From Candidatus Poribacteria bacterium (lineage in GTDB: Bacteria; Poribacteria; WGA-4E; PCPOR2b), in NCBI GenBank assembly GCA_965116925.1, contig OZ220744.1, positions 6,272,001 to 6,336,000 of the forward strand: a DNA stretch of 64,000 bases, read 5' to 3'. This document shows, in pieces, positions 1 to 64,000 of this stretch. Made by a program: the position numbers and the translations under genes. The notes beneath the pieces are model-generated. The model searched no databases. It was not told where the DNA came from and was given only the letters and a program-made list of their open reading frames with translations. The number at the start of each line of letters is the position of its first letter. The stretch's first letter is position 1.

Positions 1-3000
1 CGTCGGCGGTTCGTAGCGGAAGGTGCAGCTTGAAGCGGTCCACATCGCCGATTTGCGTTGGCTGCCTTTTTGGAAAAAATCGTTGATCGGCGTGAGTGTG
101 TCCGGATAAATGGCGAACAGTGCTTCGTCCACGAGTGCCAACGAAAATTCCGCTTTAACGGGCTTCCCAAGTTGGTCGATAGCGCGAACCTCAATTTCAG
201 CTGTCGCTCCCGGTTCATAAATCGGGAACGGTTCAAAGTTGTAGTCGGGGCGGGATTGCTCCTCCTTCCAACTCACCTGCAAGTTTAGTTTCCTTTCGAC
301 AACGAAGTGTTTCTGCGTCGTGCGGAGTTGCTGACCGTCTATCGCCGCCACCGCAAGATAGAAGTTTGGAAAATGTGCATGTCCAACCGTGAACTGAAGT
401 GGATTCATGCCCGATTTCAGTGCGAGCACTTCATAAGCGATGACCCCTTCGCCTTCAAACGTGAGTAGCGCATGGGCTTGCATCAGACGCGAGTGGATGC
501 GAAGCGTTTCGGCAGCACCCACTTCCGTTTTCGTGCGTTCTGCGAAGATACGCAGTTTGGTTTCGTCACTCTCGTCAGAGATGCGGACGTGACCGGCACT
601 GACGACGGATTGACCAAACCGATCCATCCCACTCGCGCGGACGATGTATGTGCCCCCTTTGGTAAGTGTCAACTGAATTGTACCGACCCCCGATGCGTTG
701 TCCGTTTGGAGGTGGTGTTCCTGAATAGTTACTTCCGCAGGTTCTGCTGTGCCTTCACCTTCAAGCCAAGGAATCTGCGACAAGACAGGATGCGTGAGAA
801 CGTCTCCCCGCTGTTGAACCACCTTGATCGCCAATTTCACCCCAAGCGGTTTCCCATCGGCACCGGTTGTCCGGACGGTCACGTCGAAAGGCTCGCCGGA
901 AAGGACCAGATCGGCATCAGGTTTGACATCGATCGAAAATTCGAGGTGTGCCAGCATGACATGATCCCTGACGCTGGCGTTCTCACCCAGAATCGTTCCG
1001 CGAAAATGCAGTTGATTCCCGGGCTGCATCAACGTCGTGTCGAAAATAACTTTCAATTTCCCTTGGTCATCTGCCTCTTCAGTATAACTTCGACCATCTG
1101 GCAGATTGTATTGAATCCTCGCGTGTTTCACGGGTTGACCGTAGTAGTATTGTGCCGAAAAGGTGGCTTCAACCGGTTCGCCGCGGAAATAAACATCACG
1201 TGGAAAATCGAGCGTCAACTGTACTTTTTCGAGTTGAAATCGTTCCACCTGAAACTGCCCGATAAATGTGCGTTCCGTACCCTTCGCATCGTGTGGCGAA
1301 ACCTGAATGCGATATTCGCCAAGGGGGGCGTCCGCATCAAGTTGCATCTGGGTGTCGAATCCACCGAACTGTGAGAGGTTGACCGCTTCCTCACGGATGG
1401 GGCGGCCCTGTGCATCAATCACCGAGAGCTTATATCGCACGCCATCAGGCACGATGTAGGTTCCGTCCCTAACATCGCGAAGGATGCCGCGGATCGAAAC
1501 GGAGTCCCCCGGACGGTATGCTGGGCGGTCGGTATAAATATAGCCACGCGGCGTCAGTCCTGTGCTGAATCCAAGTCCTGCGAGGTCTAATCCATCTGCG
1601 GCGACGTGTCCGCCTTTAACAACAAACGCTGCCACCCGACTCGCATCCTTGAGGCGGTTTTCCCCTAGCGTGTCATCCGAGATAGCGTTTTTGGTCACAT
1701 GAAGCACGCCATCTGTTCCCGTGAACCCTTCAAAGATGACCTGTGAACCGTCGCTCACAAGCACTTTGGCATCGGCACCTACCTCACCCTTCAACATATC
1801 TTGCACGAAGACAAGCACCTCCCGACGTGACGTTTTGGTGATGACTTCAATGTCACTGCGGATGAGGAGCGTCGTTGATTCCAGATCTGCCTCTCCGAGT
1901 TGTACGGCGTAGGTGCCTGCTCCCTCAATTGGGATGTCAATATTGAGTTCAAACGGTTCATACTTCTGATAGTCTGGTACGCGGTATTCCCACGTTTTGT
2001 CCGGCGCAATGAGCGCGAGATCAAGGTCTTCAACCCCTTTCACATCGTACAGTTCGCGCCAGTAGGCTTCGAGGTTGAGTTTGTAGAGATTTACGGTAAG
2101 GGTTTCAATGTTCCGCAGCGAAACGTGTACCTCCGCTGGCTCATTCGTGCGAATCGTCCGTTCTGTCACTAGTTTCAAGTGTTTTTCCGTCAACCGACGA
2201 ATGCGCTCTTGTGCCTGCGCGTGCCACCGTCCCCATGTCAATTTTCGGTAGGCTGCGAGCGCGTTTTCAAGGTCCCCCATCTTCTCCTCGTAGGTCTGCC
2301 CAATCCGAAAGAGCGCGAGCGAGGATTCGTCACTGTTCGGAAATTTGCTGACCAGTTTTTCCCACACCGCAATCGCAGACAACGGCTCGGCGTTGTGCAG
2401 GTGAATCTGAGCGTAGATTAACATAATCTGCCGGACACGCTCATCCAATGGGTGTTTCGCCTGAAATTGATCGAGCGCACGCACCACTTCGTCATACTTT
2501 TCTTCGGCAAGGAGCGTCACCCCAAGCTGAAATTCGGCGTTGATAATCTGTTGCTGTGCATCTGTCCACTGTGGCCCGTTAGGGAACTCTCGAATGTACC
2601 GATTCCACGCTTCAATTGCATCTGTGTACTTTCGTTGGTCGAACCGTATCGCTCCAATCTGAAAAATGGCGGACATTCGCAGCCGACGATGATGTTCGGC
2701 GAACGATTCACTTGAATCTTCAGCACTCCGTGTTTCGGGTGTGACTTTGAACCCTTTATTGTCTAAAAAATCTTGATAGGCGGTAAGGGCTTCTTCGCTT
2801 CGCCCACGCTGCTGGTACGCCCCCGCAATTTCGTGCGATAGCGTCATTGATCGCCGGTCATCGGGGAAATCATCCTGAAAATACTTGGCGCGTTGCACGC
2901 CAAGTTCCAACGCCTCGTCTGAACCGGGAGCGGGGAACTGGTAGGTGCGGGTCAGCAGGAATCGTGCGTCCTTGAGTAGGGGTCGGGCTGCTATCTTTTC

Positions 3001-3813
3001 ATCATCAATCAACTTTATTAGATCTTCAAGCGTCAATTGCGCCGGTAGGTGCTTGCCCATAGCAAGCTGGCACTCAGCGAGGTGGTATCGCGCCTGATAG
3101 CGGTGATTTCCCGGCGGTTTATTCGTTTCCGTGCGCTGTGCCGAACCGGGTGAACGTCGAAAACCGGGGTCAAATTCAACAAGGTAAGTTTGATAGTCGT
3201 TCGCTGCCTGTTGATATCTGTCCTGTAACTGCATCATACGACCAAGCCGAAAGGTCACCATCTCGCGTAGGTCACGATCAATCTCCAGCGTCAATACCTT
3301 CCGATATAGGTTATAAGCTTTCTGATAGTTCGGTGGAGGGGCGTCTAGGGCTCCCTTTTCCGGTTTCCGTGAGAGTGCTTCGGCAAGTTCGATATAGATT
3401 TGGGCGATTTCCGATTTGCGTTCCGACGAAAGCAGTCGGTCGACCTCGGCGCTATAAATGGCTTCAGCCTGCTCAAACGCTTTGAGATTGAAATGGCACT
3501 TGGCTTGGAGGAATGTCGCTTTTCGCAGCCACACCGAATTTGGGTGCGCCGCTAAGAGTTGATCACACGCTTGAATGGCATTGGTATAATCTTCATTGTA
3601 GAATAGCGCGAGTCCCTTGAGATAGAGCAGATAATCGCGTCCCTCATCTTCCTTAGCGAGAGCAGCGTCGATCTGTGCGATGGCATCTGTGAACTGTTTT
3701 GACTGTAAAGCGAATTGGACAGGATGGTATAGGGGTTGGTCGGTGAAATCTTGCGCGATGCTTATATGGGGAATAACTAGGAGAGCGAGTGAAATCAGGG
3801 TGAATTTTTTCAT
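1..3813 (-). CDS. Alpha-2-macroglobulin family protein with N-terminal signal peptide and TPR region (3' end runs off the window)
   Basis: ATG at 3813 after a GAGGAG RBS. N-terminus MKKFTLISLALLVIPHISIAQD, then TPR-like helices. In-frame spot translations give the MG2-domain motif GYIYTDRPAYRPGDS (1501-1545) and SLALVDEA (121-144). Absent from the ORF track, consistent with no stop inside the window. Confidence 0.85.
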   Translation of the reverse strand, partial: MKKFTLISLALLVIPHISIAQDFTDQPLYHPVQFALQSKQFTDAIAQIDAALAKEDEGRDYLLYLKGLALFYNEDYTNAIQACDQLLAAHPNSVWLRKATFLQAKCHFNLKAFEQAEAIYSAEVDRLLSSERKSEIAQIYIELAEALSRKPEKGALDAPPPNYQKAYNLYRKVLTLEIDRDLREMVTFRLGRMMQLQDRYQQAANDYQTYLVEFDPGFRRSPGSAQRTETNKPPGNHRYQARYHLAECQLAMGKHLPAQLTLEDLIKLIDDEKIAARPLLKDARFLLTRTYQFPAPGSDEALELGVQRAKYFQDDFPDDRRSMTLSHEIAGAYQQRGRSEEALTAYQDFLDNKGFKVTPETRSAEDSSESFAEHHRRLRMSAIFQIGAIRFDQRKYTDAIEAWNRYIREFPNGPQWTDAQQQIINAEFQLGVTLLAEEKYDEVVRALDQFQAKHPLDERVRQIMLIYAQIHLHNAEPLSAIAVWEKLVSKFPNSDESSLALFRIGQTYEEKMGDLENALAAYRKLTWGRWHAQAQERIRRLTEKHLKLVTERTIRTNEPAEVHVSLRNIETLTVNLYKLNLEAYWRELYDVKGVEDLDLALIAPDKTWEYRVPDYQKYEPFELNIDIPIEGAGTYAVQLGEADLESTTLLIRSDIEVITKTSRREVLVFVQDMLKGEVGADAKVLVSDGSQVIFEGFTGTDGVLHVTKNAISDDTLGENRLKDASRVAAFVVKGGHVAADGLDLAGLGFSTGLTPRGYIYTDRPAYRPGDSVSIRGILRDVRDGTYIVPDGVRYKLSVIDAQGRPIREEAVNLSQFGGFDTQMQLDADAPLGEYRIQVSPHDAKGTERTFIGQFQVERFQLEKVQLTLDFPRDVYFRGEPVEATFSAQYYYGQPVKHARIQYNLPDGRSYTEEADDQGKLKVIFDTTLMQPGNQLHFRGTILGENASVRDHVMLAHLEFSIDVKPDADLVLSGEPFDVTVRTTGADGKPLGVKLAIKVVQQRGDVLTHPVLSQIPWLEGEGTAEPAEVTIQEHHLQTDNASGVGTIQLTLTKGGTYIVRASGMDRFGQSVVSAGHVRISDESDETKLRIFAERTKTEVGAAETLRIHSRLMQAHALLTFEGEGVIAYEVLALKSGMNPLQFTVGHAHFPNFYLAVAAIDGQQLRTTQKHFVVERKLNLQVSWKEEQSRPDYNFEPFPIYEPGATAEIEVRAIDQLGKPVKAEFSLALVDEALFAIYPDTLTPINDFFQKGSQRKSAMWTASSCTFRYEPPT

Positions 3814-4405
3814 GGTAATCCTCCTCAAGCAATTTTGAATTTTAATAATCCGTGCCGATTGTGGGGTCGATCAGGTTGGAAACAGGGATGTAGTAGCCCC
3901 GCCCTAGGACTTAAAAAGGATGAGGATCCCTCGCCCTTAGGCTCTCGTATGTCCCTGTCCATTACAATCTCTTGAATCCTCTAACGTTCTTTATTTAAAC
4001 CGGTATGATGGTTGGCAAGGTACTCATATGTAGGGCGCGAGTTTGACCTGAACCGGTGCCGGTTACATTTCAAGCAATTTGTATGCCATTGGTTCTATCA
4101 CCGACAATACTTGCCAAGAAGAGGGCTGCCGCATCTGATTACCCTTCTGAATGTCCCAAAAAAGGCAAAACTGTCAGTCAGGGGTGTGCGCTTTGGTGCA
4201 GCAAATGAGATCTTACGAGGTTAGCAATTTTTGTAGTGAGGAAATTGAGCAGATGGTGGAAGAATAGGGGATGACCTGAAAGAGATGAGGATGGTGCGTC
4301 ATTTAAGGGACGTCAACCCTTGATGGAGTTGATAAATTCGTAGCGACGACTTCGCTCAGGAATGACGAAAGTCGTCACTACAAAGTTGACAAAGCATCTG
4401 ACGGT

Positions 4406-4771
4406 TCAACCCCGCATAATCGACTCGACCTCTGGCAGCACCGCTTTGACCGCCGCTTGGTTGACGCCTGCGGCGACCCCGTCGTAGCTAGCCGTGCGGA
4501 TCATCTCCGCGAGGTTGCTACCGAGTTGCTCCATCGTCCAGCCAATCGAATCGGGGACGGTCGCTTTATCGAGGTGGCGTTGATCGTTTCTGCCGGATGG
4601 ATCGTAATGGTAGTGTGGGTCTTTTCGGAAGCAATCGAACCGAAGCAGTTGCACTGCCTCGCCATTGACATCGCCGTAGACGCGGACGGAAGGACCGCCG
4701 TCACCGGTTATGCTCCGGTTATCGACGTGGAGTTCGACCCCACCGACTTGGAAAACCTTTTCTTGACTCAT
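4406..4771 (-). CDS. Hypothetical protein (LLRFDCF...PHYHYDP motif)
   Basis: 121 aa ORF with GGAGG RBS; function not recognised. Confidence 0.75.
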   Translation of the reverse strand: MSQEKVFQVGGVELHVDNRSITGDGGPSVRVYGDVNGEAVQLLRFDCFRKDPHYHYDPSGRNDQRHLDKATVPDSIGWTMEQLGSNLAEMIRTASYDGVAAGVNQAAVKAVLPEVESIMRG

Positions 4772-4891
4772 GGTTGAAATTCCTCCTTATCATATTGAGT
4801 TGACCACCAAATTATATCACCTTCTACAGGGTAACGCAATCACCGAAATTTTTCTTGGCACGAAAACCTTTTGATGATAGAATAGCGCAAA

Positions 4892-5044
4892 GGCTCATGT
4901 AAAAAGAAGGTGCAAAGCGCGAGGCGAAATCGTAGGGGCGGGGTCTCCCCGCCCGTGTCACATCCCGATTTATCGGGGCAGTAAGGGTTGGGGGACCCAA
5001 CTCCTACTAACATTCGGTTTCTTTGCTAAATCTTAACATGAGCG
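4892..5044. mobile_element. MITE family D carrying a class-A REP doublet
   Basis: Ends GGCTCATGTAAA / TTAACATGAGCG are inverted repeats; perfect 8-bp direct repeat AGCGCAAA at 4884-4891 and 5045-5052. Confidence 0.8.
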
Positions 5045-5143
5045 AGCGCAAATTGTTAGGTATCTTATGCAGTGGATTTGTCAATCCGCTGCGAGCGGCA
5101 ATAAACAGATAGTTTTCACGTTTCACACCACGGAGGTTATCTA

Positions 5144-6013
5144 ATGTTAGCTATCGGTATTTTCGCGCCTTACGGAACAGACCACGACCGCAACATCGCT
5201 TTTTGTCACGATACCGATGTCCATCACATCGTCTTGGGTGCTGCTGGCATCGCCGGTGAGGACTCTATTCCTTCAACTGATGCTCTGAAAGATCTTGTCG
5301 GCAAATACGCCGCTGCGGGAATTACCCTCGCCGCACTCACACCCGAACGCATCCGTCAGGCTGCCTTCTCTGACGCTGAGATCCAAAAGGAAGAGGTGGC
5401 CGCCTTCGGGCAGCTTATCCAAAATATGGGGGAAGCCGGCATCCCATACGTTCATCTCTATCTCAATGTTGATCCATTGAGTTCAGATGCCGAAAGAGAG
5501 GGGCTCTGGGGCGGCTTAATTGAGGTCTATAACCAACTCACCCAGATCGCTGAAACTGCTGGTGTCCGAATCTCTACCCATCATTTCCATGTGCCGGACC
5601 GCCTGCTCTGGAATTATGAAACGATGTCGCGGCTTCTCAGCGAAGTGAATAGCCCCGCCAATGGCGTTACGTTCTGCCAAGGTAAATCCCAGATGGCTGG
5701 CGATGATCTGGTGAAAGACATCTTAAACTACGGCGATCAGATCTTCATGTTCCACATCCGCGATGTCGTAACACAAGTTGAGGGTGACATCTCACCGGAG
5801 GTTGAAAAACGTCTGGCGGACATTGGCTATCTTGAAGTCGCCTTTGGTACAGGCGAAGTCGATATGGTCGGTTCGATCCGCGCACTCAAGCAGATCAACT
5901 ATCAAGGGCAAATCTACCCCGAACACTACCCATCTATTGCCGGAGATTCTGCCTCCGGGCTCGCTTGGACGATTGGTTATATTCGGGCTTTGGATGCAGC
6001 GGTCGAGGCGTGA
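5144..6013 (+). CDS. Sugar-phosphate isomerase/epimerase TIM-barrel protein (mannonate dehydratase/UxuA-like)
   Basis: Motifs NGVTFCQG, FHIRDV, GEVDMV, YPEHYP; GGAGG RBS. Confidence 0.75.
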   Translation: MLAIGIFAPYGTDHDRNIAFCHDTDVHHIVLGAAGIAGEDSIPSTDALKDLVGKYAAAGITLAALTPERIRQAAFSDAEIQKEEVAAFGQLIQNMGEAGIPYVHLYLNVDPLSSDAEREGLWGGLIEVYNQLTQIAETAGVRISTHHFHVPDRLLWNYETMSRLLSEVNSPANGVTFCQGKSQMAGDDLVKDILNYGDQIFMFHIRDVVTQVEGDISPEVEKRLADIGYLEVAFGTGEVDMVGSIRALKQINYQGQIYPEHYPSIAGDSASGLAWTIGYIRALDAAVEA

Positions 6014-6078
6014 TTCACTTCTGGTTATATTGATACACAGCTAAGGAGCGATGGTAATTGATCGTACCACGGACGCTT

Positions 6079-7467
6079 ATGGCAAAACCTCCAAATATCG
6101 TGCTGATGGGGATTGATTCTCTCCTTGCGACTCACATGAGCTGTTACGGTTACCACCGGCTCACGACACCGCATATTGATCGGTTTGCTCAGGACGGAAC
6201 GCTCTTTGAACGCACTTATAGTGCCCACATCCCGACCACCAGTGCCTATGCGTCAATGCTCACCGGCATGGATGTTTTTGGCACACAGGTGGTCGCGCTT
6301 CGGCACAAGGGCCCACTCAAATCCGAAGTCAAAACCCTCCCCGAAATCCTTCGGGAGGTCGGTTATGAGACAACCTGTGTCGGTTTCAGCGGCAACCCCA
6401 GTGCGCGTGGGTTCGATAACTACTTGGATTATTCAGGTTGGGGAAGTTGGGAAGAGCGACCCAGCCCGAAAGCGCAGAATCTCAACGAGGTTACAATCCC
6501 TGAACTTGACCGTCTCGTTGCAGGAGGCAAGCCTTTCCTCCTGTTTTTACGGCACATGGACCCACATTCCCCATACCTCCCACCGCCCCCTTACGAGCGG
6601 ATGTTCTATCACGGCGATGAATTTGATCCGGCGAACAGGTCGATGGAGCCGGTGATGGACTTTAAGCCGTTTTGTGACTATTTTGCGAGGTGGATGCCAC
6701 CCGGCGTCACAGACAAGGATTACATTATCGCCCAGTATGATGGCGCGATTGCCTATATGGACGCTTGTATCCAAACCATCTTCAACGCTCTAGAAGCACA
6801 CGGTATCTTCGATGAGACCATCGTCATCATCAACGGCGATCATGGAGAAACACTTTACGACCATGAATGCTGGTTCGACCACCATGGGATTTATGATGTC
6901 ACCCTGCATGTGCCGTTAATTATCCGCTATCCCGGCAAAGTTCCCGCCGGAAAACGGATCAGCGGCTTTAACCAACATAAAGCACTCGTACCGACTATCC
7001 TTGAATTGGCGGGGATCGAGACAGATATGGCATTTGATGGGGAGAGCTTAATGCGGTTAGTGAGGGGAGAACTCGCTTCCTACGAAAGCGAGTTTTACAT
7101 CACAGAGTGTACTTGGATGCGGAAGCACGGCTGGCGCACCCCAGAGTGGAAACTGATTATCGCCCTAGAACCGGATTTCCATTTCAAACCGCCGGTCGAA
7201 TTGTACAACCTCATTGAAGATCCCGATGAGAACAACAACCTCGCTGAAATATATCCTGATATTGTAACGGTACTCGAAACGCGAATGCAGAGATGGATTG
7301 CGAAACGTGAGGCAGAAACAGGACTCAAAAATCCAATCATGACGCAGGGAGACTGGCACGGACACGAGGGGGTAGGACATTTCAAAACCTCCCAACAGGC
7401 GTATGACACCCTACATATTGGTGAGCGGGGCGAAGCAGCGAGATGGCAAGCAGCATTGAAAAAATAA
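6079..7467 (+). CDS. Sulfatase-like hydrolase (alkaline phosphatase superfamily)
   Basis: PNIVLMGIDSL, DPHSPY, GDHGE, HVPLIIRYPG, ELYNL..DPDE; atypical active-site motif TTSAYASMLTG; start placed at MAKPPN. Confidence 0.85.
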   Translation: MAKPPNIVLMGIDSLLATHMSCYGYHRLTTPHIDRFAQDGTLFERTYSAHIPTTSAYASMLTGMDVFGTQVVALRHKGPLKSEVKTLPEILREVGYETTCVGFSGNPSARGFDNYLDYSGWGSWEERPSPKAQNLNEVTIPELDRLVAGGKPFLLFLRHMDPHSPYLPPPPYERMFYHGDEFDPANRSMEPVMDFKPFCDYFARWMPPGVTDKDYIIAQYDGAIAYMDACIQTIFNALEAHGIFDETIVIINGDHGETLYDHECWFDHHGIYDVTLHVPLIIRYPGKVPAGKRISGFNQHKALVPTILELAGIETDMAFDGESLMRLVRGELASYESEFYITECTWMRKHGWRTPEWKLIIALEPDFHFKPPVELYNLIEDPDENNNLAEIYPDIVTVLETRMQRWIAKREAETGLKNPIMTQGDWHGHEGVGHFKTSQQAYDTLHIGERGEAARWQAALKK

Positions 7468-7577
7468 TACCCATGTAAAGCTATTTTAGGACGGGACAGT
7501 TTTCACGTTTCACGCATCACGTTTTACGTTTCTAACATGAGTCTTCACTAATTTGTGCAGATAGAGGGGGCATTCCC

Positions 7578-8405
7578 ATGTACCTTACAGAACAACAACT
7601 CAACTTTTTCCATACTTTTGGATTCATCCATATTCCGCAACTATTCACGCCGGACGAGGTCACTTGGATTACAGAAGAGTTTGAGCACGTCCTCGATACC
7701 TACGGGAAAGGCGATGAACACGATGGGTCACAACGCACCATGATCGTTCCGACCATCGATCACAGCGAAAAACTCTGTACGCTGCTCGACGACCCACGCG
7801 TCGTCGGCATCGCCTCCGATATTTTGGGGGACGACTTTAACTACGCTTCCGGTGACGGCAACTACTACAGCGGAGATACCGGCTGGCATGCTGATGGCGG
7901 ATACCCTGAACTCTTTGCGATCAAAATAGCATACTATCTTGACCCGCTAACTCGAGATACCGGCTGTTTGCGCGTTATGCCGGGCAGCCATCGCCCCGAC
8001 TCCTTTTGGCGGACGGGGGATGTGGCACCGAGGGATTCTGAAGAATTATGGGGAGTTCCCCCCTCCGAGGTTCCGGGGAATGTCGCCTTAGAAACGAACC
8101 CCGGTGATCTGGCAATCTTTTATCACGATACCCTCCACGCCGCCTTTGGCGGCAGCAAGCGCCGACGTATGTTTACGATGAATCTGATTAAGCAAGGGGT
8201 AACGGAGGAAGGAATTGCGCGTGTGGATCAATATCTCCGCCATCATTGCCCTGTCGCGCACGGATTCAAAATCGGCGGCATGTACACAGACCTGATGCTA
8301 GAGACCGCTAGCCCAGAGCGGCTCCGTCATTTGGCTCAGTTGCATGAGCGTCACGCGCTAGTTCACCCGCACGACACACTCCCGCGACCATTGCCACGTC
8401 TGTGA
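7578..8405 (+). CDS. Phytanoyl-CoA dioxygenase (PhyH) family 2OG-Fe(II) oxygenase
   Basis: WHAD, GCLRVMPGSH, distal LH. Confidence 0.85.
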   Translation: MYLTEQQLNFFHTFGFIHIPQLFTPDEVTWITEEFEHVLDTYGKGDEHDGSQRTMIVPTIDHSEKLCTLLDDPRVVGIASDILGDDFNYASGDGNYYSGDTGWHADGGYPELFAIKIAYYLDPLTRDTGCLRVMPGSHRPDSFWRTGDVAPRDSEELWGVPPSEVPGNVALETNPGDLAIFYHDTLHAAFGGSKRRRMFTMNLIKQGVTEEGIARVDQYLRHHCPVAHGFKIGGMYTDLMLETASPERLRHLAQLHERHALVHPHDTLPRPLPRL

Positions 8406-8425
8406 TATGAGAAAGGTCAGTCACA

Positions 8426-9604
8426 ATGCCCATCTTTCTCATCGGTATGGATGAGACAGCGGGAACCATTCACTTCAGTGATCGAATTGCATGGATCTGG
8501 CGGTCTGCAGCTCACCATAACCTGCTCCTCATCGCGATGATTGCAGCAGCAATCCTCCTGATTTGGTACGCTGCACGTCGGGAGTATTGGCGAAATGCTG
8601 CACGTCAGGTCCGTGTGCGTCGGTTGGCGATGGTATCCTTCGCTATCCTATCGGTCTACGTATTGGTAGGACTGCTCGATAGCCTCCGTTGGAGTGATCC
8701 GGTGATCAATCCCGATGGAAAACTAACCCGCAACGAAGCGGGGCAACTCATCTATTCCCCGCGAAGGTGGAGTCTCCTAGATCGAATCTGCACGCCGTTA
8801 CGTGAGAACACCGAAAAAACCTACTCCGCTCCCCTTGCAACCCACCTCTACACTAAAAGCACGGTCCAACAACCGGACGGGCGAGTCACCCGCGAGCATC
8901 CGCCGCTGCAACATCCGCGTTCACATCTCTTTGGCACAGACAAGGTCGGCACCGATGTCTTCTATCGTGCGCTGAAAGGGATTCGGACAGCGCTGATTAT
9001 CGGTGGATTCACAACGCTGACCGCGATCCCGTTCGCGCTCTGTTTTGGCGTGATCGCCGGCTATTTCGGGGGCAGGATTGATGATATTGTTCAGTATATT
9101 TACTCCACTCTTGCGTCGATTCCGAGCATTCTGCTGATCGCTGCGTTCATGCTTCTGTTTGGACACGGCTTGTTTAACCTCTGTCTTATCATAGGGATCA
9201 GCAGTTGGACAGGGTTGTGCCGACTGCTGCGCGGCGAAACCCTCAAGCTACGGGAGCTAGAATATATCCAAGCCGCAGAAGCCTTCGGCGTGAGTCGATG
9301 GAAAATCCTTGCCAAGCATATCGCCCCAAACGTCATGCACATCGTGCTTATCTCTGCTATCCTGCGTTTTAGTGGACTGGTTTTCTTTGAAGCACTGCTG
9401 ACCTATCTCCAGATCGGTGTGGATCCGACGACGGGCAGTTGGGGCAATATGATCAACACCGCCCGCTTGGAATTAGCAAGGGATCCGGTGGTCTGGTGGA
9501 ATCTCATCGCTGCGTTTACCTTTATGTTTGGGTTAGTGTTACCGGCAAATCTGTTCGGAGATGCGGTTCGTGATGCGTTGGATCCGCGTCTGCGGACAGA
9601 GTAA
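8426..9604 (+). CDS. Peptide/nickel ABC transporter permease (OppC/DppC-like)
   Basis: HLFGTDKVG, EAA loop EYIQAAEAFG, GDAVRDALDPR. Confidence 0.9.
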   Translation: MPIFLIGMDETAGTIHFSDRIAWIWRSAAHHNLLLIAMIAAAILLIWYAARREYWRNAARQVRVRRLAMVSFAILSVYVLVGLLDSLRWSDPVINPDGKLTRNEAGQLIYSPRRWSLLDRICTPLRENTEKTYSAPLATHLYTKSTVQQPDGRVTREHPPLQHPRSHLFGTDKVGTDVFYRALKGIRTALIIGGFTTLTAIPFALCFGVIAGYFGGRIDDIVQYIYSTLASIPSILLIAAFMLLFGHGLFNLCLIIGISSWTGLCRLLRGETLKLRELEYIQAAEAFGVSRWKILAKHIAPNVMHIVLISAILRFSGLVFFEALLTYLQIGVDPTTGSWGNMINTARLELARDPVVWWNLIAAFTFMFGLVLPANLFGDAVRDALDPRLRTE

Positions 9605-9619
9605 AAAAGGAGGATAGAA

Positions 9620-9876
9620 ATGGATGCGATAAGGATGGGTTCGGTTCCCGCAACCCCACCGGAAGATTGAGATGACCCGTGACAATGGAACCGCACGATG
9701 CCGTGAGGCAGCATGAACTAGAAGAATGTCAACTCTGGGGAGAGCGACCTCAGGAGGGTTTCGTTCCGTTCCTATATGACGGTATGATTCCTTCGGATCC
9801 AGGGATTGACTTTTCGGACGCAATCAAAAATTCTGTTATCGTTTCGATCACCGATGCAGCGGGGAATATACGTTGA
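9620..9876 (+). pseudogene. Possible degraded gene remnant ending in a PAS-like start (VIVSITDAAGNI)
   Basis: AGGAGG RBS and ATG at 9620 with an early stop, followed by the 65-aa ORF 9679-9876; the PAS resemblance is by eye only. Confidence 0.25.
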
Positions 9877-10049
9877 TGCGAAGTTGCAATCCCACCCCCT
9901 CCTGCAGAATCGACTATCCGCTAAAGTGCTGATTAAATGTTGGAACTTGCAAGGTATCTAAGGGGTGATATAACTGATGCTATGATAGCTAAAAGGACTA
10001 AACGTGGTATGCTACTTCCAACCTTAACCAAGCCAGCGGAGGGATCTCA

Positions 10050-10373
10050 ATGAACCGAAATGTGTTGTTTGGTATTACCCTGTTCATCGTTGTTTTTATG
10101 TGCTACGTGAGCTATAGCACTGCGTCTGATAACTATCAATTAATATCAGCCATAAACAATCTTTCTAGTAGTGTGGATACATTGAATTCAAACATTCGCA
10201 GACTGAATTCAAGAGTAGATACATTGAGTTCAAAGGTTGACACACTGAATTCACGGATTGGTACTTGGAATCGCTCTGGAACATTGACCTCCGGGTTAGA
10301 TGATCTTGAAGACGATATAGAATCTTTGGAATCTGCTGTATCGGATTTAGAATCTGCAATTCGCAATCAATAG
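10050..10373 (+). CDS. Small exported/membrane-anchored heptad coiled-coil protein
   Basis: Hydrophobic N-terminus then heptads LSSSVDT LNSNIRR LNSRVDT LSSKVDT LNSRIGT; GGAGG RBS. Confidence 0.75.
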   Translation: MNRNVLFGITLFIVVFMCYVSYSTASDNYQLISAINNLSSSVDTLNSNIRRLNSRVDTLSSKVDTLNSRIGTWNRSGTLTSGLDDLEDDIESLESAVSDLESAIRNQ

Positions 10374-10512
10374 TGATAATGAAAAATCTCAAGCAGAAGT
10401 AGCATCTAGGGATCTCTGTTTCTTTCAGGTGCTGTCCCCACTAACGATTGGGTTACCTACGTCAATCGTAGGGGCGAGGTTCCCTCGCCCAGCCGCAACT
10501 ATCCGAGCTATA

Positions 10513-11100
10513 TCAAAACCGCCACTCCAACAACGTCGCACGGTGGCGTGAAACGAGTGCCCCGGTAATGGTCCCAACCGCTGCGCCGGCAATCACATCG
10601 GACAGGTAATGCCTGCCTAGATAGATCCGCGTAAGCCCAACCAATCCCGCGCCAATGTAAAGTGGGATACGGAGTTTGGGATACCGATTCCCAAGGAGCG
10701 TCGCACCGGCGAAAGCGTAAGCGGTATGCCCCGATGGAAACGCCGGATTACCGACCACATCGTCTAAGGGGCGTTTCCGTCCGATAATCTCCTTCATTCC
10801 CCAAACGATTACGCCTGTGCTGATGAAAGTCGAAGTCAGCAGCCTACCCGTCTCACGATTTTTATCGTTCCCGTAAGCCATCAGGAGAAGAGAAACCCCC
10901 AACATTGTCCTGCCGTCGCCAAAATAGGTGCCTATCTCCATAGCAGTGCCGAGCGGTTCACTTCGAGGCGGTTCATCGTAGATTGCATCGAATATATCCT
11001 GATCCAGGCGCACAAAAAAGTTGCCTTCATCGGTGTACCCCGCGACAGAGATAAGGCAGAACAACAGCCACAGAGCAGATCGAACGATTTGTATTCTCAT
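10513..11100 (-). CDS. PAP2 family phosphatase
   Basis: KEIIGRKRP, FPSGH, TRIYLGRHYLSD. Confidence 0.9.
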   Translation of the reverse strand: MRIQIVRSALWLLFCLISVAGYTDEGNFFVRLDQDIFDAIYDEPPRSEPLGTAMEIGTYFGDGRTMLGVSLLLMAYGNDKNRETGRLLTSTFISTGVIVWGMKEIIGRKRPLDDVVGNPAFPSGHTAYAFAGATLLGNRYPKLRIPLYIGAGLVGLTRIYLGRHYLSDVIAGAAVGTITGALVSRHRATLLEWRF

Positions 11101-11134
11101 GATTTAACCGCCCAAGTCGAAGGAGAAATAAGGA

Positions 11135-12097
11135 CTAAAGCCCGTTCATAAACTGAAAGATTTCATCGCCGAGCCCCGGCAGGTCTTCATGTGCAAAGTC
11201 AGGATAGACCGCTAACGATTTATCTGCGGTTATCTTGTTATAGGCAGCAAATTGCGTTGAAGGGGGACAGATGGTGTCCATCAGACCCACGCCCATAAAG
11301 ACTTCACTCTGGATACGTGGACATAGATACTGCACATCAATATAGCCGAGTTTCTCAAATATCGCCTCCTCGCGCTCGTGGAGCGGGTCGAATTTACGGA
11401 AGTATTCCCCCAATTCGGCATAGGCATCTTTTGCCTGATCCATCTCCCACACCCGCTGGTAATCGCAGAGGAACGGAAACACAGGGGCTGCCCGTTTGAT
11501 GCGGGGTTCAAGGGCTGCACAAGCGAGTGTCAATCCGCCGCCTTGGCTTCTGCCGGTCGCACCGACTCGATTTTCGTCCACATCCGGCATCTCCATCACA
11601 ATTTTTGCGAGTTGCGCTGTATCCAGAAAAATCTGGCGGTAGAGCAGTTTCTCCGGCGCATCGTCAAGGCCGCGGATAATATGTCCGCGCAACGTCCAGC
11701 CTGTCACACCGCCTGTATCTTCCGACGAACCGCCCTGACCCCGACAATCGAGTGCCGCGACGGTATAACCGAGGGCGGCGTAGCCTAATTTGCTCACCCA
11801 ATCGCCGGCATCGCCAGAGTAGCCGTGGAACATCAGCACCGCTGGGTGGAGATCGGGAGCGTTATTCGGACGAAGCAGCATAGCGTGAACCCGCGCCCCG
11901 CCGACGCCGGTGAAATAGAGATCCGAACATTCTGCAACGGAGGTCTGAAAACTGGCAGGCGAGATCTCAATCTGCGGATCAACTTCGCGCATCTCCGCAA
12001 GGGCTCCGTCCCAAAAAGCATCAAAGTTATCGGGGCGGGGATTTATGCCCTGATAGGTTTCTAACTCCGCTAACGACATATCAAAGGTCAAAGGCAT
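11135..12097 (-). CDS. Acetyl xylan esterase / cephalosporin-C deacetylase (CE7)
   Basis: RGQ motif, GRSQGG nucleophile motif, DTICPPST, FAHE. Confidence 0.9.
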   Translation of the reverse strand: MPLTFDMSLAELETYQGINPRPDNFDAFWDGALAEMREVDPQIEISPASFQTSVAECSDLYFTGVGGARVHAMLLRPNNAPDLHPAVLMFHGYSGDAGDWVSKLGYAALGYTVAALDCRGQGGSSEDTGGVTGWTLRGHIIRGLDDAPEKLLYRQIFLDTAQLAKIVMEMPDVDENRVGATGRSQGGGLTLACAALEPRIKRAAPVFPFLCDYQRVWEMDQAKDAYAELGEYFRKFDPLHEREEAIFEKLGYIDVQYLCPRIQSEVFMGVGLMDTICPPSTQFAAYNKITADKSLAVYPDFAHEDLPGLGDEIFQFMNGL

Positions 12098-12126
12098 ACA
12101 ATTTTTCCTCTCTCATTGCGGTCTAT

Positions 12127-13863
12127 TTACCAACCGATTGCATAAGACGTAGAACGTGGATCCGCACCGCCGACGCGTGTGCCTGTCTCATGGTCAACGG
12201 TAATCGCACATACGCGGCTGACCCCTGCACTCCAATCGTCATGATCGTGGAGGTGATGCCCACGATTCCGCAAAGCCTCGCGGGTCTGTGGAGCGATCCG
12301 GGCTTCGACCACGACCTCGCCGGGCAGTGATCCATGGGGCCAGAACGAATTCGGGAAGCTGTGACTGATGACGCGGGGGGCTTCGATCGCCTCCTGCGGC
12401 TCCATCCCGAACTCGATGATATTGAGGAACACCTGCAGCATCCCCTGTACCTGTGCGTCACCGCCGGGGCAGCCGAAGGGCATGAACGGCTTTCCATCTT
12501 TGAGAGCCAACGCTGGATTTGGGGTGAGGCGTGGACGTTTCCACGGCTGCAGGCAGGAGGGGTGCGCTGGATCGAGCCATATCTGTGTACCCCGTCCTGA
12601 GATAGGAAAACCCAAGCCCGGAACGATTGGGGACCAGCCAACCACATCCGAGGGTGTAGCGGAAAAGGCGTTACCGCTCTCATCTATCACGCAGAGGTAG
12701 CTGGTATCGCTCTCCCAGTGCGATATACGCTCCGGCTGCGGGCAATTTGGGTCCAAAGTCGGGAAGGGTCCGTTCTCTCTGCGCGGCTCCGGATGGAACC
12801 GCCACGGGTCACCGGGGCGTGGCATGTCGGGGGCGGCACGTTGTAGGTCAATGGCACTCCGTCTTTCAGCCGCATATCGTTCATCGAGTAATCCTGCCAT
12901 CGGGACTTGGACAAAATCGGGATCGCCGAAATACGCCTCCCGATCCGCAAACGCCAATTTCAGCGATTCGATAACTGTGTGAAGATAGTCCGCGGACTCG
13001 TGCCCCATCCCTTGTAGGTCAGCCCCTTCGAGAATCTTTAGTGCCATGTTGAGGGTCGGTCCCTGACACCACGGTCCGCAGGTATAAACGTCATAACCTT
13101 TGTAGGTGATATGCGTCGGTGGTTCGACCCGAACCGAAAATGCGGCGAGATCTTCATAGGCTAGCAGTCCCCCTTCCTGCGCGTGAAAATCGGCGATTTC
13201 GTGGGCAATTTCGCCCTTATAGATTAGGTCGCGTGCGGCTCTGATTCCTACTTCACGATCACCGCTCGCTCCCCGTTCAGCGTCGATCATCCGTCTGAAG
13301 GTGTTCCCCAGATCCTTCTGGAAAAAGATCTCCCCAACCTGTGGAATATGGCCACCGGGGTTGAAGACAGCAGCCGTTGATGGGTCGCCTCCTAGCTCCC
13401 TGCTGGCAAATGCGTGGAACTGATCATCGACTGGATGACCGTTTTCGACGAGGTCTAACGCGGGCTGGATGACCTCTTCAAAGGTCATAGTGCCGAATCG
13501 CGCCAACGCCGTCAGCCACGCATCAGGCGATGCGGGTGTGACAGTCCGCAAGATGCCGGGGGGCAGATCGCCGTTGTGATATTTTCGGAAGTAGTCAATG
13601 CTCGCCCCACGGGGAAAGCGTCCGAGTCCACTGATGGTTTCTACCGGTGCCCCCGATCCCGGACAGTAGACAATCGGTGCGACGCCGCCGAAATGGGTGA
13701 ATCCCGGCTGAAGCACATTGATACAGATACCGACAGCGATGCCGGCATCAGCGGCGTTACCGCCACTTTCGAGGATACGAACCCCACCCATTGTTGCGAG
13801 ATAGTGCACCGATGAGACAATGTACTGTTTCCCGCGGACTGAGGGGCGATGACTCCTTGGCAT
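12127..13863 (-). CDS. ggt: Gamma-glutamyltransferase family protein
   Basis: GGNAADAG, LKLAFADRE, DTSYLCVID (Thr nucleophile), GGADPR; start moved to ATG 13863 after an AAAGGAG RBS. Confidence 0.85.
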   Translation of the reverse strand: MPRSHRPSVRGKQYIVSSVHYLATMGGVRILESGGNAADAGIAVGICINVLQPGFTHFGGVAPIVYCPGSGAPVETISGLGRFPRGASIDYFRKYHNGDLPPGILRTVTPASPDAWLTALARFGTMTFEEVIQPALDLVENGHPVDDQFHAFASRELGGDPSTAAVFNPGGHIPQVGEIFFQKDLGNTFRRMIDAERGASGDREVGIRAARDLIYKGEIAHEIADFHAQEGGLLAYEDLAAFSVRVEPPTHITYKGYDVYTCGPWCQGPTLNMALKILEGADLQGMGHESADYLHTVIESLKLAFADREAYFGDPDFVQVPMAGLLDERYAAERRSAIDLQRAAPDMPRPGDPWRFHPEPRRENGPFPTLDPNCPQPERISHWESDTSYLCVIDESGNAFSATPSDVVGWSPIVPGLGFPISGRGTQIWLDPAHPSCLQPWKRPRLTPNPALALKDGKPFMPFGCPGGDAQVQGMLQVFLNIIEFGMEPQEAIEAPRVISHSFPNSFWPHGSLPGEVVVEARIAPQTREALRNRGHHLHDHDDWSAGVSRVCAITVDHETGTRVGGADPRSTSYAIGW

Positions 13864-14010
13864 TCTACTTTCTCCTTTCACCCAATGAGGCTTGGGTTGT
13901 GAGTGGACGACGTGGGTCAATCTCCATAACCGAGTTGACGCAGGTGTTCAAACGACTTCTCTATCCGTTTTCTGCTTCTCTGCGCTCTCTGCGTCTCTGC
14001 GGTGTTTTTC

Positions 14011-15573
14011 TTAGGTTTCATAGATATTGTCCATCTGCCATGCGTCCAGCGATCTGAGTTCACTCTCTTGACCTTGAGAACGCAGCGATACACCGACGCT
14101 ATCTGCGCGGTCAGGATAGACACGCATTGCAACACACTGCTTCCCGTTGACGAACACCTCAACCACGCTCTTGTCGATGAACACACGCAACTTGAGTGTC
14201 TCGTCCGGTGCGATAAAAACAGCAGCAGTTTCGGGGGCGCGTGAAAGCACATCCGGCGCAATTGACGAATACGATGAATCGATCGTTATCAGGCTGTCCC
14301 GCCCTTCTCGATTCAGATCTGGATCCCTGAAACCTCGCTCCTTAAAGAACGCAATACGGGTGAATTCCTCCTTTTGCGGTGAGCGGAGGACGTTCATTTC
14401 GACCATCGGGGCGGTTTTCGGGTCGATCTCCGCGACGATTTCCATCGCGTTCCCTTCGATACTTTGGAGGACGATCTCCTGATTCGCAGGCAATGTCATC
14501 CCACTCACCGCCTGATGTGCGCCGCGCAGCGATTCAATATCTCCGGCGGGCTCGATCGCCAATCTATCTCTTGAGGCGAGTGTTAGGCGTCGCGGCAACG
14601 TCATAATCTGATTCCAGCCTTGGGTCGGCTTCGCAGGATTCATGTTCCAGATGCAGATGAGTCCTCCCTCACCGTCGGGGGTTGCGGAGGGCGCGTGTAC
14701 GCCCGCGGGGGCTGCCGCACCGAAGTTGTTCTTGGCACCCGCGGTCACGACGAACTTGTCGCGATCTTTATCGTAATCGCCAAGCAGGTACTGCCCACCA
14801 CTCATGTGGCTGAAAAATAGGAGGATATGCTGATCTCCGATGGGCCAAAAGTACGGGCAAGCACCGTCATCGCCCACCAATGTGTAGTGATCATTCTCGA
14901 CAAACGGGTGCAGATACTCCCAATTCGCTAAATCCGGGGAGCGGAGCAGGAAGTTAGCGCGGATCCGTTTAGCACCGGGGCCAACTGGCAGCGTCCCCCC
15001 TGAAAGCGAATAGTACATGCCATCCTTCTTCCAGATGCACGGATCGAAGACGCGGTAGGGCGGGGCTGACCCGTCCGGGTTTCTCATCGGGATCACTGCC
15101 TCCCCTGTCACCTTCTCCCAATTCAACAACAGCGGATCGCTCGACACAGCGACCATATTGCCGACCTCTGTGCCGTGATACATTGCAATCACGCGATCTT
15201 CCTCGACATAACTCGAACCGGAGAAACAGCACCTTTCAGGATTCGGGTAAATCGCATAGGGCAGATCTCGCCAATGAATGAGATCATCGCTGATAGCGTG
15301 TCCCCAGTGTTGACGGGTATCCTCCGGCGGATATGCTTGATAGAAAAGGTGCCATTTCCCACCCCAGAAACAGAGACCGTTAGGATCGTTGAGCATCGCT
15401 TCGGGATTCACGTAATGGTAGATGGGACGGTGCGGATTGCCTGCATACCCTTTGCGCGACTCGATCAGCCGGAGCATCAACGGATTGGTTTTGAGTTGCT
15501 CCTCCTGTTCTTCGAGGGTGTCAGCAAAGGTGTAATGTGGAACTCGTGAGGTATAATCGGAGGTGTTGTTCAT
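14011..15573 (-). CDS. Glycoside hydrolase family 32-like protein
   Basis: NDPNG, WHLFYQ, HWGHA, FSGS, FDP, C-terminal beta-sandwich FIDKSVVEVF. Confidence 0.85.
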   Translation of the reverse strand: MNNTSDYTSRVPHYTFADTLEEQEEQLKTNPLMLRLIESRKGYAGNPHRPIYHYVNPEAMLNDPNGLCFWGGKWHLFYQAYPPEDTRQHWGHAISDDLIHWRDLPYAIYPNPERCCFSGSSYVEEDRVIAMYHGTEVGNMVAVSSDPLLLNWEKVTGEAVIPMRNPDGSAPPYRVFDPCIWKKDGMYYSLSGGTLPVGPGAKRIRANFLLRSPDLANWEYLHPFVENDHYTLVGDDGACPYFWPIGDQHILLFFSHMSGGQYLLGDYDKDRDKFVVTAGAKNNFGAAAPAGVHAPSATPDGEGGLICIWNMNPAKPTQGWNQIMTLPRRLTLASRDRLAIEPAGDIESLRGAHQAVSGMTLPANQEIVLQSIEGNAMEIVAEIDPKTAPMVEMNVLRSPQKEEFTRIAFFKERGFRDPDLNREGRDSLITIDSSYSSIAPDVLSRAPETAAVFIAPDETLKLRVFIDKSVVEVFVNGKQCVAMRVYPDRADSVGVSLRSQGQESELRSLDAWQMDNIYET

Positions 15574-15600
15574 AGTTTGTCTCCTTTATATTAGTATGTA

Positions 15601-16755
15601 CTATCTTCTCTCTATAAGAAACATCTGCTCTGTCACATGAATCGTCCGGTTTCTGAGATTTCTCGATCCGCGAAACGTATTGTAGCGAACACTAAACTCG
15701 TCAACAGTACCTACTTTTTGTAGCATAGCACGCATCTCATCAGGACTGATGAACCCCTCATTATTGAAAGAGATTAGAAGAAAACGGGCGTCGATTTTGT
15801 GCAGTAGTTCTTCAAGTAGCGGTAAAGATTTTGTCCGGACATTATACCCTGAACGTCTCCAATCCGATGGAATACCGGACACACGACTTATTTTATCCGG
15901 TCGTTTGTAATGAACAAGCAGGTTGAGCATAAAGTAGTTGGAGCCGTAGGGGTGCTGATTATAGGGTGGATCAATATAAGCTAGGTCAAGCCCCTTTATT
16001 TGACTGGCTACCTTATTGGTGTCATCTTGCAGAACCTGATAATCGCACTCGTACTTGCTCAACACCGGGACTTCAAGCTTGATTTTGCCCTTGATTCGTT
16101 TTAGCGCGTCCAATCCGGTCCCACCGTACTGTCCGACTCCGGTGGTACGATCCTTATAAAATCCCTTGAATACGCCTGCGGTATTTGAGTGGACAGATGC
16201 GGCACTCAGAAGGGGACCCAGTAGCAAATCGCGAAAGTCTGAGGGAGTGCGATCAATCATCCGACGGTAGTTGTCCAAACGACGGGCATTGGTGGTCGTA
16301 TAGAAAACCCTATCATCCTTTGTTATTTCTGATTCATCCTTTGGGGCATAGAGTGTCTCAATAAATCCCTTGGGGAACGGCGCATCAGTTACGCGAGCGT
16401 TTAGTTCTTCTACAATCTCGGACAGTGCAGTGAAATTAACTGAACTTCTGTTACGCAGGTAGCAACGTGCAATCACAGCGGCGTAATCCTCAAAATCGTT
16501 GCTGACAATAAACGATGCGTGCGCTTTCAGAAAACGGGAAACGACACCGGAGCCGCTAAATGCGTCAAACACACGAAGCTGCTCCTTACCGGTCCGTTTC
16601 TTGACACACATAACCGCTTTGCCGATTTGTCCTAGAAGTGAACGTTTGTTCCCGATATATGTGATGAGTTGCTCTGAGAGATATTTTGGATCTTCGGCGA
16701 AGAGGGAGTCGTCGTTCAATTCAGGTTGATAATCTTTACGTTGTACTATAGACAT
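15601..16755 (-). CDS. DNA adenine methyltransferase (N6-adenine, DPPY type), orphan
   Basis: YIGNK, DAFSGSG (SAM binding), AYIDPPY; the start codon lies inside a class-B repeat so the true start is uncertain. Confidence 0.85.
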   Translation of the reverse strand: MSIVQRKDYQPELNDDSLFAEDPKYLSEQLITYIGNKRSLLGQIGKAVMCVKKRTGKEQLRVFDAFSGSGVVSRFLKAHASFIVSNDFEDYAAVIARCYLRNRSSVNFTALSEIVEELNARVTDAPFPKGFIETLYAPKDESEITKDDRVFYTTTNARRLDNYRRMIDRTPSDFRDLLLGPLLSAASVHSNTAGVFKGFYKDRTTGVGQYGGTGLDALKRIKGKIKLEVPVLSKYECDYQVLQDDTNKVASQIKGLDLAYIDPPYNQHPYGSNYFMLNLLVHYKRPDKISRVSGIPSDWRRSGYNVRTKSLPLLEELLHKIDARFLLISFNNEGFISPDEMRAMLQKVGTVDEFSVRYNTFRGSRNLRNRTIHVTEQMFLIERR

Positions 16756-16833
16756 GTCGCCCCTCTGGGGCTAAATGAAACGATTCACCAATGGTTTTCA
16801 CGTTTCACGCATCACATTATCAGCAGATGCAGA

Positions 16834-16952
16834 CTAGTACTCAGTCATATAAGTTTTGCATATCAACAAGGGGGTCGGGTGACCCGACCCCTACGAAGTA
16901 TTATGAGTCTCAATCCATATAGACAATCATAATTTGCCTGACAGTGTACTAG
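16834..16952. mobile_element. MITE bounded by CTAG direct repeats, carrying a class-A-like REP
   Basis: CTAG-TACTCAGTCA...TGACAGTGTA-CTAG imperfect TIR; internal GGGTCGGGTGACCCGACCCCTAC. Confidence 0.6.
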
Positions 16953-16996
16953 CACCAGTGGTTTTATAACTCAAGTCGCGACTAGAGGGGTGTCCG

Positions 16997-18130
16997 TCAA
17001 GCCTCTATTGTCGTCCGGGGAAGTTCCAACATCTTCGGGCTGAGTTCGCGTCCCAAGCCCGGTCGCTCGCAGAGATCTAACAGTCCCTCTTTAACAATTA
17101 TCGGTTCATCAATATAAGTGTTCCACGTTGGGTAGTGGTAGGCGGTGAATTCGAGGTGGCGTGTGTTCGGGATAACAGCCATCAGATGTGTCAACGCCAT
17201 GCAACTGAGCGGTCCATAGTTATGCGGTGCGACCGGGATATAGTGCACCTCTGCGTAGCTTGCAATTTTCTTCACCTCTGAGATGCCGCCGGTCCAAGCG
17301 AGGTCTGGGTTAAGAACATCCGCCGCTCCCATCTCCAATATCTGCTGAAAGCCCCAACGGGAGAAGATGCGCTCGCCGGCAGCGATAGGCACACCGCCGC
17401 TTTCCCGCACCTCTTTTAAGGCTGTGAAGTTGTGGGGCTGGATCGGTTCCTCAATAAAGTAGGGATTCAGGTGTCGCACCGCTTCCGCAATCCGAATCGC
17501 ACCGGGAACATCAAAGGCAGCGTGGAGATCTATCCCCACCTCCAATGCATCCCCAACCGCATCTCGCACCCACTCAAATCGCTCGGCACCCTCTGCTACA
17601 TCTGTCGCGCTGATGTAGCCAGTCGTGTCGGCAAAATCCGTCTCACCACGACTGGGATAAAAATCGCCGAAGAACCGGGCGGTCTTACACGCTTTCCAGC
17701 CTTCGTCCACACATTTCTTCGACCAATCCTGAAACGCCGTTCGGTTCGTCTCTGTCTCGTCGTAGATACCGCTGAAATAGACAGGCACTTTGGAGCGGGT
17801 CTGCCCTCCCAAGATGCGGTAGAGCGGACGGTCTAATGTTTTTCCCAAGAGATCCCACAGTGCCATGTCGATGCCGCTCATCGCACGGAGTTCGGCGCCC
17901 ATCAGTCCGTGGAAGGACGCACTGCGGTACATCCGATTCCAAATCTTCTCAATATCCTCCGGATTCTGACCGAGCAGATGGCCGCGGGCAAATTCGTGGA
18001 TCACTATCTCCGCAGGATCGGCACGGTGGTAGGTTTCGCCAACGCCGACATATCCCGCGTCGGTGCTGATGAGAATCCAGCAGTAGTTTCTACATTCCGA
18101 GCGGATGGTTTCCACTTTGGTAATTTTCAT
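16997..18130 (-). CDS. Mandelate racemase/muconate lactonizing enzyme family (galactonate dehydratase-like)
   Basis: MKITKVET start, SGIDMALWDLLGK, DLH, FIEEP, AGER, APHN; the longer 5' extension in the ORF track is repeat-derived. Confidence 0.9.
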   Translation of the reverse strand: MKITKVETIRSECRNYCWILISTDAGYVGVGETYHRADPAEIVIHEFARGHLLGQNPEDIEKIWNRMYRSASFHGLMGAELRAMSGIDMALWDLLGKTLDRPLYRILGGQTRSKVPVYFSGIYDETETNRTAFQDWSKKCVDEGWKACKTARFFGDFYPSRGETDFADTTGYISATDVAEGAERFEWVRDAVGDALEVGIDLHAAFDVPGAIRIAEAVRHLNPYFIEEPIQPHNFTALKEVRESGGVPIAAGERIFSRWGFQQILEMGAADVLNPDLAWTGGISEVKKIASYAEVHYIPVAPHNYGPLSCMALTHLMAVIPNTRHLEFTAYHYPTWNTYIDEPIIVKEGLLDLCERPGLGRELSPKMLELPRTTIEA

Positions 18131-18414
18131 TGCTTCTCCTGTATAGGTGCGTGAAACGTGAAACGTAATGCGTAATAGAATCACCGCAGAGACGCGGAGA
18201 ACGCAGAGAAAGATAAGAAAACGAGAGAACGGGAGAACAAGAAAGCCTTCCGTGAATCCACGCCAACTCCCACGAATAAAAGGGCAATTTAACGCAAAGG
18301 CGCAAAGACGCAGAGCGACGAGCAAGCCGGATCCCGCTGGGGCTAATCAATGAACTTCTTCACGTTTCACGCATCACGTTTCACGTAACTTCAATGAACT
18401 AATGAACTAACCTT

Positions 18415-20013
18415 TCAAACCCGGTACGCAAAAAGTTTCGATTGGTACATCTGGATGCGGATAGCGACGGTTTCACCGATGCTGCTGATGTCTTTCCGAC
18501 CCTGCCAAGTTACGACTTGGTCGAGTGTATCGCCGGTCAGGGGATCGCAGTCCGCAAAGCTGAAGCCGGGGACGGGATCGCCGTCCGGAGTCATCAGATG
18601 CGGTGTCTTGTCAAGGAGTTCCACCTTTATCCAACCGCCGGGCTTACACCGGTAGTTGAGCCGGAGTTCATTGTGGCAACGGTAGACGGTCGGAATGGTA
18701 AAACGCCCTTCCAACGCTGCGACCAAACCACAGAACCGATGCGGCTGCCAACGCGCCCACCGTATTTGCAGCGGACGATGGGCGGGGAACATCGCACTTG
18801 CCATATCAGGCAGGACGTTGTGGAGTTTTGAGTTGCCTGTATAGGGCGATGCCCAATAGCCGTCGGGCAGCTCGACCAATCCGCCGCGCCAGAAGTGGGC
18901 AGAGCACTCATCGCCACTACCCGGTGGACCCACCTCAAGGACAGGTTTCCGCTCTGGGCGAGACCAGAACAATCCATCGCGACTGAAAGCGATCTGACCG
19001 TCCATGTAATCGGCGGTCTGGTGGTAGATTGGGATCAGCATCCCGTGCAGATCGGTGCGGCCGGGATACGGAAAGTAGTTGGCACCGTAGAACGAGATAT
19101 CTAGGTCGTCCTGCGCGTCCGGCTCTAAGATGAGTTTCGGGGCGGGCCAAGTACGAAAATCGTCAGTCCGAGCGAAGCCGATGGTGCGGCGGTGTGTGCT
19201 TTCTTCCAAGCGTCCTGTGCCGATACCCCCCATCACCTCCGTCGGATAGCCCATAATCTGGAGGTAGGCGTAGTAGTTGTTGTGGTGTGGATCGAAACGG
19301 GCAGCGATCGCGCCGTTGACGGGGCGATTGCCGAGCGGTTGTTCAAGGGGGGTCCACCGGAATCGGTCCGGGGAGGTCCACCCCAGCATCCAGCCCCAGA
19401 TCACCGCTTTCGGGCCCTTATAGGCTGCGCCTTCAGCGTTCTGGGCGGCAATCCGCTTGCCCGCTTCCCCTCCGACCAACCTTTCGTTGGTGTCCGGGTC
19501 GTACCACGCCATATTGCCGCCCATCGCTTTGTAGCGTTCATTGGGCGGTGCCCCCGGATCCTCGAAAAATCCCGATGATCCGCGCGGCGGATTGGCGATG
19601 AGGTTATTCTGTTTCGACCCCTGAAATTCCACCTGTCCCAATTCGGGACGGCTCCATTGATAAGCGTCATCGCTGCGGGCATAGGCGGCACCGTTGCCCC
19701 CTGATTCGTAGAGCATGTGATAGGCACCGTCATCCTGCCAGATGTAGAGTGGGGCGATACCGGGACGCTCCCACGCTTGCACTGCTTCGAGCAGCGGTTC
19801 AGATTTCAGGGCAGTTTCCACCTCGAATCGGATTCCCACGGGAGCGTCAAAGGGCGTGAATAGGTCTTCACGGTTCATGCCGCGGTTGCCGGCGTAGATA
19901 TCGACGGTATCCACCAATGGGCTCCACGCCCCTGTGTTACAGAGGATTCGTGGGGGTCTGACCTGTAAAGGGGTATGTTTTTCTGTGGCGGATTCGTTAG
20001 AAGGGGTTGTCAT
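18415..20013 (-). CDS. Hypothetical protein, probable glycosidase-like beta-propeller
   Basis: Repeated S.DG..W blades (ARSDDAYQWSRP, TSPDRFRW, FSRDGLFWSRP). Confidence 0.65.
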   Translation of the reverse strand: MTTPSNESATEKHTPLQVRPPRILCNTGAWSPLVDTVDIYAGNRGMNREDLFTPFDAPVGIRFEVETALKSEPLLEAVQAWERPGIAPLYIWQDDGAYHMLYESGGNGAAYARSDDAYQWSRPELGQVEFQGSKQNNLIANPPRGSSGFFEDPGAPPNERYKAMGGNMAWYDPDTNERLVGGEAGKRIAAQNAEGAAYKGPKAVIWGWMLGWTSPDRFRWTPLEQPLGNRPVNGAIAARFDPHHNNYYAYLQIMGYPTEVMGGIGTGRLEESTHRRTIGFARTDDFRTWPAPKLILEPDAQDDLDISFYGANYFPYPGRTDLHGMLIPIYHQTADYMDGQIAFSRDGLFWSRPERKPVLEVGPPGSGDECSAHFWRGGLVELPDGYWASPYTGNSKLHNVLPDMASAMFPAHRPLQIRWARWQPHRFCGLVAALEGRFTIPTVYRCHNELRLNYRCKPGGWIKVELLDKTPHLMTPDGDPVPGFSFADCDPLTGDTLDQVVTWQGRKDISSIGETVAIRIQMYQSKLFAYRV

Positions 20014-20174
20014 GGTTTGCCTTTTTATTGGTTCATTGGTTCATTAGTTCATTGAAATGTTGGGTTTCGCTGTGGCTCAACCCAACCTACGGGCTCCCAA
20101 GTGTTACGGCACACGGAGTGTGCCTATTACTTTCTCCTGCGTCTCTGCGGTGGATTTATTACGCTTCACGCCTC

Positions 20175-21161
20175 TTAAAAGTCGGTCCAATCGAAAATAT
20201 AGGTCAATCGTTCACTCCGCCGATGCAGCAGATTTTGATACACGGTCTGAGGGTCACTAGGTGAGGTTTTCGTCGCTAAAGGGGCAACTGACATCTTACC
20301 TGCAGCCAACCATCTCAGTCCAGCGGCGAGGTTGCCGTAGATGCTGTTTGTCCGAAACTCCGTCGGTTGGTTCGGCAGTTCCCATTCCCATCCACTGCGG
20401 ACGACCACATAGTTGTGGAAAATTGCGTGCAAGATGCTATGGGCATACATCTCCGTATACCGTCGCCACGGTGTCGCAATCAGCACGACTTCGCCCTTCT
20501 TGCGGACGACGTTGCAGCCGTCCAACGCCGCCTGCTCATGGCCCGAACAATCGATGACCAACCCCACCGTACCCGCAATATCGGGGTCGTCCACCGGAAC
20601 AGTGGGCAGCACATTCTTGAGTCCGCATTCGATAGCGACCTTACGGCGAGATTCAATCGGTTCACAGGCGAACACCTCATAACCGGCGTTTGTGAAGTTT
20701 TGGGCGGCGAGGTTTCCAACGATACCTAAGCCGGTGACGACAACCCGTTCCGGCGGTCGAGCGGTCGTCGTGGTCAGCGTGGTCAGGCTCACGTTCATCA
20801 GACGGGCGAAAACACCGGTCTCCGGTGCGAGCCCTTTGGGCAGCAGCAAACCCGCATCCCGCTTCACGCGCTGATAGGATTGATGATTCCCCATACAGAA
20901 GATGTGATCGCCTGCCTTGATGTCATCGACCGCCTCCCCAACAGATTCAACCTCAAAGACTGCTGCGTAGCCGGAGCCACGTGGGAAATTGCCCTCCGAA
21001 GGGTAGGAGCCCGTCGATTCTGTTCCCGCACTTATCAACGTGACGACGCTGCTACCGGCAATCTCGTCCGGCGCGAGGGGTGTCGGGTCCCGGTCAACTG
21101 CCCGTAGTTCTGCCTGTTCCGGTGCGACAAACTGAACCGCATAATCTTTCTTTGAACTCAT
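20175..21161 (-). CDS. Zinc-binding alcohol dehydrogenase (MDR) family protein
   Basis: ISAGTE, VTGLGIVG Rossmann motif, VIDCSG. Confidence 0.85.
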   Translation of the reverse strand: MSSKKDYAVQFVAPEQAELRAVDRDPTPLAPDEIAGSSVVTLISAGTESTGSYPSEGNFPRGSGYAAVFEVESVGEAVDDIKAGDHIFCMGNHQSYQRVKRDAGLLLPKGLAPETGVFARLMNVSLTTLTTTTARPPERVVVTGLGIVGNLAAQNFTNAGYEVFACEPIESRRKVAIECGLKNVLPTVPVDDPDIAGTVGLVIDCSGHEQAALDGCNVVRKKGEVVLIATPWRRYTEMYAHSILHAIFHNYVVVRSGWEWELPNQPTEFRTNSIYGNLAAGLRWLAAGKMSVAPLATKTSPSDPQTVYQNLLHRRSERLTYIFDWTDF

Positions 21162-21333
21162 GTGCGTTCCTCTTTTCAATTATGGTGGCTACGTATCACG
21201 CATTGTATATACATTGCACTCCTCTGGAGTGCGGACTTTGGGGCATGTCGCCCGTCTATAGACATGTCGCTCCTCTGGAGCGAAAAAGACTCGGGTTTCG
21301 CCATCGTCATTTGCCGTTCTTTCGGTGGTCTAT

Positions 21334-21800
21334 AGACATATCGCTGCTCTGGAGCGAAAAAGAGCCTTAATCGTATAGGCGAGGTTCTTTCGCCCCAGGG
21401 GGTTGGGGAACCCAACCCCTACGAATTCAACTCCGGTCCTCTCGTTTTCCCGTTTTCTCGCTTTCCCCTATCTTCCTTGAAACTGGGGCTTTCGCTTCTC
21501 CATGAACGCTCGCCTGCCTTCCTTATAATCCTCGCTGGTGAAGCAGGCATCCACAAGCTGTTTGCAAGACATGTCGCTGCTCTGGAGCGAAAAAGAGCCT
21601 TAATCGTATAGGCGAGGTTCTTTCGCCCCAGGGGGTTGGGGAACCCAACCCCTACGAATTCAACTCCGGTCCTCTCGTTTTCCCGTTTTCTCGCTTTCCC
21701 CTATCTTCCTTGAAACTGGGGCTTTCGCTTCTCCATGAAGGCTCGCCTGCCCTCCTTATAATCCTCGCTGGCGAAGCAGGCGTCTACAAGCTGTTTGCAA
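21334..21800. repeat. 233-bp tandem duplication including the last 100 bp of the enoyl-CoA hydratase gene
   Basis: 21334-21567 versus 21567-21800; 5 differences in the 100-bp coding part. Confidence 0.9.
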
Positions 21801-22507
21801 AGTTCTAGATCCCGATCGTCCGGATCTTTGCAGACCTCCGCAATAATCTGCTTGCAGGCTTTGATCGTCAAGGGCGCATTACCGGCGATGGTCTCCGTAT
21901 ATTCATCAACAAAGGCATCTATTTCATCTTTCGACAGCACCCGGTTGATGAGTCCCATGTCGTAGGCTTCCGATGCGTCAAACTGTCTAGCGGTGAACAG
22001 AATCTCTTTGGTGCGGATGGGACCGACAAGGGCGACCAGCGGCTTCAACCCACCGTAACCGTATCCAAGCCCTAACTTGGCTGCGGGGATCCCAAATTTT
22101 GAATCGTCGGTGGCGAGACGCAGATCACAACAGAGCGCGATCCCCAACCCGCCCCCGATACAATATCCCGCAATCTTCGCGATCGTTGGCTTGGAGATAT
22201 TGGTCAGATTTTCGTGGGCGAGCCCCGACGCCACGTTGTACTCCTTTATTGCGGACTCCGATGCGCGCTGCTTCTCGAACTGCGATATATCCGCGCCGGC
22301 AGAAAATGCCCTGCCACCTTCACCCGAAATGACCACAGCGCGAACGGTATCATCTTCCTCAAAGTCCGCCATGACCTTCGCGATGCCCTGCCACATCTCG
22401 TAAGAGATAGCGTTATGCTTTTCGGGACGGTTGAAGCGGAGATAGCCGATGCCGTCCCGCTTTTCGGCGATAATCAGATCCGTGGTGCTGCTTGCCGCGA
22501 CGTTCAT
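21701..22507 (-). CDS. Enoyl-CoA hydratase/isomerase
   Basis: AFSAGADI, GYCIGGG, EGRRAFMEKRKPQFQGR. Confidence 0.9.
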   Translation of the reverse strand: MNVAASSTTDLIIAEKRDGIGYLRFNRPEKHNAISYEMWQGIAKVMADFEEDDTVRAVVISGEGGRAFSAGADISQFEKQRASESAIKEYNVASGLAHENLTNISKPTIAKIAGYCIGGGLGIALCCDLRLATDDSKFGIPAAKLGLGYGYGGLKPLVALVGPIRTKEILFTARQFDASEAYDMGLINRVLSKDEIDAFVDEYTETIAGNAPLTIKACKQIIAEVCKDPDDRDLELCKQLVDACFASEDYKEGRRAFMEKRKPQFQGR

Positions 22508-23691
22508 ACGACATTCTCCTTTCGCATTGTCTCGATTTCATCATCCGAGAATCCGAATTCCCCCAAGATTTCATCTGTGTGTTCACCCAATTCGGGTGCC
22601 GGGCGATACGGCATCTTTGGGGTGCCGCTCATATTTGTCGCATGGCGTAGCACGTCCATCCGACCGAGCACGGGGTGATCTACGGGGCGCGACATTTCGA
22701 GATGTTCTATATGCGGGTCTGACCACATCTCGTCCATCTTGTAGATAGGTCCGCACGGCACACCTGCGTCGTTGAGTGCCTCGATCCATTCGTTGCTGCT
22801 TCGGGTTGAGAAATACTCTTGTAATTCCGCGTTCAACGCAGCCCGATTTCGTGACCGCGCCCCATCGTTCGCATAGTCGGGGTTATTCCTAAGTTCGTCC
22901 GCCCCTAGGAGGTCGCAGAGCCGTTCCCACATCGTCCCACCGCTCGCTGCTATATTAATGTAGCCGTCGGTTGTTTGAAACACGCCGGTCGGAATGCTGG
23001 TGGGGTGATCGTTGCCCGCTTGACCGGGCACATCGTTGTCGATACTCCAACGCGCCGCTTGAAAATCGAGCATCGCAATCTGCGCTTCGAGCAGCGATGA
23101 GTGCACCCACTGCCCTTCCCCCGTCTCCTCGCGCTGCAGCAACGCGATCAGTACCCCGATGGCGGTATACATGCCGGAAGCGAGGTCTGCGATCGGCACC
23201 CCGACGCGCAGGGGCCCCTGACCCGGAAATCCGGTAATCCACATCAAACCGCCCATCCCCTGTGCGATCTGATCGAAGCCGGGACGCCCGCCGTATGGAC
23301 CGTCCTGCCCGAACCCGGAGATACTGGCGTAGACGATGCGCGGGTTCTCGGTTCGGCACGCTTCGTAGTTAATCTTCAGGCGATCCTTGACGCTGGGGCG
23401 ATAGTTCTCCACCACCACATCCGCCTGTTTTACCATCCGCATGAACGCAGCGTGACCGATCTCCGACTTGAGGTTCAACGTCATGCTCCGCTTGTTTCGC
23501 TGGAGGTTCTGAAAGTCTGAGTTATGACGTGAGCCGAGGGCATCGCCCTCCTTACCGGGGGCTGGCGGCAGTTCGATCTTTATAACGTTTGCGCCCCAAT
23601 CGGCAAGTTGACGGACGCAGGTCGGGCCCGCACGAACGCGGGTTAAATCGAGAACGGTAAAACGGTGGAGGGGCGGTTTATGATCGGTCAT
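22504..23691 (-). CDS. CoA-transferase family III (CaiB/BaiF)
   Basis: VLDLTRVRAGP, RNKRS, VVENYRP, SGFGQDGP, PELGEHT; overlaps the downstream gene (ATGA). Confidence 0.92.
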   Translation of the reverse strand: MTDHKPPLHRFTVLDLTRVRAGPTCVRQLADWGANVIKIELPPAPGKEGDALGSRHNSDFQNLQRNKRSMTLNLKSEIGHAAFMRMVKQADVVVENYRPSVKDRLKINYEACRTENPRIVYASISGFGQDGPYGGRPGFDQIAQGMGGLMWITGFPGQGPLRVGVPIADLASGMYTAIGVLIALLQREETGEGQWVHSSLLEAQIAMLDFQAARWSIDNDVPGQAGNDHPTSIPTGVFQTTDGYINIAASGGTMWERLCDLLGADELRNNPDYANDGARSRNRAALNAELQEYFSTRSSNEWIEALNDAGVPCGPIYKMDEMWSDPHIEHLEMSRPVDHPVLGRMDVLRHATNMSGTPKMPYRPAPELGEHTDEILGEFGFSDDEIETMRKENVV

Positions 23692-23995
23692 CGTTTATGG
23701 TAACTCCTTTTCTGATATTGATAAATCCAAAAGATCAGTTAAGTTTAGCGCAAATCCACATAAAACACAATAAATAATACGCAATGCGTAATGCGTAAGA
23801 AAAACCGTTTTGACATCTTACGCATTACGTAGTATTTTTTTTGCACCAGGGGTGCGACATGTTTATAGAATATTGGCACCCCCAATATCCCCAAGCCCCA
23901 GCGGGGCGACATGTGTATTTCCGCCCCAGCGGGGCGGTATGTCTATAGAATGATTGTAGGTCCAAACGTCGCGCTCCAGCGGAGCGCAATGTGTA

Positions 23996-24575
23996 TCATG
24001 CTTCAGTTGCATCGTCCGCATCAAAGACATATTTCGGATTATATGAGACATCAAAATGCTTTAGCAATTCAAGATATTCCTCTTTGAATGTTTTGTGCGA
24101 ATGGTGTTTTTCTTGATTTTCGATGTAGGAGATGACATCTTTCAGCTGTGAGTGTGAATAGCTAAGCGCAGCGAATCCTTCTTGCCACATGAATTTTCCG
24201 ACAGTCCATCGTTTTCGGTTAATATAGTGGATCTCAGAATTAATGAAACACTCCAAATCGGCGCAGTTGGAAACAGCGCCTACCAAATATGGGGAGCGAA
24301 AGTGTCCGTTTATTTTTTGAATTTACTATAAATTGTGTTGCGTTCCTTTTAATGTCCCTAACCAGATCCGAGATAGCAATGTCGGGTGTGATGCCTACAA
24401 GGATATGGATATGATCGGGCATAGAATTGATTTGAATCAATTTTTGCTTTTTGTTGGTGATGATGCCAGTTATGTATTTGTGGGGTTCGGTTTTGTGTTT
24501 TTTGGGGATTAGGGGTTGTCGTCCTTTGACGGAAAAGACGATGTGTATGTAGAGTTGGGTGTATGTGTCTGCCAT
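23996..24575 (-). pseudogene. tnpA: IS200/IS605-type Y1 (HUH) transposase interrupted by a 106-bp insertion
   Basis: MADTYTQLYIHIVF, PDHIH (HUH), WQEGFAALSYS, YIENQEKHH; the two frames are joined by removing the insertion; flanked by inverted class-B repeats. Confidence 0.9.
24223..24330. mobile_element. 104-bp MITE with TA duplication and a Correia-like TATAGTGGAT end, carrying a class-C REP
   Basis: TA-TAGTGGAT...ATTTACTA-TA; removing it restores tnpA TQFINRKRW; internal GGCGCAGTTGGAAACAGCGCCTAC; related ends near 53628 (reverse) and 55084. Confidence 0.8.
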
Positions 24576-24687
24576 TTGTACCTTTCCAATTGAGGTTGTT
24601 GTATGGCCATTGCGCTCCTCTGGAGCGCAGAAGCTATATCGATTGCCGTTCTATAGACATATCGCTCCTCTGGAGCGAAGACAATTT

Positions 24688-25356
24688 CTGGGGCTTTGGT
24701 TGCTAGGTGTATCGCCCTTCTATAGATATATCGCTCCTCTGGAGCGGAAGCAAAACCCGAAATCGTAGGGGCGAGGTTTCCTCGCCCATCGGGTTGGGGG
24801 ACCCAACCCCTACGGATTCAAACTCTCGTTTTCTCTGTGTTCTCCGCGCCTCTGCGGTGGTTTTGTTACGTTTCACGTTTCACACATCAGGTTTCAAAAC
24901 AGCTGTTCTATAAACATGTCGCCCCTCTGGGGCTTTGGTTGCTAGGTGTATCGCCTTTCTATAGATATATCGCTCCTCTGGAGCGGAAGCAAAACCCGAA
25001 ATCGTAGGGGCGAGGTTTCCTCGCCCATCGGGTTGGGGGACCCAACCCCTACGGATTCAAACTCTCGTTTTCTCTGTGTTCTCCGCGCCTCTGCGGTGGT
25101 TTTGTTACGTTTCACGTTTCACACATCAGGTTTCAAAACAGCTGTTCTATAAACATGTCGCCCCGCTGGGGCTTTGGTTGGTAGGTGTGTCGCCCTTCTA
25201 TAGACATATCGCTCCTCTGGAGCGGAAGCAAAACCCGAAATCGTAGGGGCGAGGTTTCCTCGCCCATCGGGTTGGGGGACCCAACCCCTACGGATTCAAA
25301 CTCTCGTTTTCTCTGTGTTCTCCGCGCCTCTGCGGTGGTTTTGTTACGTTTCACGC
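24688..25356 (+). repeat. About 2.8 tandem copies of a 239-bp composite REP unit
   Basis: Units start at 24688, 24927 and 25166; each contains class-B repeats, a class-A doublet, CTCTGCG and TTTCACG motifs. Confidence 0.9.
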
Positions 25357-25364
25357 ATCACGTT

Positions 25365-26519
25365 TCAAAACAGTTCATACTTCAATAACCGGCACTCAAT
25401 CGGTCCATTATACAGTGTAAACCGTTTTGCTGTGCGCAGCCCGATCGATTTCGCCAACTTCAGATTGCCTGTGAACAGATACGCGGTATATCCCGCACAC
25501 CGCTGTTTCAACACATCTCCGAAACCGCTGTACAACGATTGCAGTTCCTCTACCTCCCCCGTCCGCTCACCGTAGGGCAGATTGCAAACAATAACCCCCC
25601 GATTTCCGCGCGGACTCAGCTTGAGCGCGTCGCCCCGCATGAAACGGAGGTGCCTTTCCACCTCCGCTAGCTTCGCATTCTCCGACGCGACCCGGATCGC
25701 CGGTCTCGATATATCGTATCCGAGGAGCCGTCCCGGAATTTTCTCACGAATCGCGTCTCGCGCCTCATCGGTCAAACGTGCCCACAGCTTCCGATCAAAG
25801 TTCCGCCACCGCTGAAAACCGAACGCCACCTGCCCCGAAGATCCGTCCCCACACCGCAGGAGTCCGGGCGCGTAATTGATCGCCTTGAGCGCGGCTTCGA
25901 TGACTATCGTGCCAGAGCCGCACATCGGATCGATGAACATCCCTTCGTTATCCCACGCGACCAACCCTACAATCGCCGCGGCTAAGGTCTCCCGCAACGG
26001 CGCGTCCGTCGCCTGCTGGCGATACCCGCGTAGATGCAATCGATCGCCGGAGGCGTCAAGGCTGAGGATACAGCGGTCTTTCGCAATATGGGCATTGATC
26101 TGGAGTGCGGGATGTCGCCGATCCACGTTTGGACGGCGACCGACGCTCTCCCGAAACCCATCCACAATCGCATCCTTGATCTTCAACGCGGCGTAATGGG
26201 AATGCGTAATCTGCGAATCGCGGCAGTTACAATCGACGGCGAATGTGGTGTCAACTGTCATCCAATCGCGCCACCGGACGTTGCGGGCATTTTCGTAGAG
26301 CGCGTCTGGCGTCGGGCAGGGGAACTCCGCTATCGGCATCAGCACCCGATTCGCGGTGCGGAGCCACAGGTTCGCCCGGTAGAGCGTTTCCAGCCCGCCC
26401 TCGAAATGGACACCGCCGACGGTGGATCGGATGTTCTGGGCACCGATTGCTGTTAATTCTTTTGTAACAAGTGGTTCTGTTCCTTTGGCTGCTGTCGCGA
26501 AAAATCGCATATTTGCCAT
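25365..26519 (-). CDS. rlmL: THUMP-domain rRNA m2G methyltransferase (RlmL-like)
   Basis: LHLRGYR, APLRETLAAA, DPMCGSGT, CNLPYGER, LYNGPIECRL. Confidence 0.8.
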   Translation of the reverse strand: MANMRFFATAAKGTEPLVTKELTAIGAQNIRSTVGGVHFEGGLETLYRANLWLRTANRVLMPIAEFPCPTPDALYENARNVRWRDWMTVDTTFAVDCNCRDSQITHSHYAALKIKDAIVDGFRESVGRRPNVDRRHPALQINAHIAKDRCILSLDASGDRLHLRGYRQQATDAPLRETLAAAIVGLVAWDNEGMFIDPMCGSGTIVIEAALKAINYAPGLLRCGDGSSGQVAFGFQRWRNFDRKLWARLTDEARDAIREKIPGRLLGYDISRPAIRVASENAKLAEVERHLRFMRGDALKLSPRGNRGVIVCNLPYGERTGEVEELQSLYSGFGDVLKQRCAGYTAYLFTGNLKLAKSIGLRTAKRFTLYNGPIECRLLKYELF

Positions 26520-26705
26520 CCTTCAATTATCTCTGTAAAAAGGAAATTAACCGCAGAGACCGCGTTGGGTTTCGCTGTGGCTCAACCCAACCTACGGTTT
26601 ACAAGGGTTATGGCATACGGAGTATGCCTACTACTTTACTAAAAAGGAAATTAACCGCAGAGACGCAGAGAACGCAGAGAAAAGCAGAAAACATAAAAAA
26701 AACGT

Positions 26706-26837
26706 GGTTCATGTAAAAAGAAAGTGCAAAACACGAAGCGAAATCGTAGGGGCGGGGTTTCCCCGCCCGCCGTAAGGGTTGGGGGACCCAACCCCTACGA
26801 ATATTCGGTTTCTTTGCACTAAATCTTAACATGAGCG
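26706..26837. mobile_element. MITE family D copy
   Basis: GGTTCATGTAAA...TTAACATGAGCG; flanks AAAAACGT / AAAAGCGT (7/8 match). Confidence 0.75.
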
Positions 26838-27063
26838 AAAAGCGTTGGGTTTCGCTGTGGCTCAACCCAACCTACGGTTTACTCCCGTTTTCTACACATG
26901 TCGCCCCTCTGGGGCTTGGGTTATTTTGTTTATCGTGTTATTCTATAAACATGTCGCCCCTCTGGGGCTTTGGGTACTTGGATGTGCCTGTTCTATAAAC
27001 TTACGAATTGACAGGAAAACCGTTAAGGGCGTACCGCCGCCGACAACAAAGGAGAGGTATACG

Positions 27064-27273
27064 ATGAAACAGAACGAATTTCCTCCCGGTTGGGATGAAG
27101 AGCGCGTACGGAGCGTCATCGCGTACTACGATCAACAGACGGAGGATGAGGCTGTCGCTGAAGCTGAAGCCGCATTGCAGCATGAATCTAGCACACTGAT
27201 GAAAATCCCCACAGAATTGGTGCCCGCTGTACTTGAATTGATTGACAAGCACTTAGCCAATAATCAACCATAA
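27064..27273 (+). CDS. Small hypothetical protein (FPPGWDEERV), possibly antitoxin-like
   Basis: GGAGAGG RBS, 69 aa, flanked by REPs on both sides. Confidence 0.7.
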   Translation: MKQNEFPPGWDEERVRSVIAYYDQQTEDEAVAEAEAALQHESSTLMKIPTELVPAVLELIDKHLANNQP

Positions 27274-27645
27274 AAGAAATATGACTTATGCACTTCCGTA
27301 GGGAACGCAGATCTGCGTTCCCTACACGCAGGGGAACACCATTTCCACAGGCGAAGTACCTAGTTCCTATGTGTATATCGTGCTTCGGTTGCATCGCCCG
27401 ATGGGTTGGGGAACCCAACCCCTACGAATTCCACCTTCCGGTTTTCAGAAGATCGTCGATTTTGGAAAATCGCCCTACAATAGACATATCGCCGCGCTGG
27501 GGCTGTGTTGTACATCGGTTGATTGCCGTGTTGGGTTTCGCTGTGGCTCAACCCAACCTACGGTTTACGAGGGTTACGGCATACGGAGTATGCCTACTAC
27601 TTTACCCCTCCTCGTTTTCTGGTCTTCCCGTTTTCTCGTTTTCAC

Positions 27646-29046
27646 CTACTCTAGGTGCAGGAGCAGGTCCCGCTTTGTCAACGGTCGGTCGAGGTGCATC
27701 AGATAGATCTGGAACGTATCGCTGCGATCCGAAATAAACGCTAACAACCTCGCGTCGGGCGAAAACGCCGGCTGCATTGACGCACCGATCCCGTTTGTCA
27801 ACCGCCGTTCGTTCGATCCGTCCGCGTCCATCAGGTAGATCTCAATATCCCCGTCCCGCGCCGAGACAAAGGCGATGGTCTCCCCGTCCGACGAGATTAC
27901 CGGGCTATAGCAGTCGTGCGGGTTTGGGTTCAGATGCCTCTCATCGCTGCCGTCGATATTGATGCTATAGATCTGATGCCGTTCCGCTTGACCCTCCGCT
28001 AAGTCATCGGTCCGTGCCGAGACAAACGCAATCCGTTTCCCATCGGGGAAGAACATCGGGCTGCCGTCGTCCACTTCGTTATGCGTAATCTGCTGAGACG
28101 GAATCGTATCTGGATCAATCGCACCGAGATCCACGCCGCGGAGATCGAGGATATACAGTTCCAGATTGCCGGCACTGTTCGACTCGTAAGCGACCCGCTG
28201 CCGATCCGGCGATATCCCCAACGAGCGGACACCGAACCCGACGGGCATAATCTCCTGTGTGGTCTTACTATTAATATGTGTGGCATAGAAACCGGCATAG
28301 ATCGGCGTGGATCCGCTGCTCTGCAGCAGAATTTTCACCTGCCGCGAGGTCTGCGGTTCACGGCTGTAGATAACGTAGCTCGGATCGCTCAAGAACGCGG
28401 GCTCCCCCTCGTCGTAATCGGTAGTGTAGGTCACCCGCTTCCGCACGCGCCGATCCGCTATATCCATGATGAAAATCTCGCCGTTATCCAACCGATACGA
28501 CGCGAACACCAGCTGCGAGCCGTCCTGCGAGAATCGCGGCGAATAGTTGTCCTTCTTGCCACTTGTCAACTGCTCCACCCGATACGCATCGGTAATAAGT
28601 CCCGCCACCTGTTGTAGCACGGCGTTGTCCGATGTGGATTGGACAATCGCCCGCAGCTCACGGTATCCCGAATCCCGAATCCCCTGTTTCAGATATACCT
28701 TCGCCAACGCGAACCGTACCGTCGCTTTGTCTTCGGGGCGGGCGGTATACAGGTTGATCGCTGTCCTGTAATGACGGATCGCCTCGTCGTAGCTGCCTAA
28801 CCCCTCATACGCCTGACCTAGCAGAAACCGCGCCTTCGGGTTCCGATCGTCTACGTCGATAATCTTCTCCAACAGGTTAATCGCCTCCGGATGCATCCCC
28901 GATTGGATCAACGCCTCGCTCTGCCGGAGCGGTTCGTCCTTTCCGCTGCACCCGATCAGGCAACCGAGAAGCGCAATTAGCAGCGTGGCGCGTGAAACGT
29001 GATGCGTGAAACGTGATATGTCTGCGATATTATATTTGTCTTTCAT
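27646..29046 (-). CDS. Lipoprotein with TPR repeats and a TolB-like (PD40) beta-propeller
   Basis: Lipobox LIGC; TPR LGQAYEGLGSYDEAI; repeated (F/I)SPDG..IAF.S.R blades. Confidence 0.85.
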   Translation of the reverse strand: MKDKYNIADISRFTHHVSRATLLIALLGCLIGCSGKDEPLRQSEALIQSGMHPEAINLLEKIIDVDDRNPKARFLLGQAYEGLGSYDEAIRHYRTAINLYTARPEDKATVRFALAKVYLKQGIRDSGYRELRAIVQSTSDNAVLQQVAGLITDAYRVEQLTSGKKDNYSPRFSQDGSQLVFASYRLDNGEIFIMDIADRRVRKRVTYTTDYDEGEPAFLSDPSYVIYSREPQTSRQVKILLQSSGSTPIYAGFYATHINSKTTQEIMPVGFGVRSLGISPDRQRVAYESNSAGNLELYILDLRGVDLGAIDPDTIPSQQITHNEVDDGSPMFFPDGKRIAFVSARTDDLAEGQAERHQIYSINIDGSDERHLNPNPHDCYSPVISSDGETIAFVSARDGDIEIYLMDADGSNERRLTNGIGASMQPAFSPDARLLAFISDRSDTFQIYLMHLDRPLTKRDLLLHLE

Positions 29047-29274
29047 CTTTATTTCCCTTCATGTTTTTCGATTCGTCCTCGCATTCGTAGGGGCGGGGTT
29101 TCCCCGCCCTCTTTGTGGTACGGTTTGGGGGACCCAATCCCTACGAATATCACAACGGGTTGGGGAACCCAACCCCTACGAATATCACAACGGGTTGGGG
29201 AACCCAACCCCTACGAATATTAATGTGTCGCTGCACCTATCGTAGGGGCGAGGTTTCCTCGCCCTTGTTTTGGT

Positions 29275-29614
29275 TAGGACTTACGCACTTCAGTTTTAAG
29301 AGTAGAGACGGACGCAGATCTCGCAGATGAAGGTCGCATGAGCGAGGTTAAAAAGGTTACGTTTCGCCTGCGAAAATCAAATTTTCCCATTTTTCCCGCG
29401 CAAATGGGAAAATTGTCCCTATTTCAGGCTGAAACGTTTCGTCATGCCTGCCGATTGTATTACAAGCAGTTACAAACAATTACATTTTATGGTCGGGATC
29501 CTTGATGGTGTCCCTGCTGTAGTTGCTCGTTTCTTAACGGGCGTTGGAAGTTGTGTCCAACGGCGATGAATCGTCGAACTACAGGACTTTGAGCGTTCAA
29601 CTGCGTAAGTCCTA
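29275..29614. mobile_element. 340-bp MITE with 13-bp perfect TIR TAGGACTTACGCA and 5-bp TSD TTGGT
   Basis: TIRs at 29275-29287 and 29602-29614; TTGGT at 29270-29274 and 29615-29619; contains GTAG/CTAC hairpins near 29518-29582. Confidence 0.8.
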
Positions 29615-29716
29615 TTGGTATTGAATGGTTCGTAGGGGCGGGGTCACCTCGCCCATCTTATGATGTTGATAATTCGTAGGGGCGAGGTTCCCTCGCCCGT
29701 TTTGTGTGTCGCCCAT

Positions 29717-30285
29717 TTACCATCTGGAAGGATTGTTAGGATGCAATTGATCCAACTCCCATTGCATCGGGTTATCGGTAACATATTGGCGAATGCGCTG
29801 TAAATCTATATCATCTCGAATGACATGGTCGTAATAATTCCTTTGCCAAACGCGCGTCCCCGGCATATCACGATATTGATTGATGGATTTCGTGGATTGA
29901 TATTTGAAATATGCCACGACCTGTCCTAGTGTGGGCGAGGAAACCTCCTGTCCTAGTGTGGGCGAGGAAACCTCGCCCCTACGGTTCGGTAATGGAGGTG
30001 AGGGAGCCTCGCCCCTACGGTGTTTAATACGATAATTCCGTGTATGTGATTTGGCATAACAACACACATATCCAGTTCAACAGAAAAGAAATGTTGTGGA
30101 ATACGGTTCCAACATTCGACGACAGTTTTTCCTATTTCGCTCAATTGCATCCGTCCATCTACAATCTTCCCAAATAAGCATTTCTGATCCTGCACGCATA
30201 TAGTTACGAAATACCCACCAGTCTAACCATAATCATAGTCCCGTAAGCGCGTCGCACGGCGACGCGGTTGACTTTTCGGTTTCAT
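29717..30285 (-). pseudogene. REP-associated tyrosine transposase (RAYT/TnpA-REP) with a nonsense codon and a frameshift
   Basis: RLRDYDY, YFVTIC, VMPNHIHGII (HUH), WQRNYYDHVIR, YVTDNP; TAG at 30223-30225; two class-A REPs and a 27-bp duplication in the linker; flanked by inverted class-A REPs. Confidence 0.9.
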
Positions 30286-30497
30286 CAGCAAAACCTCCGT
30301 TGGAGTATTGTTTTCACATCCCTCATAGTTGGACGAAGCGAGAGATCTTGATTGCCGTATGGGCAAGGTTTCCTCACTCGTGTTGTGGTTTGGGTTGGGG
30401 GACCCAACCCCTACGGATTCAACGCCCATCTCTCTGCGTCTTTGTGTCCTCTGGTTTTCCCGTTTGCCTTTCTGCGGATCATTGTATCAGAAAACCG

Positions 30498-30526
30498 TTG
30501 ATAAATCAACCAAACCGTGATACCAT
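30498..30526 (+). promoter_or_regulatory. Sigma70-type promoter of cassette gene 1
   Basis: TTGATA-17 bp-TACCAT with extended TG. Confidence 0.6.
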
Positions 30527-30557
30527 ATAGTACCATTTCCGTCAGAGGAGACTCCCA

Positions 30558-31052
30558 ATGAAAACAATTCTCGTCCTTTCAATACTCTTTTGTGTGATCG
30601 CGTTGCCCGCTTTCGGTGAGCTAACGGATGCGGATCTTGACAAGATTCGGTTGATTGTTAAGGAGGAAGTCAAAGCGGAAATCGCCGGAGTCCGGCAGGA
30701 AATCGCCGGAGTCAGAAAGGAACTGAAAGCGGAAATCGCCGGAGTCCGGCAGGAAATCGCCGGAGTCGAACAGGAACTGAAAGCGGAGATTGCTGGCTCC
30801 GAGAAGCGGATAAAAGATTATATCGACGCTAGAATAGAGAGCGTCACAGTCGAAATAGGCAGTGTAGACAAACGTTTCTCAACATACAATTGGGTGATTT
30901 CCATCCTCATGCCGCTGATTGTCGCTGCGGTAGGTATTCCTACAGTCGTCATCGCGTGGCGGAGCGGAAGGGATCGATCGCTCGAAAGGCAAGTTGAAAC
31001 GCTCGCAAAGGAGATCGAAACGCTGAAGGAACAACGGATTGTAAATCCCTAA
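30558..31052 (+). CDS. Signal peptide + coiled-coil stalk + TM anchor protein (cassette 1)
   Basis: MKTILVL..PAFG, EIAGVRQ repeats, SEKRIKDYID, TM ISILMPLIVAAVGIPTVVIAW; GAGGAG RBS. Confidence 0.85.
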   Translation: MKTILVLSILFCVIALPAFGELTDADLDKIRLIVKEEVKAEIAGVRQEIAGVRKELKAEIAGVRQEIAGVEQELKAEIAGSEKRIKDYIDARIESVTVEIGSVDKRFSTYNWVISILMPLIVAAVGIPTVVIAWRSGRDRSLERQVETLAKEIETLKEQRIVNP

Positions 31053-31623
31053 CAGATGTCACCGGTAGGGTTGAGGGGTTGCTCCTAAAAAGTGAACCAC
31101 AATTCGGGTTGGGGGACCACAATTCGGGTTGGGTGACCCAACCCCTACGGATTGAATTTCCCTCGCTTCCCCGCTTCCTCCCGTCTTCCTGTCCCACATG
31201 TCGCCGTTCTATAAACATATCGCCCCGCAGGGGCTAAATCCTCGCCTCCTTGCTTTGTCGTTTTCCCGCGAATCTTATCTGCGTAATCCTTTAATCCGTG
31301 TTAATCGGCGATTCAGACATATTGGCAGATGGTGCTCCGCTGGAGCACGGAGATTTGGTCCTATCGCCCTCTATAGACATTATGCTCCGCTGGAGCGTGG
31401 GCAATTCCTATCCTCGCGCAACGGGTTGGGGGACCCAACCCCTACGGATTCAATCTCCTCGCTCCCTCCCGTCTTCCTGTTCCACATGTCGCCGTTCTAT
31501 AAACATATCGCCCCGCAGGGGCTAAATCCTCGCCTCCTCCCCCCCCTCGCTCCCTCGTCCCCTCTGCGTCCTCAGCGTCTCTGCGGTGTGCTTCTCTCGT
31601 TCCACGTTTCCCACAAAAATGTC

Positions 31624-31652
31624 TTGCCAACCCGACCCAACCGTGATACTAT
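31624..31652 (+). promoter_or_regulatory. Sigma70-type promoter of cassette gene 2
   Basis: TTGCCA-17 bp-TACTAT with extended TG. Confidence 0.65.
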
Positions 31653-31686
31653 ATCAGACCATTCTCCTCAAAAGAGGTGATCCACC

Positions 31687-32166
31687 ATGAAAGTCGTAAT
31701 CAGCCTATTCCTACTTCTACTGATAACCCCTGCGTTTGGCCAACTGACGAAGGAGGATATGCGCGCCATCATCAAAGAAGAGGTCCCCCCTATTGTCAAA
31801 GCGGAGATTGCCGCGTCGGAAAAACGGCTGAAGGAGTATATCGATCTCAAAATTGAGACGGTAAACGCCAGAATTGATGCTGTAGAGAAAAGTCTGAATG
31901 CCAGAATTGAGACGGTAAACACTAGAATTGATGTGTTAGAGAAAAGCATAGATGGTAAATTTGATGTCTTAGATACGAGGATGGATGATGTGGATAGCAG
32001 ATTTAATCGTATTTGGCTTGCCATCATCGCGCTGATAACCGCCGCCATTGCACTCCCCCAATTGATTATCATTTATGCGGAAAGGAAACGTGGGCGGGAG
32101 ATCCAGATGCTACTTGAACAATTGCGTGAAAAGACCGAAGGTCCGGAAACCGGGGCGAACCAATGA
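31687..32166 (+). CDS. Signal peptide + coiled-coil stalk + TM anchor protein (cassette 2)
   Basis: PAFG/QLTKEDMR, ASEKRLKEYIDLKI, TM IWLAIIALITAAIALPQLIII. Confidence 0.85.
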   Translation: MKVVISLFLLLLITPAFGQLTKEDMRAIIKEEVPPIVKAEIAASEKRLKEYIDLKIETVNARIDAVEKSLNARIETVNTRIDVLEKSIDGKFDVLDTRMDDVDSRFNRIWLAIIALITAAIALPQLIIIYAERKRGREIQMLLEQLREKTEGPETGANQ

Positions 32167-32771
32167 ACCGCCCCCCTACGGACATCATTGGTGTTGGGTT
32201 TCGCTGTGGCTCAACCCAACCTACGAAAATACCCCGTTTTCTCGCCTCCCCGCTGCCTCCCGTTTCGCTCCCCAGATGTCGCCCCGCTGGGGCTTGGGAG
32301 GATGGGGTATGTCGCCGTTCTATAAACATATCGCCCCGCAGGGGCTAAATCCTCGCCTCCTTGCTTCGTCGTTTTCCCGCGAATCTTATCTGCGTAATCC
32401 TTTAATCCGTGTTAATCGGCGATTCAGACATATTGGCAGATGGTGCTCCGCTGGAGCACGGAGATTTGGTCCTATCGCCCTCTATAGACATTACGCTCCG
32501 CTGGAGCGGGGTCAATTCCCGTCCTCGCGCAAGGGGTTGGGTGACCCAACCCCTACGGATTGAATCTCCTCGCTTCCTCGCTTCCTCCCGTTTTCCCGTC
32601 CCACATGTCGCCCCGCAGGGGCTTGGGAGGATGGGGTATGTCGCCCATCTATAAACATACCGCCCCGCTGGGGCTAAAAGCGTCCCCTTCCCCCGCTTCT
32701 TCCCGTTTTCCCGTCTTCCCGTCTTCCCCTCCCCGCCTTCCCGTTTTCCCCGCCCGTCGCCTGATTCAAAC

Positions 32772-33182
32772 TAGGGTCATTTAATTCTCCCCTATTATTG
32801 TCTGAATTATGGATAGACGCGGATTAACCGATTAGAAAGATAAAAGATGCTATCGACAGTTGGCGTAAGAACGCGCAATGAATTGCGCTACTACAAACGG
32901 TGGGGAGACCAGATGCCTCGCCTACGGGTTTGGGTCAGCCCGAACGGTCAAAAAATGGAAAACTAAATAGCCCTACCGTAGGGTCATTTAATTCTCCCCT
33001 ATTATTGTCTGAATTATGGATAGACGCGGATTAACAGATTAGAAAGATAAAAGATGCTATCGACAGTTGGCGTAAGAACGCGCAATGAATTGCGCTACTA
33101 CAAACGGTGGGGAGACCAGATGCCTCGCCTACGGGTTTGGGTCAGCCCGAACGGTCAAAAAATGGAAAACTAAATAGCCCTA
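32772..33182. mobile_element. Tandem dimer of a 204-bp MITE (family E) with 9-bp TSD
   Basis: Copies 32772-32975 and 32979-33182 (1 mismatch seen); ends TAGGGTCATTTAATT / AACTAAATAGCCCTA; GATTCAAAC on both flanks; internal CTAC-ended hairpins. Confidence 0.8.
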
Positions 33183-33200
33183 GATTCAAACAAAAAAGCC

Positions 33201-33229
33201 TTGCGAAATCACTGCAACCGTGATAACCT
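33201..33229 (+). promoter_or_regulatory. Sigma70-type promoter of cassette gene 3
   Basis: TTGCGA-17 bp-TAACCT, with the same ACCGTGA pre-10 context as the other cassettes. Confidence 0.5.
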
Positions 33230-33258
33230 ATAGAACCAAGAAAGGTAGGTGGGCCAAA

Positions 33259-33645
33259 ATGGATTTCGGTTCATGGTCTCCGTCACATACGATATTGGCG
33301 CTATTCATCGTCGCCGGTTTCATTGGGCAGGTGGCGGTCTTGTTCTATCGCGTGGGACAAACTGAGAAACGCTTGGCACGTAGTGAAGAGCGTGCCGAAA
33401 AGCGGGATGCGGAATTGCTCGCGCTGATCGATAAGCGAATTGGTGAAGTCAATCAGCGATTCGGTGAAGTCAATCAGCGAATTGACGGTTTGCGGTCTGA
33501 GATGAATCAGCGAATTGACGGCTTACGTACCGAGATGAATCAACGGTTATCCGATATGAACGCTGAAATCGCTGAAGTGCGCACGGAAATGCGGCAACTC
33601 AACCAGAACCATATCGATCATCTTAACAGGCATGATCAAGCGTGA
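33259..33645 (+). CDS. N-terminal TM + coiled-coil protein ending LNQNHIDHL (cassette 3)
   Basis: WSPSH-TM, NQRIDGLRSEM repeats; paralog at 57494. Confidence 0.8.
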   Translation: MDFGSWSPSHTILALFIVAGFIGQVAVLFYRVGQTEKRLARSEERAEKRDAELLALIDKRIGEVNQRFGEVNQRIDGLRSEMNQRIDGLRTEMNQRLSDMNAEIAEVRTEMRQLNQNHIDHLNRHDQA

Positions 33646-33843
33646 AAGTCTATAAACATCTCGCTATCTATAGACATGTTGCTCCGCTGGAGCGGGGTCA
33701 ATTCCGATCCTCTCGCAAAACGGGTTGGGGGACCCAACCCCTACGGATTGAATCTCCTCGCCTCCGCGCCTCCCTCGTCCCCTCTGCGTCCTCAGCGTCT
33801 CTGCGGTGTGCTTCTCTCGTTCCACGTTTCTCGCAAAAATGTC

Positions 33844-33872
33844 TTGCCAACCCGACCCAACCGTAATACTAT
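33844..33872 (+). promoter_or_regulatory. Sigma70-type promoter of cassette gene 4
   Basis: TTGCCA-17 bp-TACTAT, near-identical to 31624. Confidence 0.65.
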
Positions 33873-33906
33873 ATTAGACCATTCCCCTCAAAGGAGCCGG
33901 TCCGCC

Positions 33907-34320
33907 ATGAAAACCGTAACAACGCTATGCTTACTCCTCTTCCTAACTACCCCCGCATTTGCCCAACTGACGAAGGAGGATATACGCACCATCGTCAAAG
34001 AAGAGGTCACCGCGTCCGAAAAACGTACGCGGGAATATATCGATCTCAAAATTGATGGTGTGGAGAAAAGCCTGAATACCAGAATTAACGAATTAGATAA
34101 GAGCCTGAATGCGAGAATTAACGATATACGAATCATAATGATTGCGCTGATTGGACTCATCACCGCCGCCATTGCCATCCCTCAAATCGTTGCCGCCTAC
34201 AGAGACAGGGGTCAGAAAGAGATGGAAAGAGGTCAGAAGGCGATGCAATCCCAAATTGACCAGCTGCGCGAGCAAATTGAAGCAATGAACCAATCAATCA
34301 ATGAGCTAATGCATCAATGA
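33907..34320 (+). CDS. Signal peptide + coiled-coil stalk + TM anchor protein (cassette 4)
   Basis: AAGGAG RBS; PAFA/QLTKEDIR, ASEKRTREYIDLKI, TM, QIDQLREQIEAM. Confidence 0.85.
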   Translation: MKTVTTLCLLLFLTTPAFAQLTKEDIRTIVKEEVTASEKRTREYIDLKIDGVEKSLNTRINELDKSLNARINDIRIIMIALIGLITAAIAIPQIVAAYRDRGQKEMERGQKAMQSQIDQLREQIEAMNQSINELMHQ

Positions 34321-35376
34321 ATCTTCACACATCACGTATTACGTCGCACCTGTCGCCCCGCTGGAGCGGGGTCAATTCCGATCCTCCGGCAAAACGGGTT
34401 GGGGGACCCAACCCCTACGGATTGAATCCCTCTCGTTTTCTGTTTTTCTCACGCCTCACGTATCACTCCGGCACATGGTGCTCCGCTGGAGCACAATGCT
34501 CTGCCCCTCGCCTTCTATAGATATGTCGCTCCGCTGGAGCGGGGTCAATTCCTATCCTCGCGCAAGGGGTTGGGTGACCCAACCCCTACGGATTCATTCT
34601 CTACCCGCTTGGCAGTCGGGGCAAGATGCCCCTCCCACAGATGATGTGGCTGTCTTTCACGCATCACGTTTCACGCTGCCTTATCCGTGTTAATCTGTGA
34701 TTCAGACAATTAACACATGGTGCTCCGCTGGAGCACAATGTTCTGCCCCTTGCCTTCTATAGACATTACGCTCCGCTGGAGCGAAAAGCAATTCCTCCGG
34801 CAAAACGGGTTGGGTGACCCAACCCCTACGGATTGAATCTCTACCCGCTTGGCAGTCGGGGCAAGATGCCCCTCCCACAGATGATGTGGCTGTCTTTCAC
34901 GTATCACGTTTCACGCTGCCTTATCCGTGTAATCCTTTAATCCGTGTAAATCCGCGATTCAGACAATTAACACATGGTGCTCCGCTGGAGCACAATGCTC
35001 TGCCCTTCGCCTTCTATAGACATTACGCTCCTCTGGAGCGAAAAGCAATTCCTCCGGCAAAACGGGTTGGGTGACCCAACCCCTACGGATTGAATTTCCT
35101 CGCTTCCTCCCGTTTTCCCGTCCCACATGTCGCCCCGCTGGGGCTTTGGTTGGTAAGGTATGTCGCCCATCTATAAACATACCGCCCCGCTGGGGCTAAA
35201 AGTGTCCCGCTTCCCCCGCTAGCACATGGCACTCCGCTGGAGTGCGGTATTTTGCCTTATCGCCCGGCTATAGACATTACGCCCTTCTATAAACATTGCG
35301 CCCCTCTGGGGCTAAACGCCTCCTCGCCTCCTTGCCCCCTCGCTTCCTCGCTCCCTCGTTTTCCCGCAAAAATGGC

Positions 35377-35405
35377 TTGCCAAACCGACCCAATCGTGAT
35401 ACCAT
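35377..35405 (+). promoter_or_regulatory. Sigma70-type promoter of cassette gene 5
   Basis: TTGCCA-17 bp-TACCAT with extended TG. Confidence 0.6.
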
Positions 35406-35439
35406 ATCAGACCATTCCCCTCAAAGGAGCCGGTCCACC

Positions 35440-35838
35440 ATGAAAACCGTAACAACGCTATGCTTACTCCTCTTTCTAACTCCCCCCGCATTTGCCCAAC
35501 TGACGAAGGAGGATATACGCACCATCTTCAAAGAAGAGAACGCCGCGTCCGAAAAACGGCTGAAGGAGTATATCGATCTGAAAGTTGAAGCAATAAATGC
35601 CAGATTTGATGCGACAAATGGCAGAATTGATTCCCTAGACAAAAACCTGAATGGCAGAATGGACGATATACTGACCATAATGATCGCCCTGATTGCGTTG
35701 GTAACCGCTGCGATTGCCGTACCTCAAATCATCATTGCTTTCAAGGAAAAAGGTCAGAAAGAGATGGAAAGAAGTCAAAAGGAGATGCAATCCCAAATTG
35801 ACCAGCTCCGCAAAGCGCTTGAAGCGATGCAGCAATGA
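35440..35838 (+). CDS. Signal peptide + coiled-coil stalk + TM anchor protein (cassette 5)
   Basis: N-terminus near-identical to cassette 4; ASEKRLKEYIDLKV; TM IMIALIALVTAAIAVPQIII. Confidence 0.85.
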   Translation: MKTVTTLCLLLFLTPPAFAQLTKEDIRTIFKEENAASEKRLKEYIDLKVEAINARFDATNGRIDSLDKNLNGRMDDILTIMIALIALVTAAIAVPQIIIAFKEKGQKEMERSQKEMQSQIDQLRKALEAMQQ

Positions 35839-36444
35839 GATACCTCTACAACTCACAATCTAACAGATCGGGGTACAAAAGCCTCCTTTTATTGAAGCGG
35901 TGATTGAAACGGATTTACTGTAGTTGCCCGATTCATCGGGCGTCTGTTCCGAGACTAGGGTTAGGATTTGACCTGACAGTGCCCTGCCAAATCCCTGCCA
36001 TTTGGCACGGTTATGGTGCCATTTCAGTCAAAAACGGTTCATAAACAGGGCGTATATGTCAGGTCAAAACGCCGTTTGGGCGCACCTTTTCTTACGTGGT
36101 AAAAATCTACAAACGCTCTGAAGCTAGGGCCCATCGGGGTTCAGAGAGACATCGGCTAATGATGCCCCCCCGATGTGAGGTTAAATTTTTTTTTGGACCT
36201 GCCAGTGCCCTGCCAAATTGCCGAATCGTGCCGGTGAATCATTGAAACGGAGGTGTAGCAAATTGTAGGTCGAGATTCACATCTTGACAAACCGCTAAAA
36301 CCCCTGTAGGTCGAGATTCACATCTCGACGGAAGATCGTCGATTTTGGAAAATCGCCCTACAATCCCTTAATCCTCTTAATCCGCGATTCAGACAATTAA
36401 CGCATCCCGCTCCCCGGAGCCAAATGCACCCAATCAAAAAGATC

Positions 36445-36473
36445 TTGATAAATCAACCACACCGTGATAACAT
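36445..36473 (+). promoter_or_regulatory. Sigma70-type promoter of cassette gene 6
   Basis: TTGATA-17 bp-TAACAT, near-identical to 30498. Confidence 0.6.
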
Positions 36474-36506
36474 ATACCATCATTCCTCCAAAGGAGTCAG
36501 TCAACC

Positions 36507-36857
36507 ATGAGAATCATAGCAATCCTATCCCTACTCCTCTTGGCATCTCCTGCATTTGGCGAACTGACCAAAGAAGATATACGAATCATTGTCAGAGAAG
36601 AAATCGCCGCGTCCGAGAAGCGCACAAGGGAATATATGGACCTCAAAATTGATGCGACAAATGCCAGAATTGATGCGTTGAATAAAAGTTTTGATCGCGC
36701 ATGGGTCTTGATACTTGCGCTGATTGGACTAATAACAGCCGCAATTGCAATCCCTCAAATCATCATTGCGTTCAAAGAACGGGGTCAGAAGGAGATGCAA
36801 CTCCAAATTGACCAACTCCGCGAACAAATCGAAGCCATGCAAACGCCTCCATCATAA
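36507..36857 (+). CDS. Signal peptide + coiled-coil stalk + TM anchor protein (cassette 6)
   Basis: PAFG/ELTKEDIR, ASEKRTREYMDLKI, TM, QIDQLREQIEAM. Confidence 0.85.
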   Translation: MRIIAILSLLLLASPAFGELTKEDIRIIVREEIAASEKRTREYMDLKIDATNARIDALNKSFDRAWVLILALIGLITAAIAIPQIIIAFKERGQKEMQLQIDQLREQIEAMQTPPS

Positions 36858-37777
36858 TTGCAACTGCACTCCCATCGGGTTGGGAGAGTCACCCTCTACG
36901 GACGTTGGTGTTGGGTTTCGCTGTGGCTCTACCCCACCTACGAAACCGCTCCCGTTTTCTGTTTTTTTTGCGTCCTTGCGTTAAATACTGTATCACGCAT
37001 CACGTTTCACGCTGCCTTATCCGTGTTAATCCGCGATTCAGACAATTAACACATGGTGCTCCGCTGGAGCACAATGCTCTGCCCTTCGCCTTCTATAGAT
37101 ATGTCGCTCCGCTGGAGCGGGGTCAATTCCGATCCTCCGGCAAAACGGGTTGGGGGACCCAACCCCTACGGATTGAATCTCCTCGCTTCCTCCCGTTTTC
37201 CCGTCCTACATGTCGCCCCGCTGGGGCTTGGGTTGTTAGGGTATGTCGCCCATCTATAAACATATCGCCCCGCTGGGGCTAAAAGCGTCCCGTTTTCCAG
37301 TTTCCTATCCTATAAATCCTTGAATCCTGAAAATCCTGATTCAGACAATTATCCGCGTAATCCTTTAATCCGTGTAAATCCGCGATTCAGACAGATTGGC
37401 ACATGGTGCTCCGCTGGAGCACAATGCTTTGCCCCTCGCCCTCTATAGACATTGCGCTCCGCTGGAGCGAAAAGCAATTCCTCGCGCAACGGGTTGGGGG
37501 ACCCACCCCCTACGGACATCCTCTCGCAACGGGTTGGGGGACCCAACCCCTACGGATTGAATCTCCTCGCCTCCCCGTCTTCCCGTTTTCCCGTCTTCCC
37601 GTCCTCCCGTCTTCCCGCCCCCTCGCCTATTACTTTATTGAAAAAAACCTGAAACCGACCCGCCGTCCGCATCGTAGTATCTTCAGCATAATCGCTAGAG
37701 ATCTATCCGTAGCTTCCGTTTTTTTATGTGCAAATCCCAAATCCGGCGATTCGTGTGAATTTTTTCACAAAAAAGGC

Positions 37778-37806
37778 TTGACAGATATTTGGATCTGTTG
37801 TATTAT
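37778..37806 (+). promoter_or_regulatory. Near-consensus sigma70 promoter upstream of the giant exported protein
   Basis: TTGACA-17 bp-TATTAT. Confidence 0.7.
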
Positions 37807-38033
37807 AGGGCGTCTTTAACTGATATGAGGGGAAATTACGTCAACAGTTTCGTGGTTCGCCGGGCGGCGAACCCCCTACCGACCGACCCAATTTCCACAG
37901 CTCCACTCCCAACGAAAGGATTCTTACTTTTATGATAGAACAAACAGACGCATCGAAAAGTGACGAGCGTCATGTTAAATATAGATGTAACACAAACCTT
38001 TTAACCCAAAAAAAGACAGGAGGAAAACATATA

Positions 38034-41000
38034 ATGGGTAACCAAGGTATGACAAATTGGAAATTAACCGCGCTTTTTGCCATTGCTTTAATGGTGATTG
38101 CGGGGATGTTCAGTAACGCGGCTATGGCACAAGCCGGTGCCGGAACGATTACGGTGACTGATGTTGCAGCGGATGGCACCGGCTCCATTCCTGGTGGCGC
38201 GAAGAACCACCAAATTAGTTTCACCTATACGCTCCCTGCAGCTAGTAGAGTCAGTCTGTCCGAGGGGGCGGTTCAAATTGAACTCCCGTCTGGGTGGTCG
38301 GTGGTAGGTGCTGCGGGTCTCTCTCTTCCCGAAGTTAGCGTAGGTACTGCCCGGTTCGTCGGCACTAGGAAGGTGGTGGTCACACTCCCTACATACACTG
38401 CTGATGATACTGATGCGACTACTGATGTGGAGGTGACAATCAGCTTTGGGGTAAACGCGCCTGCGACGCGTGGTTCTCACGACTTCAAAATTTCGTCCAA
38501 AAGGAGAACCGGCAGCTACAAACTATTAACAGCATTAGATCCGGATGGAATCATCAAAGTTAGGGTCGGTGCTAGGGATACAATTACTGTGGAAAGTGAT
38601 GAGACTGGTACTACTGGAAAGGCTTTCGCGGATGATGAGGTTGCGCTGACATTTACTTATACCGCTGATTCAGCGGCGGCAACAACCGTTAAAATTACGT
38701 TCCCATCGAGTTGGACCATTCCTTCTGATTTTTCACAGACGGACGTAACACGGAGTGGTCAGGTATTGGAATTTGCTTCCACTGTTACTCTCAGCGCGAT
38801 AACGGTAACGTCCCCGAAGGTTGCTGGCAAATATGAGTTCACAACGATGTCTAAGGCGGCGGGCGGAGAGTTTACCAAGTTGGAAGTTCAACCATCTATC
38901 GTGGTTGGCAATGTTGCGTCTGGCAAAGGAACGGTTGAGATCACGCCGGCGAATCCGGTCATAGGGGATACGGATGTAGTATTTACAGTTACCTATACCG
39001 CCGCAGGTCGGATGGTCACAGACGATGAAGGCCAAGCGGGTCTTCGGATTACATTTCCTTTTAACCTAGCCAACGATCAGATCGCCTCGGTGTCCGGCGG
39101 GGGCGCGAAGTTAGTTGCGGACGACGCTACCAATGCGACTGTCGACATCACGATTGCGCGTCTCAACAGTGGGGGGAAGGTCGTTCTTAAGACAAAGATG
39201 ATTGACATTCCTAGTACTGCTGCCGCTATTGCTTTGGAACCTACTAGTGCTGCCGAGACTGACAGGAAAAGTGGTTTTGGGGCGGTAGCGCAGACTTCTC
39301 TTACTCCAATCCCTGATGATGGTAGTGATCGCACTGCTCTAGACTACAGTGCTGGTGCTCTGTCTAATGCGGACTTGGGCGACGCGAAAGCGCAGATAAC
39401 GGGCGGATTGCTTCAGCCTGCAGAGGGTTCAGGAACGCTAAAAGCGGAGCCTGCGGTTTTGGAGAAGGGTCGGACGGGGCAGTCAATCAAGCTGACTTAT
39501 ACCGCAACGAGAAACGATCCCGGGGACTCAATAACGATTACGCTTCCTACGGGAGTTGCAAACATAAAGAAGGCTACGTCTGGGACTTCGGGTGTTACGC
39601 CTACCCATGCTGATGGCGGCGCGACGATTGTTTGGCCGGTGAGTAATCTTGTCAGAGGGAAGACGTTGATAGCTAATGTAAAGATGGATATACCGGACTC
39701 AACTGACGATTTGGTATTTTCATTTTCAACCACCAGGGGCGGAACTCCTACGGACGCCCCCGATTCATCTCAAGCTAAAATCACAATTGTGGGCAAAGCT
39801 GAGGATTTTGAGTTCGCAATAGTAGATTTAAGTACCGGTAACCCGATTGATGGCATGTTTCATGCCGCAAGTAAGCAGGAGATTGGGTTCAGGATTACTG
39901 CTGCGAATAGTACCATCCAGGAGGATGGCTTCATTAGAATTACAGTCCCTTCCCTCTGGTCTGGAGCTAGCACCGGGAATCGGGTGGCTCAGGTGAAAAT
40001 CTCTGATTTGACCGAGAAGGCTATCCGTGATGCCCTGCCAGCGAGGGCGCTCAGCGCATCTGGACGCACAATCACCGTTAAGATCGACGATGGCACGACG
40101 AAATATAGTTTGGCAAAAGGTAGTTCTATCACGGTTCAATACGGTGTGAAGGTTGACGATGCAAAAGATTATAGAGCTCTGATGCCAAATCAAGCCGGCA
40201 AGATGGTGGTTACGGCGAAAGTTAAAGCGTATAAGAGCTACAGCGAACACACTCTGGATTCAATAGAGGCAGAGATTACAAATGTTATGGACGGTTCCGG
40301 TGAGGCGACGATAAGGCCGACTACCGTCAGGGCAGGCACAGATGATAACAGGATTGAGGTGAAGTTTACGGCACAGGGATCGATGGGCGGCGGTGCGGTG
40401 CGCCTGACAATCCCCAGCGGTTGGGGCGAAATGCAAAACAGTGATGCTGCAGCCCTTAACCACGTTGCGGTGCGCTCACCTGTTAGGGGCGTTGAGCTCA
40501 ATGCTGATAGCTTCGTTGATGGTGTAGCCCTAATAAATCTGCCGGGTGGTCCGGACGATGACAATCCGAATCCGAATGCCTTTAGGAGAGGAAGCTACTT
40601 CACATTGATTTATGGCGGCGCGCCTGGAAACAAAGGTGCTGAAGCCCAAGACACTATCGGCGTTGCCGATTTCATAATTGAATCAATTGGTGATAGCAAT
40701 GGTACTTTTACTAATCTCACGAGCGATGTCAAAAGGCCAAGCGGCGACACTAAAGGTCTAGGGCGAATTTACAAAGAGGCTGCCGGTAAACTTAGGATTG
40801 ATGTGAAGAGTGGAGCGGACGGCAGCGGCACCGCGAAAGTTGAGATTGCTGGTACTTCAGCGGGTAAGATGCGATACGAAGGTGGTGACGAAAAGTATCA
40901 GGTCCATGCCGCTGATGATGTCTATCTCAAGTTTACGTACACCGCAAGTCAGGCGATAAAAATGGGACAGTTGAGACTCACTATTCCTACTGCTGATGGG

Positions 41001-44000
41001 TGGACTTCGCCGCAAGATCTCTCTACAGGCAGAATGGGTTATACCCGTATTGATGCGCCATCGGGTGCTACTGAACTGCCTGTAATGGCAAACAGCACTG
41101 TAACGGTGGATATTGTTGATCTCGCTCCCGATGAAGAGATTGTGATTCATTACGGATCGATGGGTAGCGGTATGGTCATGGCACCTCGTGATACCGGTCC
41201 GAGCCAATTCCATATTGCGATTAAGGGAACTGAGGAAGGAAGTCTCATAACCCTTGATGACCCGTTAGTAATAAACGTCAGGTCTCAAGCAAGTGGCGCA
41301 GGCACCGCTGCAATCCATGTTACGGGCGGTGACCTACATGCCGGTGATACGGATCGCGAGCTCCGAATCGTTTACACCGCTGCCGGTCAAATGCGGGGTG
41401 GTGAGGTTAAACTGACTATCCCCAAAGCATGGTCGGATCCAGAGGGTACGGTTGATACAGGGCATAACCTTGAGGTCACTCCAGCGGGAGCCCACGAGGA
41501 GGTCGTGTTTGATGCGGACACCGATGGCAACCACACTGTCGTTGCTAAAGATGTCGATTTGGCAGCCGGTGGTTCACTCACCTTCGTTTATAGTAATGTG
41601 GTGGTGCCGTCAGCAGAGTCAACTGTTGTACAGTACCAGTTTGAAGTTGCCGTCTTTGGTGGAGAACAGCCCTTTGATGGTGAGGATGGCACGATGGAAA
41701 TCGCTGATATGACCGATCTAGTCGTTGAGGTCGGACAGGCGAAAGCCGGTAGTGGTATGGTTATGGTATCTCCAACCGCCGTTGATGCGGATGGTGACGA
41801 AGTAACGCTGACCTTTACCTATACTGCGGCTGGAGATATTTTCTATCCTAGGGGACTCATGGTCGAAGTGCCTACAAGTTGGGAAGAACCCACAAGTGGA
41901 TCAGGTGCCTCTGACGAGGGTCGTTACGAAGTTAAACACATGCGCGGCACCACCGATGAGGGCGGTGTGATAGAACGTCCACCGGAGGGTCGGAAAATGG
42001 TCGCTCGCGTTACACAGGGTAAGTCGGTGAAGGCGGGCGATAAGATTATGTTCGTCTATCATGCTGACCCGCCCGTGAGCCCTGAAGTTTCCATGTTCAA
42101 GGTCTACTTTGATGGCGCAATGGTTGGAGATCCCGTTGAGGTGCTTGTCCAACCCGCTGGAGGAGCAACCCAGATAGCACTTAAAGACGTAGCCAACCTT
42201 TCAGCAGATGAGGACCCGCAGATGCCTGTTATGGTCACTGTGGAACTTCAAGCTACTGACGGTAATCCGGCTACAGCTGAGACTGCTGTTGAAGTGATGC
42301 TGGACGACGGTGCCAGTACGGGTATGTTCTCCATGACCGCCGATGGTGAGTATAGTGACACTGCGACGATAAACATCGCCGTCGGTATGTGGTCAGGGAT
42401 GGCGTACTACAAGAATTCAACGCTTGGTCCCCACACCATCACAGCGAGTGCGACTGGCTATGACAGTAAGATGACAACCGTTATGGTTTCCACCGATGAG
42501 CCAGGACTTACTCGTGTCACCTTTACGGTTGCCGATAGTGACGGTGTCGTAAAGACTGGTGACGCAAGCAATGCCGCGATGGAGAACGATATGGTAACCG
42601 TCACCGCAATGGCTAACCGCGATCAAACGGCGACCGTTATGATAGGGTCTCTCATGGCTCAGCGTGGGAATATGGAGGAGTCAACCCCCGGCACCTACAC
42701 CCGTGAGCATCCAGTGGCTGCAGGCAGTGCGGAAGGTTCGCATACGATCACCGTCTATATCGGAGGCGAAATGATGAGCGCGACCGATATGCTAATCGTT
42801 GATGATACCGATCCAACTGTAACCGTATCAGATATTGAGGGTCCTGTCGCAAATGGGGCTGAAGTGATGATCTCTGCTACGGTTAGTGACGCAAAAATGG
42901 ATTCATCAGGTGATCCCATAACAGTTTCAGGTGTCTCCTCTTCCTCTGTTATGGCAAATGTCTCCATGCTGGATAATCAAGCCACAGAGATGGTTAGATT
43001 GACCGATGATGATGGCGATGGTACATATATGGGTGCGCATACCATCAGCATGGAAAATACAGTGGCAAACGGAATGCATACAATCACCGTTACCGCGATG
43101 GACAACGCTGGCAACAGCGGAGAGGGTTCTACAACCGTTGAGTTGGAGAACGCTACGTCCTTCACATCGACGATATCGTCAGGCGTCAGTCTGTTCCACG
43201 TACCGTTAAATGATCCGAGGTTCGACACTATCGGTCAGCTTCGTGCGGAGATTGGAGACGCCAAGGTTAATTCCATTGTCGCCTATGATGCAGCAGGTAG
43301 ATTGGAACCCTCTAGCGATAATATAGCGATCGAGGGCGGTCGTGGTATCATCGTTTCACTAAACACCGAAGCTACAGTCACCTTTGAGGGTGAGGCGTGG
43401 GGCACTGATGGCACCGCCACGGTTTCCCTTGAGGCAGGAGATTCGAACCTCATCGGTTTGCCTCTCATGAATGACGACGTGAGCATGGTCAGCGATATCC
43501 TCGGTCTACACGCTGCTATTGAAGGGGTCTATCCTAACCTGACAGACTTCGTTGCAGCAGCCGGTGATACAGGCGATGGTCCTGTCGCAGGCGATGCCGC
43601 ATATTATGTGGTAGCAAGTAGGGATGCTGATGTTACCGTCACAGGTAGTGGTTGGAGCAACGACCCAGGGGCGGGCACAGCACCAATCGCGCTCTCTGGA
43701 TATACGGTGGAAAGCCAGACACCAGTGCTGTCTGTCTTCGGTTCCGTCGTTGACGAGACCACCGGCGTTGCAAAGGAAGGTTTCCGTGTCAAGGTCAAGA
43801 ACCTGACAACGAAGGCTTCCGTCAGCGAGGTTACTTCCGTTGAAACAGAAGACGGATACAGTGTGACCCTGCTTGACCTAGCGAACGCCAACGCAGCACG
43901 CGTCGGTGATGTGCTTGAGATTTCCGCTGATTCGCCGAATCCGATGATTGGTGTCGAGGCGGTACGTCATATCGTCACAGTGGATGATGTGAAGAACAGC

Positions 44001-44333
44001 ACTATCCAGTTGGAAGACCTCGTTGCGTATGAGATTCCCGCTGAGACGGCGCTGCTTCGCAACTATCCGAACCCGTTCAATCCAGAAACTTGGATTCCGT
44101 ATCATCTCTCAGAAGATGCCGATGTTACATTGCGCATCTACAGTATCAATGGCGAGCTGGTCCGTAGCATTGATGTGGGACATCAAACCGCAGCGAAGTA
44201 CGACACCAGATCCAAGGCCATCTACTGGGATGGTCGGAACCGTTTCGGTGAACAGGTTGCAAGCGGTATCTACTTCTACAGCCTAAGTGCAGGTGACTTC
44301 TCAGCGACCCGTAAAATGGTCATTCTGAAGTAA
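38034..44333 (+). CDS. Giant (about 2100 aa) exported Ig-like repeat protein with a T9SS type-A/FlgD-Ig-like C-terminal domain
   Basis: AGGAGG RBS before ATG 38034; signal peptide ..NAAMA; repeated GSG.A.I.P...(F/L)TYTA.G...V.LTIP..W units; C-terminus NYPNPFNPETWIPY...WDGRN..GE.VASGIYFY...TRKMVILK. Confidence 0.85.
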   Translation: MGNQGMTNWKLTALFAIALMVIAGMFSNAAMAQAGAGTITVTDVAADGTGSIPGGAKNHQISFTYTLPAASRVSLSEGAVQIELPSGWSVVGAAGLSLPEVSVGTARFVGTRKVVVTLPTYTADDTDATTDVEVTISFGVNAPATRGSHDFKISSKRRTGSYKLLTALDPDGIIKVRVGARDTITVESDETGTTGKAFADDEVALTFTYTADSAAATTVKITFPSSWTIPSDFSQTDVTRSGQVLEFASTVTLSAITVTSPKVAGKYEFTTMSKAAGGEFTKLEVQPSIVVGNVASGKGTVEITPANPVIGDTDVVFTVTYTAAGRMVTDDEGQAGLRITFPFNLANDQIASVSGGGAKLVADDATNATVDITIARLNSGGKVVLKTKMIDIPSTAAAIALEPTSAAETDRKSGFGAVAQTSLTPIPDDGSDRTALDYSAGALSNADLGDAKAQITGGLLQPAEGSGTLKAEPAVLEKGRTGQSIKLTYTATRNDPGDSITITLPTGVANIKKATSGTSGVTPTHADGGATIVWPVSNLVRGKTLIANVKMDIPDSTDDLVFSFSTTRGGTPTDAPDSSQAKITIVGKAEDFEFAIVDLSTGNPIDGMFHAASKQEIGFRITAANSTIQEDGFIRITVPSLWSGASTGNRVAQVKISDLTEKAIRDALPARALSASGRTITVKIDDGTTKYSLAKGSSITVQYGVKVDDAKDYRALMPNQAGKMVVTAKVKAYKSYSEHTLDSIEAEITNVMDGSGEATIRPTTVRAGTDDNRIEVKFTAQGSMGGGAVRLTIPSGWGEMQNSDAAALNHVAVRSPVRGVELNADSFVDGVALINLPGGPDDDNPNPNAFRRGSYFTLIYGGAPGNKGAEAQDTIGVADFIIESIGDSNGTFTNLTSDVKRPSGDTKGLGRIYKEAAGKLRIDVKSGADGSGTAKVEIAGTSAGKMRYEGGDEKYQVHAADDVYLKFTYTASQAIKMGQLRLTIPTADGWTSPQDLSTGRMGYTRIDAPSGATELPVMANSTVTVDIVDLAPDEEIVIHYGSMGSGMVMAPRDTGPSQFHIAIKGTEEGSLITLDDPLVINVRSQASGAGTAAIHVTGGDLHAGDTDRELRIVYTAAGQMRGGEVKLTIPKAWSDPEGTVDTGHNLEVTPAGAHEEVVFDADTDGNHTVVAKDVDLAAGGSLTFVYSNVVVPSAESTVVQYQFEVAVFGGEQPFDGEDGTMEIADMTDLVVEVGQAKAGSGMVMVSPTAVDADGDEVTLTFTYTAAGDIFYPRGLMVEVPTSWEEPTSGSGASDEGRYEVKHMRGTTDEGGVIERPPEGRKMVARVTQGKSVKAGDKIMFVYHADPPVSPEVSMFKVYFDGAMVGDPVEVLVQPAGGATQIALKDVANLSADEDPQMPVMVTVELQATDGNPATAETAVEVMLDDGASTGMFSMTADGEYSDTATINIAVGMWSGMAYYKNSTLGPHTITASATGYDSKMTTVMVSTDEPGLTRVTFTVADSDGVVKTGDASNAAMENDMVTVTAMANRDQTATVMIGSLMAQRGNMEESTPGTYTREHPVAAGSAEGSHTITVYIGGEMMSATDMLIVDDTDPTVTVSDIEGPVANGAEVMISATVSDAKMDSSGDPITVSGVSSSSVMANVSMLDNQATEMVRLTDDDGDGTYMGAHTISMENTVANGMHTITVTAMDNAGNSGEGSTTVELENATSFTSTISSGVSLFHVPLNDPRFDTIGQLRAEIGDAKVNSIVAYDAAGRLEPSSDNIAIEGGRGIIVSLNTEATVTFEGEAWGTDGTATVSLEAGDSNLIGLPLMNDDVSMVSDILGLHAAIEGVYPNLTDFVAAAGDTGDGPVAGDAAYYVVASRDADVTVTGSGWSNDPGAGTAPIALSGYTVESQTPVLSVFGSVVDETTGVAKEGFRVKVKNLTTKASVSEVTSVETEDGYSVTLLDLANANAARVGDVLEISADSPNPMIGVEAVRHIVTVDDVKNSTIQLEDLVAYEIPAETALLRNYPNPFNPETWIPYHLSEDADVTLRIYSINGELVRSIDVGHQTAAKYDTRSKAIYWDGRNRFGEQVASGIYFYSLSAGDFSATRKMVILK

Positions 44334-45010
44334 CCTAACAGTATTGCGTCAAGGCAGGATGCCGCTTCTACGGAATAATCTGTAGGAGAAGCATCTTGCC
44401 CGATCGCTAGATATAGCTGTTGGGTGTCTCACACGACCGGGGCATCTAACAGCTATTTTTTGTGTAAAGTAACAAAGCAATCCCTTGTAGGTCGAGATTC
44501 ACATCTCGACACAAACCCGTCGATTTTGGAAAATCGACCTACAATCTGTAGGGAGCACTTTCGTAGGGAACGCAGATCTGCGTTCCCTACGACCATAAAC
44601 CCCTCGTGGATAAATGTAACGCAAACTGTTAGTTTGCGGTTCGAGATCACAATCTAACAGATCGTGGTACAGACATTACCATGAACGTCCCGATCACAAT
44701 CTAACAGATCGTGGTACAGACGGTAGAGAGCGCATCTTCCGAATCACGTTTCATTCCTCAATTCAACGGGAAAAATGGGAATTTTACCAATTACGCCTTA
44801 CGGATTATTCTTTATTAAATGGTTTCATATATTAATGTATCTTGGCACCTTGAAAGAAAAAAAACAGGGGGCGTCCCGCCGCAACCCGGGTCCACACCCA
44901 CGTACCCCAAAACGGACAGAAACCGAGTAGGGGTAGGTCTTGTGCCCACCCAATCAATACTCGGTTTATCTAATTAAATCATATTGATGGGAACCTTCAG
45001 GAGGACAAAT

Positions 45011-48000
45011 ATGAGTAGCAAGAAGTTAGCTTATTTACTTACAGTATTGATTGTCTGCGGATTCATTGCAACCGGCACCGCCCACGGGCAGGCTTTCGGT
45101 ACAGTGATTATTAAGGGAACGGTCACAAATCCGGATGGTACGGCTGCTGCTGGGCTTCGTATAGATGCAGAGCCTCAGGGCATCTTTCAGTCTTCTGTTT
45201 CGCGTGACAATGGTACCTTTACGGTTTCCACTCCGAGGGGTGCCGCCCAGGGGAAGTTAAGTATTGGGGACACAATCACACTCACTGTGAGGAATGTCGA
45301 TAACAATATTGTCGCGACAGAGCGGATTACGATAGCGGCTGCTGATCTTGCAGGAAACACAGTTATCATAGATGTCGCTATTCAGTTGCGCGACTCAGGT
45401 ATTGATATTAGCCTCGATCCCGCTACACCCTACGGCAGTGGCACCAATGAAACAACCGTAACAGTAACAGTTATTGACGAGGGGACCGGTGTCACCGGGG
45501 ATACGGTTACAATTGACTCAGCAGGTACAGGAACTGTGGGCGCGGTAACAGAGGTAGGGAATGGCGTTTACACCGCAACCTATACTACGCCCATCATCCT
45601 TGGGGAAATCCCTGCTTCTCTCACGATCACCGCGCGTTCATCGACAACCAGTCTAGAAGGAAGCTTCAACACCGTAGTTCTACCGCCGCCAACAACGGTT
45701 ATGGTTGAAGTGGCTCCGAGTAGCTTCATGGCGGATACACCCGGCACCACAGGAATCGTCACCGTCACCGTCCGAAAAGCGGTTGCCGTGACAGATGAGA
45801 CCGTTGAACTCACGCTCTCCCCTCAGGTCGGAGAGCTCAGTACGGTAACAAATAACCTTGACGGCACCTACACCGCGATTTATACCTCCGGCGCAATCGC
45901 TGCACCGGCAGTCACCCTCAGGGCGACAGCGACCCGGTCGGGCGCATTCGACGAAGCGACCATCGTTATCAACGCCGGTCCACCCGCTGCAATCGCACTC
46001 AGCGCGAGCCCGATGACAGTCAGCAGCCTCGGCAGTTCCACGGTTACCGCGATGGTCACCGATGCCAGTGGCAACCCTGTGGGTGCCTTGACCTTGACCG
46101 CTACCACAACGGGCGGCGGAACCGTTGGTGATTTCACCCCAGCAGCTTTTGGAACCTACACCGCAACCTACTCCGCACCGATAGTTGATGCCGAAGGAAC
46201 CGAAATGATAACGGTCAGCACCGCTGGCATCTCCGAGACCTTGATGCTGGACCTGACGCCTGAACCGCCGATAGATGTGAGTTCAATCATCATCGAAGGT
46301 ACCGTCTACAAAGAGGATGGCGAGGTCCCTGCCGACGGTGTCGCGGTTACGGTTACAATCGGTTCAAACCCCTCCGATACGGACACAACTGATATGAACG
46401 GGGGTTACTCGTCCGGAGCCGTTGTTCCCGGCGGAGTTGCTGCAACCACCGGCAATATCGTCGCCATTACTGTTGCAAATGCCAACGTGGTTAGCTTGGA
46501 GGTCAACGGTATAACACATAGCGGATCACAGTTTCCATTGGGCAACGACATCCTTGAGAGGGTGCAAGCCGGAGAATTAGTCACGGTGAACGTGACAACC
46601 GATATTTTTATTCCGCCTCGATCAGTGAGTCTCTTGACCGTGCAGGGAACGGTTTTCAAAGAGAGTAGTACAGCCCCTGCCGGAGGCGGCCTTGAGGTTA
46701 CTGTCACAGTCGGTTCACACCCACCCGAGATGGACACAACCGATCCAAGCGGATTTTACTCGGTCGGATTCGTTACTCCCGGCACACCTGTTGCGGAAAC
46801 CGGCGATGCTATCTTAGTTGAAGTGAGGGATGGCTCCGGTGTACGTAGTAAACCGCTACCGCCGAAGGAAGCGACCCTAAGCAATACAGACCTTGAGACA
46901 TACCTCACCGGTGCTGCGATAGTCACACGGAATGTGGACACAAATATAAAAGTCTCCTCAAACCTTCTCGTCGTGGAAGGGACAGTCTACCTCAAAAATG
47001 GGGACACTCCTGTGGCGGCAATGAGCGGTTTGAGAGAGACCGACCTGACCGTCGTTGTGACCAATACCACCCGTGGTAACCTGGAAGAGAGTGTTCCCGT
47101 TAGGGACGATGGTACATACGGTGTTGTCTTCCAAGCCTTAGGCGGTGCCGCCGTCGCTGAAACGGGCGATGAACTCACGGTTGAGGTGCAGAACGAGGCA
47201 GGTAGAGCCGTCGGAAGTGAACCCCACACCCTTACCGGAGCAGAGGTTCAGGCAGCTAAGGCGGAGGTGGATGTTCAGACAGCCGCCCGCGCCGTAGTCA
47301 ATACACTTCATGTCATTGGAGATGTCGTCAACGCTGGTGGCAGCCCCGCTGCCGGCGTTCAAGTCACTATCTCGGTTATAATGGATGGCAATGTTGTGGA
47401 TCAGAGGACCCCCACCACAGATGATTTCGGCGATTATGAGGAATTCTTCCTCAAGTTGGGACCCCCACTGGCAGCCACCGGCGATAGCTTGCTAATTCAG
47501 GCTTTAGATGCCAACCAGTTCCGTGGACAACACGAGGTAATATTGAGCTCCCACCAACTCCTCGATCAGCGGGTAGAGGTTCCGTCAATTGAACTGAGTG
47601 CGCCGTTTTTGAAACTAGGTGGTCTTTCAATCAATCCGCACTATACAGGTATCCAAGATCCGATTATCCAGCAACTGCTCGGTATCGATCTGCCAGGACT
47701 CGCCACCGCTGCGGGTGAACTTGCAGGTGAGACGATAGGGATAAATCCATTGGTAGCACTCCCACCGAGCGCGCTGCTGCTTATCTCACCAATCTTGGCG
47801 GCTATCGGTACGTTCCAGCTTGAGCTGCCACCAGAATTTGACCCAGATAGTGATAAGATCGCTCAGGAGAGTTTCGGTAATTCGATAACCACCAGACCAA
47901 CAGCGTGGGCAGCCCTCCCCGCAGCTGCACGGACCCCCGGTCGATGGGTGAACGGCGATCAGCTGAATCTGTATATCTCAGGTGCGTCGACCATCGACGA

Positions 48001-51000
48001 GGTGACCTTCACACTCAACAACGGTACACAATCTGAACAAGGGCATCGTGTTCTCCCCGGTGAGACTTTTAACTATACCTTCCAACTGGAGGAGGAGTTG
48101 ATTGCACTCTTTGATGGACATGTGGGTGGCTTGGGAGCGGTGCAACTGATGATTGACGGACATCTATCAGCGTACGATATGGTGCGAAGTGACACAGGGG
48201 TATGGTCAGCCGAAGCACCATTGAGCCCCGGTGAGCATGTCTCGTACTACTACATGATTAAGCTTGCCAGACCGTATGTCGATCCACTGGGCGGCTTAAC
48301 CATTACCGAGTTCCCGCTGATCGATCCACGGAACCGACAGGTGAGAACGGATGGACTCAGTCAACTCTTAGAGGCGCTCCTCAGATCAGAGCTCAGTGAG
48401 TTGGCTGGTGTGAGGTCGGTGTTTAAGGTGCCGGAGGTTACTCCCCAACAATCGCTCTGGGTGGCTAGGTTTAATCTTGCTACCAATACCGATGGACCGT
48501 ACACCTTGGATGTTGATGTGGACTATCGCGGTGGATACAGCGAATCAATCACCGCCGATTTCATATTGGATCAGACAGCGCCGACCGCCGATGTTGCGCT
48601 GAATCTCAGCGAACCGGGTATGAACGCCGGTATGTATATGCGGCCAGATGGAACGTACGTTGCAACCGGTCCAGAGCCGGGAGAGGCGAGTCTAACCGTC
48701 TCCATCCCAAGTGCCACCTCAAACGAGCTAGATGGTATGGCAGGTTATCTGTTCCAGTTGGCTAGGTTGGATGCCGCAGGCAATCCCGGAACGTGGAATC
48801 CAGTCGTCACTGCGGATCTACTGCCGTTAGACTTAGACAAACTTCTCAACGATCCCGCCAGCGTGCTACCGTTGACGGGCGGTAGTCCGATCGACATGCT
48901 TATCCGCAACTCGGAGGGCGGTGCGCTGTACGGTAGATATGGACTCCGCGCTGTCGGTATTGATACGCTCCTTAATATGGACTCAGGTAAAGGTCACGAT
49001 GTCACAGTGGAACTCGTGCGACCGGATCCCGATATCCTGGAGGTGACCTCCGTCCACGCAGACTTTAATGGCGATGGTGCCATCGGGGCAGATGAAATGC
49101 AGTCCGCAGCCGGTGATGTCGCCGTCTTTTCAGGCACATCGGCAACGCTCATCGTTGATGTAATAAAGCAGACGCACGGAGTGAAATCAGTCGCCTTTGA
49201 GGTTGAGATACCGGGCGTTGGTTCGCAACAGGTTGACATGTTCAGTGGCGATCAGCTTGCCGCGATGGGCAATCACTTCCCAGTCACGCTGCCTGTACCT
49301 GATATCCCCGCCTTGCCGGATAGGGGCGTTCAAATGATGTTGCGTACCGTTACAACTAATAGACTAAACGTTGTCAACACGCAGGAAGTCTCGCTCATAT
49401 ACCAACGGCGGACACCACCAGAGGTGTCAGCGGTTCACACAACCGTGAAGGATCGTCACCCCGTCAGCGATGCTGCGCAGGGGCTGATCGCCGTCAGTGC
49501 TTTCACACAGGCGATGACCTCGCCGGATGCAGGCGTGGTTCAGTTTGAGTATCGTCGTACCGCAGATGCGGATTGGATACCGCTCCCAGGTGGTATCGTA
49601 CAGATGGCAGATACACAGGTTATCTCTCACGTTCAGATCGCTATCATTGAGGATCTGGTCGATGCAATTATCGATGGCGCACCGACCGCACCGATCTCTC
49701 CGCTCTACCGAGAGTGGTCACACACCTTCGATAGTGCGATGCTTGAGGATACCATCGCGGACGATGGTCCCGATGCGAGTCAAGATGATAATCCTTATGT
49801 GGTCCGAGCCATCGTCCTCGACAAGGATAACGCAAAATATGAATCGGGAGCGACCGATGGCTTCTCTCTTGACAACTACTCTCCCACGGAGATTACCCAA
49901 GTTGCCAATGAGGTTGATATGGTCGCTCCAGGCGAAGACGGCAGCTACCACGTCAGCGGCTTAATCGCTGAAGGTGTACCGGATCCGATGCTAAAGTTGA
50001 CCGCATGGACAGGCGCGCATCCCAACGCCTTTACGGGTGGGATAAAGCTTGCCATCAACGACGCTGCGGGAGAGGCAGTGGCAATTGATGAGACCGCCTT
50101 CAGCCCCGCGGGTAACCATAACTATATGGCAAACTTCAATCTGGGGTCAATCCCGAACGGGATGTACACCTTCATGGCAGTGGGACACACCGCCGATGGT
50201 GCAGTAGAGGAGCGAATTGTCGCTATGGCGATTAACGTTGAGGTGGGCAACTTCACACCACCTGAGAACTTTGCAGATCCGACGGTTGATATCCTCAGTG
50301 TTGTCAACACCCGCGGTGATGCACATAGCCCAAGCGAAATTGATGCTCAGTATGTGACCGGATTCCCGGCGATTGGCGATGAGGTGTGCGTGACGTTAAT
50401 CGTGCCAAATGTCATTGCTGATGATGTCGATGTTCTCATCGGAGATGATGGCATGTCCGCAATGATGATGGGTGCGCTCACGGTCATGGCTCCCGATGCA
50501 AACAACAATATTTCAGTTTGCCTCGATACCTCTGGTCTTGACGAGGGTATGTACGGTCTCGTGGGAATGGTGAACAAGCCAAACGGCTCTGCTGCATTCG
50601 GCTTGCCATCAATCCAAGTTGATAGGTCTGCACCAGTTATTGAGATTGTATCGCCGTTGGAAGGGCATCAGGTGAGTAGCTTGCCAACCGTTCAGGTGGC
50701 ATACAGCGATGCGACCGGTTTCGATCCAGAAAAGCGGGATCCGAGAGCGATTGAGATTACCTTGACCCGTTTGGGAAGCCATAAAGAGGTTGCAACCAAT
50801 CCAGAGATGATTCGTGCGGTTACAGCTACTGGTGAAGTGCTGACCCAGAGTGGTAGCATCAGCTACACACACGACGACCCACTCTCCGGTGGTGCATACC
50901 GCATTGATGTCAGTGTAACCGATACACTCGGTCATACCGGCACCGCAGAATCGGTAGAGTTTACCTCATCGGGTGTGGAAGCAGGCGTGTCAATCCTAAC

Positions 51001-52543
51001 ACCCGCCCCTGGGCAGGTGGTTGACCCCGATCAACCGTTGACCATCTCCGCCGCCCTTTCGGGTAACGGTGAAATCACTATCTCCGAGTTCTCACTTAAG
51101 CGTCCAGGGGCAGCCCAGCTAATCCATATGATCGTTCCTAACGAGAATAACGTGCTGACCCCTAAGCGCGTGCGCGCTTCTGACGCGAATAACATGCTGA
51201 CCTATACGCTCGCTTCTGACGCGAATAACATGCTGACCTATACGCTCGCTTCTGACGATCTTGATAGTATGTTCGACCGTGGTGCGGGTAACACCGTAAC
51301 CATCAAGATTGTTGATGAGGAGGGGAACACCGCCGAAGCGACATCAACCTTTACACTCGCTTTGGATATCACCCCACCGGTGGTTGCCACCTACTCACCG
51401 CTCGGTATCATTCGGACCGATAGGCCCATAGCTGCCGCAACGGTGACCGATGAATCGGGCATTGATACAAGCAGCCTGACAATTATCATCGCAGGAGTGC
51501 CAGGTAACCAAGGCACTGGAAGGCGTTCCAGCCCGACCTCTACGACTGTTACATTTACGCCGAGCATCTCCGTAGACCCAGGTCCCTACACAGCACGGGT
51601 TACGGTTCTAGATGTGCACGGCAACCGAACTGAGGTGGAGTGGCAGTTCACAGTCGAACTGGATGTAACGCCACCGGCGATAACGACCAGTTCACCGCAA
51701 GGCATCATTCGTTCGGATAAGCCGGTTATTGCGGTCTCCGCTAGCGATGATATGTCCGGCGTCGATACCATCGAAATCGGCGTGAAAGGCGAAGGGAATC
51801 AAGCGGTCGAAGGCGTCACCTCTGTCCGTTCTGATAAGACCGCAGCGACCTTTACACCGACCGCGGCATTGACAAGTGGAATATACACCGTTAATGTGAC
51901 AGTGGCGGATGTGGCGGGTAACGAGGCGTCAGCGCAATGGCAATTTACCGTTGAGCTTGACACGATAGCACCGAGTATTTTCGACACGCGCCCGTCGCAG
52001 GAACATACCGAAAATCGGAGGCCCACCATCTCGGCGACCTACACCGATAATATGTCGGGTGTTGACGCTGGATCGGTGAAGCTCACGCTTGATGGTAGCC
52101 CTGTTGAACCGGACGCACTGTCAGATACTCAGGTGGTGTTCACACCCAAGCAGGACCTGACCTTTGATCAGCATACGCTCAGACTCCAAGTTTCCGACAA
52201 CGCAGGGAACATGGCGGAACAGGAGTGGGTCTTCTACGTTGAGCGGATGGGAATTGCCGACGCACGGAACTATCCGAACCCATTTGATCATGAGACCACG
52301 ATTGCCTTTAGGGTTTCGAGGCAGGCGAGCATCTCCGTCCGGATTTATGACTTCACCGGCAGGCTTGTCGCACAACCTATCACAAATAGCGTCTACGAGG
52401 CGGGTCTAGTCGAGATCGATTGGCACGGTGAAACCGATGCGGGGGATCACCTCGCACGAGGGGTGTACTTCTGCCATATCCTCATGGAAAGCGAGCTAGA
52501 ACCTCAATCTGCTATTCTCAAGATGGCAATTATCAGCGAATAG
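45011..52543 (+). CDS. Giant (about 2510 aa) exported invasin/Big-like Ig-repeat protein with a T9SS/FlgD-like C-terminal domain
   Basis: AGGAGG RBS; signal peptide ..TAHG; G.YTA.Y Ig units; D.TPP repeats; C-terminus NYPNPFDHETTI...WHG...LARGVYF. Confidence 0.85.
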   Translation: MSSKKLAYLLTVLIVCGFIATGTAHGQAFGTVIIKGTVTNPDGTAAAGLRIDAEPQGIFQSSVSRDNGTFTVSTPRGAAQGKLSIGDTITLTVRNVDNNIVATERITIAAADLAGNTVIIDVAIQLRDSGIDISLDPATPYGSGTNETTVTVTVIDEGTGVTGDTVTIDSAGTGTVGAVTEVGNGVYTATYTTPIILGEIPASLTITARSSTTSLEGSFNTVVLPPPTTVMVEVAPSSFMADTPGTTGIVTVTVRKAVAVTDETVELTLSPQVGELSTVTNNLDGTYTAIYTSGAIAAPAVTLRATATRSGAFDEATIVINAGPPAAIALSASPMTVSSLGSSTVTAMVTDASGNPVGALTLTATTTGGGTVGDFTPAAFGTYTATYSAPIVDAEGTEMITVSTAGISETLMLDLTPEPPIDVSSIIIEGTVYKEDGEVPADGVAVTVTIGSNPSDTDTTDMNGGYSSGAVVPGGVAATTGNIVAITVANANVVSLEVNGITHSGSQFPLGNDILERVQAGELVTVNVTTDIFIPPRSVSLLTVQGTVFKESSTAPAGGGLEVTVTVGSHPPEMDTTDPSGFYSVGFVTPGTPVAETGDAILVEVRDGSGVRSKPLPPKEATLSNTDLETYLTGAAIVTRNVDTNIKVSSNLLVVEGTVYLKNGDTPVAAMSGLRETDLTVVVTNTTRGNLEESVPVRDDGTYGVVFQALGGAAVAETGDELTVEVQNEAGRAVGSEPHTLTGAEVQAAKAEVDVQTAARAVVNTLHVIGDVVNAGGSPAAGVQVTISVIMDGNVVDQRTPTTDDFGDYEEFFLKLGPPLAATGDSLLIQALDANQFRGQHEVILSSHQLLDQRVEVPSIELSAPFLKLGGLSINPHYTGIQDPIIQQLLGIDLPGLATAAGELAGETIGINPLVALPPSALLLISPILAAIGTFQLELPPEFDPDSDKIAQESFGNSITTRPTAWAALPAAARTPGRWVNGDQLNLYISGASTIDEVTFTLNNGTQSEQGHRVLPGETFNYTFQLEEELIALFDGHVGGLGAVQLMIDGHLSAYDMVRSDTGVWSAEAPLSPGEHVSYYYMIKLARPYVDPLGGLTITEFPLIDPRNRQVRTDGLSQLLEALLRSELSELAGVRSVFKVPEVTPQQSLWVARFNLATNTDGPYTLDVDVDYRGGYSESITADFILDQTAPTADVALNLSEPGMNAGMYMRPDGTYVATGPEPGEASLTVSIPSATSNELDGMAGYLFQLARLDAAGNPGTWNPVVTADLLPLDLDKLLNDPASVLPLTGGSPIDMLIRNSEGGALYGRYGLRAVGIDTLLNMDSGKGHDVTVELVRPDPDILEVTSVHADFNGDGAIGADEMQSAAGDVAVFSGTSATLIVDVIKQTHGVKSVAFEVEIPGVGSQQVDMFSGDQLAAMGNHFPVTLPVPDIPALPDRGVQMMLRTVTTNRLNVVNTQEVSLIYQRRTPPEVSAVHTTVKDRHPVSDAAQGLIAVSAFTQAMTSPDAGVVQFEYRRTADADWIPLPGGIVQMADTQVISHVQIAIIEDLVDAIIDGAPTAPISPLYREWSHTFDSAMLEDTIADDGPDASQDDNPYVVRAIVLDKDNAKYESGATDGFSLDNYSPTEITQVANEVDMVAPGEDGSYHVSGLIAEGVPDPMLKLTAWTGAHPNAFTGGIKLAINDAAGEAVAIDETAFSPAGNHNYMANFNLGSIPNGMYTFMAVGHTADGAVEERIVAMAINVEVGNFTPPENFADPTVDILSVVNTRGDAHSPSEIDAQYVTGFPAIGDEVCVTLIVPNVIADDVDVLIGDDGMSAMMMGALTVMAPDANNNISVCLDTSGLDEGMYGLVGMVNKPNGSAAFGLPSIQVDRSAPVIEIVSPLEGHQVSSLPTVQVAYSDATGFDPEKRDPRAIEITLTRLGSHKEVATNPEMIRAVTATGEVLTQSGSISYTHDDPLSGGAYRIDVSVTDTLGHTGTAESVEFTSSGVEAGVSILTPAPGQVVDPDQPLTISAALSGNGEITISEFSLKRPGAAQLIHMIVPNENNVLTPKRVRASDANNMLTYTLASDANNMLTYTLASDDLDSMFDRGAGNTVTIKIVDEEGNTAEATSTFTLALDITPPVVATYSPLGIIRTDRPIAAATVTDESGIDTSSLTIIIAGVPGNQGTGRRSSPTSTTVTFTPSISVDPGPYTARVTVLDVHGNRTEVEWQFTVELDVTPPAITTSSPQGIIRSDKPVIAVSASDDMSGVDTIEIGVKGEGNQAVEGVTSVRSDKTAATFTPTAALTSGIYTVNVTVADVAGNEASAQWQFTVELDTIAPSIFDTRPSQEHTENRRPTISATYTDNMSGVDAGSVKLTLDGSPVEPDALSDTQVVFTPKQDLTFDQHTLRLQVSDNAGNMAEQEWVFYVERMGIADARNYPNPFDHETTIAFRVSRQASISVRIYDFTGRLVAQPITNSVYEAGLVEIDWHGETDAGDHLARGVYFCHILMESELEPQSAILKMAIISE

Positions 52544-52621
52544 CAACATTCACTATCTCCTCTGACTCGGAATCCAGCCGATTCCGGGTCGGAGGATTTG
52601 CCTTCATAAAGGAGGGAGACA

Positions 52622-53545
52622 ATGTTTCAAATTAAGCATAAAGTACTATTCAGTTCAATTGGGCTTTTTGCCCTGGCAGTTTTGCTTGCACCTGTCTGCT
52701 TCGCCGGCGTGAATGCTGCACCCCATCTTGGGATGGGTAGCGGTGCACGGGCCCTCGGCTTGGGTGGTGCGTTTACCGCTGTCGCTGACGATGCAACTTC
52801 AACAATATGGAATCCCGCCGGGTTACCGGCTGTGGATGACTTAACAGTAACCCTAGCTTCTGCGCCAATGTCGCTTGATAGAAGGCACAGCTTTATCGGC
52901 TTGATAAAAAGAGTTGGCAAAGGCGGGCTGGGACTATCGGCAATCAATGCGGGTGTCGATGATATAGCTGGCTATGACAGTAATGGTCGATCGACCGGTT
53001 CATTTGGCTATAATTCTAATGCCTTTGCCCTATCCTACGGTCATCACCTAGGTGTCGTAGCTCTCGGCGCAAGCGCACGCATGTATATGGATACGATTGA
53101 TGATTCGAGTACAAGCGGTTTCGCCGGTGCCGATATCGGGGTTCTCGGAGGTAACAGCGCCCGGACCTTCAGCTACGGCATCGCGGCTAGGAATCTTGGC
53201 GGTGCAATCGGTGACAACGAGTTGCCCATCATAGTCGCAGGCGGGCTTTCCTATCGTGTGCTGGACAAAAACGTCGCAACCTTCTCTGTCGATGTGCAAC
53301 ACCAGGTCGTTGACCTGCCAGAATCCGCAACCAGTCTTCATCTTGGGACCGAGTACCTGATCGCAAACACCTTTGCAATTCGGGGCGGCAGCAGGCTGAC
53401 CGTCGATCGCACGCAGCTGTTCCTCGGATTTGGTGCTAGCGTCGGCGGACTGCAATTCGATTACGCTTTGAAAGCCGTTGAGAGTGCTGTCTATGATGAC
53501 ATTGCTGGCGGTACGCACTTTGTATCAATCTCTTATAGCTACTAA
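52622..53545 (+). CDS. PorV/PorQ-like outer-membrane beta-barrel
   Basis: GARALGLGGAFTAVADDA..WNPAGL N-terminal motif; aromatic C-terminal beta-strand HFVSISYSY. Confidence 0.8.
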   Translation: MFQIKHKVLFSSIGLFALAVLLAPVCFAGVNAAPHLGMGSGARALGLGGAFTAVADDATSTIWNPAGLPAVDDLTVTLASAPMSLDRRHSFIGLIKRVGKGGLGLSAINAGVDDIAGYDSNGRSTGSFGYNSNAFALSYGHHLGVVALGASARMYMDTIDDSSTSGFAGADIGVLGGNSARTFSYGIAARNLGGAIGDNELPIIVAGGLSYRVLDKNVATFSVDVQHQVVDLPESATSLHLGTEYLIANTFAIRGGSRLTVDRTQLFLGFGASVGGLQFDYALKAVESAVYDDIAGGTHFVSISYSY

Positions 53546-53665
53546 TTCTAACGACACGACCAACCCGGTAGGTGCGGTTTCCAACCGCACCGGTTTGGAA
53601 TGTGTCATTAGTTCTAATATCCACTATAATTCTAACGACCCGATTATACTAAAGGAGCATACCCT

Positions 53666-54523
53666 ATGAAGACGATGAAATCAATCCTGCGCTTCTCGCT
53701 TATCCTCTATCTCTGTGTGCTTTTGACAGGGGCATCCTATATCCTCACCGCCTCTGCCAAAATTACCCCCCATCCGGACATGGAGGGTACAGACCTTATC
53801 ACCATTGTTAAGGGTGATACCCTCTGGGATCTCGCCGCAAAGCATTTAGAAAACTCACGTGCATGGCCAGAATTCAGACAGTACAACACCTTTAGCGATC
53901 CTGACCGAATCTACCCCGGCGAGATGATGCGAATCCCAGTCGAGATGGTGATGGAGATGGTTGACGATGCCGTCAAGGAAGACATGGTCACCCTAGCAGA
54001 GCTTGAGGCGATTAAGACGGAGCTCGCTGCCATGGAAGCCAGAGCGATGGCCGCGGAAGAGGCTACCGGTGTCACCGCCGCTGATGTCACTGCGATTAAA
54101 AAGATGGTTGATGACCTGATCGCCCAGCAGAAGAAGGTTAAAAGCGGACTCATGGAACTGAAAACTGAGGTCGCGGAGAGCCAAGCAAACGCCATTAGCG
54201 AAATCAATGGTGCCCTGATGGAACACGCTGAAGCTAGCAAAATGGCAATCTCGAAGGTTCAGGAAGAGGTCGAAGGGGCACGTGGAGACATTAAAGCACT
54301 CCGCCAGACGGTGAAAGACAAACATAAAGCCGGTATGGAAGCGCACAAAGCGTCCGAAGAGAAGCTCGCAGCAGGGATTCAGGCGAATGCAGATAGCCTT
54401 GACAAACTCCACACGATGCACAGAGGTGCCACAGAGGAGCCGAACAAATCGAAACGTACGCTCGCATTCCTGACCGCATTGGCGGGCACAGCCGCTTGGT
54501 TTGCTATTAGTGCTATGGAGTAA
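53666..54523 (+). CDS. LysM-domain protein with coiled coil and C-terminal hydrophobic anchor
   Basis: IVKGDTLWDLA...PDRIYPGE; C-terminal KRTLAFLTALAGTAAWFAI. Confidence 0.85.
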   Translation: MKTMKSILRFSLILYLCVLLTGASYILTASAKITPHPDMEGTDLITIVKGDTLWDLAAKHLENSRAWPEFRQYNTFSDPDRIYPGEMMRIPVEMVMEMVDDAVKEDMVTLAELEAIKTELAAMEARAMAAEEATGVTAADVTAIKKMVDDLIAQQKKVKSGLMELKTEVAESQANAISEINGALMEHAEASKMAISKVQEEVEGARGDIKALRQTVKDKHKAGMEAHKASEEKLAAGIQANADSLDKLHTMHRGATEEPNKSKRTLAFLTALAGTAAWFAISAME

Positions 54524-54553
54524 TTCTTCTAAAACAACACGCTTTAATATTCG

Positions 54554-54588
54554 AGCAGGGATGGTGCATGCACTATCCCTGCTTTTTT
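54554..54588 (+). terminator. Rho-independent terminator
   Basis: AGCAGGGATGGTG/CACTATCCCTGCT stem followed by a T run. Confidence 0.75.
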
Positions 54589-54692
54589 GTTTCAAGAGTT
54601 CATTAGTAATGAGGTTTCAGAATTCTCCCCAGGCCCGGTAGGTGCGGTTTTCAACCGCACCGGATTCGTTCGACGAGGGAGAAAAACCAAAC

Positions 54693-54848
54693 ATGAACAC
54701 CGCTGCCAAACATCGAAGCCACAACCTCCGCAAAGGCAGGGCTTCAATACAAGGCACATATTACCACATCATCATCTGTACATACCAGCGACAGAAGATT
54801 CTAATGGACCCCACAATTGCATCGATTATTTTCAAAGCGGTTGGATGA
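54693..54848 (+). pseudogene. N-terminal fragment of a second RAYT
   Basis: HRSHNLRKGRASIQGTYYHIIICT resembles RAYT N-termini; stops just before a MITE; flanked by inverted class-C REPs. Confidence 0.65.
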
Positions 54849-54861
54849 AAATTAAAAAAAT

Positions 54862-54993
54862 GGCTCATGTAAAAAGAAGGTGCAAAACACGAAGCGAAAT
54901 CGTAGGGGCGGGGTCTCCCCGCCCGCCGTAAGGGTTGGGGGACCCAACCCCTACGAATATTCGGTTTCTTTGCACTAACTCTTAACATGAGCG
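54862..54993. mobile_element. MITE family D copy
   Basis: GGCTCATGTAAA...TTAACATGAGCG; flanks AAAAAAAT / AAAAAAAC. Confidence 0.75.
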
Positions 54994-55204
54994 AAAAAAA
55001 CAGTTCGGTAATTTGCTAGCGACGCCGGCGCGGTTGAAAACCGCGCCTACCGTATGTTTCGAGGAAAATAGGGATTACCGATTTATAGTGGACCTTAGAA
55101 TTAATGAGACACGCCAAACCGGTGCGGTTGAAAACCGCCCCTACCCGGGCCCGGGGAAAATATAGAATTATTGATTGCACCAATGAACCGACAAACCAAC
55201 AGAT

Positions 55205-55804
55205 ATGATCGAATCCAAACAATTCCAAAACACAATCTGTCGCTTTATCGAACTCTATGGGGACCGAACCGAAGGGGTCGGAGATGAGATCCACGCCGGG
55301 CTAGCATGGATTGATAAAACTAAATTTGTCCTGATAGGAGGTGCCGATACAGCCACACTCTACCCGCCCAGTTGGCGGCGTGTCTCGCGGTTGTTCGACC
55401 TTGCCGAGCAACTTCATCGACCTGTGCTATTGTGGGATGTCCCATTCCAGGCGGACACGGCCAATCCAACCGGCACCCTCCTACACCGGAGCGCAGCGCA
55501 AAATAGTCAGTTACATCTGTTGAAGTTGCCTGTCCCCATTATCGGCGTCTTTGACAGCTTACCGCTCCAACCTGAATTCGCCTCGGTTGATGCCGCGATC
55601 CTCGTACAACAGGGGGAGGCAGCCTCACAGCCAAAGCCTTCACAGGATCCCCCCTCCCCGATTTTGGTTAAGGTCATAGACGATCCGTCCCGCCTCAAAT
55701 CAGATATTCTGGAACTACTCAACCACCTGTCAACCCTTCCGATCGAGAGGTTGGTGGATCAACGATTAAATAGTGTCCGCCAAGCCGTTGGAGGCGTTCC
55801 CTAA
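55205..55804 (+). CDS. Degenerate acetyl-CoA carboxylase carboxyltransferase alpha (AccA)-like protein
   Basis: FIELYGDR, RLFDLAEQLHRPV, LPVPIIGV, LSTLPIERLVDQRL; lacks the DTPGA and GEGGSGGA motifs. Confidence 0.6.
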   Translation: MIESKQFQNTICRFIELYGDRTEGVGDEIHAGLAWIDKTKFVLIGGADTATLYPPSWRRVSRLFDLAEQLHRPVLLWDVPFQADTANPTGTLLHRSAAQNSQLHLLKLPVPIIGVFDSLPLQPEFASVDAAILVQQGEAASQPKPSQDPPSPILVKVIDDPSRLKSDILELLNHLSTLPIERLVDQRLNSVRQAVGGVP

Positions 55805-55830
55805 TCTCGAAATGACCCGATAGAGCGGAT

Positions 55831-55953
55831 TAGGGTCATTTAATTCTTCCGCAGCTCGATGTCTTGGTTAACGCAACGGCGGGGCAAGATGCCCCGCCTA
55901 CGGGTTCGGGTCGTTCCAAAATCGGTCAAAAAACCAAAAACTAAATGACCCGA
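55831..55953. mobile_element. Short MITE family E copy with 10-bp direct repeat
   Basis: TAGGGTCATTTAATT...ACTAAATGACCCGA; TAGAGCGGAT at 55821-55830 and 55954-55963. Confidence 0.7.
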
Positions 55954-55972
55954 TAGAGCGGATAACTACTTA

Positions 55973-56001
55973 TTGCGTGAAATATCCTTATCTGTTATAA
56001 T
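55973..56001 (+). promoter_or_regulatory. Sigma70-type promoter
   Basis: TTGCGT-17 bp-TATAAT with extended TG. Confidence 0.6.
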
Positions 56002-56037
56002 ACTGATTGATTGTAATCATAAATGGAGGTGGTATGA

Positions 56038-56388
56038 ATGCAAATTAAGGACATACTACAGATAGCATTTTATTCTGTAGCAATCCTGAGTGCAATTACG
56101 GCAGTTATTGCTTATATCAATGGTCTTGGCTCTTCAATCAGAGGACTCGGAGATAGAGTTGATAACCTTGAATCAAAGTTTGAGAGTAAGTTTGATAACC
56201 TTGAATTAAAGTTTGAGAGTAAGTTTGATAACCTTGAATCAAAGTTTGATGACCTTATATCAGAGTTTAAGACCTTTCGGTTGGAAGCCAAAAATGACCT
56301 TAGAGAAGTAAACCAGAGAATTGATGAATCTAACAAGCGAATCGATACACTATTACACCATCTTATTGGAAAGAATCTTGATGACTAA
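56038..56388 (+). CDS. N-terminal TM + hendecad-repeat coiled-coil protein
   Basis: GGAGG RBS; TM; DNLESKFESKF repeats; low GC. Confidence 0.8.
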   Translation: MQIKDILQIAFYSVAILSAITAVIAYINGLGSSIRGLGDRVDNLESKFESKFDNLELKFESKFDNLESKFDDLISEFKTFRLEAKNDLREVNQRIDESNKRIDTLLHHLIGKNLDD

Positions 56389-56396
56389 ACACACTC

Positions 56397-56423
56397 GGCT
56401 GGCAGAACAATGCCAGCCTTTTT
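56397..56423 (+). terminator. Rho-independent terminator
   Basis: GGCTGGCA/TGCCAGCC stem followed by TTTTT. Confidence 0.7.
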
Positions 56424-56568
56424 CACGTCCAAAATTAACGACTCTATACCTAGCAGAGAGATTCGCAAAAAATAACTTGACATCTATAGTACAATAGCGT
56501 AAAATTAATCGAGATTTGGCGATTTTGAGAGTGTTATAGCCCCAACTTCAAAAAAGGAGAGACATATC

Positions 56569-57321
56569 ATGAAAATCCAATCACTTTTCGCCCTGTTGGT
56601 GGTGTGTGCATTCGCGTTTCTGACCGTGTATCCTGCCGATGCTATCATCTACGGCAAGCGCGGGGACGATGAAGCCACAATTCCTTGGGCAGAAGGCATC
56701 AAGCATTGGGAGCCGGGCCCCGGCGCACAGTTTGAGATCAAGGGAGATGAACTTGAGCTCCATTCTCAAGGTAACACAGGCCTCTTTTTCAATCACCCGG
56801 ATACCAACCCCGCTGAATTGACCGACTATGAGTTAGAAGTGTCTGCGCGAAAAATCGGCGACGATAGCAAATACTTCCATCTCTTCACCCGGACCGTTAT
56901 ACCGACCAAAGACTTCTATTTTGTTGAGGTCAGCTACAACTCCAACACCATCTCGATGTATGAATTTAGAGACGGTGGAGCCCATGAGATTACCCCCGGC
57001 GGTAACGCTGGACGCCCCAAACGACCCGATTCAAAGGATACGAAGGGCGGCGAGCATTACGTCCTTACATTTTCGGCTGAAGGGAATATCCTCAAGTACT
57101 CGGTTGATGGTAGATTGTCGATCGTAGTACAAAACGATAAGTGGAAAAAAGGTCCTCCGGGAATCGGTGGACGTGGTGGTCAAGTGAATTACTACTGGGT
57201 CCGTGTTGATTCGTTGCCCGAGCAGGGATTGCAGAATATCCCCTCAACGGACAAACAGTTGTCAGTCGATAGCAAAGGCAAGCTGACCACAACATGGGGT
57301 AAGCTGAAACGCGGTTTCTAA
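56569..57321 (+). CDS. Exported lectin/jellyroll-like (DUF1080-like) protein with a C-terminal KLTTTWGKLK motif
   Basis: Signal peptide ..PADA; beta-rich body; promoter TTGACA-17-TAAAAT at 56477-56505. Confidence 0.7.
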   Translation: MKIQSLFALLVVCAFAFLTVYPADAIIYGKRGDDEATIPWAEGIKHWEPGPGAQFEIKGDELELHSQGNTGLFFNHPDTNPAELTDYELEVSARKIGDDSKYFHLFTRTVIPTKDFYFVEVSYNSNTISMYEFRDGGAHEITPGGNAGRPKRPDSKDTKGGEHYVLTFSAEGNILKYSVDGRLSIVVQNDKWKKGPPGIGGRGGQVNYYWVRVDSLPEQGLQNIPSTDKQLSVDSKGKLTTTWGKLKRGF

Positions 57322-57346
57322 GAATAAAAACAACACTTGGTACAGC

Positions 57347-57383
57347 AAGGGCGAAGCATCAATAGATGTTCCGCCCTTTTTTT
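57347..57383 (+). terminator. Rho-independent terminator
   Basis: AAGGGCGAAGCATC/GATGTTCCGCCCTT stem followed by a T run. Confidence 0.7.
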
Positions 57384-57493
57384 ATAAGGTTTGTGCCTAA
57401 GAGCTCCAGTGCGGTTGGAAACCGCACCTACCGGGGCGAAGCTGCACAACAAAACGCTATCATCTGATTCAGAGAAGGGAGGAGGTAATAACT

Positions 57494-57904
57494 ATGGGTG
57501 AATGGTCTCCATCGCATTTGATTGTGGCTGCAATCGCAGTGGCGACAATCATCGGTCAACTGATCGTGATACTGACACGCCTGAAAACGACAACGGAACG
57601 GTTGGAAAAGCAAATCGACAAACAATCGGAGAATATGCGACAGATGGGTGAGACGTTCTTTCACGCGTTAGAACGCCTCGAGGAGCGGATGGATAAGCGG
57701 TTCGAGGAAGTCAATCGGCGAATTGATGAAACCAATCAGCGAATTGATGAAACCAATCAGCGAATTGACGGTTTGCGGTCAGAAATGAATCAACGGTTTT
57801 CTGATATGACAACAGAAATGAGCAAACTCAATCAGAATCATATTGATCACTTGAATCAGCATCATGTCCCGCGAAGGGAGGATCCCGATGGGATCGGGAG
57901 TTGA
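57494..57904 (+). CDS. N-terminal TM + coiled-coil protein ending LNQNHIDHL (paralog of 33259)
   Basis: WSPSH-TM, RIDETNQ repeats, NQRIDGLRSEMNQR; GGAGG RBS. Confidence 0.8.
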   Translation: MGEWSPSHLIVAAIAVATIIGQLIVILTRLKTTTERLEKQIDKQSENMRQMGETFFHALERLEERMDKRFEEVNRRIDETNQRIDETNQRIDGLRSEMNQRFSDMTTEMSKLNQNHIDHLNQHHVPRREDPDGIGS

Positions 57905-57967
57905 CATGTTGCGGGGGCTGCCGTTTCCCCCTGTCTCTGCGTCTTTGCGTTAAATCGTGTTCCAGGG

Positions 57968-59890
57968 CTAACGGTAGAACGAATACACCTCAATCCCCCA
58001 AAAGACACGAATCAGCACCCAACCGCCACCGACGATATACTCCCCGAACAACAGTCCCAAGAAAAAGGGCAACGTCTTCCGATAGAGCCGAATCCCACCG
58101 ACCTTCAACACAGTCGCTTTGACCGCCCAACTGATAAATACAGAAAACCATACCCAGCCGAAGGTCCACGGACTGCTAGCAATCGCGTAACCAGCGGGGT
58201 GGAAGGGCCAAAGTGGAAATCGCATACGAATCGCCCAGAGGAATCCCGTAAAGAGGAATCCCACCCCCATAAAAAGCACCGCGGGCACATTGGTCTCCGT
58301 TGGATTATAGAGCCAGCTTTTCATGTTGGCATACGCCCCATGTCCGAGACCTACGTTGATATTATCACCACCGCTTCCGTAAGCGAGCGTCAGGTACGCC
58401 CAGAACGTGGTCAGGATACCCGCAACCACCGCCAGAACCATCACGCCAATTAAGCGACGGGGTGCCATCTGCGTCGCATCCGCCACCTTGAACCCTTCCA
58501 GTATGTGCGGCATTGGGTGGGCGCGATAGCCGCGATTGAACGTATAATAGAACCCCATCATGACCAAGCTTGGCGGTGGAATCCGACGCGTCCCAATTGC
58601 ATCCGTGATGAAAAGGCGGGGGTTGACAAGGAACATCTCATTCGTTGGTGGACCCACCTCTGCGCGGATGCGTCCCACAGCAATTGCCAAAAGGTAATAG
58701 GTCAAAAAGTAAAGCCCCGCCATCCAGAGTGCCATCCCGCCGTGGTACGAAAATACCAGTAGGAAGATTACCCCACCCGTCAATCCCAATACCGCCCACC
58801 GATACTTCATCGGTTCGTTCTCCTCGCCCGGCTGGTCACGTAAAAGGTTCTTGAAAACTGAAATAAAGTAACGGCGGCCGCCATAGAGCGCGAAACAGGC
58901 GATGGCGAAAAAAGCGCCGATGCTTTGGGGACCCTCATACGGGAAGCCCGGAAAACTGGCAAGCCCCAACGCACGTCCCAGGACGCGCTCCGCTTTCCAA
59001 AAGAGAAAGAAGAACCATAGCGAAAAGGACATCTCCAGCGGCATCAGAAACCCCAGTCCTAGTCCGAAGGGCAGTATGTAGAGCGGTGTCCACCCCATCG
59101 CATTCCACGGCTTCTCGGTAAAGAACTGGCCTATCTCCGCTTGACGCACAGGGATCTCCGGGAACGCAGGGAACAGGACGTGCAAGCCGTTCATCAGATC
59201 AATGCCACCTGCGACGGCAAATCCGAGCCACATCATCTTGGATCTGAAGAGCGAGCCATCGGCACGGGTCATCTCCAACGGCAACTGAACGATCGGATAC
59301 GCCAACCGCTCGCGGGTGATCCACTGCCGCCGCAGGATAGCGTCCATGCAGATCATCACCCAGATCAGGACGGCTAAAAGCACCGTCCACCATAGGATCG
59401 GTTGTAACCACGGTCGGAGATGCGCTTCTGTGTAGGGCGTACTTTGACCCTCATAGAAATCGAGCAGGCTCAACGGATCTCTCACCGTCAACCAAGCGGG
59501 CAGGTATCTCCAAAACAGCGTCTTCCACTCATTTTCGGGGGTAGCGAACCAGAAACCGTGCGAAAGGGTTGGAACGACGGTTTGCATGACATCATGCCCC
59601 GCAATTGCCGAAGAGAGTGAGAGCATCATGTAGATCGTCATCAACTCCCCCTGTTGCAGCACAAAACGTGGCAGGAAACGCTTTAGCAGCGCGTTTACGA
59701 TGATTAACACGGTGAGGCTGATAACCACGTTGTAGATTAGCGACATCGTCGTCGCCAGTGTGCCGATATACTTGACCTCGTTTGTGATAATAAAATAGGT
59801 ATTCACCGGCATCAGTGCCAACGCAAGTATCACAGCGCGAAACGTTAATCCAGTGTGTGGGGGTTGATTGCCAATCGGTTGTTCAGTCAT
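57968..59890 (-). CDS. Large polytopic membrane protein, putative peptide-transporter-like
   Basis: 640 aa, many TM helices, W...ERLAYP and WPFHPAGY motifs. Confidence 0.7.
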   Translation of the reverse strand: MTEQPIGNQPPHTGLTFRAVILALALMPVNTYFIITNEVKYIGTLATTMSLIYNVVISLTVLIIVNALLKRFLPRFVLQQGELMTIYMMLSLSSAIAGHDVMQTVVPTLSHGFWFATPENEWKTLFWRYLPAWLTVRDPLSLLDFYEGQSTPYTEAHLRPWLQPILWWTVLLAVLIWVMICMDAILRRQWITRERLAYPIVQLPLEMTRADGSLFRSKMMWLGFAVAGGIDLMNGLHVLFPAFPEIPVRQAEIGQFFTEKPWNAMGWTPLYILPFGLGLGFLMPLEMSFSLWFFFLFWKAERVLGRALGLASFPGFPYEGPQSIGAFFAIACFALYGGRRYFISVFKNLLRDQPGEENEPMKYRWAVLGLTGGVIFLLVFSYHGGMALWMAGLYFLTYYLLAIAVGRIRAEVGPPTNEMFLVNPRLFITDAIGTRRIPPPSLVMMGFYYTFNRGYRAHPMPHILEGFKVADATQMAPRRLIGVMVLAVVAGILTTFWAYLTLAYGSGGDNINVGLGHGAYANMKSWLYNPTETNVPAVLFMGVGFLFTGFLWAIRMRFPLWPFHPAGYAIASSPWTFGWVWFSVFISWAVKATVLKVGGIRLYRKTLPFFLGLLFGEYIVGGGWVLIRVFWGIEVYSFYR

Positions 59891-60157
59891 AGCGAAAGCT
59901 CATTCTCTTTTTGTATTTCGGTCATCCGTCTTGCCTCATCTTACGCATAATGCGCTGTGGTTTGTAGCGTGCTACATAGTTTCCCCTAGTAAAGAACGTA
60001 GATCTGCATTCCCTAAAGTTATCGTTCCAAAGGGATTCTAATGGGCACGTGTCGTCTTTCAACGTCTCCGAGTTGGGAATTGGGGAGGGTAGGGGAGGAT
60101 TGCGTTCACGGGAAGTGATACGTGAGGGGAGATTCGACAGGATTAGCACAGCGATGA

Positions 60158-60943
60158 TTATGCCAATGCCTTCAAGCAGTTGTCGCCAAGCGGTTGTAAC
60201 GGCGTGAAATCCCGGTTGTTGTGATACCAATCACGCTCTGTACCGGTGCAAGCATTGCTAACAGCATTATAGTTCAAATACATGATCGCCCGCCGCCAAG
60301 GGGAGACGTTGTTGGATGAGCCGTGCACGACATTGCAATGGCAAAAGCAGATCGATCCTGCGGGTCCTATTAACGCTTCGATACCACGCTCGTCAGCCAA
60401 TCGCTCTAGGGTGGTGCGATCAATATGGTGCAAAGCATAGCCCTTCGCGTCCTTGTGGGGTTTTGAATCGAGAAGACCATGCGTATGTGAACCTGGCACG
60501 ACCAGTAACGGCGACGTGACCGCTGTGCAATCGTCTATAAACACGGATGCCATAATACACTTCGGTTCCGTCATCCCGTCGATGCGATGCCACGGTGGAA
60601 AATCCTGATGCCAATCCCACGACGCACCGCCCCCAAAGCCCTGTTTGGGGTTGAGGCGACTCTGATGGAGATATACATCGTCATCCAACAGTTGACGCAC
60701 TGGGTTCAACAAGCGTGGAAGCAGCGGAAGATACCGGAACGGTTCGGAATAGACATGCGCCCCAAATGCCAGTCTGACGGAGTCCGGATTATCTTTCTCA
60801 GGTATCACCTCCGGACCCCGACGGTTGAGGATCCCCGGCATCGCCCGCTGCAGGACTGCCACCTCAGCTTCCTCCAGTAGACGTGGGAAAAATAGGTAGC
60901 CTTGTTGGTTAAAGCGTGCGATTTGGGTGTCACTGAGTGTCAT
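60158..60943 (-). CDS. PhyH-family dioxygenase (ectoine/proline hydroxylase-like)
   Basis: WDWHQDFPPWHRIDGM, VPGSH, VHGSSNNVSPWRR. Confidence 0.8.
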   Translation of the reverse strand: MTLSDTQIARFNQQGYLFFPRLLEEAEVAVLQRAMPGILNRRGPEVIPEKDNPDSVRLAFGAHVYSEPFRYLPLLPRLLNPVRQLLDDDVYLHQSRLNPKQGFGGGASWDWHQDFPPWHRIDGMTEPKCIMASVFIDDCTAVTSPLLVVPGSHTHGLLDSKPHKDAKGYALHHIDRTTLERLADERGIEALIGPAGSICFCHCNVVHGSSNNVSPWRRAIMYLNYNAVSNACTGTERDWYHNNRDFTPLQPLGDNCLKALA

Positions 60944-61030
60944 GGTATCTATTCCGTATACCGAGAATTACTAGTATCCCCACCTTACAAAGGGAGAGAC
61001 AGAGGAAGTTCAATCCTCTGTCTCCTGTTT

Positions 61031-62107
61031 TCATCGTTGGCTTTTTAGCGTGCCCCATATCGTCGCTAACTTTCCCCGTGGATCGACCGAGAACTTCTCA
61101 GGGAAGGGCCAACCGGGCGGTTGGTAGGCCTCATTTTCCCTCTCATTTCCACCGGCACCGCCGTTCCAACCGCCAATCGCATAAATCTTCCCATCTGCCA
61201 CAGCGATTCCAAAACTTCCCCTTGGGGTAGGCATAGCGTCCATACGGCGGTATTTATTCTCTTCTGGCGAGTATTCCCAGACATCTTCGTAAAATACAAG
61301 ATCCGGATCATTTGGTCCGCCCTTAAGTCCGCCTTTGCCCTTAAATTTCTCACCGCCCATGACATAAATTTTCCCGCTATTGACGAAGGCGGCGCCAAAA
61401 TTATGGACGGGTCTCTGTATCTTAGCTTTGGGAGTCCATGTCTCTGTTTTGGTATCGTATTCGTCCACGTCTGTGGTGGACTCCTTATGGGTGAAATCGG
61501 TCGCGCCACCAAAGATGTAAATCTTTCCGGGCGGCACAGCGGCACCGGCTGCCCCCCATCTCGGATTCGGCATGTCCTTTTTCTGTTCCCAAGTATCGGT
61601 CACGGGGTTGTATACCTCAATCGCTGGAGACGGAAAAAAGACATCGGTTGCGCCCCCAATAGTATAAATCTTGCCACTCAATACAACAGTAACGGGCGCG
61701 ATTCTCGGCGTTGGCATATCCGCTTTCCTAGACCATGTGTCAGTCTTCGGGTCATACATTTCCACTTCCGCCAGAGGCGCGATTCCGTCACGGGTTCCGC
61801 CGATGACATAGACCTTCCCGTTGACAGAGACAGCAGCGTGTCGTACCCGACCTGTTGGTATCGGTTTCTTTTCGACCCAGCTATCCTTCTCTGTGTCGTA
61901 TTCTTCGTTTTTGTGTATCTGGGGGGTATCATCTTGTCCGCCGATGGCATAAACCTTGGTGCCGACGGCGGCGATTTCGAGTCCCCATCTATGCGTTGGC
62001 AACGGCTTCAATTTCTTCCAGCCCGCAACGCTGTCTGGAGCGACGCAAAGGCTCAACAGCCCACACAGGGTCAGCCCTGCTAACAGTTGATAGCTTATCC
62101 GCTTCAT
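61031..62107 (-). CDS. Exported Kelch-repeat protein with C-terminal KLATIWG motif
   Basis: Six KIY.(I/F)GG...E.YDP....W blades; signal peptide. Confidence 0.9.
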   Translation of the reverse strand: MKRISYQLLAGLTLCGLLSLCVAPDSVAGWKKLKPLPTHRWGLEIAAVGTKVYAIGGQDDTPQIHKNEEYDTEKDSWVEKKPIPTGRVRHAAVSVNGKVYVIGGTRDGIAPLAEVEMYDPKTDTWSRKADMPTPRIAPVTVVLSGKIYTIGGATDVFFPSPAIEVYNPVTDTWEQKKDMPNPRWGAAGAAVPPGKIYIFGGATDFTHKESTTDVDEYDTKTETWTPKAKIQRPVHNFGAAFVNSGKIYVMGGEKFKGKGGLKGGPNDPDLVFYEDVWEYSPEENKYRRMDAMPTPRGSFGIAVADGKIYAIGGWNGGAGGNERENEAYQPPGWPFPEKFSVDPRGKLATIWGTLKSQR

Positions 62108-62218
62108 CGTGTATGCCTCCTTTATCAGTTTTAGTTAGGTTGCTTTCAAACAGCCTTCCACCTTCTTTTGGTGCAGTTTTCCCGGTTAAATGGTGTTGTA
62201 TATTACAAAACAGATTCA

Positions 62219-63292
62219 CTATTGACGACTTTTGAGCTCTCCCCATATCGTCGCTAGCTTATCTTGAGGTTCGACCGAAAACTTATCAGGGAAGGGCCAA
62301 CCGGGTGGCTGATAGACATGCGTGCCATTTTCGTCACCCGCACCGCCCGACCAACCGGCAGCGACATAAATCTTGCCCTCCGCAACCGCATGTCCATAAC
62401 TGGACTTCGCCTTCGGCATACGTGCCCCCATACGGTTCCAGTCGTCTTTCTCTGGCGAATATTCCCAGACATCGTCATAGAAGGTCCAATCCGGGTCGTT
62501 AACGCCTCCATCAACGCCCCCTTTGCCCTTCCATTTCTGACCGCCCATGACATAAATTTTACCGCTATTGACAAAGCCAGCGGAGAAATTATGCAACGGT
62601 CGCTGTAGTTTTTTCTTGGGCGTCCATGTCTCCGTTCTGGTGTCATATTCATCCACGTCTATGGTTGATTCCTCGTGGGTGAAATCGGTCGCGCCACCAA
62701 AGATATAAATTTTCCCCTTGGCTGCAATGCCGGCAGCGGCTGCCCCCCATCTCGGATTCGGCATATCCGCCTTCTTCTCCCAAGTGTCCGTCGTGGGGTT
62801 ATATACCTCGATCGCCGGGGACGGGAAGAAGAGGTCACTCGCACCACCGATGACGTAAATATTCGAACTCATTGCGACCACCATCGGCGCAATTCTTGGG
62901 GTCGGCATATCCGCCTTGTTGTTCCAAACGTCATTTTTGGGGTCGTATTCTTGGACGCTACCCAAAGCGGCTATCCCATCGAAGGTTCCCCCAAAGACAT
63001 AAATCTTCCCCCTGAAAGTGACCGCAGCGTGCCGAACCCGACCTTGCGGTATCTCCTTTCTCTCTTCCCATTTACCCTTTGCTATGTCGAATCCTTCTAC
63101 TTTTGAAATCTTGGGGCTATCATCCTGCCCAGCGATGGCGTAAACCGTGTCACCCACCGCGGCAGCGGCTAAACCCCATCGACCCGTTGGGATAGGTTCC
63201 AACTCTCTCCAAGCTCCAAAGCCTGCCGCCGAAAAGCCGAACAAGCCACATAACAGCAATCCCACTAACATCTGATATCTTGCCCGTTTCAT
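62219..63292 (-). CDS. Exported Kelch-repeat protein with C-terminal KLATIWG motif
   Basis: Close paralog of 61031..62107. Confidence 0.9.
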   Translation of the reverse strand: MKRARYQMLVGLLLCGLFGFSAAGFGAWRELEPIPTGRWGLAAAAVGDTVYAIAGQDDSPKISKVEGFDIAKGKWEERKEIPQGRVRHAAVTFRGKIYVFGGTFDGIAALGSVQEYDPKNDVWNNKADMPTPRIAPMVVAMSSNIYVIGGASDLFFPSPAIEVYNPTTDTWEKKADMPNPRWGAAAAGIAAKGKIYIFGGATDFTHEESTIDVDEYDTRTETWTPKKKLQRPLHNFSAGFVNSGKIYVMGGQKWKGKGGVDGGVNDPDWTFYDDVWEYSPEKDDWNRMGARMPKAKSSYGHAVAEGKIYVAAGWSGGAGDENGTHVYQPPGWPFPDKFSVEPQDKLATIWGELKSRQ

Positions 63293-63384
63293 GGTACAGA
63301 CCTCCTGTCAAAGATTTAGTGTAGTTCCCCTCCAGAGAACTCTCCGCTTTCCGAGCTGAGTGCTAGTTGGCTCCAAAATATTCA

Positions 63385-64000
63385 CTACCGACGGCGTTTA
63401 ATATCGCCCCATTTCGTCGCTATCTTGTCTTTGGGTGTGACCGAAAACGCTTTCGGGAAGGGCCAGCCATCCGGCGTGTAGACTTCTGTCTCTCTCCGGG
63501 GCCCACCGCCTCCGTGCCCGCCGACCGCATAAATCTTCCCATCAAGCACAGCAGTTGCCAATGTTGCCCGTCCGGTTGGCATCTGATCCTTTAGCCTCGA
63601 CCACCTGTTCTTCTCTAAATCGTATTCAAAGACGGTCCAATGCAGGATCCACCCTTCAATCGGCTGACCATCTCTTTCATTGCCGTTAAAGGTCCTTCCT
63701 CCAATAGCGTAAGCCTTTCCACTGTTAACAAAACTCACCGACATATCGTAATAGTCGAGTGGCATCTTGGCTTTAGGGGTCCAAGTGTCCGTCTTCGGAT
63801 CGTATTCCTCGGTCAGGTCGGTATACTTCTGATGGGTGTTATCCACGGCACCGCCACAGATGTAAATCTTCCCCTTCGCAGCAAAAACCCCCGCCCCCCA
63901 TCTCGGATTCGGCATATCCGCTTTCTTCTCCCATGAGTCGTTTACAGGGTCGTAAACCTCAACCGCAGCAGACGGGAAAAAGAAAGAGTCCGCACCGCCG
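63385..64000 (-). CDS. Kelch-repeat protein, third paralog (5' end outside the window)
   Basis: Kelch blades; C-terminus FSVTPKDKIATKWGDIKRRR. Confidence 0.85.
   Translation of the reverse strand, partial: GGADSFFFPSAAVEVYDPVNDSWEKKADMPNPRWGAGVFAAKGKIYICGGAVDNTHQKYTDLTEEYDPKTDTWTPKAKMPLDYYDMSVSFVNSGKAYAIGGRTFNGNERDGQPIEGWILHWTVFEYDLEKNRWSRLKDQMPTGRATLATAVLDGKIYAVGGHGGGGPRRETEVYTPDGWPFPKAFSVTPKDKIATKWGDIKRRR

Follow-up and report, generated by a model that had tools for sequence, protein, structure and literature searches.

The 64,000-nucleotide stretch of DNA analyzed here (the window) comes from Candidatus Poribacteria, a sponge symbiont, and contains what is probably a "gene accordion", a tandem array of paralogous genes reshaped by homologous recombination and coding for small inner-membrane proteins of a family found across the Poribacteria. 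As far as sequence comparison can tell, the locus combines the hallmarks of a tandem paralog array, namely head-to-tail homologous genes, copy-number variation between species, intragenic chimeras, and concerted evolution. The arrangement is of a known kind, and its cargo lies beside variable surface proteins and, elsewhere, beside restriction enzymes. The features of the region are as follows.

27646–29046, minus strand: TPR/PD40 (TolB-like) gene, conserved anchor upstream of the array slot
29083–30420, no strand assigned: cognate GTAG-type REPs of types A and B, partly in inverted pairs, flanking the RAYT
29717–30285, minus strand: RAYT-like HUH (Y1) nuclease pseudogene, as read from its translation
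30498–30526, plus strand: promoter of gene 1, sigma-70-type, extended -10
30558–31052, plus strand: family A gene 1, LTDAD subtype, 164 aa
31053–31623, no strand assigned: spacer 1, a REP mosaic
31624–31652, plus strand: promoter of gene 2
31687–32166, plus strand: family A gene 2, LTKED subtype, 159 aa, long stalk of 7/11-residue repeats, weak KID match
32772–33182, plus strand: two tandem copies of a 204-bp MITE that has terminal inverted repeats, the dimer flanked by a 9-bp target duplication, non-REP
33201–33229, plus strand: array-type promoter before the family B gene
33259–33645, plus strand: family B gene, 128 aa, N-terminal TM, C-terminal coiled coil
33844–33872, plus strand: promoter of gene 4
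33907–34320, plus strand: family A gene 4, 137 aa, 97% identical to gene 5 in the 5' part and 76% in the 3' part
34321–35376, no strand assigned: spacer of composite REP modules in tandem repeat
35377–35405, plus strand: promoter of gene 5
35440–35838, plus strand: family A gene 5, 132 aa
35967–36258, no strand assigned: dispersed MITE-like element of about 290 bp, 17 near-full matches at 85–90% identity
36445–36473, plus strand: promoter of gene 6
36507–36857, plus strand: family A gene 6, 116 aa, shortest stalk of the array
36858–37625, no strand assigned: terminal REP mosaic and simple repeats
37932–53545, plus strand: genes for two giant proteins (C-terminal sorting domains of T9SS type) and for a PorV/PorQ-family protein, conserved anchor downstream of the array

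The array consists of six co-oriented plus-strand ORFs (starting at 30558, 31687, 33259, 33907, 35440, and 36507). Five are paralogs (family A), and 33259 represents a separate family (family B); ORFs and translations agree with the initial annotation in this. Family A proteins begin with a hydrophobic leader ending in AF[AG], followed by an (E/Q)LT motif, SEKR..[DE]Y.D, a variable stalk, one TM, and a short tail. The motifs reported earlier were recovered, with LTKED in four window paralogs and LTDAD in one. The family B protein lacks the leader and has six further copies dispersed in the genome. All six genes are preceded by the sigma-70-type pattern TTG(C/A)nA-17 nt-TAnn(A/C)T, with CGTGA just 5' of the -10 element in five promoters and CGTAA in one, in line with the proposal that each gene has a related promoter of its own. 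An array-specific promoter type was ruled out, as the identical extended -10 pattern occurs at 51 other genome sites, 28 of them no more than 250 nt from a gene start. One relative's gene is covered by the RNA run X7, a coverage that is not proof of transcription.

When loci are compared between species, the array slot holds 1–10 paralogs in differing order in all 12 syntenic loci, which upholds the view of a variable, amplified array of self-promoted membrane coiled-coil genes. In each of these loci, the array lies directly upstream of a giant surface protein. The N-terminal parts of the giant T9SS-type proteins are highly variable, and the array is located in a variable surface-protein island. 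Nearby slots are occupied by family A, family B, a TA module, or an IS200-like gene, depending on the species. The closest relative (G005) has eight copies and the freshest duplications and no RAYT; one duplication of 956 nt (99.6% identical) starts inside the stalk. Neither a Y1 gene in 60 kb nor a GTAG hairpin in the seven spacers was found in this relative.

Genes 4 and 5 are one of ten within-genome gene pairs with an identity of ≥97% toward one end but ≤80% toward the other, and their homology begins at the promoter, not at a REP. Likewise, 4 of 16 LTDAD heads carry the tail of the other subtype. A tree test of 5' versus 3' parts rejects congruence, but short alignments overstate this result, and we relied on the explicit gene pairs instead. 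Judged from these pairs, the exchange of gene halves takes place within coding sequences. Stalks differ in length by complete units of 7 or 11 residues; of 167 stalk units, 66 are heptads and 89 are hendecads. The dN/dS values of 0.01–0.25 in the conserved segments point to purifying selection there.

It had been suggested that whole promoter-plus-gene units move with REP ends. Not one of 32 near-identical tracts is such a unit running from REP to REP. Among the 64 tract ends, 24 lie inside genes, 4 lie at REP hairpins (under a narrow definition by which hairpins make up 12% of the area), and 33 fall in other spacer DNA, the proportion expected from the spacer share of the area (50%). The suggestion is thus not borne out by the tracts. 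Joints listed from public-run contigs are short repeat-to-repeat joins with sides of 21–31 nt and are uninformative on excision or order.

The spacers do recombine with each other, as had been proposed: for 16 of 45 array spacers, a long block recurs in another spacer of that genome, whereas for none of the 45 does one recur in the array of a different genome. By this comparison, spacers are homogenized within each genome. Within the window, 31198–31408 matches 32309–32519 with 98% identity over 211 nt, a putative spacer-only conversion tract that confirms the reported reuse of blocks. The best match lies inside the array for five of the six spacers, compared with a best match within 10 kb for 6 of 333 other repeat-rich intergenic regions.

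However, the spacers fall short of being "almost wholly" REP. By BLAST, 0.42–0.79 of each spacer is covered by genome-wide repeats, and this cover includes the MITE dimer (the 204-bp unit has 17 near-full genome matches, several with target duplications) and the 290-bp dispersed element. BLAST cover replaced a k-mer measure that undercounts divergent REPs and by which the six spacers rank 27th among 4869 runs of six intergenic regions. The repeat density of the region is in the top 1.2% of 7.1-kb windows. The uniform REP orientation noted before holds for the three main modules (10/10, 7/7, and 7/7) but not for a few REPs at 35.9–36.3 kb, and it is not array-specific, extending outside the array to 24.7–27.6 kb. 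Replichores could not be located by GC skew. Array REPs are single modules within composite blocks, and inverted doublets are typical elsewhere in this genome.

REP mosaics occupy intergenic DNA throughout the genome. The expectation that paralogs are REP-flanked more than other genes failed: across the genus, array spacers contain 2.38 GTAG hairpins per kb versus 2.30 in control intergenic regions, although pooled repeat cover is higher in the spacers (0.47 versus 0.31). Family copies are mostly dispersed and REP-free; of 52 dispersed members, 36 have no hairpin on either side, and 4 are hairpin-flanked on both sides. Tract ends in genes, a hairpin density like that of controls, and hairpin-free dispersed copies therefore largely bring about two of the three outcomes that the initial annotation had named as refuting it, namely breakpoints unrelated to REPs and a REP density no higher than in other intergenic regions. 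In REP-rich genomes, finding dense REPs next to a RAYT is weak evidence of cassette mobility.

The RAYT itself, described at first as a gene beside the array, is a pseudogene. It retains the HIH motif, the WQRNYYDH...Y motif, and QRIRQY in translation (HUH and catalytic Tyr) but is disrupted by an in-frame TAG (30223–30225), a frameshift near 29940–30010, and a REP-coded insertion with a 27-nt tandem duplication (29920–29973). These lesions are not an assembly error, because contigs from two public runs, each belonging to a different study, are identical to the window across them. The fragment scores 38–39.5 bits against NF047646 (cut-off 80), with a weak PF01797 match, and its intact orthologue in another genome (G009) scores 61.6 bits against the same cut-off. 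Type A and B REPs (138 and 149 copies in the genome) occur in both RAYT flanks, and the array lies within the genome's largest cluster of RAYT-cognate REPs (18/138). Both HUH genes whose REPs build the array spacers are broken, and the genome contains no intact close copy of them. The four other intact Y1 genes of the genome have different flanking repeats. A RAYT occupies the array site in 2 of 12 syntenic loci.

In the gene accordion that we favor, the duplicated unit would be promoter plus gene. Host homologous recombination would then cause unequal crossover, deletion, and gene conversion via any available homology, mostly that of the promoter/5' end, the stalk repeats, and the 3' end, and sometimes that of REP blocks. 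As elsewhere in intergenic DNA, REPs would have been seeded locally, here by the two HUH genes that are now broken, and carried as passengers, and the RAYT would not be needed. The higher repeat cover of the array spacers, the largest cognate-REP cluster, and the position of gene 31687 between near-identical direct REP blocks count against this reading, as does the presence, in most relatives, of IS200-like or RAYT genes no more than about 15 kb from the array. The initial annotation had instead proposed an integrase-free cassette array, in which the RAYT, an HUH nuclease, cuts at REPs and moves whole promoter-plus-gene cassettes. Self-contained promoters, species-specific homogenized spacers that recall attC homogenization, the 98% identical direct blocks around gene 31687, the occupants of nearby slots that change between species, and the intact Y1 genes elsewhere in the genome would all fit such a process. 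We nevertheless consider it very unlikely. The HUH genes of the spacer REPs are broken without an intact close copy, the intact Y1 genes have other repeats at their flanks, and no tract is a whole REP-to-REP unit. The closest relative amplifies without GTAG hairpins, whereas G009 has an intact RAYT yet one type-A REP in seven spacers. Furthermore, 6 of 57 spacers are <100 nt (six spacers in relatives measure just 41–80 nt), genes 4 and 5 share homology from the promoter onward and not from a REP, and breakpoints are not enriched at REP cut sites in a comparison between species, which could miss within-species REP-end events.

Alternatively, in REP-rich lineages like this one, unequal crossover of the RecA type could rely mainly on REP mosaics for homology, and the mosaics would then speed turnover without a transposase. 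The preference of spacers for matches inside their own array, the direct orientation of the modules, and the 33 of 64 tract ends in spacer DNA beyond the narrow hairpin definition argue for this model. Those 33 ends, however, only equal the spacer share of the area, the REP-poor arrays of G005 and G021 turn over too, and REPs were not preferred at Escherichia coli amplification junctions (PMC1428787); we therefore regard the model as unlikely. A further reading takes HUH-nicked REP mosaics as recombination joints, at which promoter-plus-gene units of a phylum-wide anti-phage membrane family would be duplicated, change order, and shift among neighboring slots with no integrase involved; the nuclease would later be lost and ordinary recombination would blur the ends. 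It retains a very small probability because the comparisons are between species, spacers are homogenized per genome, and Y1 and small genes change slots.

The gene accordion resembles the csa1/lpl "gene accordions" of Staphylococcus aureus, which are likewise tandem envelope-protein paralogs with copy-number variation and chimeras formed by recombination between homologous genes (PMC7360770). In contrast to those lipoproteins, the Poribacteria proteins are single-TM coiled coils, nearly every copy is self-promoted, the spacers are long repeat mosaics, and the host is a sponge symbiont. As at REPtron/RAYT-REPIN loci (PMC5581495), a Y1 HUH gene lies between numerous GTAG REPs, with the largest local cognate-REP cluster. 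Here, by comparison, the gene is a pseudogene, REPs of the array sit in composite blocks as single modules, and there is no sign of gene carriage. An integron integrase was not found in the genome (best TIGR02249 score 49 bits versus a cut-off of 265). Sedentary chromosomal integron arrays have co-oriented small genes, species-specific repeated spacers, and variable order, all of which recur in the Poribacteria array. The lack of an integrase, the paralogy of the genes, their own promoters, and crossovers inside genes set it apart from an integron cassette array.

Borrelia Bdr proteins (KID repeat, PF02524) are likewise multi-copy inner-membrane proteins with length-variable 11-residue repeats and are described as unique to Borrelia and plasmid-borne (PMC4370689). 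The likeness to Bdr noted earlier is partial: KID matched RIDGVEKSLNA-type repeats at E ≤ 0.01 in 25 of the 80 family members compared, the strongest at 1.1e-11, the window proteins reached only E 0.079, and the host is not Borrelia. Bdr proteins are not known to have a signal peptide, whereas the Poribacteria proteins have a predicted N-terminal one, by which the stalk would come to lie in the periplasm, and their TM is followed by a tail. As in DUF1640/CCDC90-like proteins (PF07798; PMC4786415), a TK[ED]D-like motif precedes a coiled-coil stalk, the membrane anchor is C-terminal, and a trimer is plausible. This part of the earlier comparison holds; by the same source, the consensus [aliphatic]ATK[polar][DE] and the head domain do not, since the Poribacteria motif is (E/Q)LTKED directly after the leader. 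Membership was rejected, as the beta-layer motif is absent, the model is helical there, PF07798 matches are weak (7 of 80 members, best E 1.1e-4), and a PDB sequence search returned a designed coiled coil only and no natural relative.

Family A was found in 127 of 151 genomes of the phylum and forms 1876 clusters at 90% identity among 8000 candidates scored. It was not found in several near-complete Poribacteria genomes (genus g5, 0/4), and the other main family has 1–18 copies scattered among unrelated genes. Foldseek with the single-helix model gave no match, PADLOC and PHROG searches gave scattered coiled-coil matches and no convincing family, and none of 10 pattern matches in viral contigs was confirmed as a relative. 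Ten distant proteins looked up outside the phylum were all without names. The family appears undescribed, as well as large and fast-evolving, with heads, stalks, and tails mixed and matched.

The protein of gene 4 was used for modeling, and its monomer is modeled as a continuous helix, also at (E/Q)LTKED. Family A proteins are predicted to trimerize, with a model score of 0.76 versus 0.00 for the best control, pLDDT ≥73, and agreement between runs in ≥70% of contacts; 20 of 30 solved pairs attained the mark applied, as did 1 of 23 single chains. After export and presumed cleavage of the signal peptide, the proteins would form a parallel coiled-coil trimer of about 7–14 nm in the periplasm, with one TM anchor and a short cytoplasmic tail. 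They might be structural envelope struts or helpers of the neighboring T9SS-type surface proteins, with stalk length setting the periplasmic distance. The constant position upstream of the giant protein, purifying selection, the helix and trimer models, and strong consensus promoters are consistent with this role, but absence from near-complete genomes and scattered copies among unrelated genes are unlike a core structural protein, and we consider it rather doubtful. The likeliest role, itself tentative, is that of an accessory barrier or decoy in the periplasm that acts against phage, selected for dosage and stalk-length range. If phage entry were blocked in this way, it would be a new envelope-level defense in a dominant sponge symbiont. 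Among 40 hand-picked dispersed loci, 10 adjoin a restriction-modification gene and one adjoins cas6; 7 of the 10 restriction-linked loci belong to one subfamily.

The host genome is a single contig of 6.47 Mb; NCBI assigns a homolog to Candidatus Poribacteria, and most of the nearest Atlas clusters are likewise poribacterial. All six co-oriented small open reading frames named in the initial annotation are present beside a RAYT-like gene (start positions are given for the six genes):

29717–30285, − strand: RAYT-like gene
30558, + strand: gene 1, family A
31687, + strand: gene 2, family A
33259, + strand: gene 3, family B
33907, + strand: gene 4, family A
35440, + strand: gene 5, family A
36507, + strand: gene 6, family A

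The five proposed paralogs indeed share one layout, that is, a hydrophobic leader ending in AF(A/G), an (E/Q)LT motif, SEKR..Y.D, a variable stalk, one transmembrane segment (TM), and a short tail. Gene 33259 represents the separate family B: its TM is N-terminal, and the genome holds six other, dispersed copies. A related promoter for each gene was likewise confirmed (TTG(C/A)nA-17-TAnn(A/C)T before 6/6 genes). Across the genus, this promoter type lies within 100 nt of 69 of 76 family A genes, and five of the seven genes without it follow another copy by 41–80 nt. The promoter style is generic, with 51 further sites genome-wide, 28 of them just before a gene. The family B gene of the array (33201–33645) carries an array-type promoter and its paralog at 57494–57904 does not; four relatives have a family A gene instead of family B in the 57494 slot.

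The array is real and dynamic, and its mechanism is probably ordinary recombination. A profile of the five family A proteins found matches in 32 of 41 genomes, and 20–60 kb around the best match were compared for 20 of the 31 other matching genomes. Differences in copy number and order between species were evident at the 12 loci spanning both anchors (a TPR/PD40 gene upstream and a giant T9SS-type protein gene downstream), which hold 1–10 family A genes in differing subtype order; in four of them, a family B gene occupies the slot at varying positions. The closest relative by neighboring genes (G005) has eight family A copies and a 956-nt duplication of 99.6% identity that starts inside a stalk. 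Its array spacers are simple repeats; GTAG hairpins are absent from all seven, and a Y1 gene is absent from 60 kb of this genome. Within the species, contigs from two public sequencing runs (X1 and X2) are identical over four array genes, so that no hypervariability is visible at this level; gene order is unreadable from these contigs.

The initial annotation proposed that self-contained promoter-plus-gene units are amplified and shuffled through REP ends, beside a RAYT. We compiled 32 tracts (≥200 nt, ≥96% identity) from 13 arrays. Contrary to the proposal, 4 of 64 tract ends fall at REP hairpins, which make up 12% of the area under a narrow hairpin definition; the others lie in genes (24/64), promoters (3/64), and other spacer DNA (33/64), which cover 31, 6, and 50% of the area, respectively, counts to be read with the tracts being non-independent and stalk slippage ending tracts, too. 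A single tract of the 32 holds a whole promoter and gene, with its start inside the preceding gene. Nine within-genome pairs, together with 33907/35440 (97%/76%), are near-identical at one end and ≤80% identical at the other, and 4 of 16 LTDAD-subtype heads carry the tail of the other subtype. Homology between genes 4 and 5 begins ∼80 nt upstream, at the promoter. At two dispersed loci (L075:2725–4905 and L090:3019–5254), tandem duplications include, besides the copies, the end of proS or the beginning of the following gene, and the junctions of both are non-REP.

The RAYT gene adjoining the array keeps its HUH-type motifs, yet is dead: its reading frame is interrupted by a TAG and a frameshift, and 27 nt are duplicated. 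Contigs from X1 and X2 (two studies, one of which may be the assembly source) cover 30094–30421 and 29674–30110 with zero differences, and no intact close copy was found in the genome. The flanks of the gene carry its REPs (types A and B), with one cluster around it holding 18 of the 138 type-A REPs of the genome. A second spacer module (GCTCCGCTGGAGC-like) is found on the flanks of an IS200-like Y1 gene (23996–24575), into which a TA-ended MITE of 108 bp is inserted (24222–24329). In the vicinity of the THUMP and TPR genes, orthologues of this Y1 gene occupy intergenic slots that differ among relatives, suggesting local hopping. Four intact Y1 genes elsewhere in the genome have flanking repeats that differ from the array REPs. 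The window RAYT is present at the array site in 2 of 12 syntenic loci; in the related genome G009 it is intact, yet only one type-A REP occurs in seven array spacers. A 5′ fragment of another RAYT family lies at 54654–54839, and in G007, G015, and G018 its intact orthologues reside between the genes for the two giant surface proteins.

The spacers had been described as almost wholly REP, which overstates their content: genome-wide repeats cover 0.42–0.79 of the six spacers, and 8–37% of intergenic regions of similar length (delimited with our own rough calls of 5153 genes) reach equal cover. Eight regions around housekeeping genes at 16.7–27.6 kb show a cover of 0.44–0.80, and nine other intergenic regions of the window 0–0.18. 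Because similar cover is found elsewhere in genome and window, the array spacers are above average but not unique, although unusually long (rank 27/4869). Across the genus (57 spacers, those >1600 nt dropped and 51 of ≥100 nt counted, versus 120 control regions), array spacers exceed controls in total repeat cover (0.47 versus 0.31), but their density of GTAG hairpins is similar (2.38 versus 2.30 per kb). Non-REP content includes a 290-bp dispersed element and a MITE dimer between target duplications of 9 bp. In the latter (32772–33182), two 204-bp MITE units stand in tandem; target duplications of this MITE measure 9–10 bp, and its 99% identity to distant copies points to recent activity. Outside the array, at 24700–25350, a composite REP unit of 239 bp occurs three times in tandem.

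The distinctive trait of the array spacers is local sharing, not repeat content. For five of six spacers the best match lies inside the array, and 6 of 333 other repeat-rich regions have theirs within 10 kb. Blocks of ≥150 nt are common to spacers of the same array in 16 of 45 cases and to another genome's array in 0 of 45; for control regions, such sharing occurs in 4 of 105 cases inside one genome and in 28 of 105 from one genome to another. The array spacers evolve in concert. Reuse of the long block cited in the initial annotation is real; the block is a spacer-only conversion tract.

The findings are best explained by a gene accordion of the S. aureus csa1/lpl kind (PMC7360770). Promoter plus gene would be the duplicated unit, unequal crossover, gene conversion, and stalk slippage would reshape the array, and REPs would be passengers and an occasional source of homology. 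Speaking against this accordion, most relatives carry an IS200-like or other RAYT gene close to the array, in shifting slots. REP-ended mobile cassettes did not pass the tests on the array, and an integron cassette array was rejected for this locus. Dispersed paralogs are mostly not REP-flanked: among 52 copies at 40 hand-picked loci, 36 have no flanking GTAG hairpin at all, and 4 are flanked by one on both sides.

Family A appears to be an undescribed protein family, present in 127 of 151 sampled genomes of the phylum (1–18 matches each); where five genomes of the phylum's other main family were examined, most of its members were dispersed. Searches against Pfam, NCBIfam, PADLOC, and PHROG gave it no name, and no description of it or the array was found in the literature searched, a scope outside which most subscription papers fell. 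The best specific profile signal is the Borrelia KID repeat. In build, family A resembles Bdr (PMC4370689) and DUF1640 (PMC4786415), but membership tests placed it in neither. The stalks consist of 7- and 11-residue units (17–65 residues in total), and conserved segments show dN/dS of 0.01–0.25 (59 genes). Leader cleavage and an N-out topology are predicted from sequence, and the 47–91 residues before the TM would span ∼7–14 nm. AlphaFold models the single chain as one long helix (pLDDT 89). The three-copy model scored 0.76 (best control, 0.00) and its contacts are in register, three being the only copy number tried and coiled coils possibly passing by likeness; its runs agreed in ≥70% of contacts with pLDDT ≥73. 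Among reference cases, 20 of 30 solved pairs attained the pass mark, as did 1 of 23 single chains.

A restriction-modification gene adjoins 10 of the 40 hand-picked dispersed loci and cas6 one (73 of 86 neighbors scanned); 7 of the 10 belong to a single Eco57I-type-linked subfamily, and many other dispersed loci lie among housekeeping genes. Patchy presence, variable copy number, and neighboring genes lead us to prefer, tentatively and by a narrow margin, an accessory anti-phage role over a structural role, each being less likely than not. The Eco57I-linked subfamily (L094, L095, L097, L099, L101, L102, and L103) lies 0–23 nt behind a ∼1000-amino acid Eco57I-type restriction-modification gene, in four genomes and 1–3 tandem copies without REPs. 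At L058 and L059 (two genomes of another family), a lone family A gene with ∼60% identity to the window's genus sits just 3′ of a tRNA-like 3′ end, a neighbor hinting at horizontal acquisition.

Upstream of the array, an orphan antitoxin-like gene (27000–27340, 70 amino acids) has lost its toxin-like gene and promoter, which are kept in G005, G010, and G018; one end of the deletion is at a REP module with 96–98% identity between species, which in G018 is found on the opposite side of THUMP. Downstream, 37932–53545 holds a PorV/PorQ-family gene and the genes for two giant proteins of T9SS type. The N-terminal parts of the giant proteins are 30–50% identical between species, versus 85–99% for their neighbors, and several relatives carry extra T9SS-type genes upstream of the array; together these form a hypervariable surface island. 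Tandem Kelch-like paralogs at 61031–63915, with at least six copies in relatives, are a second gene accordion of the region.
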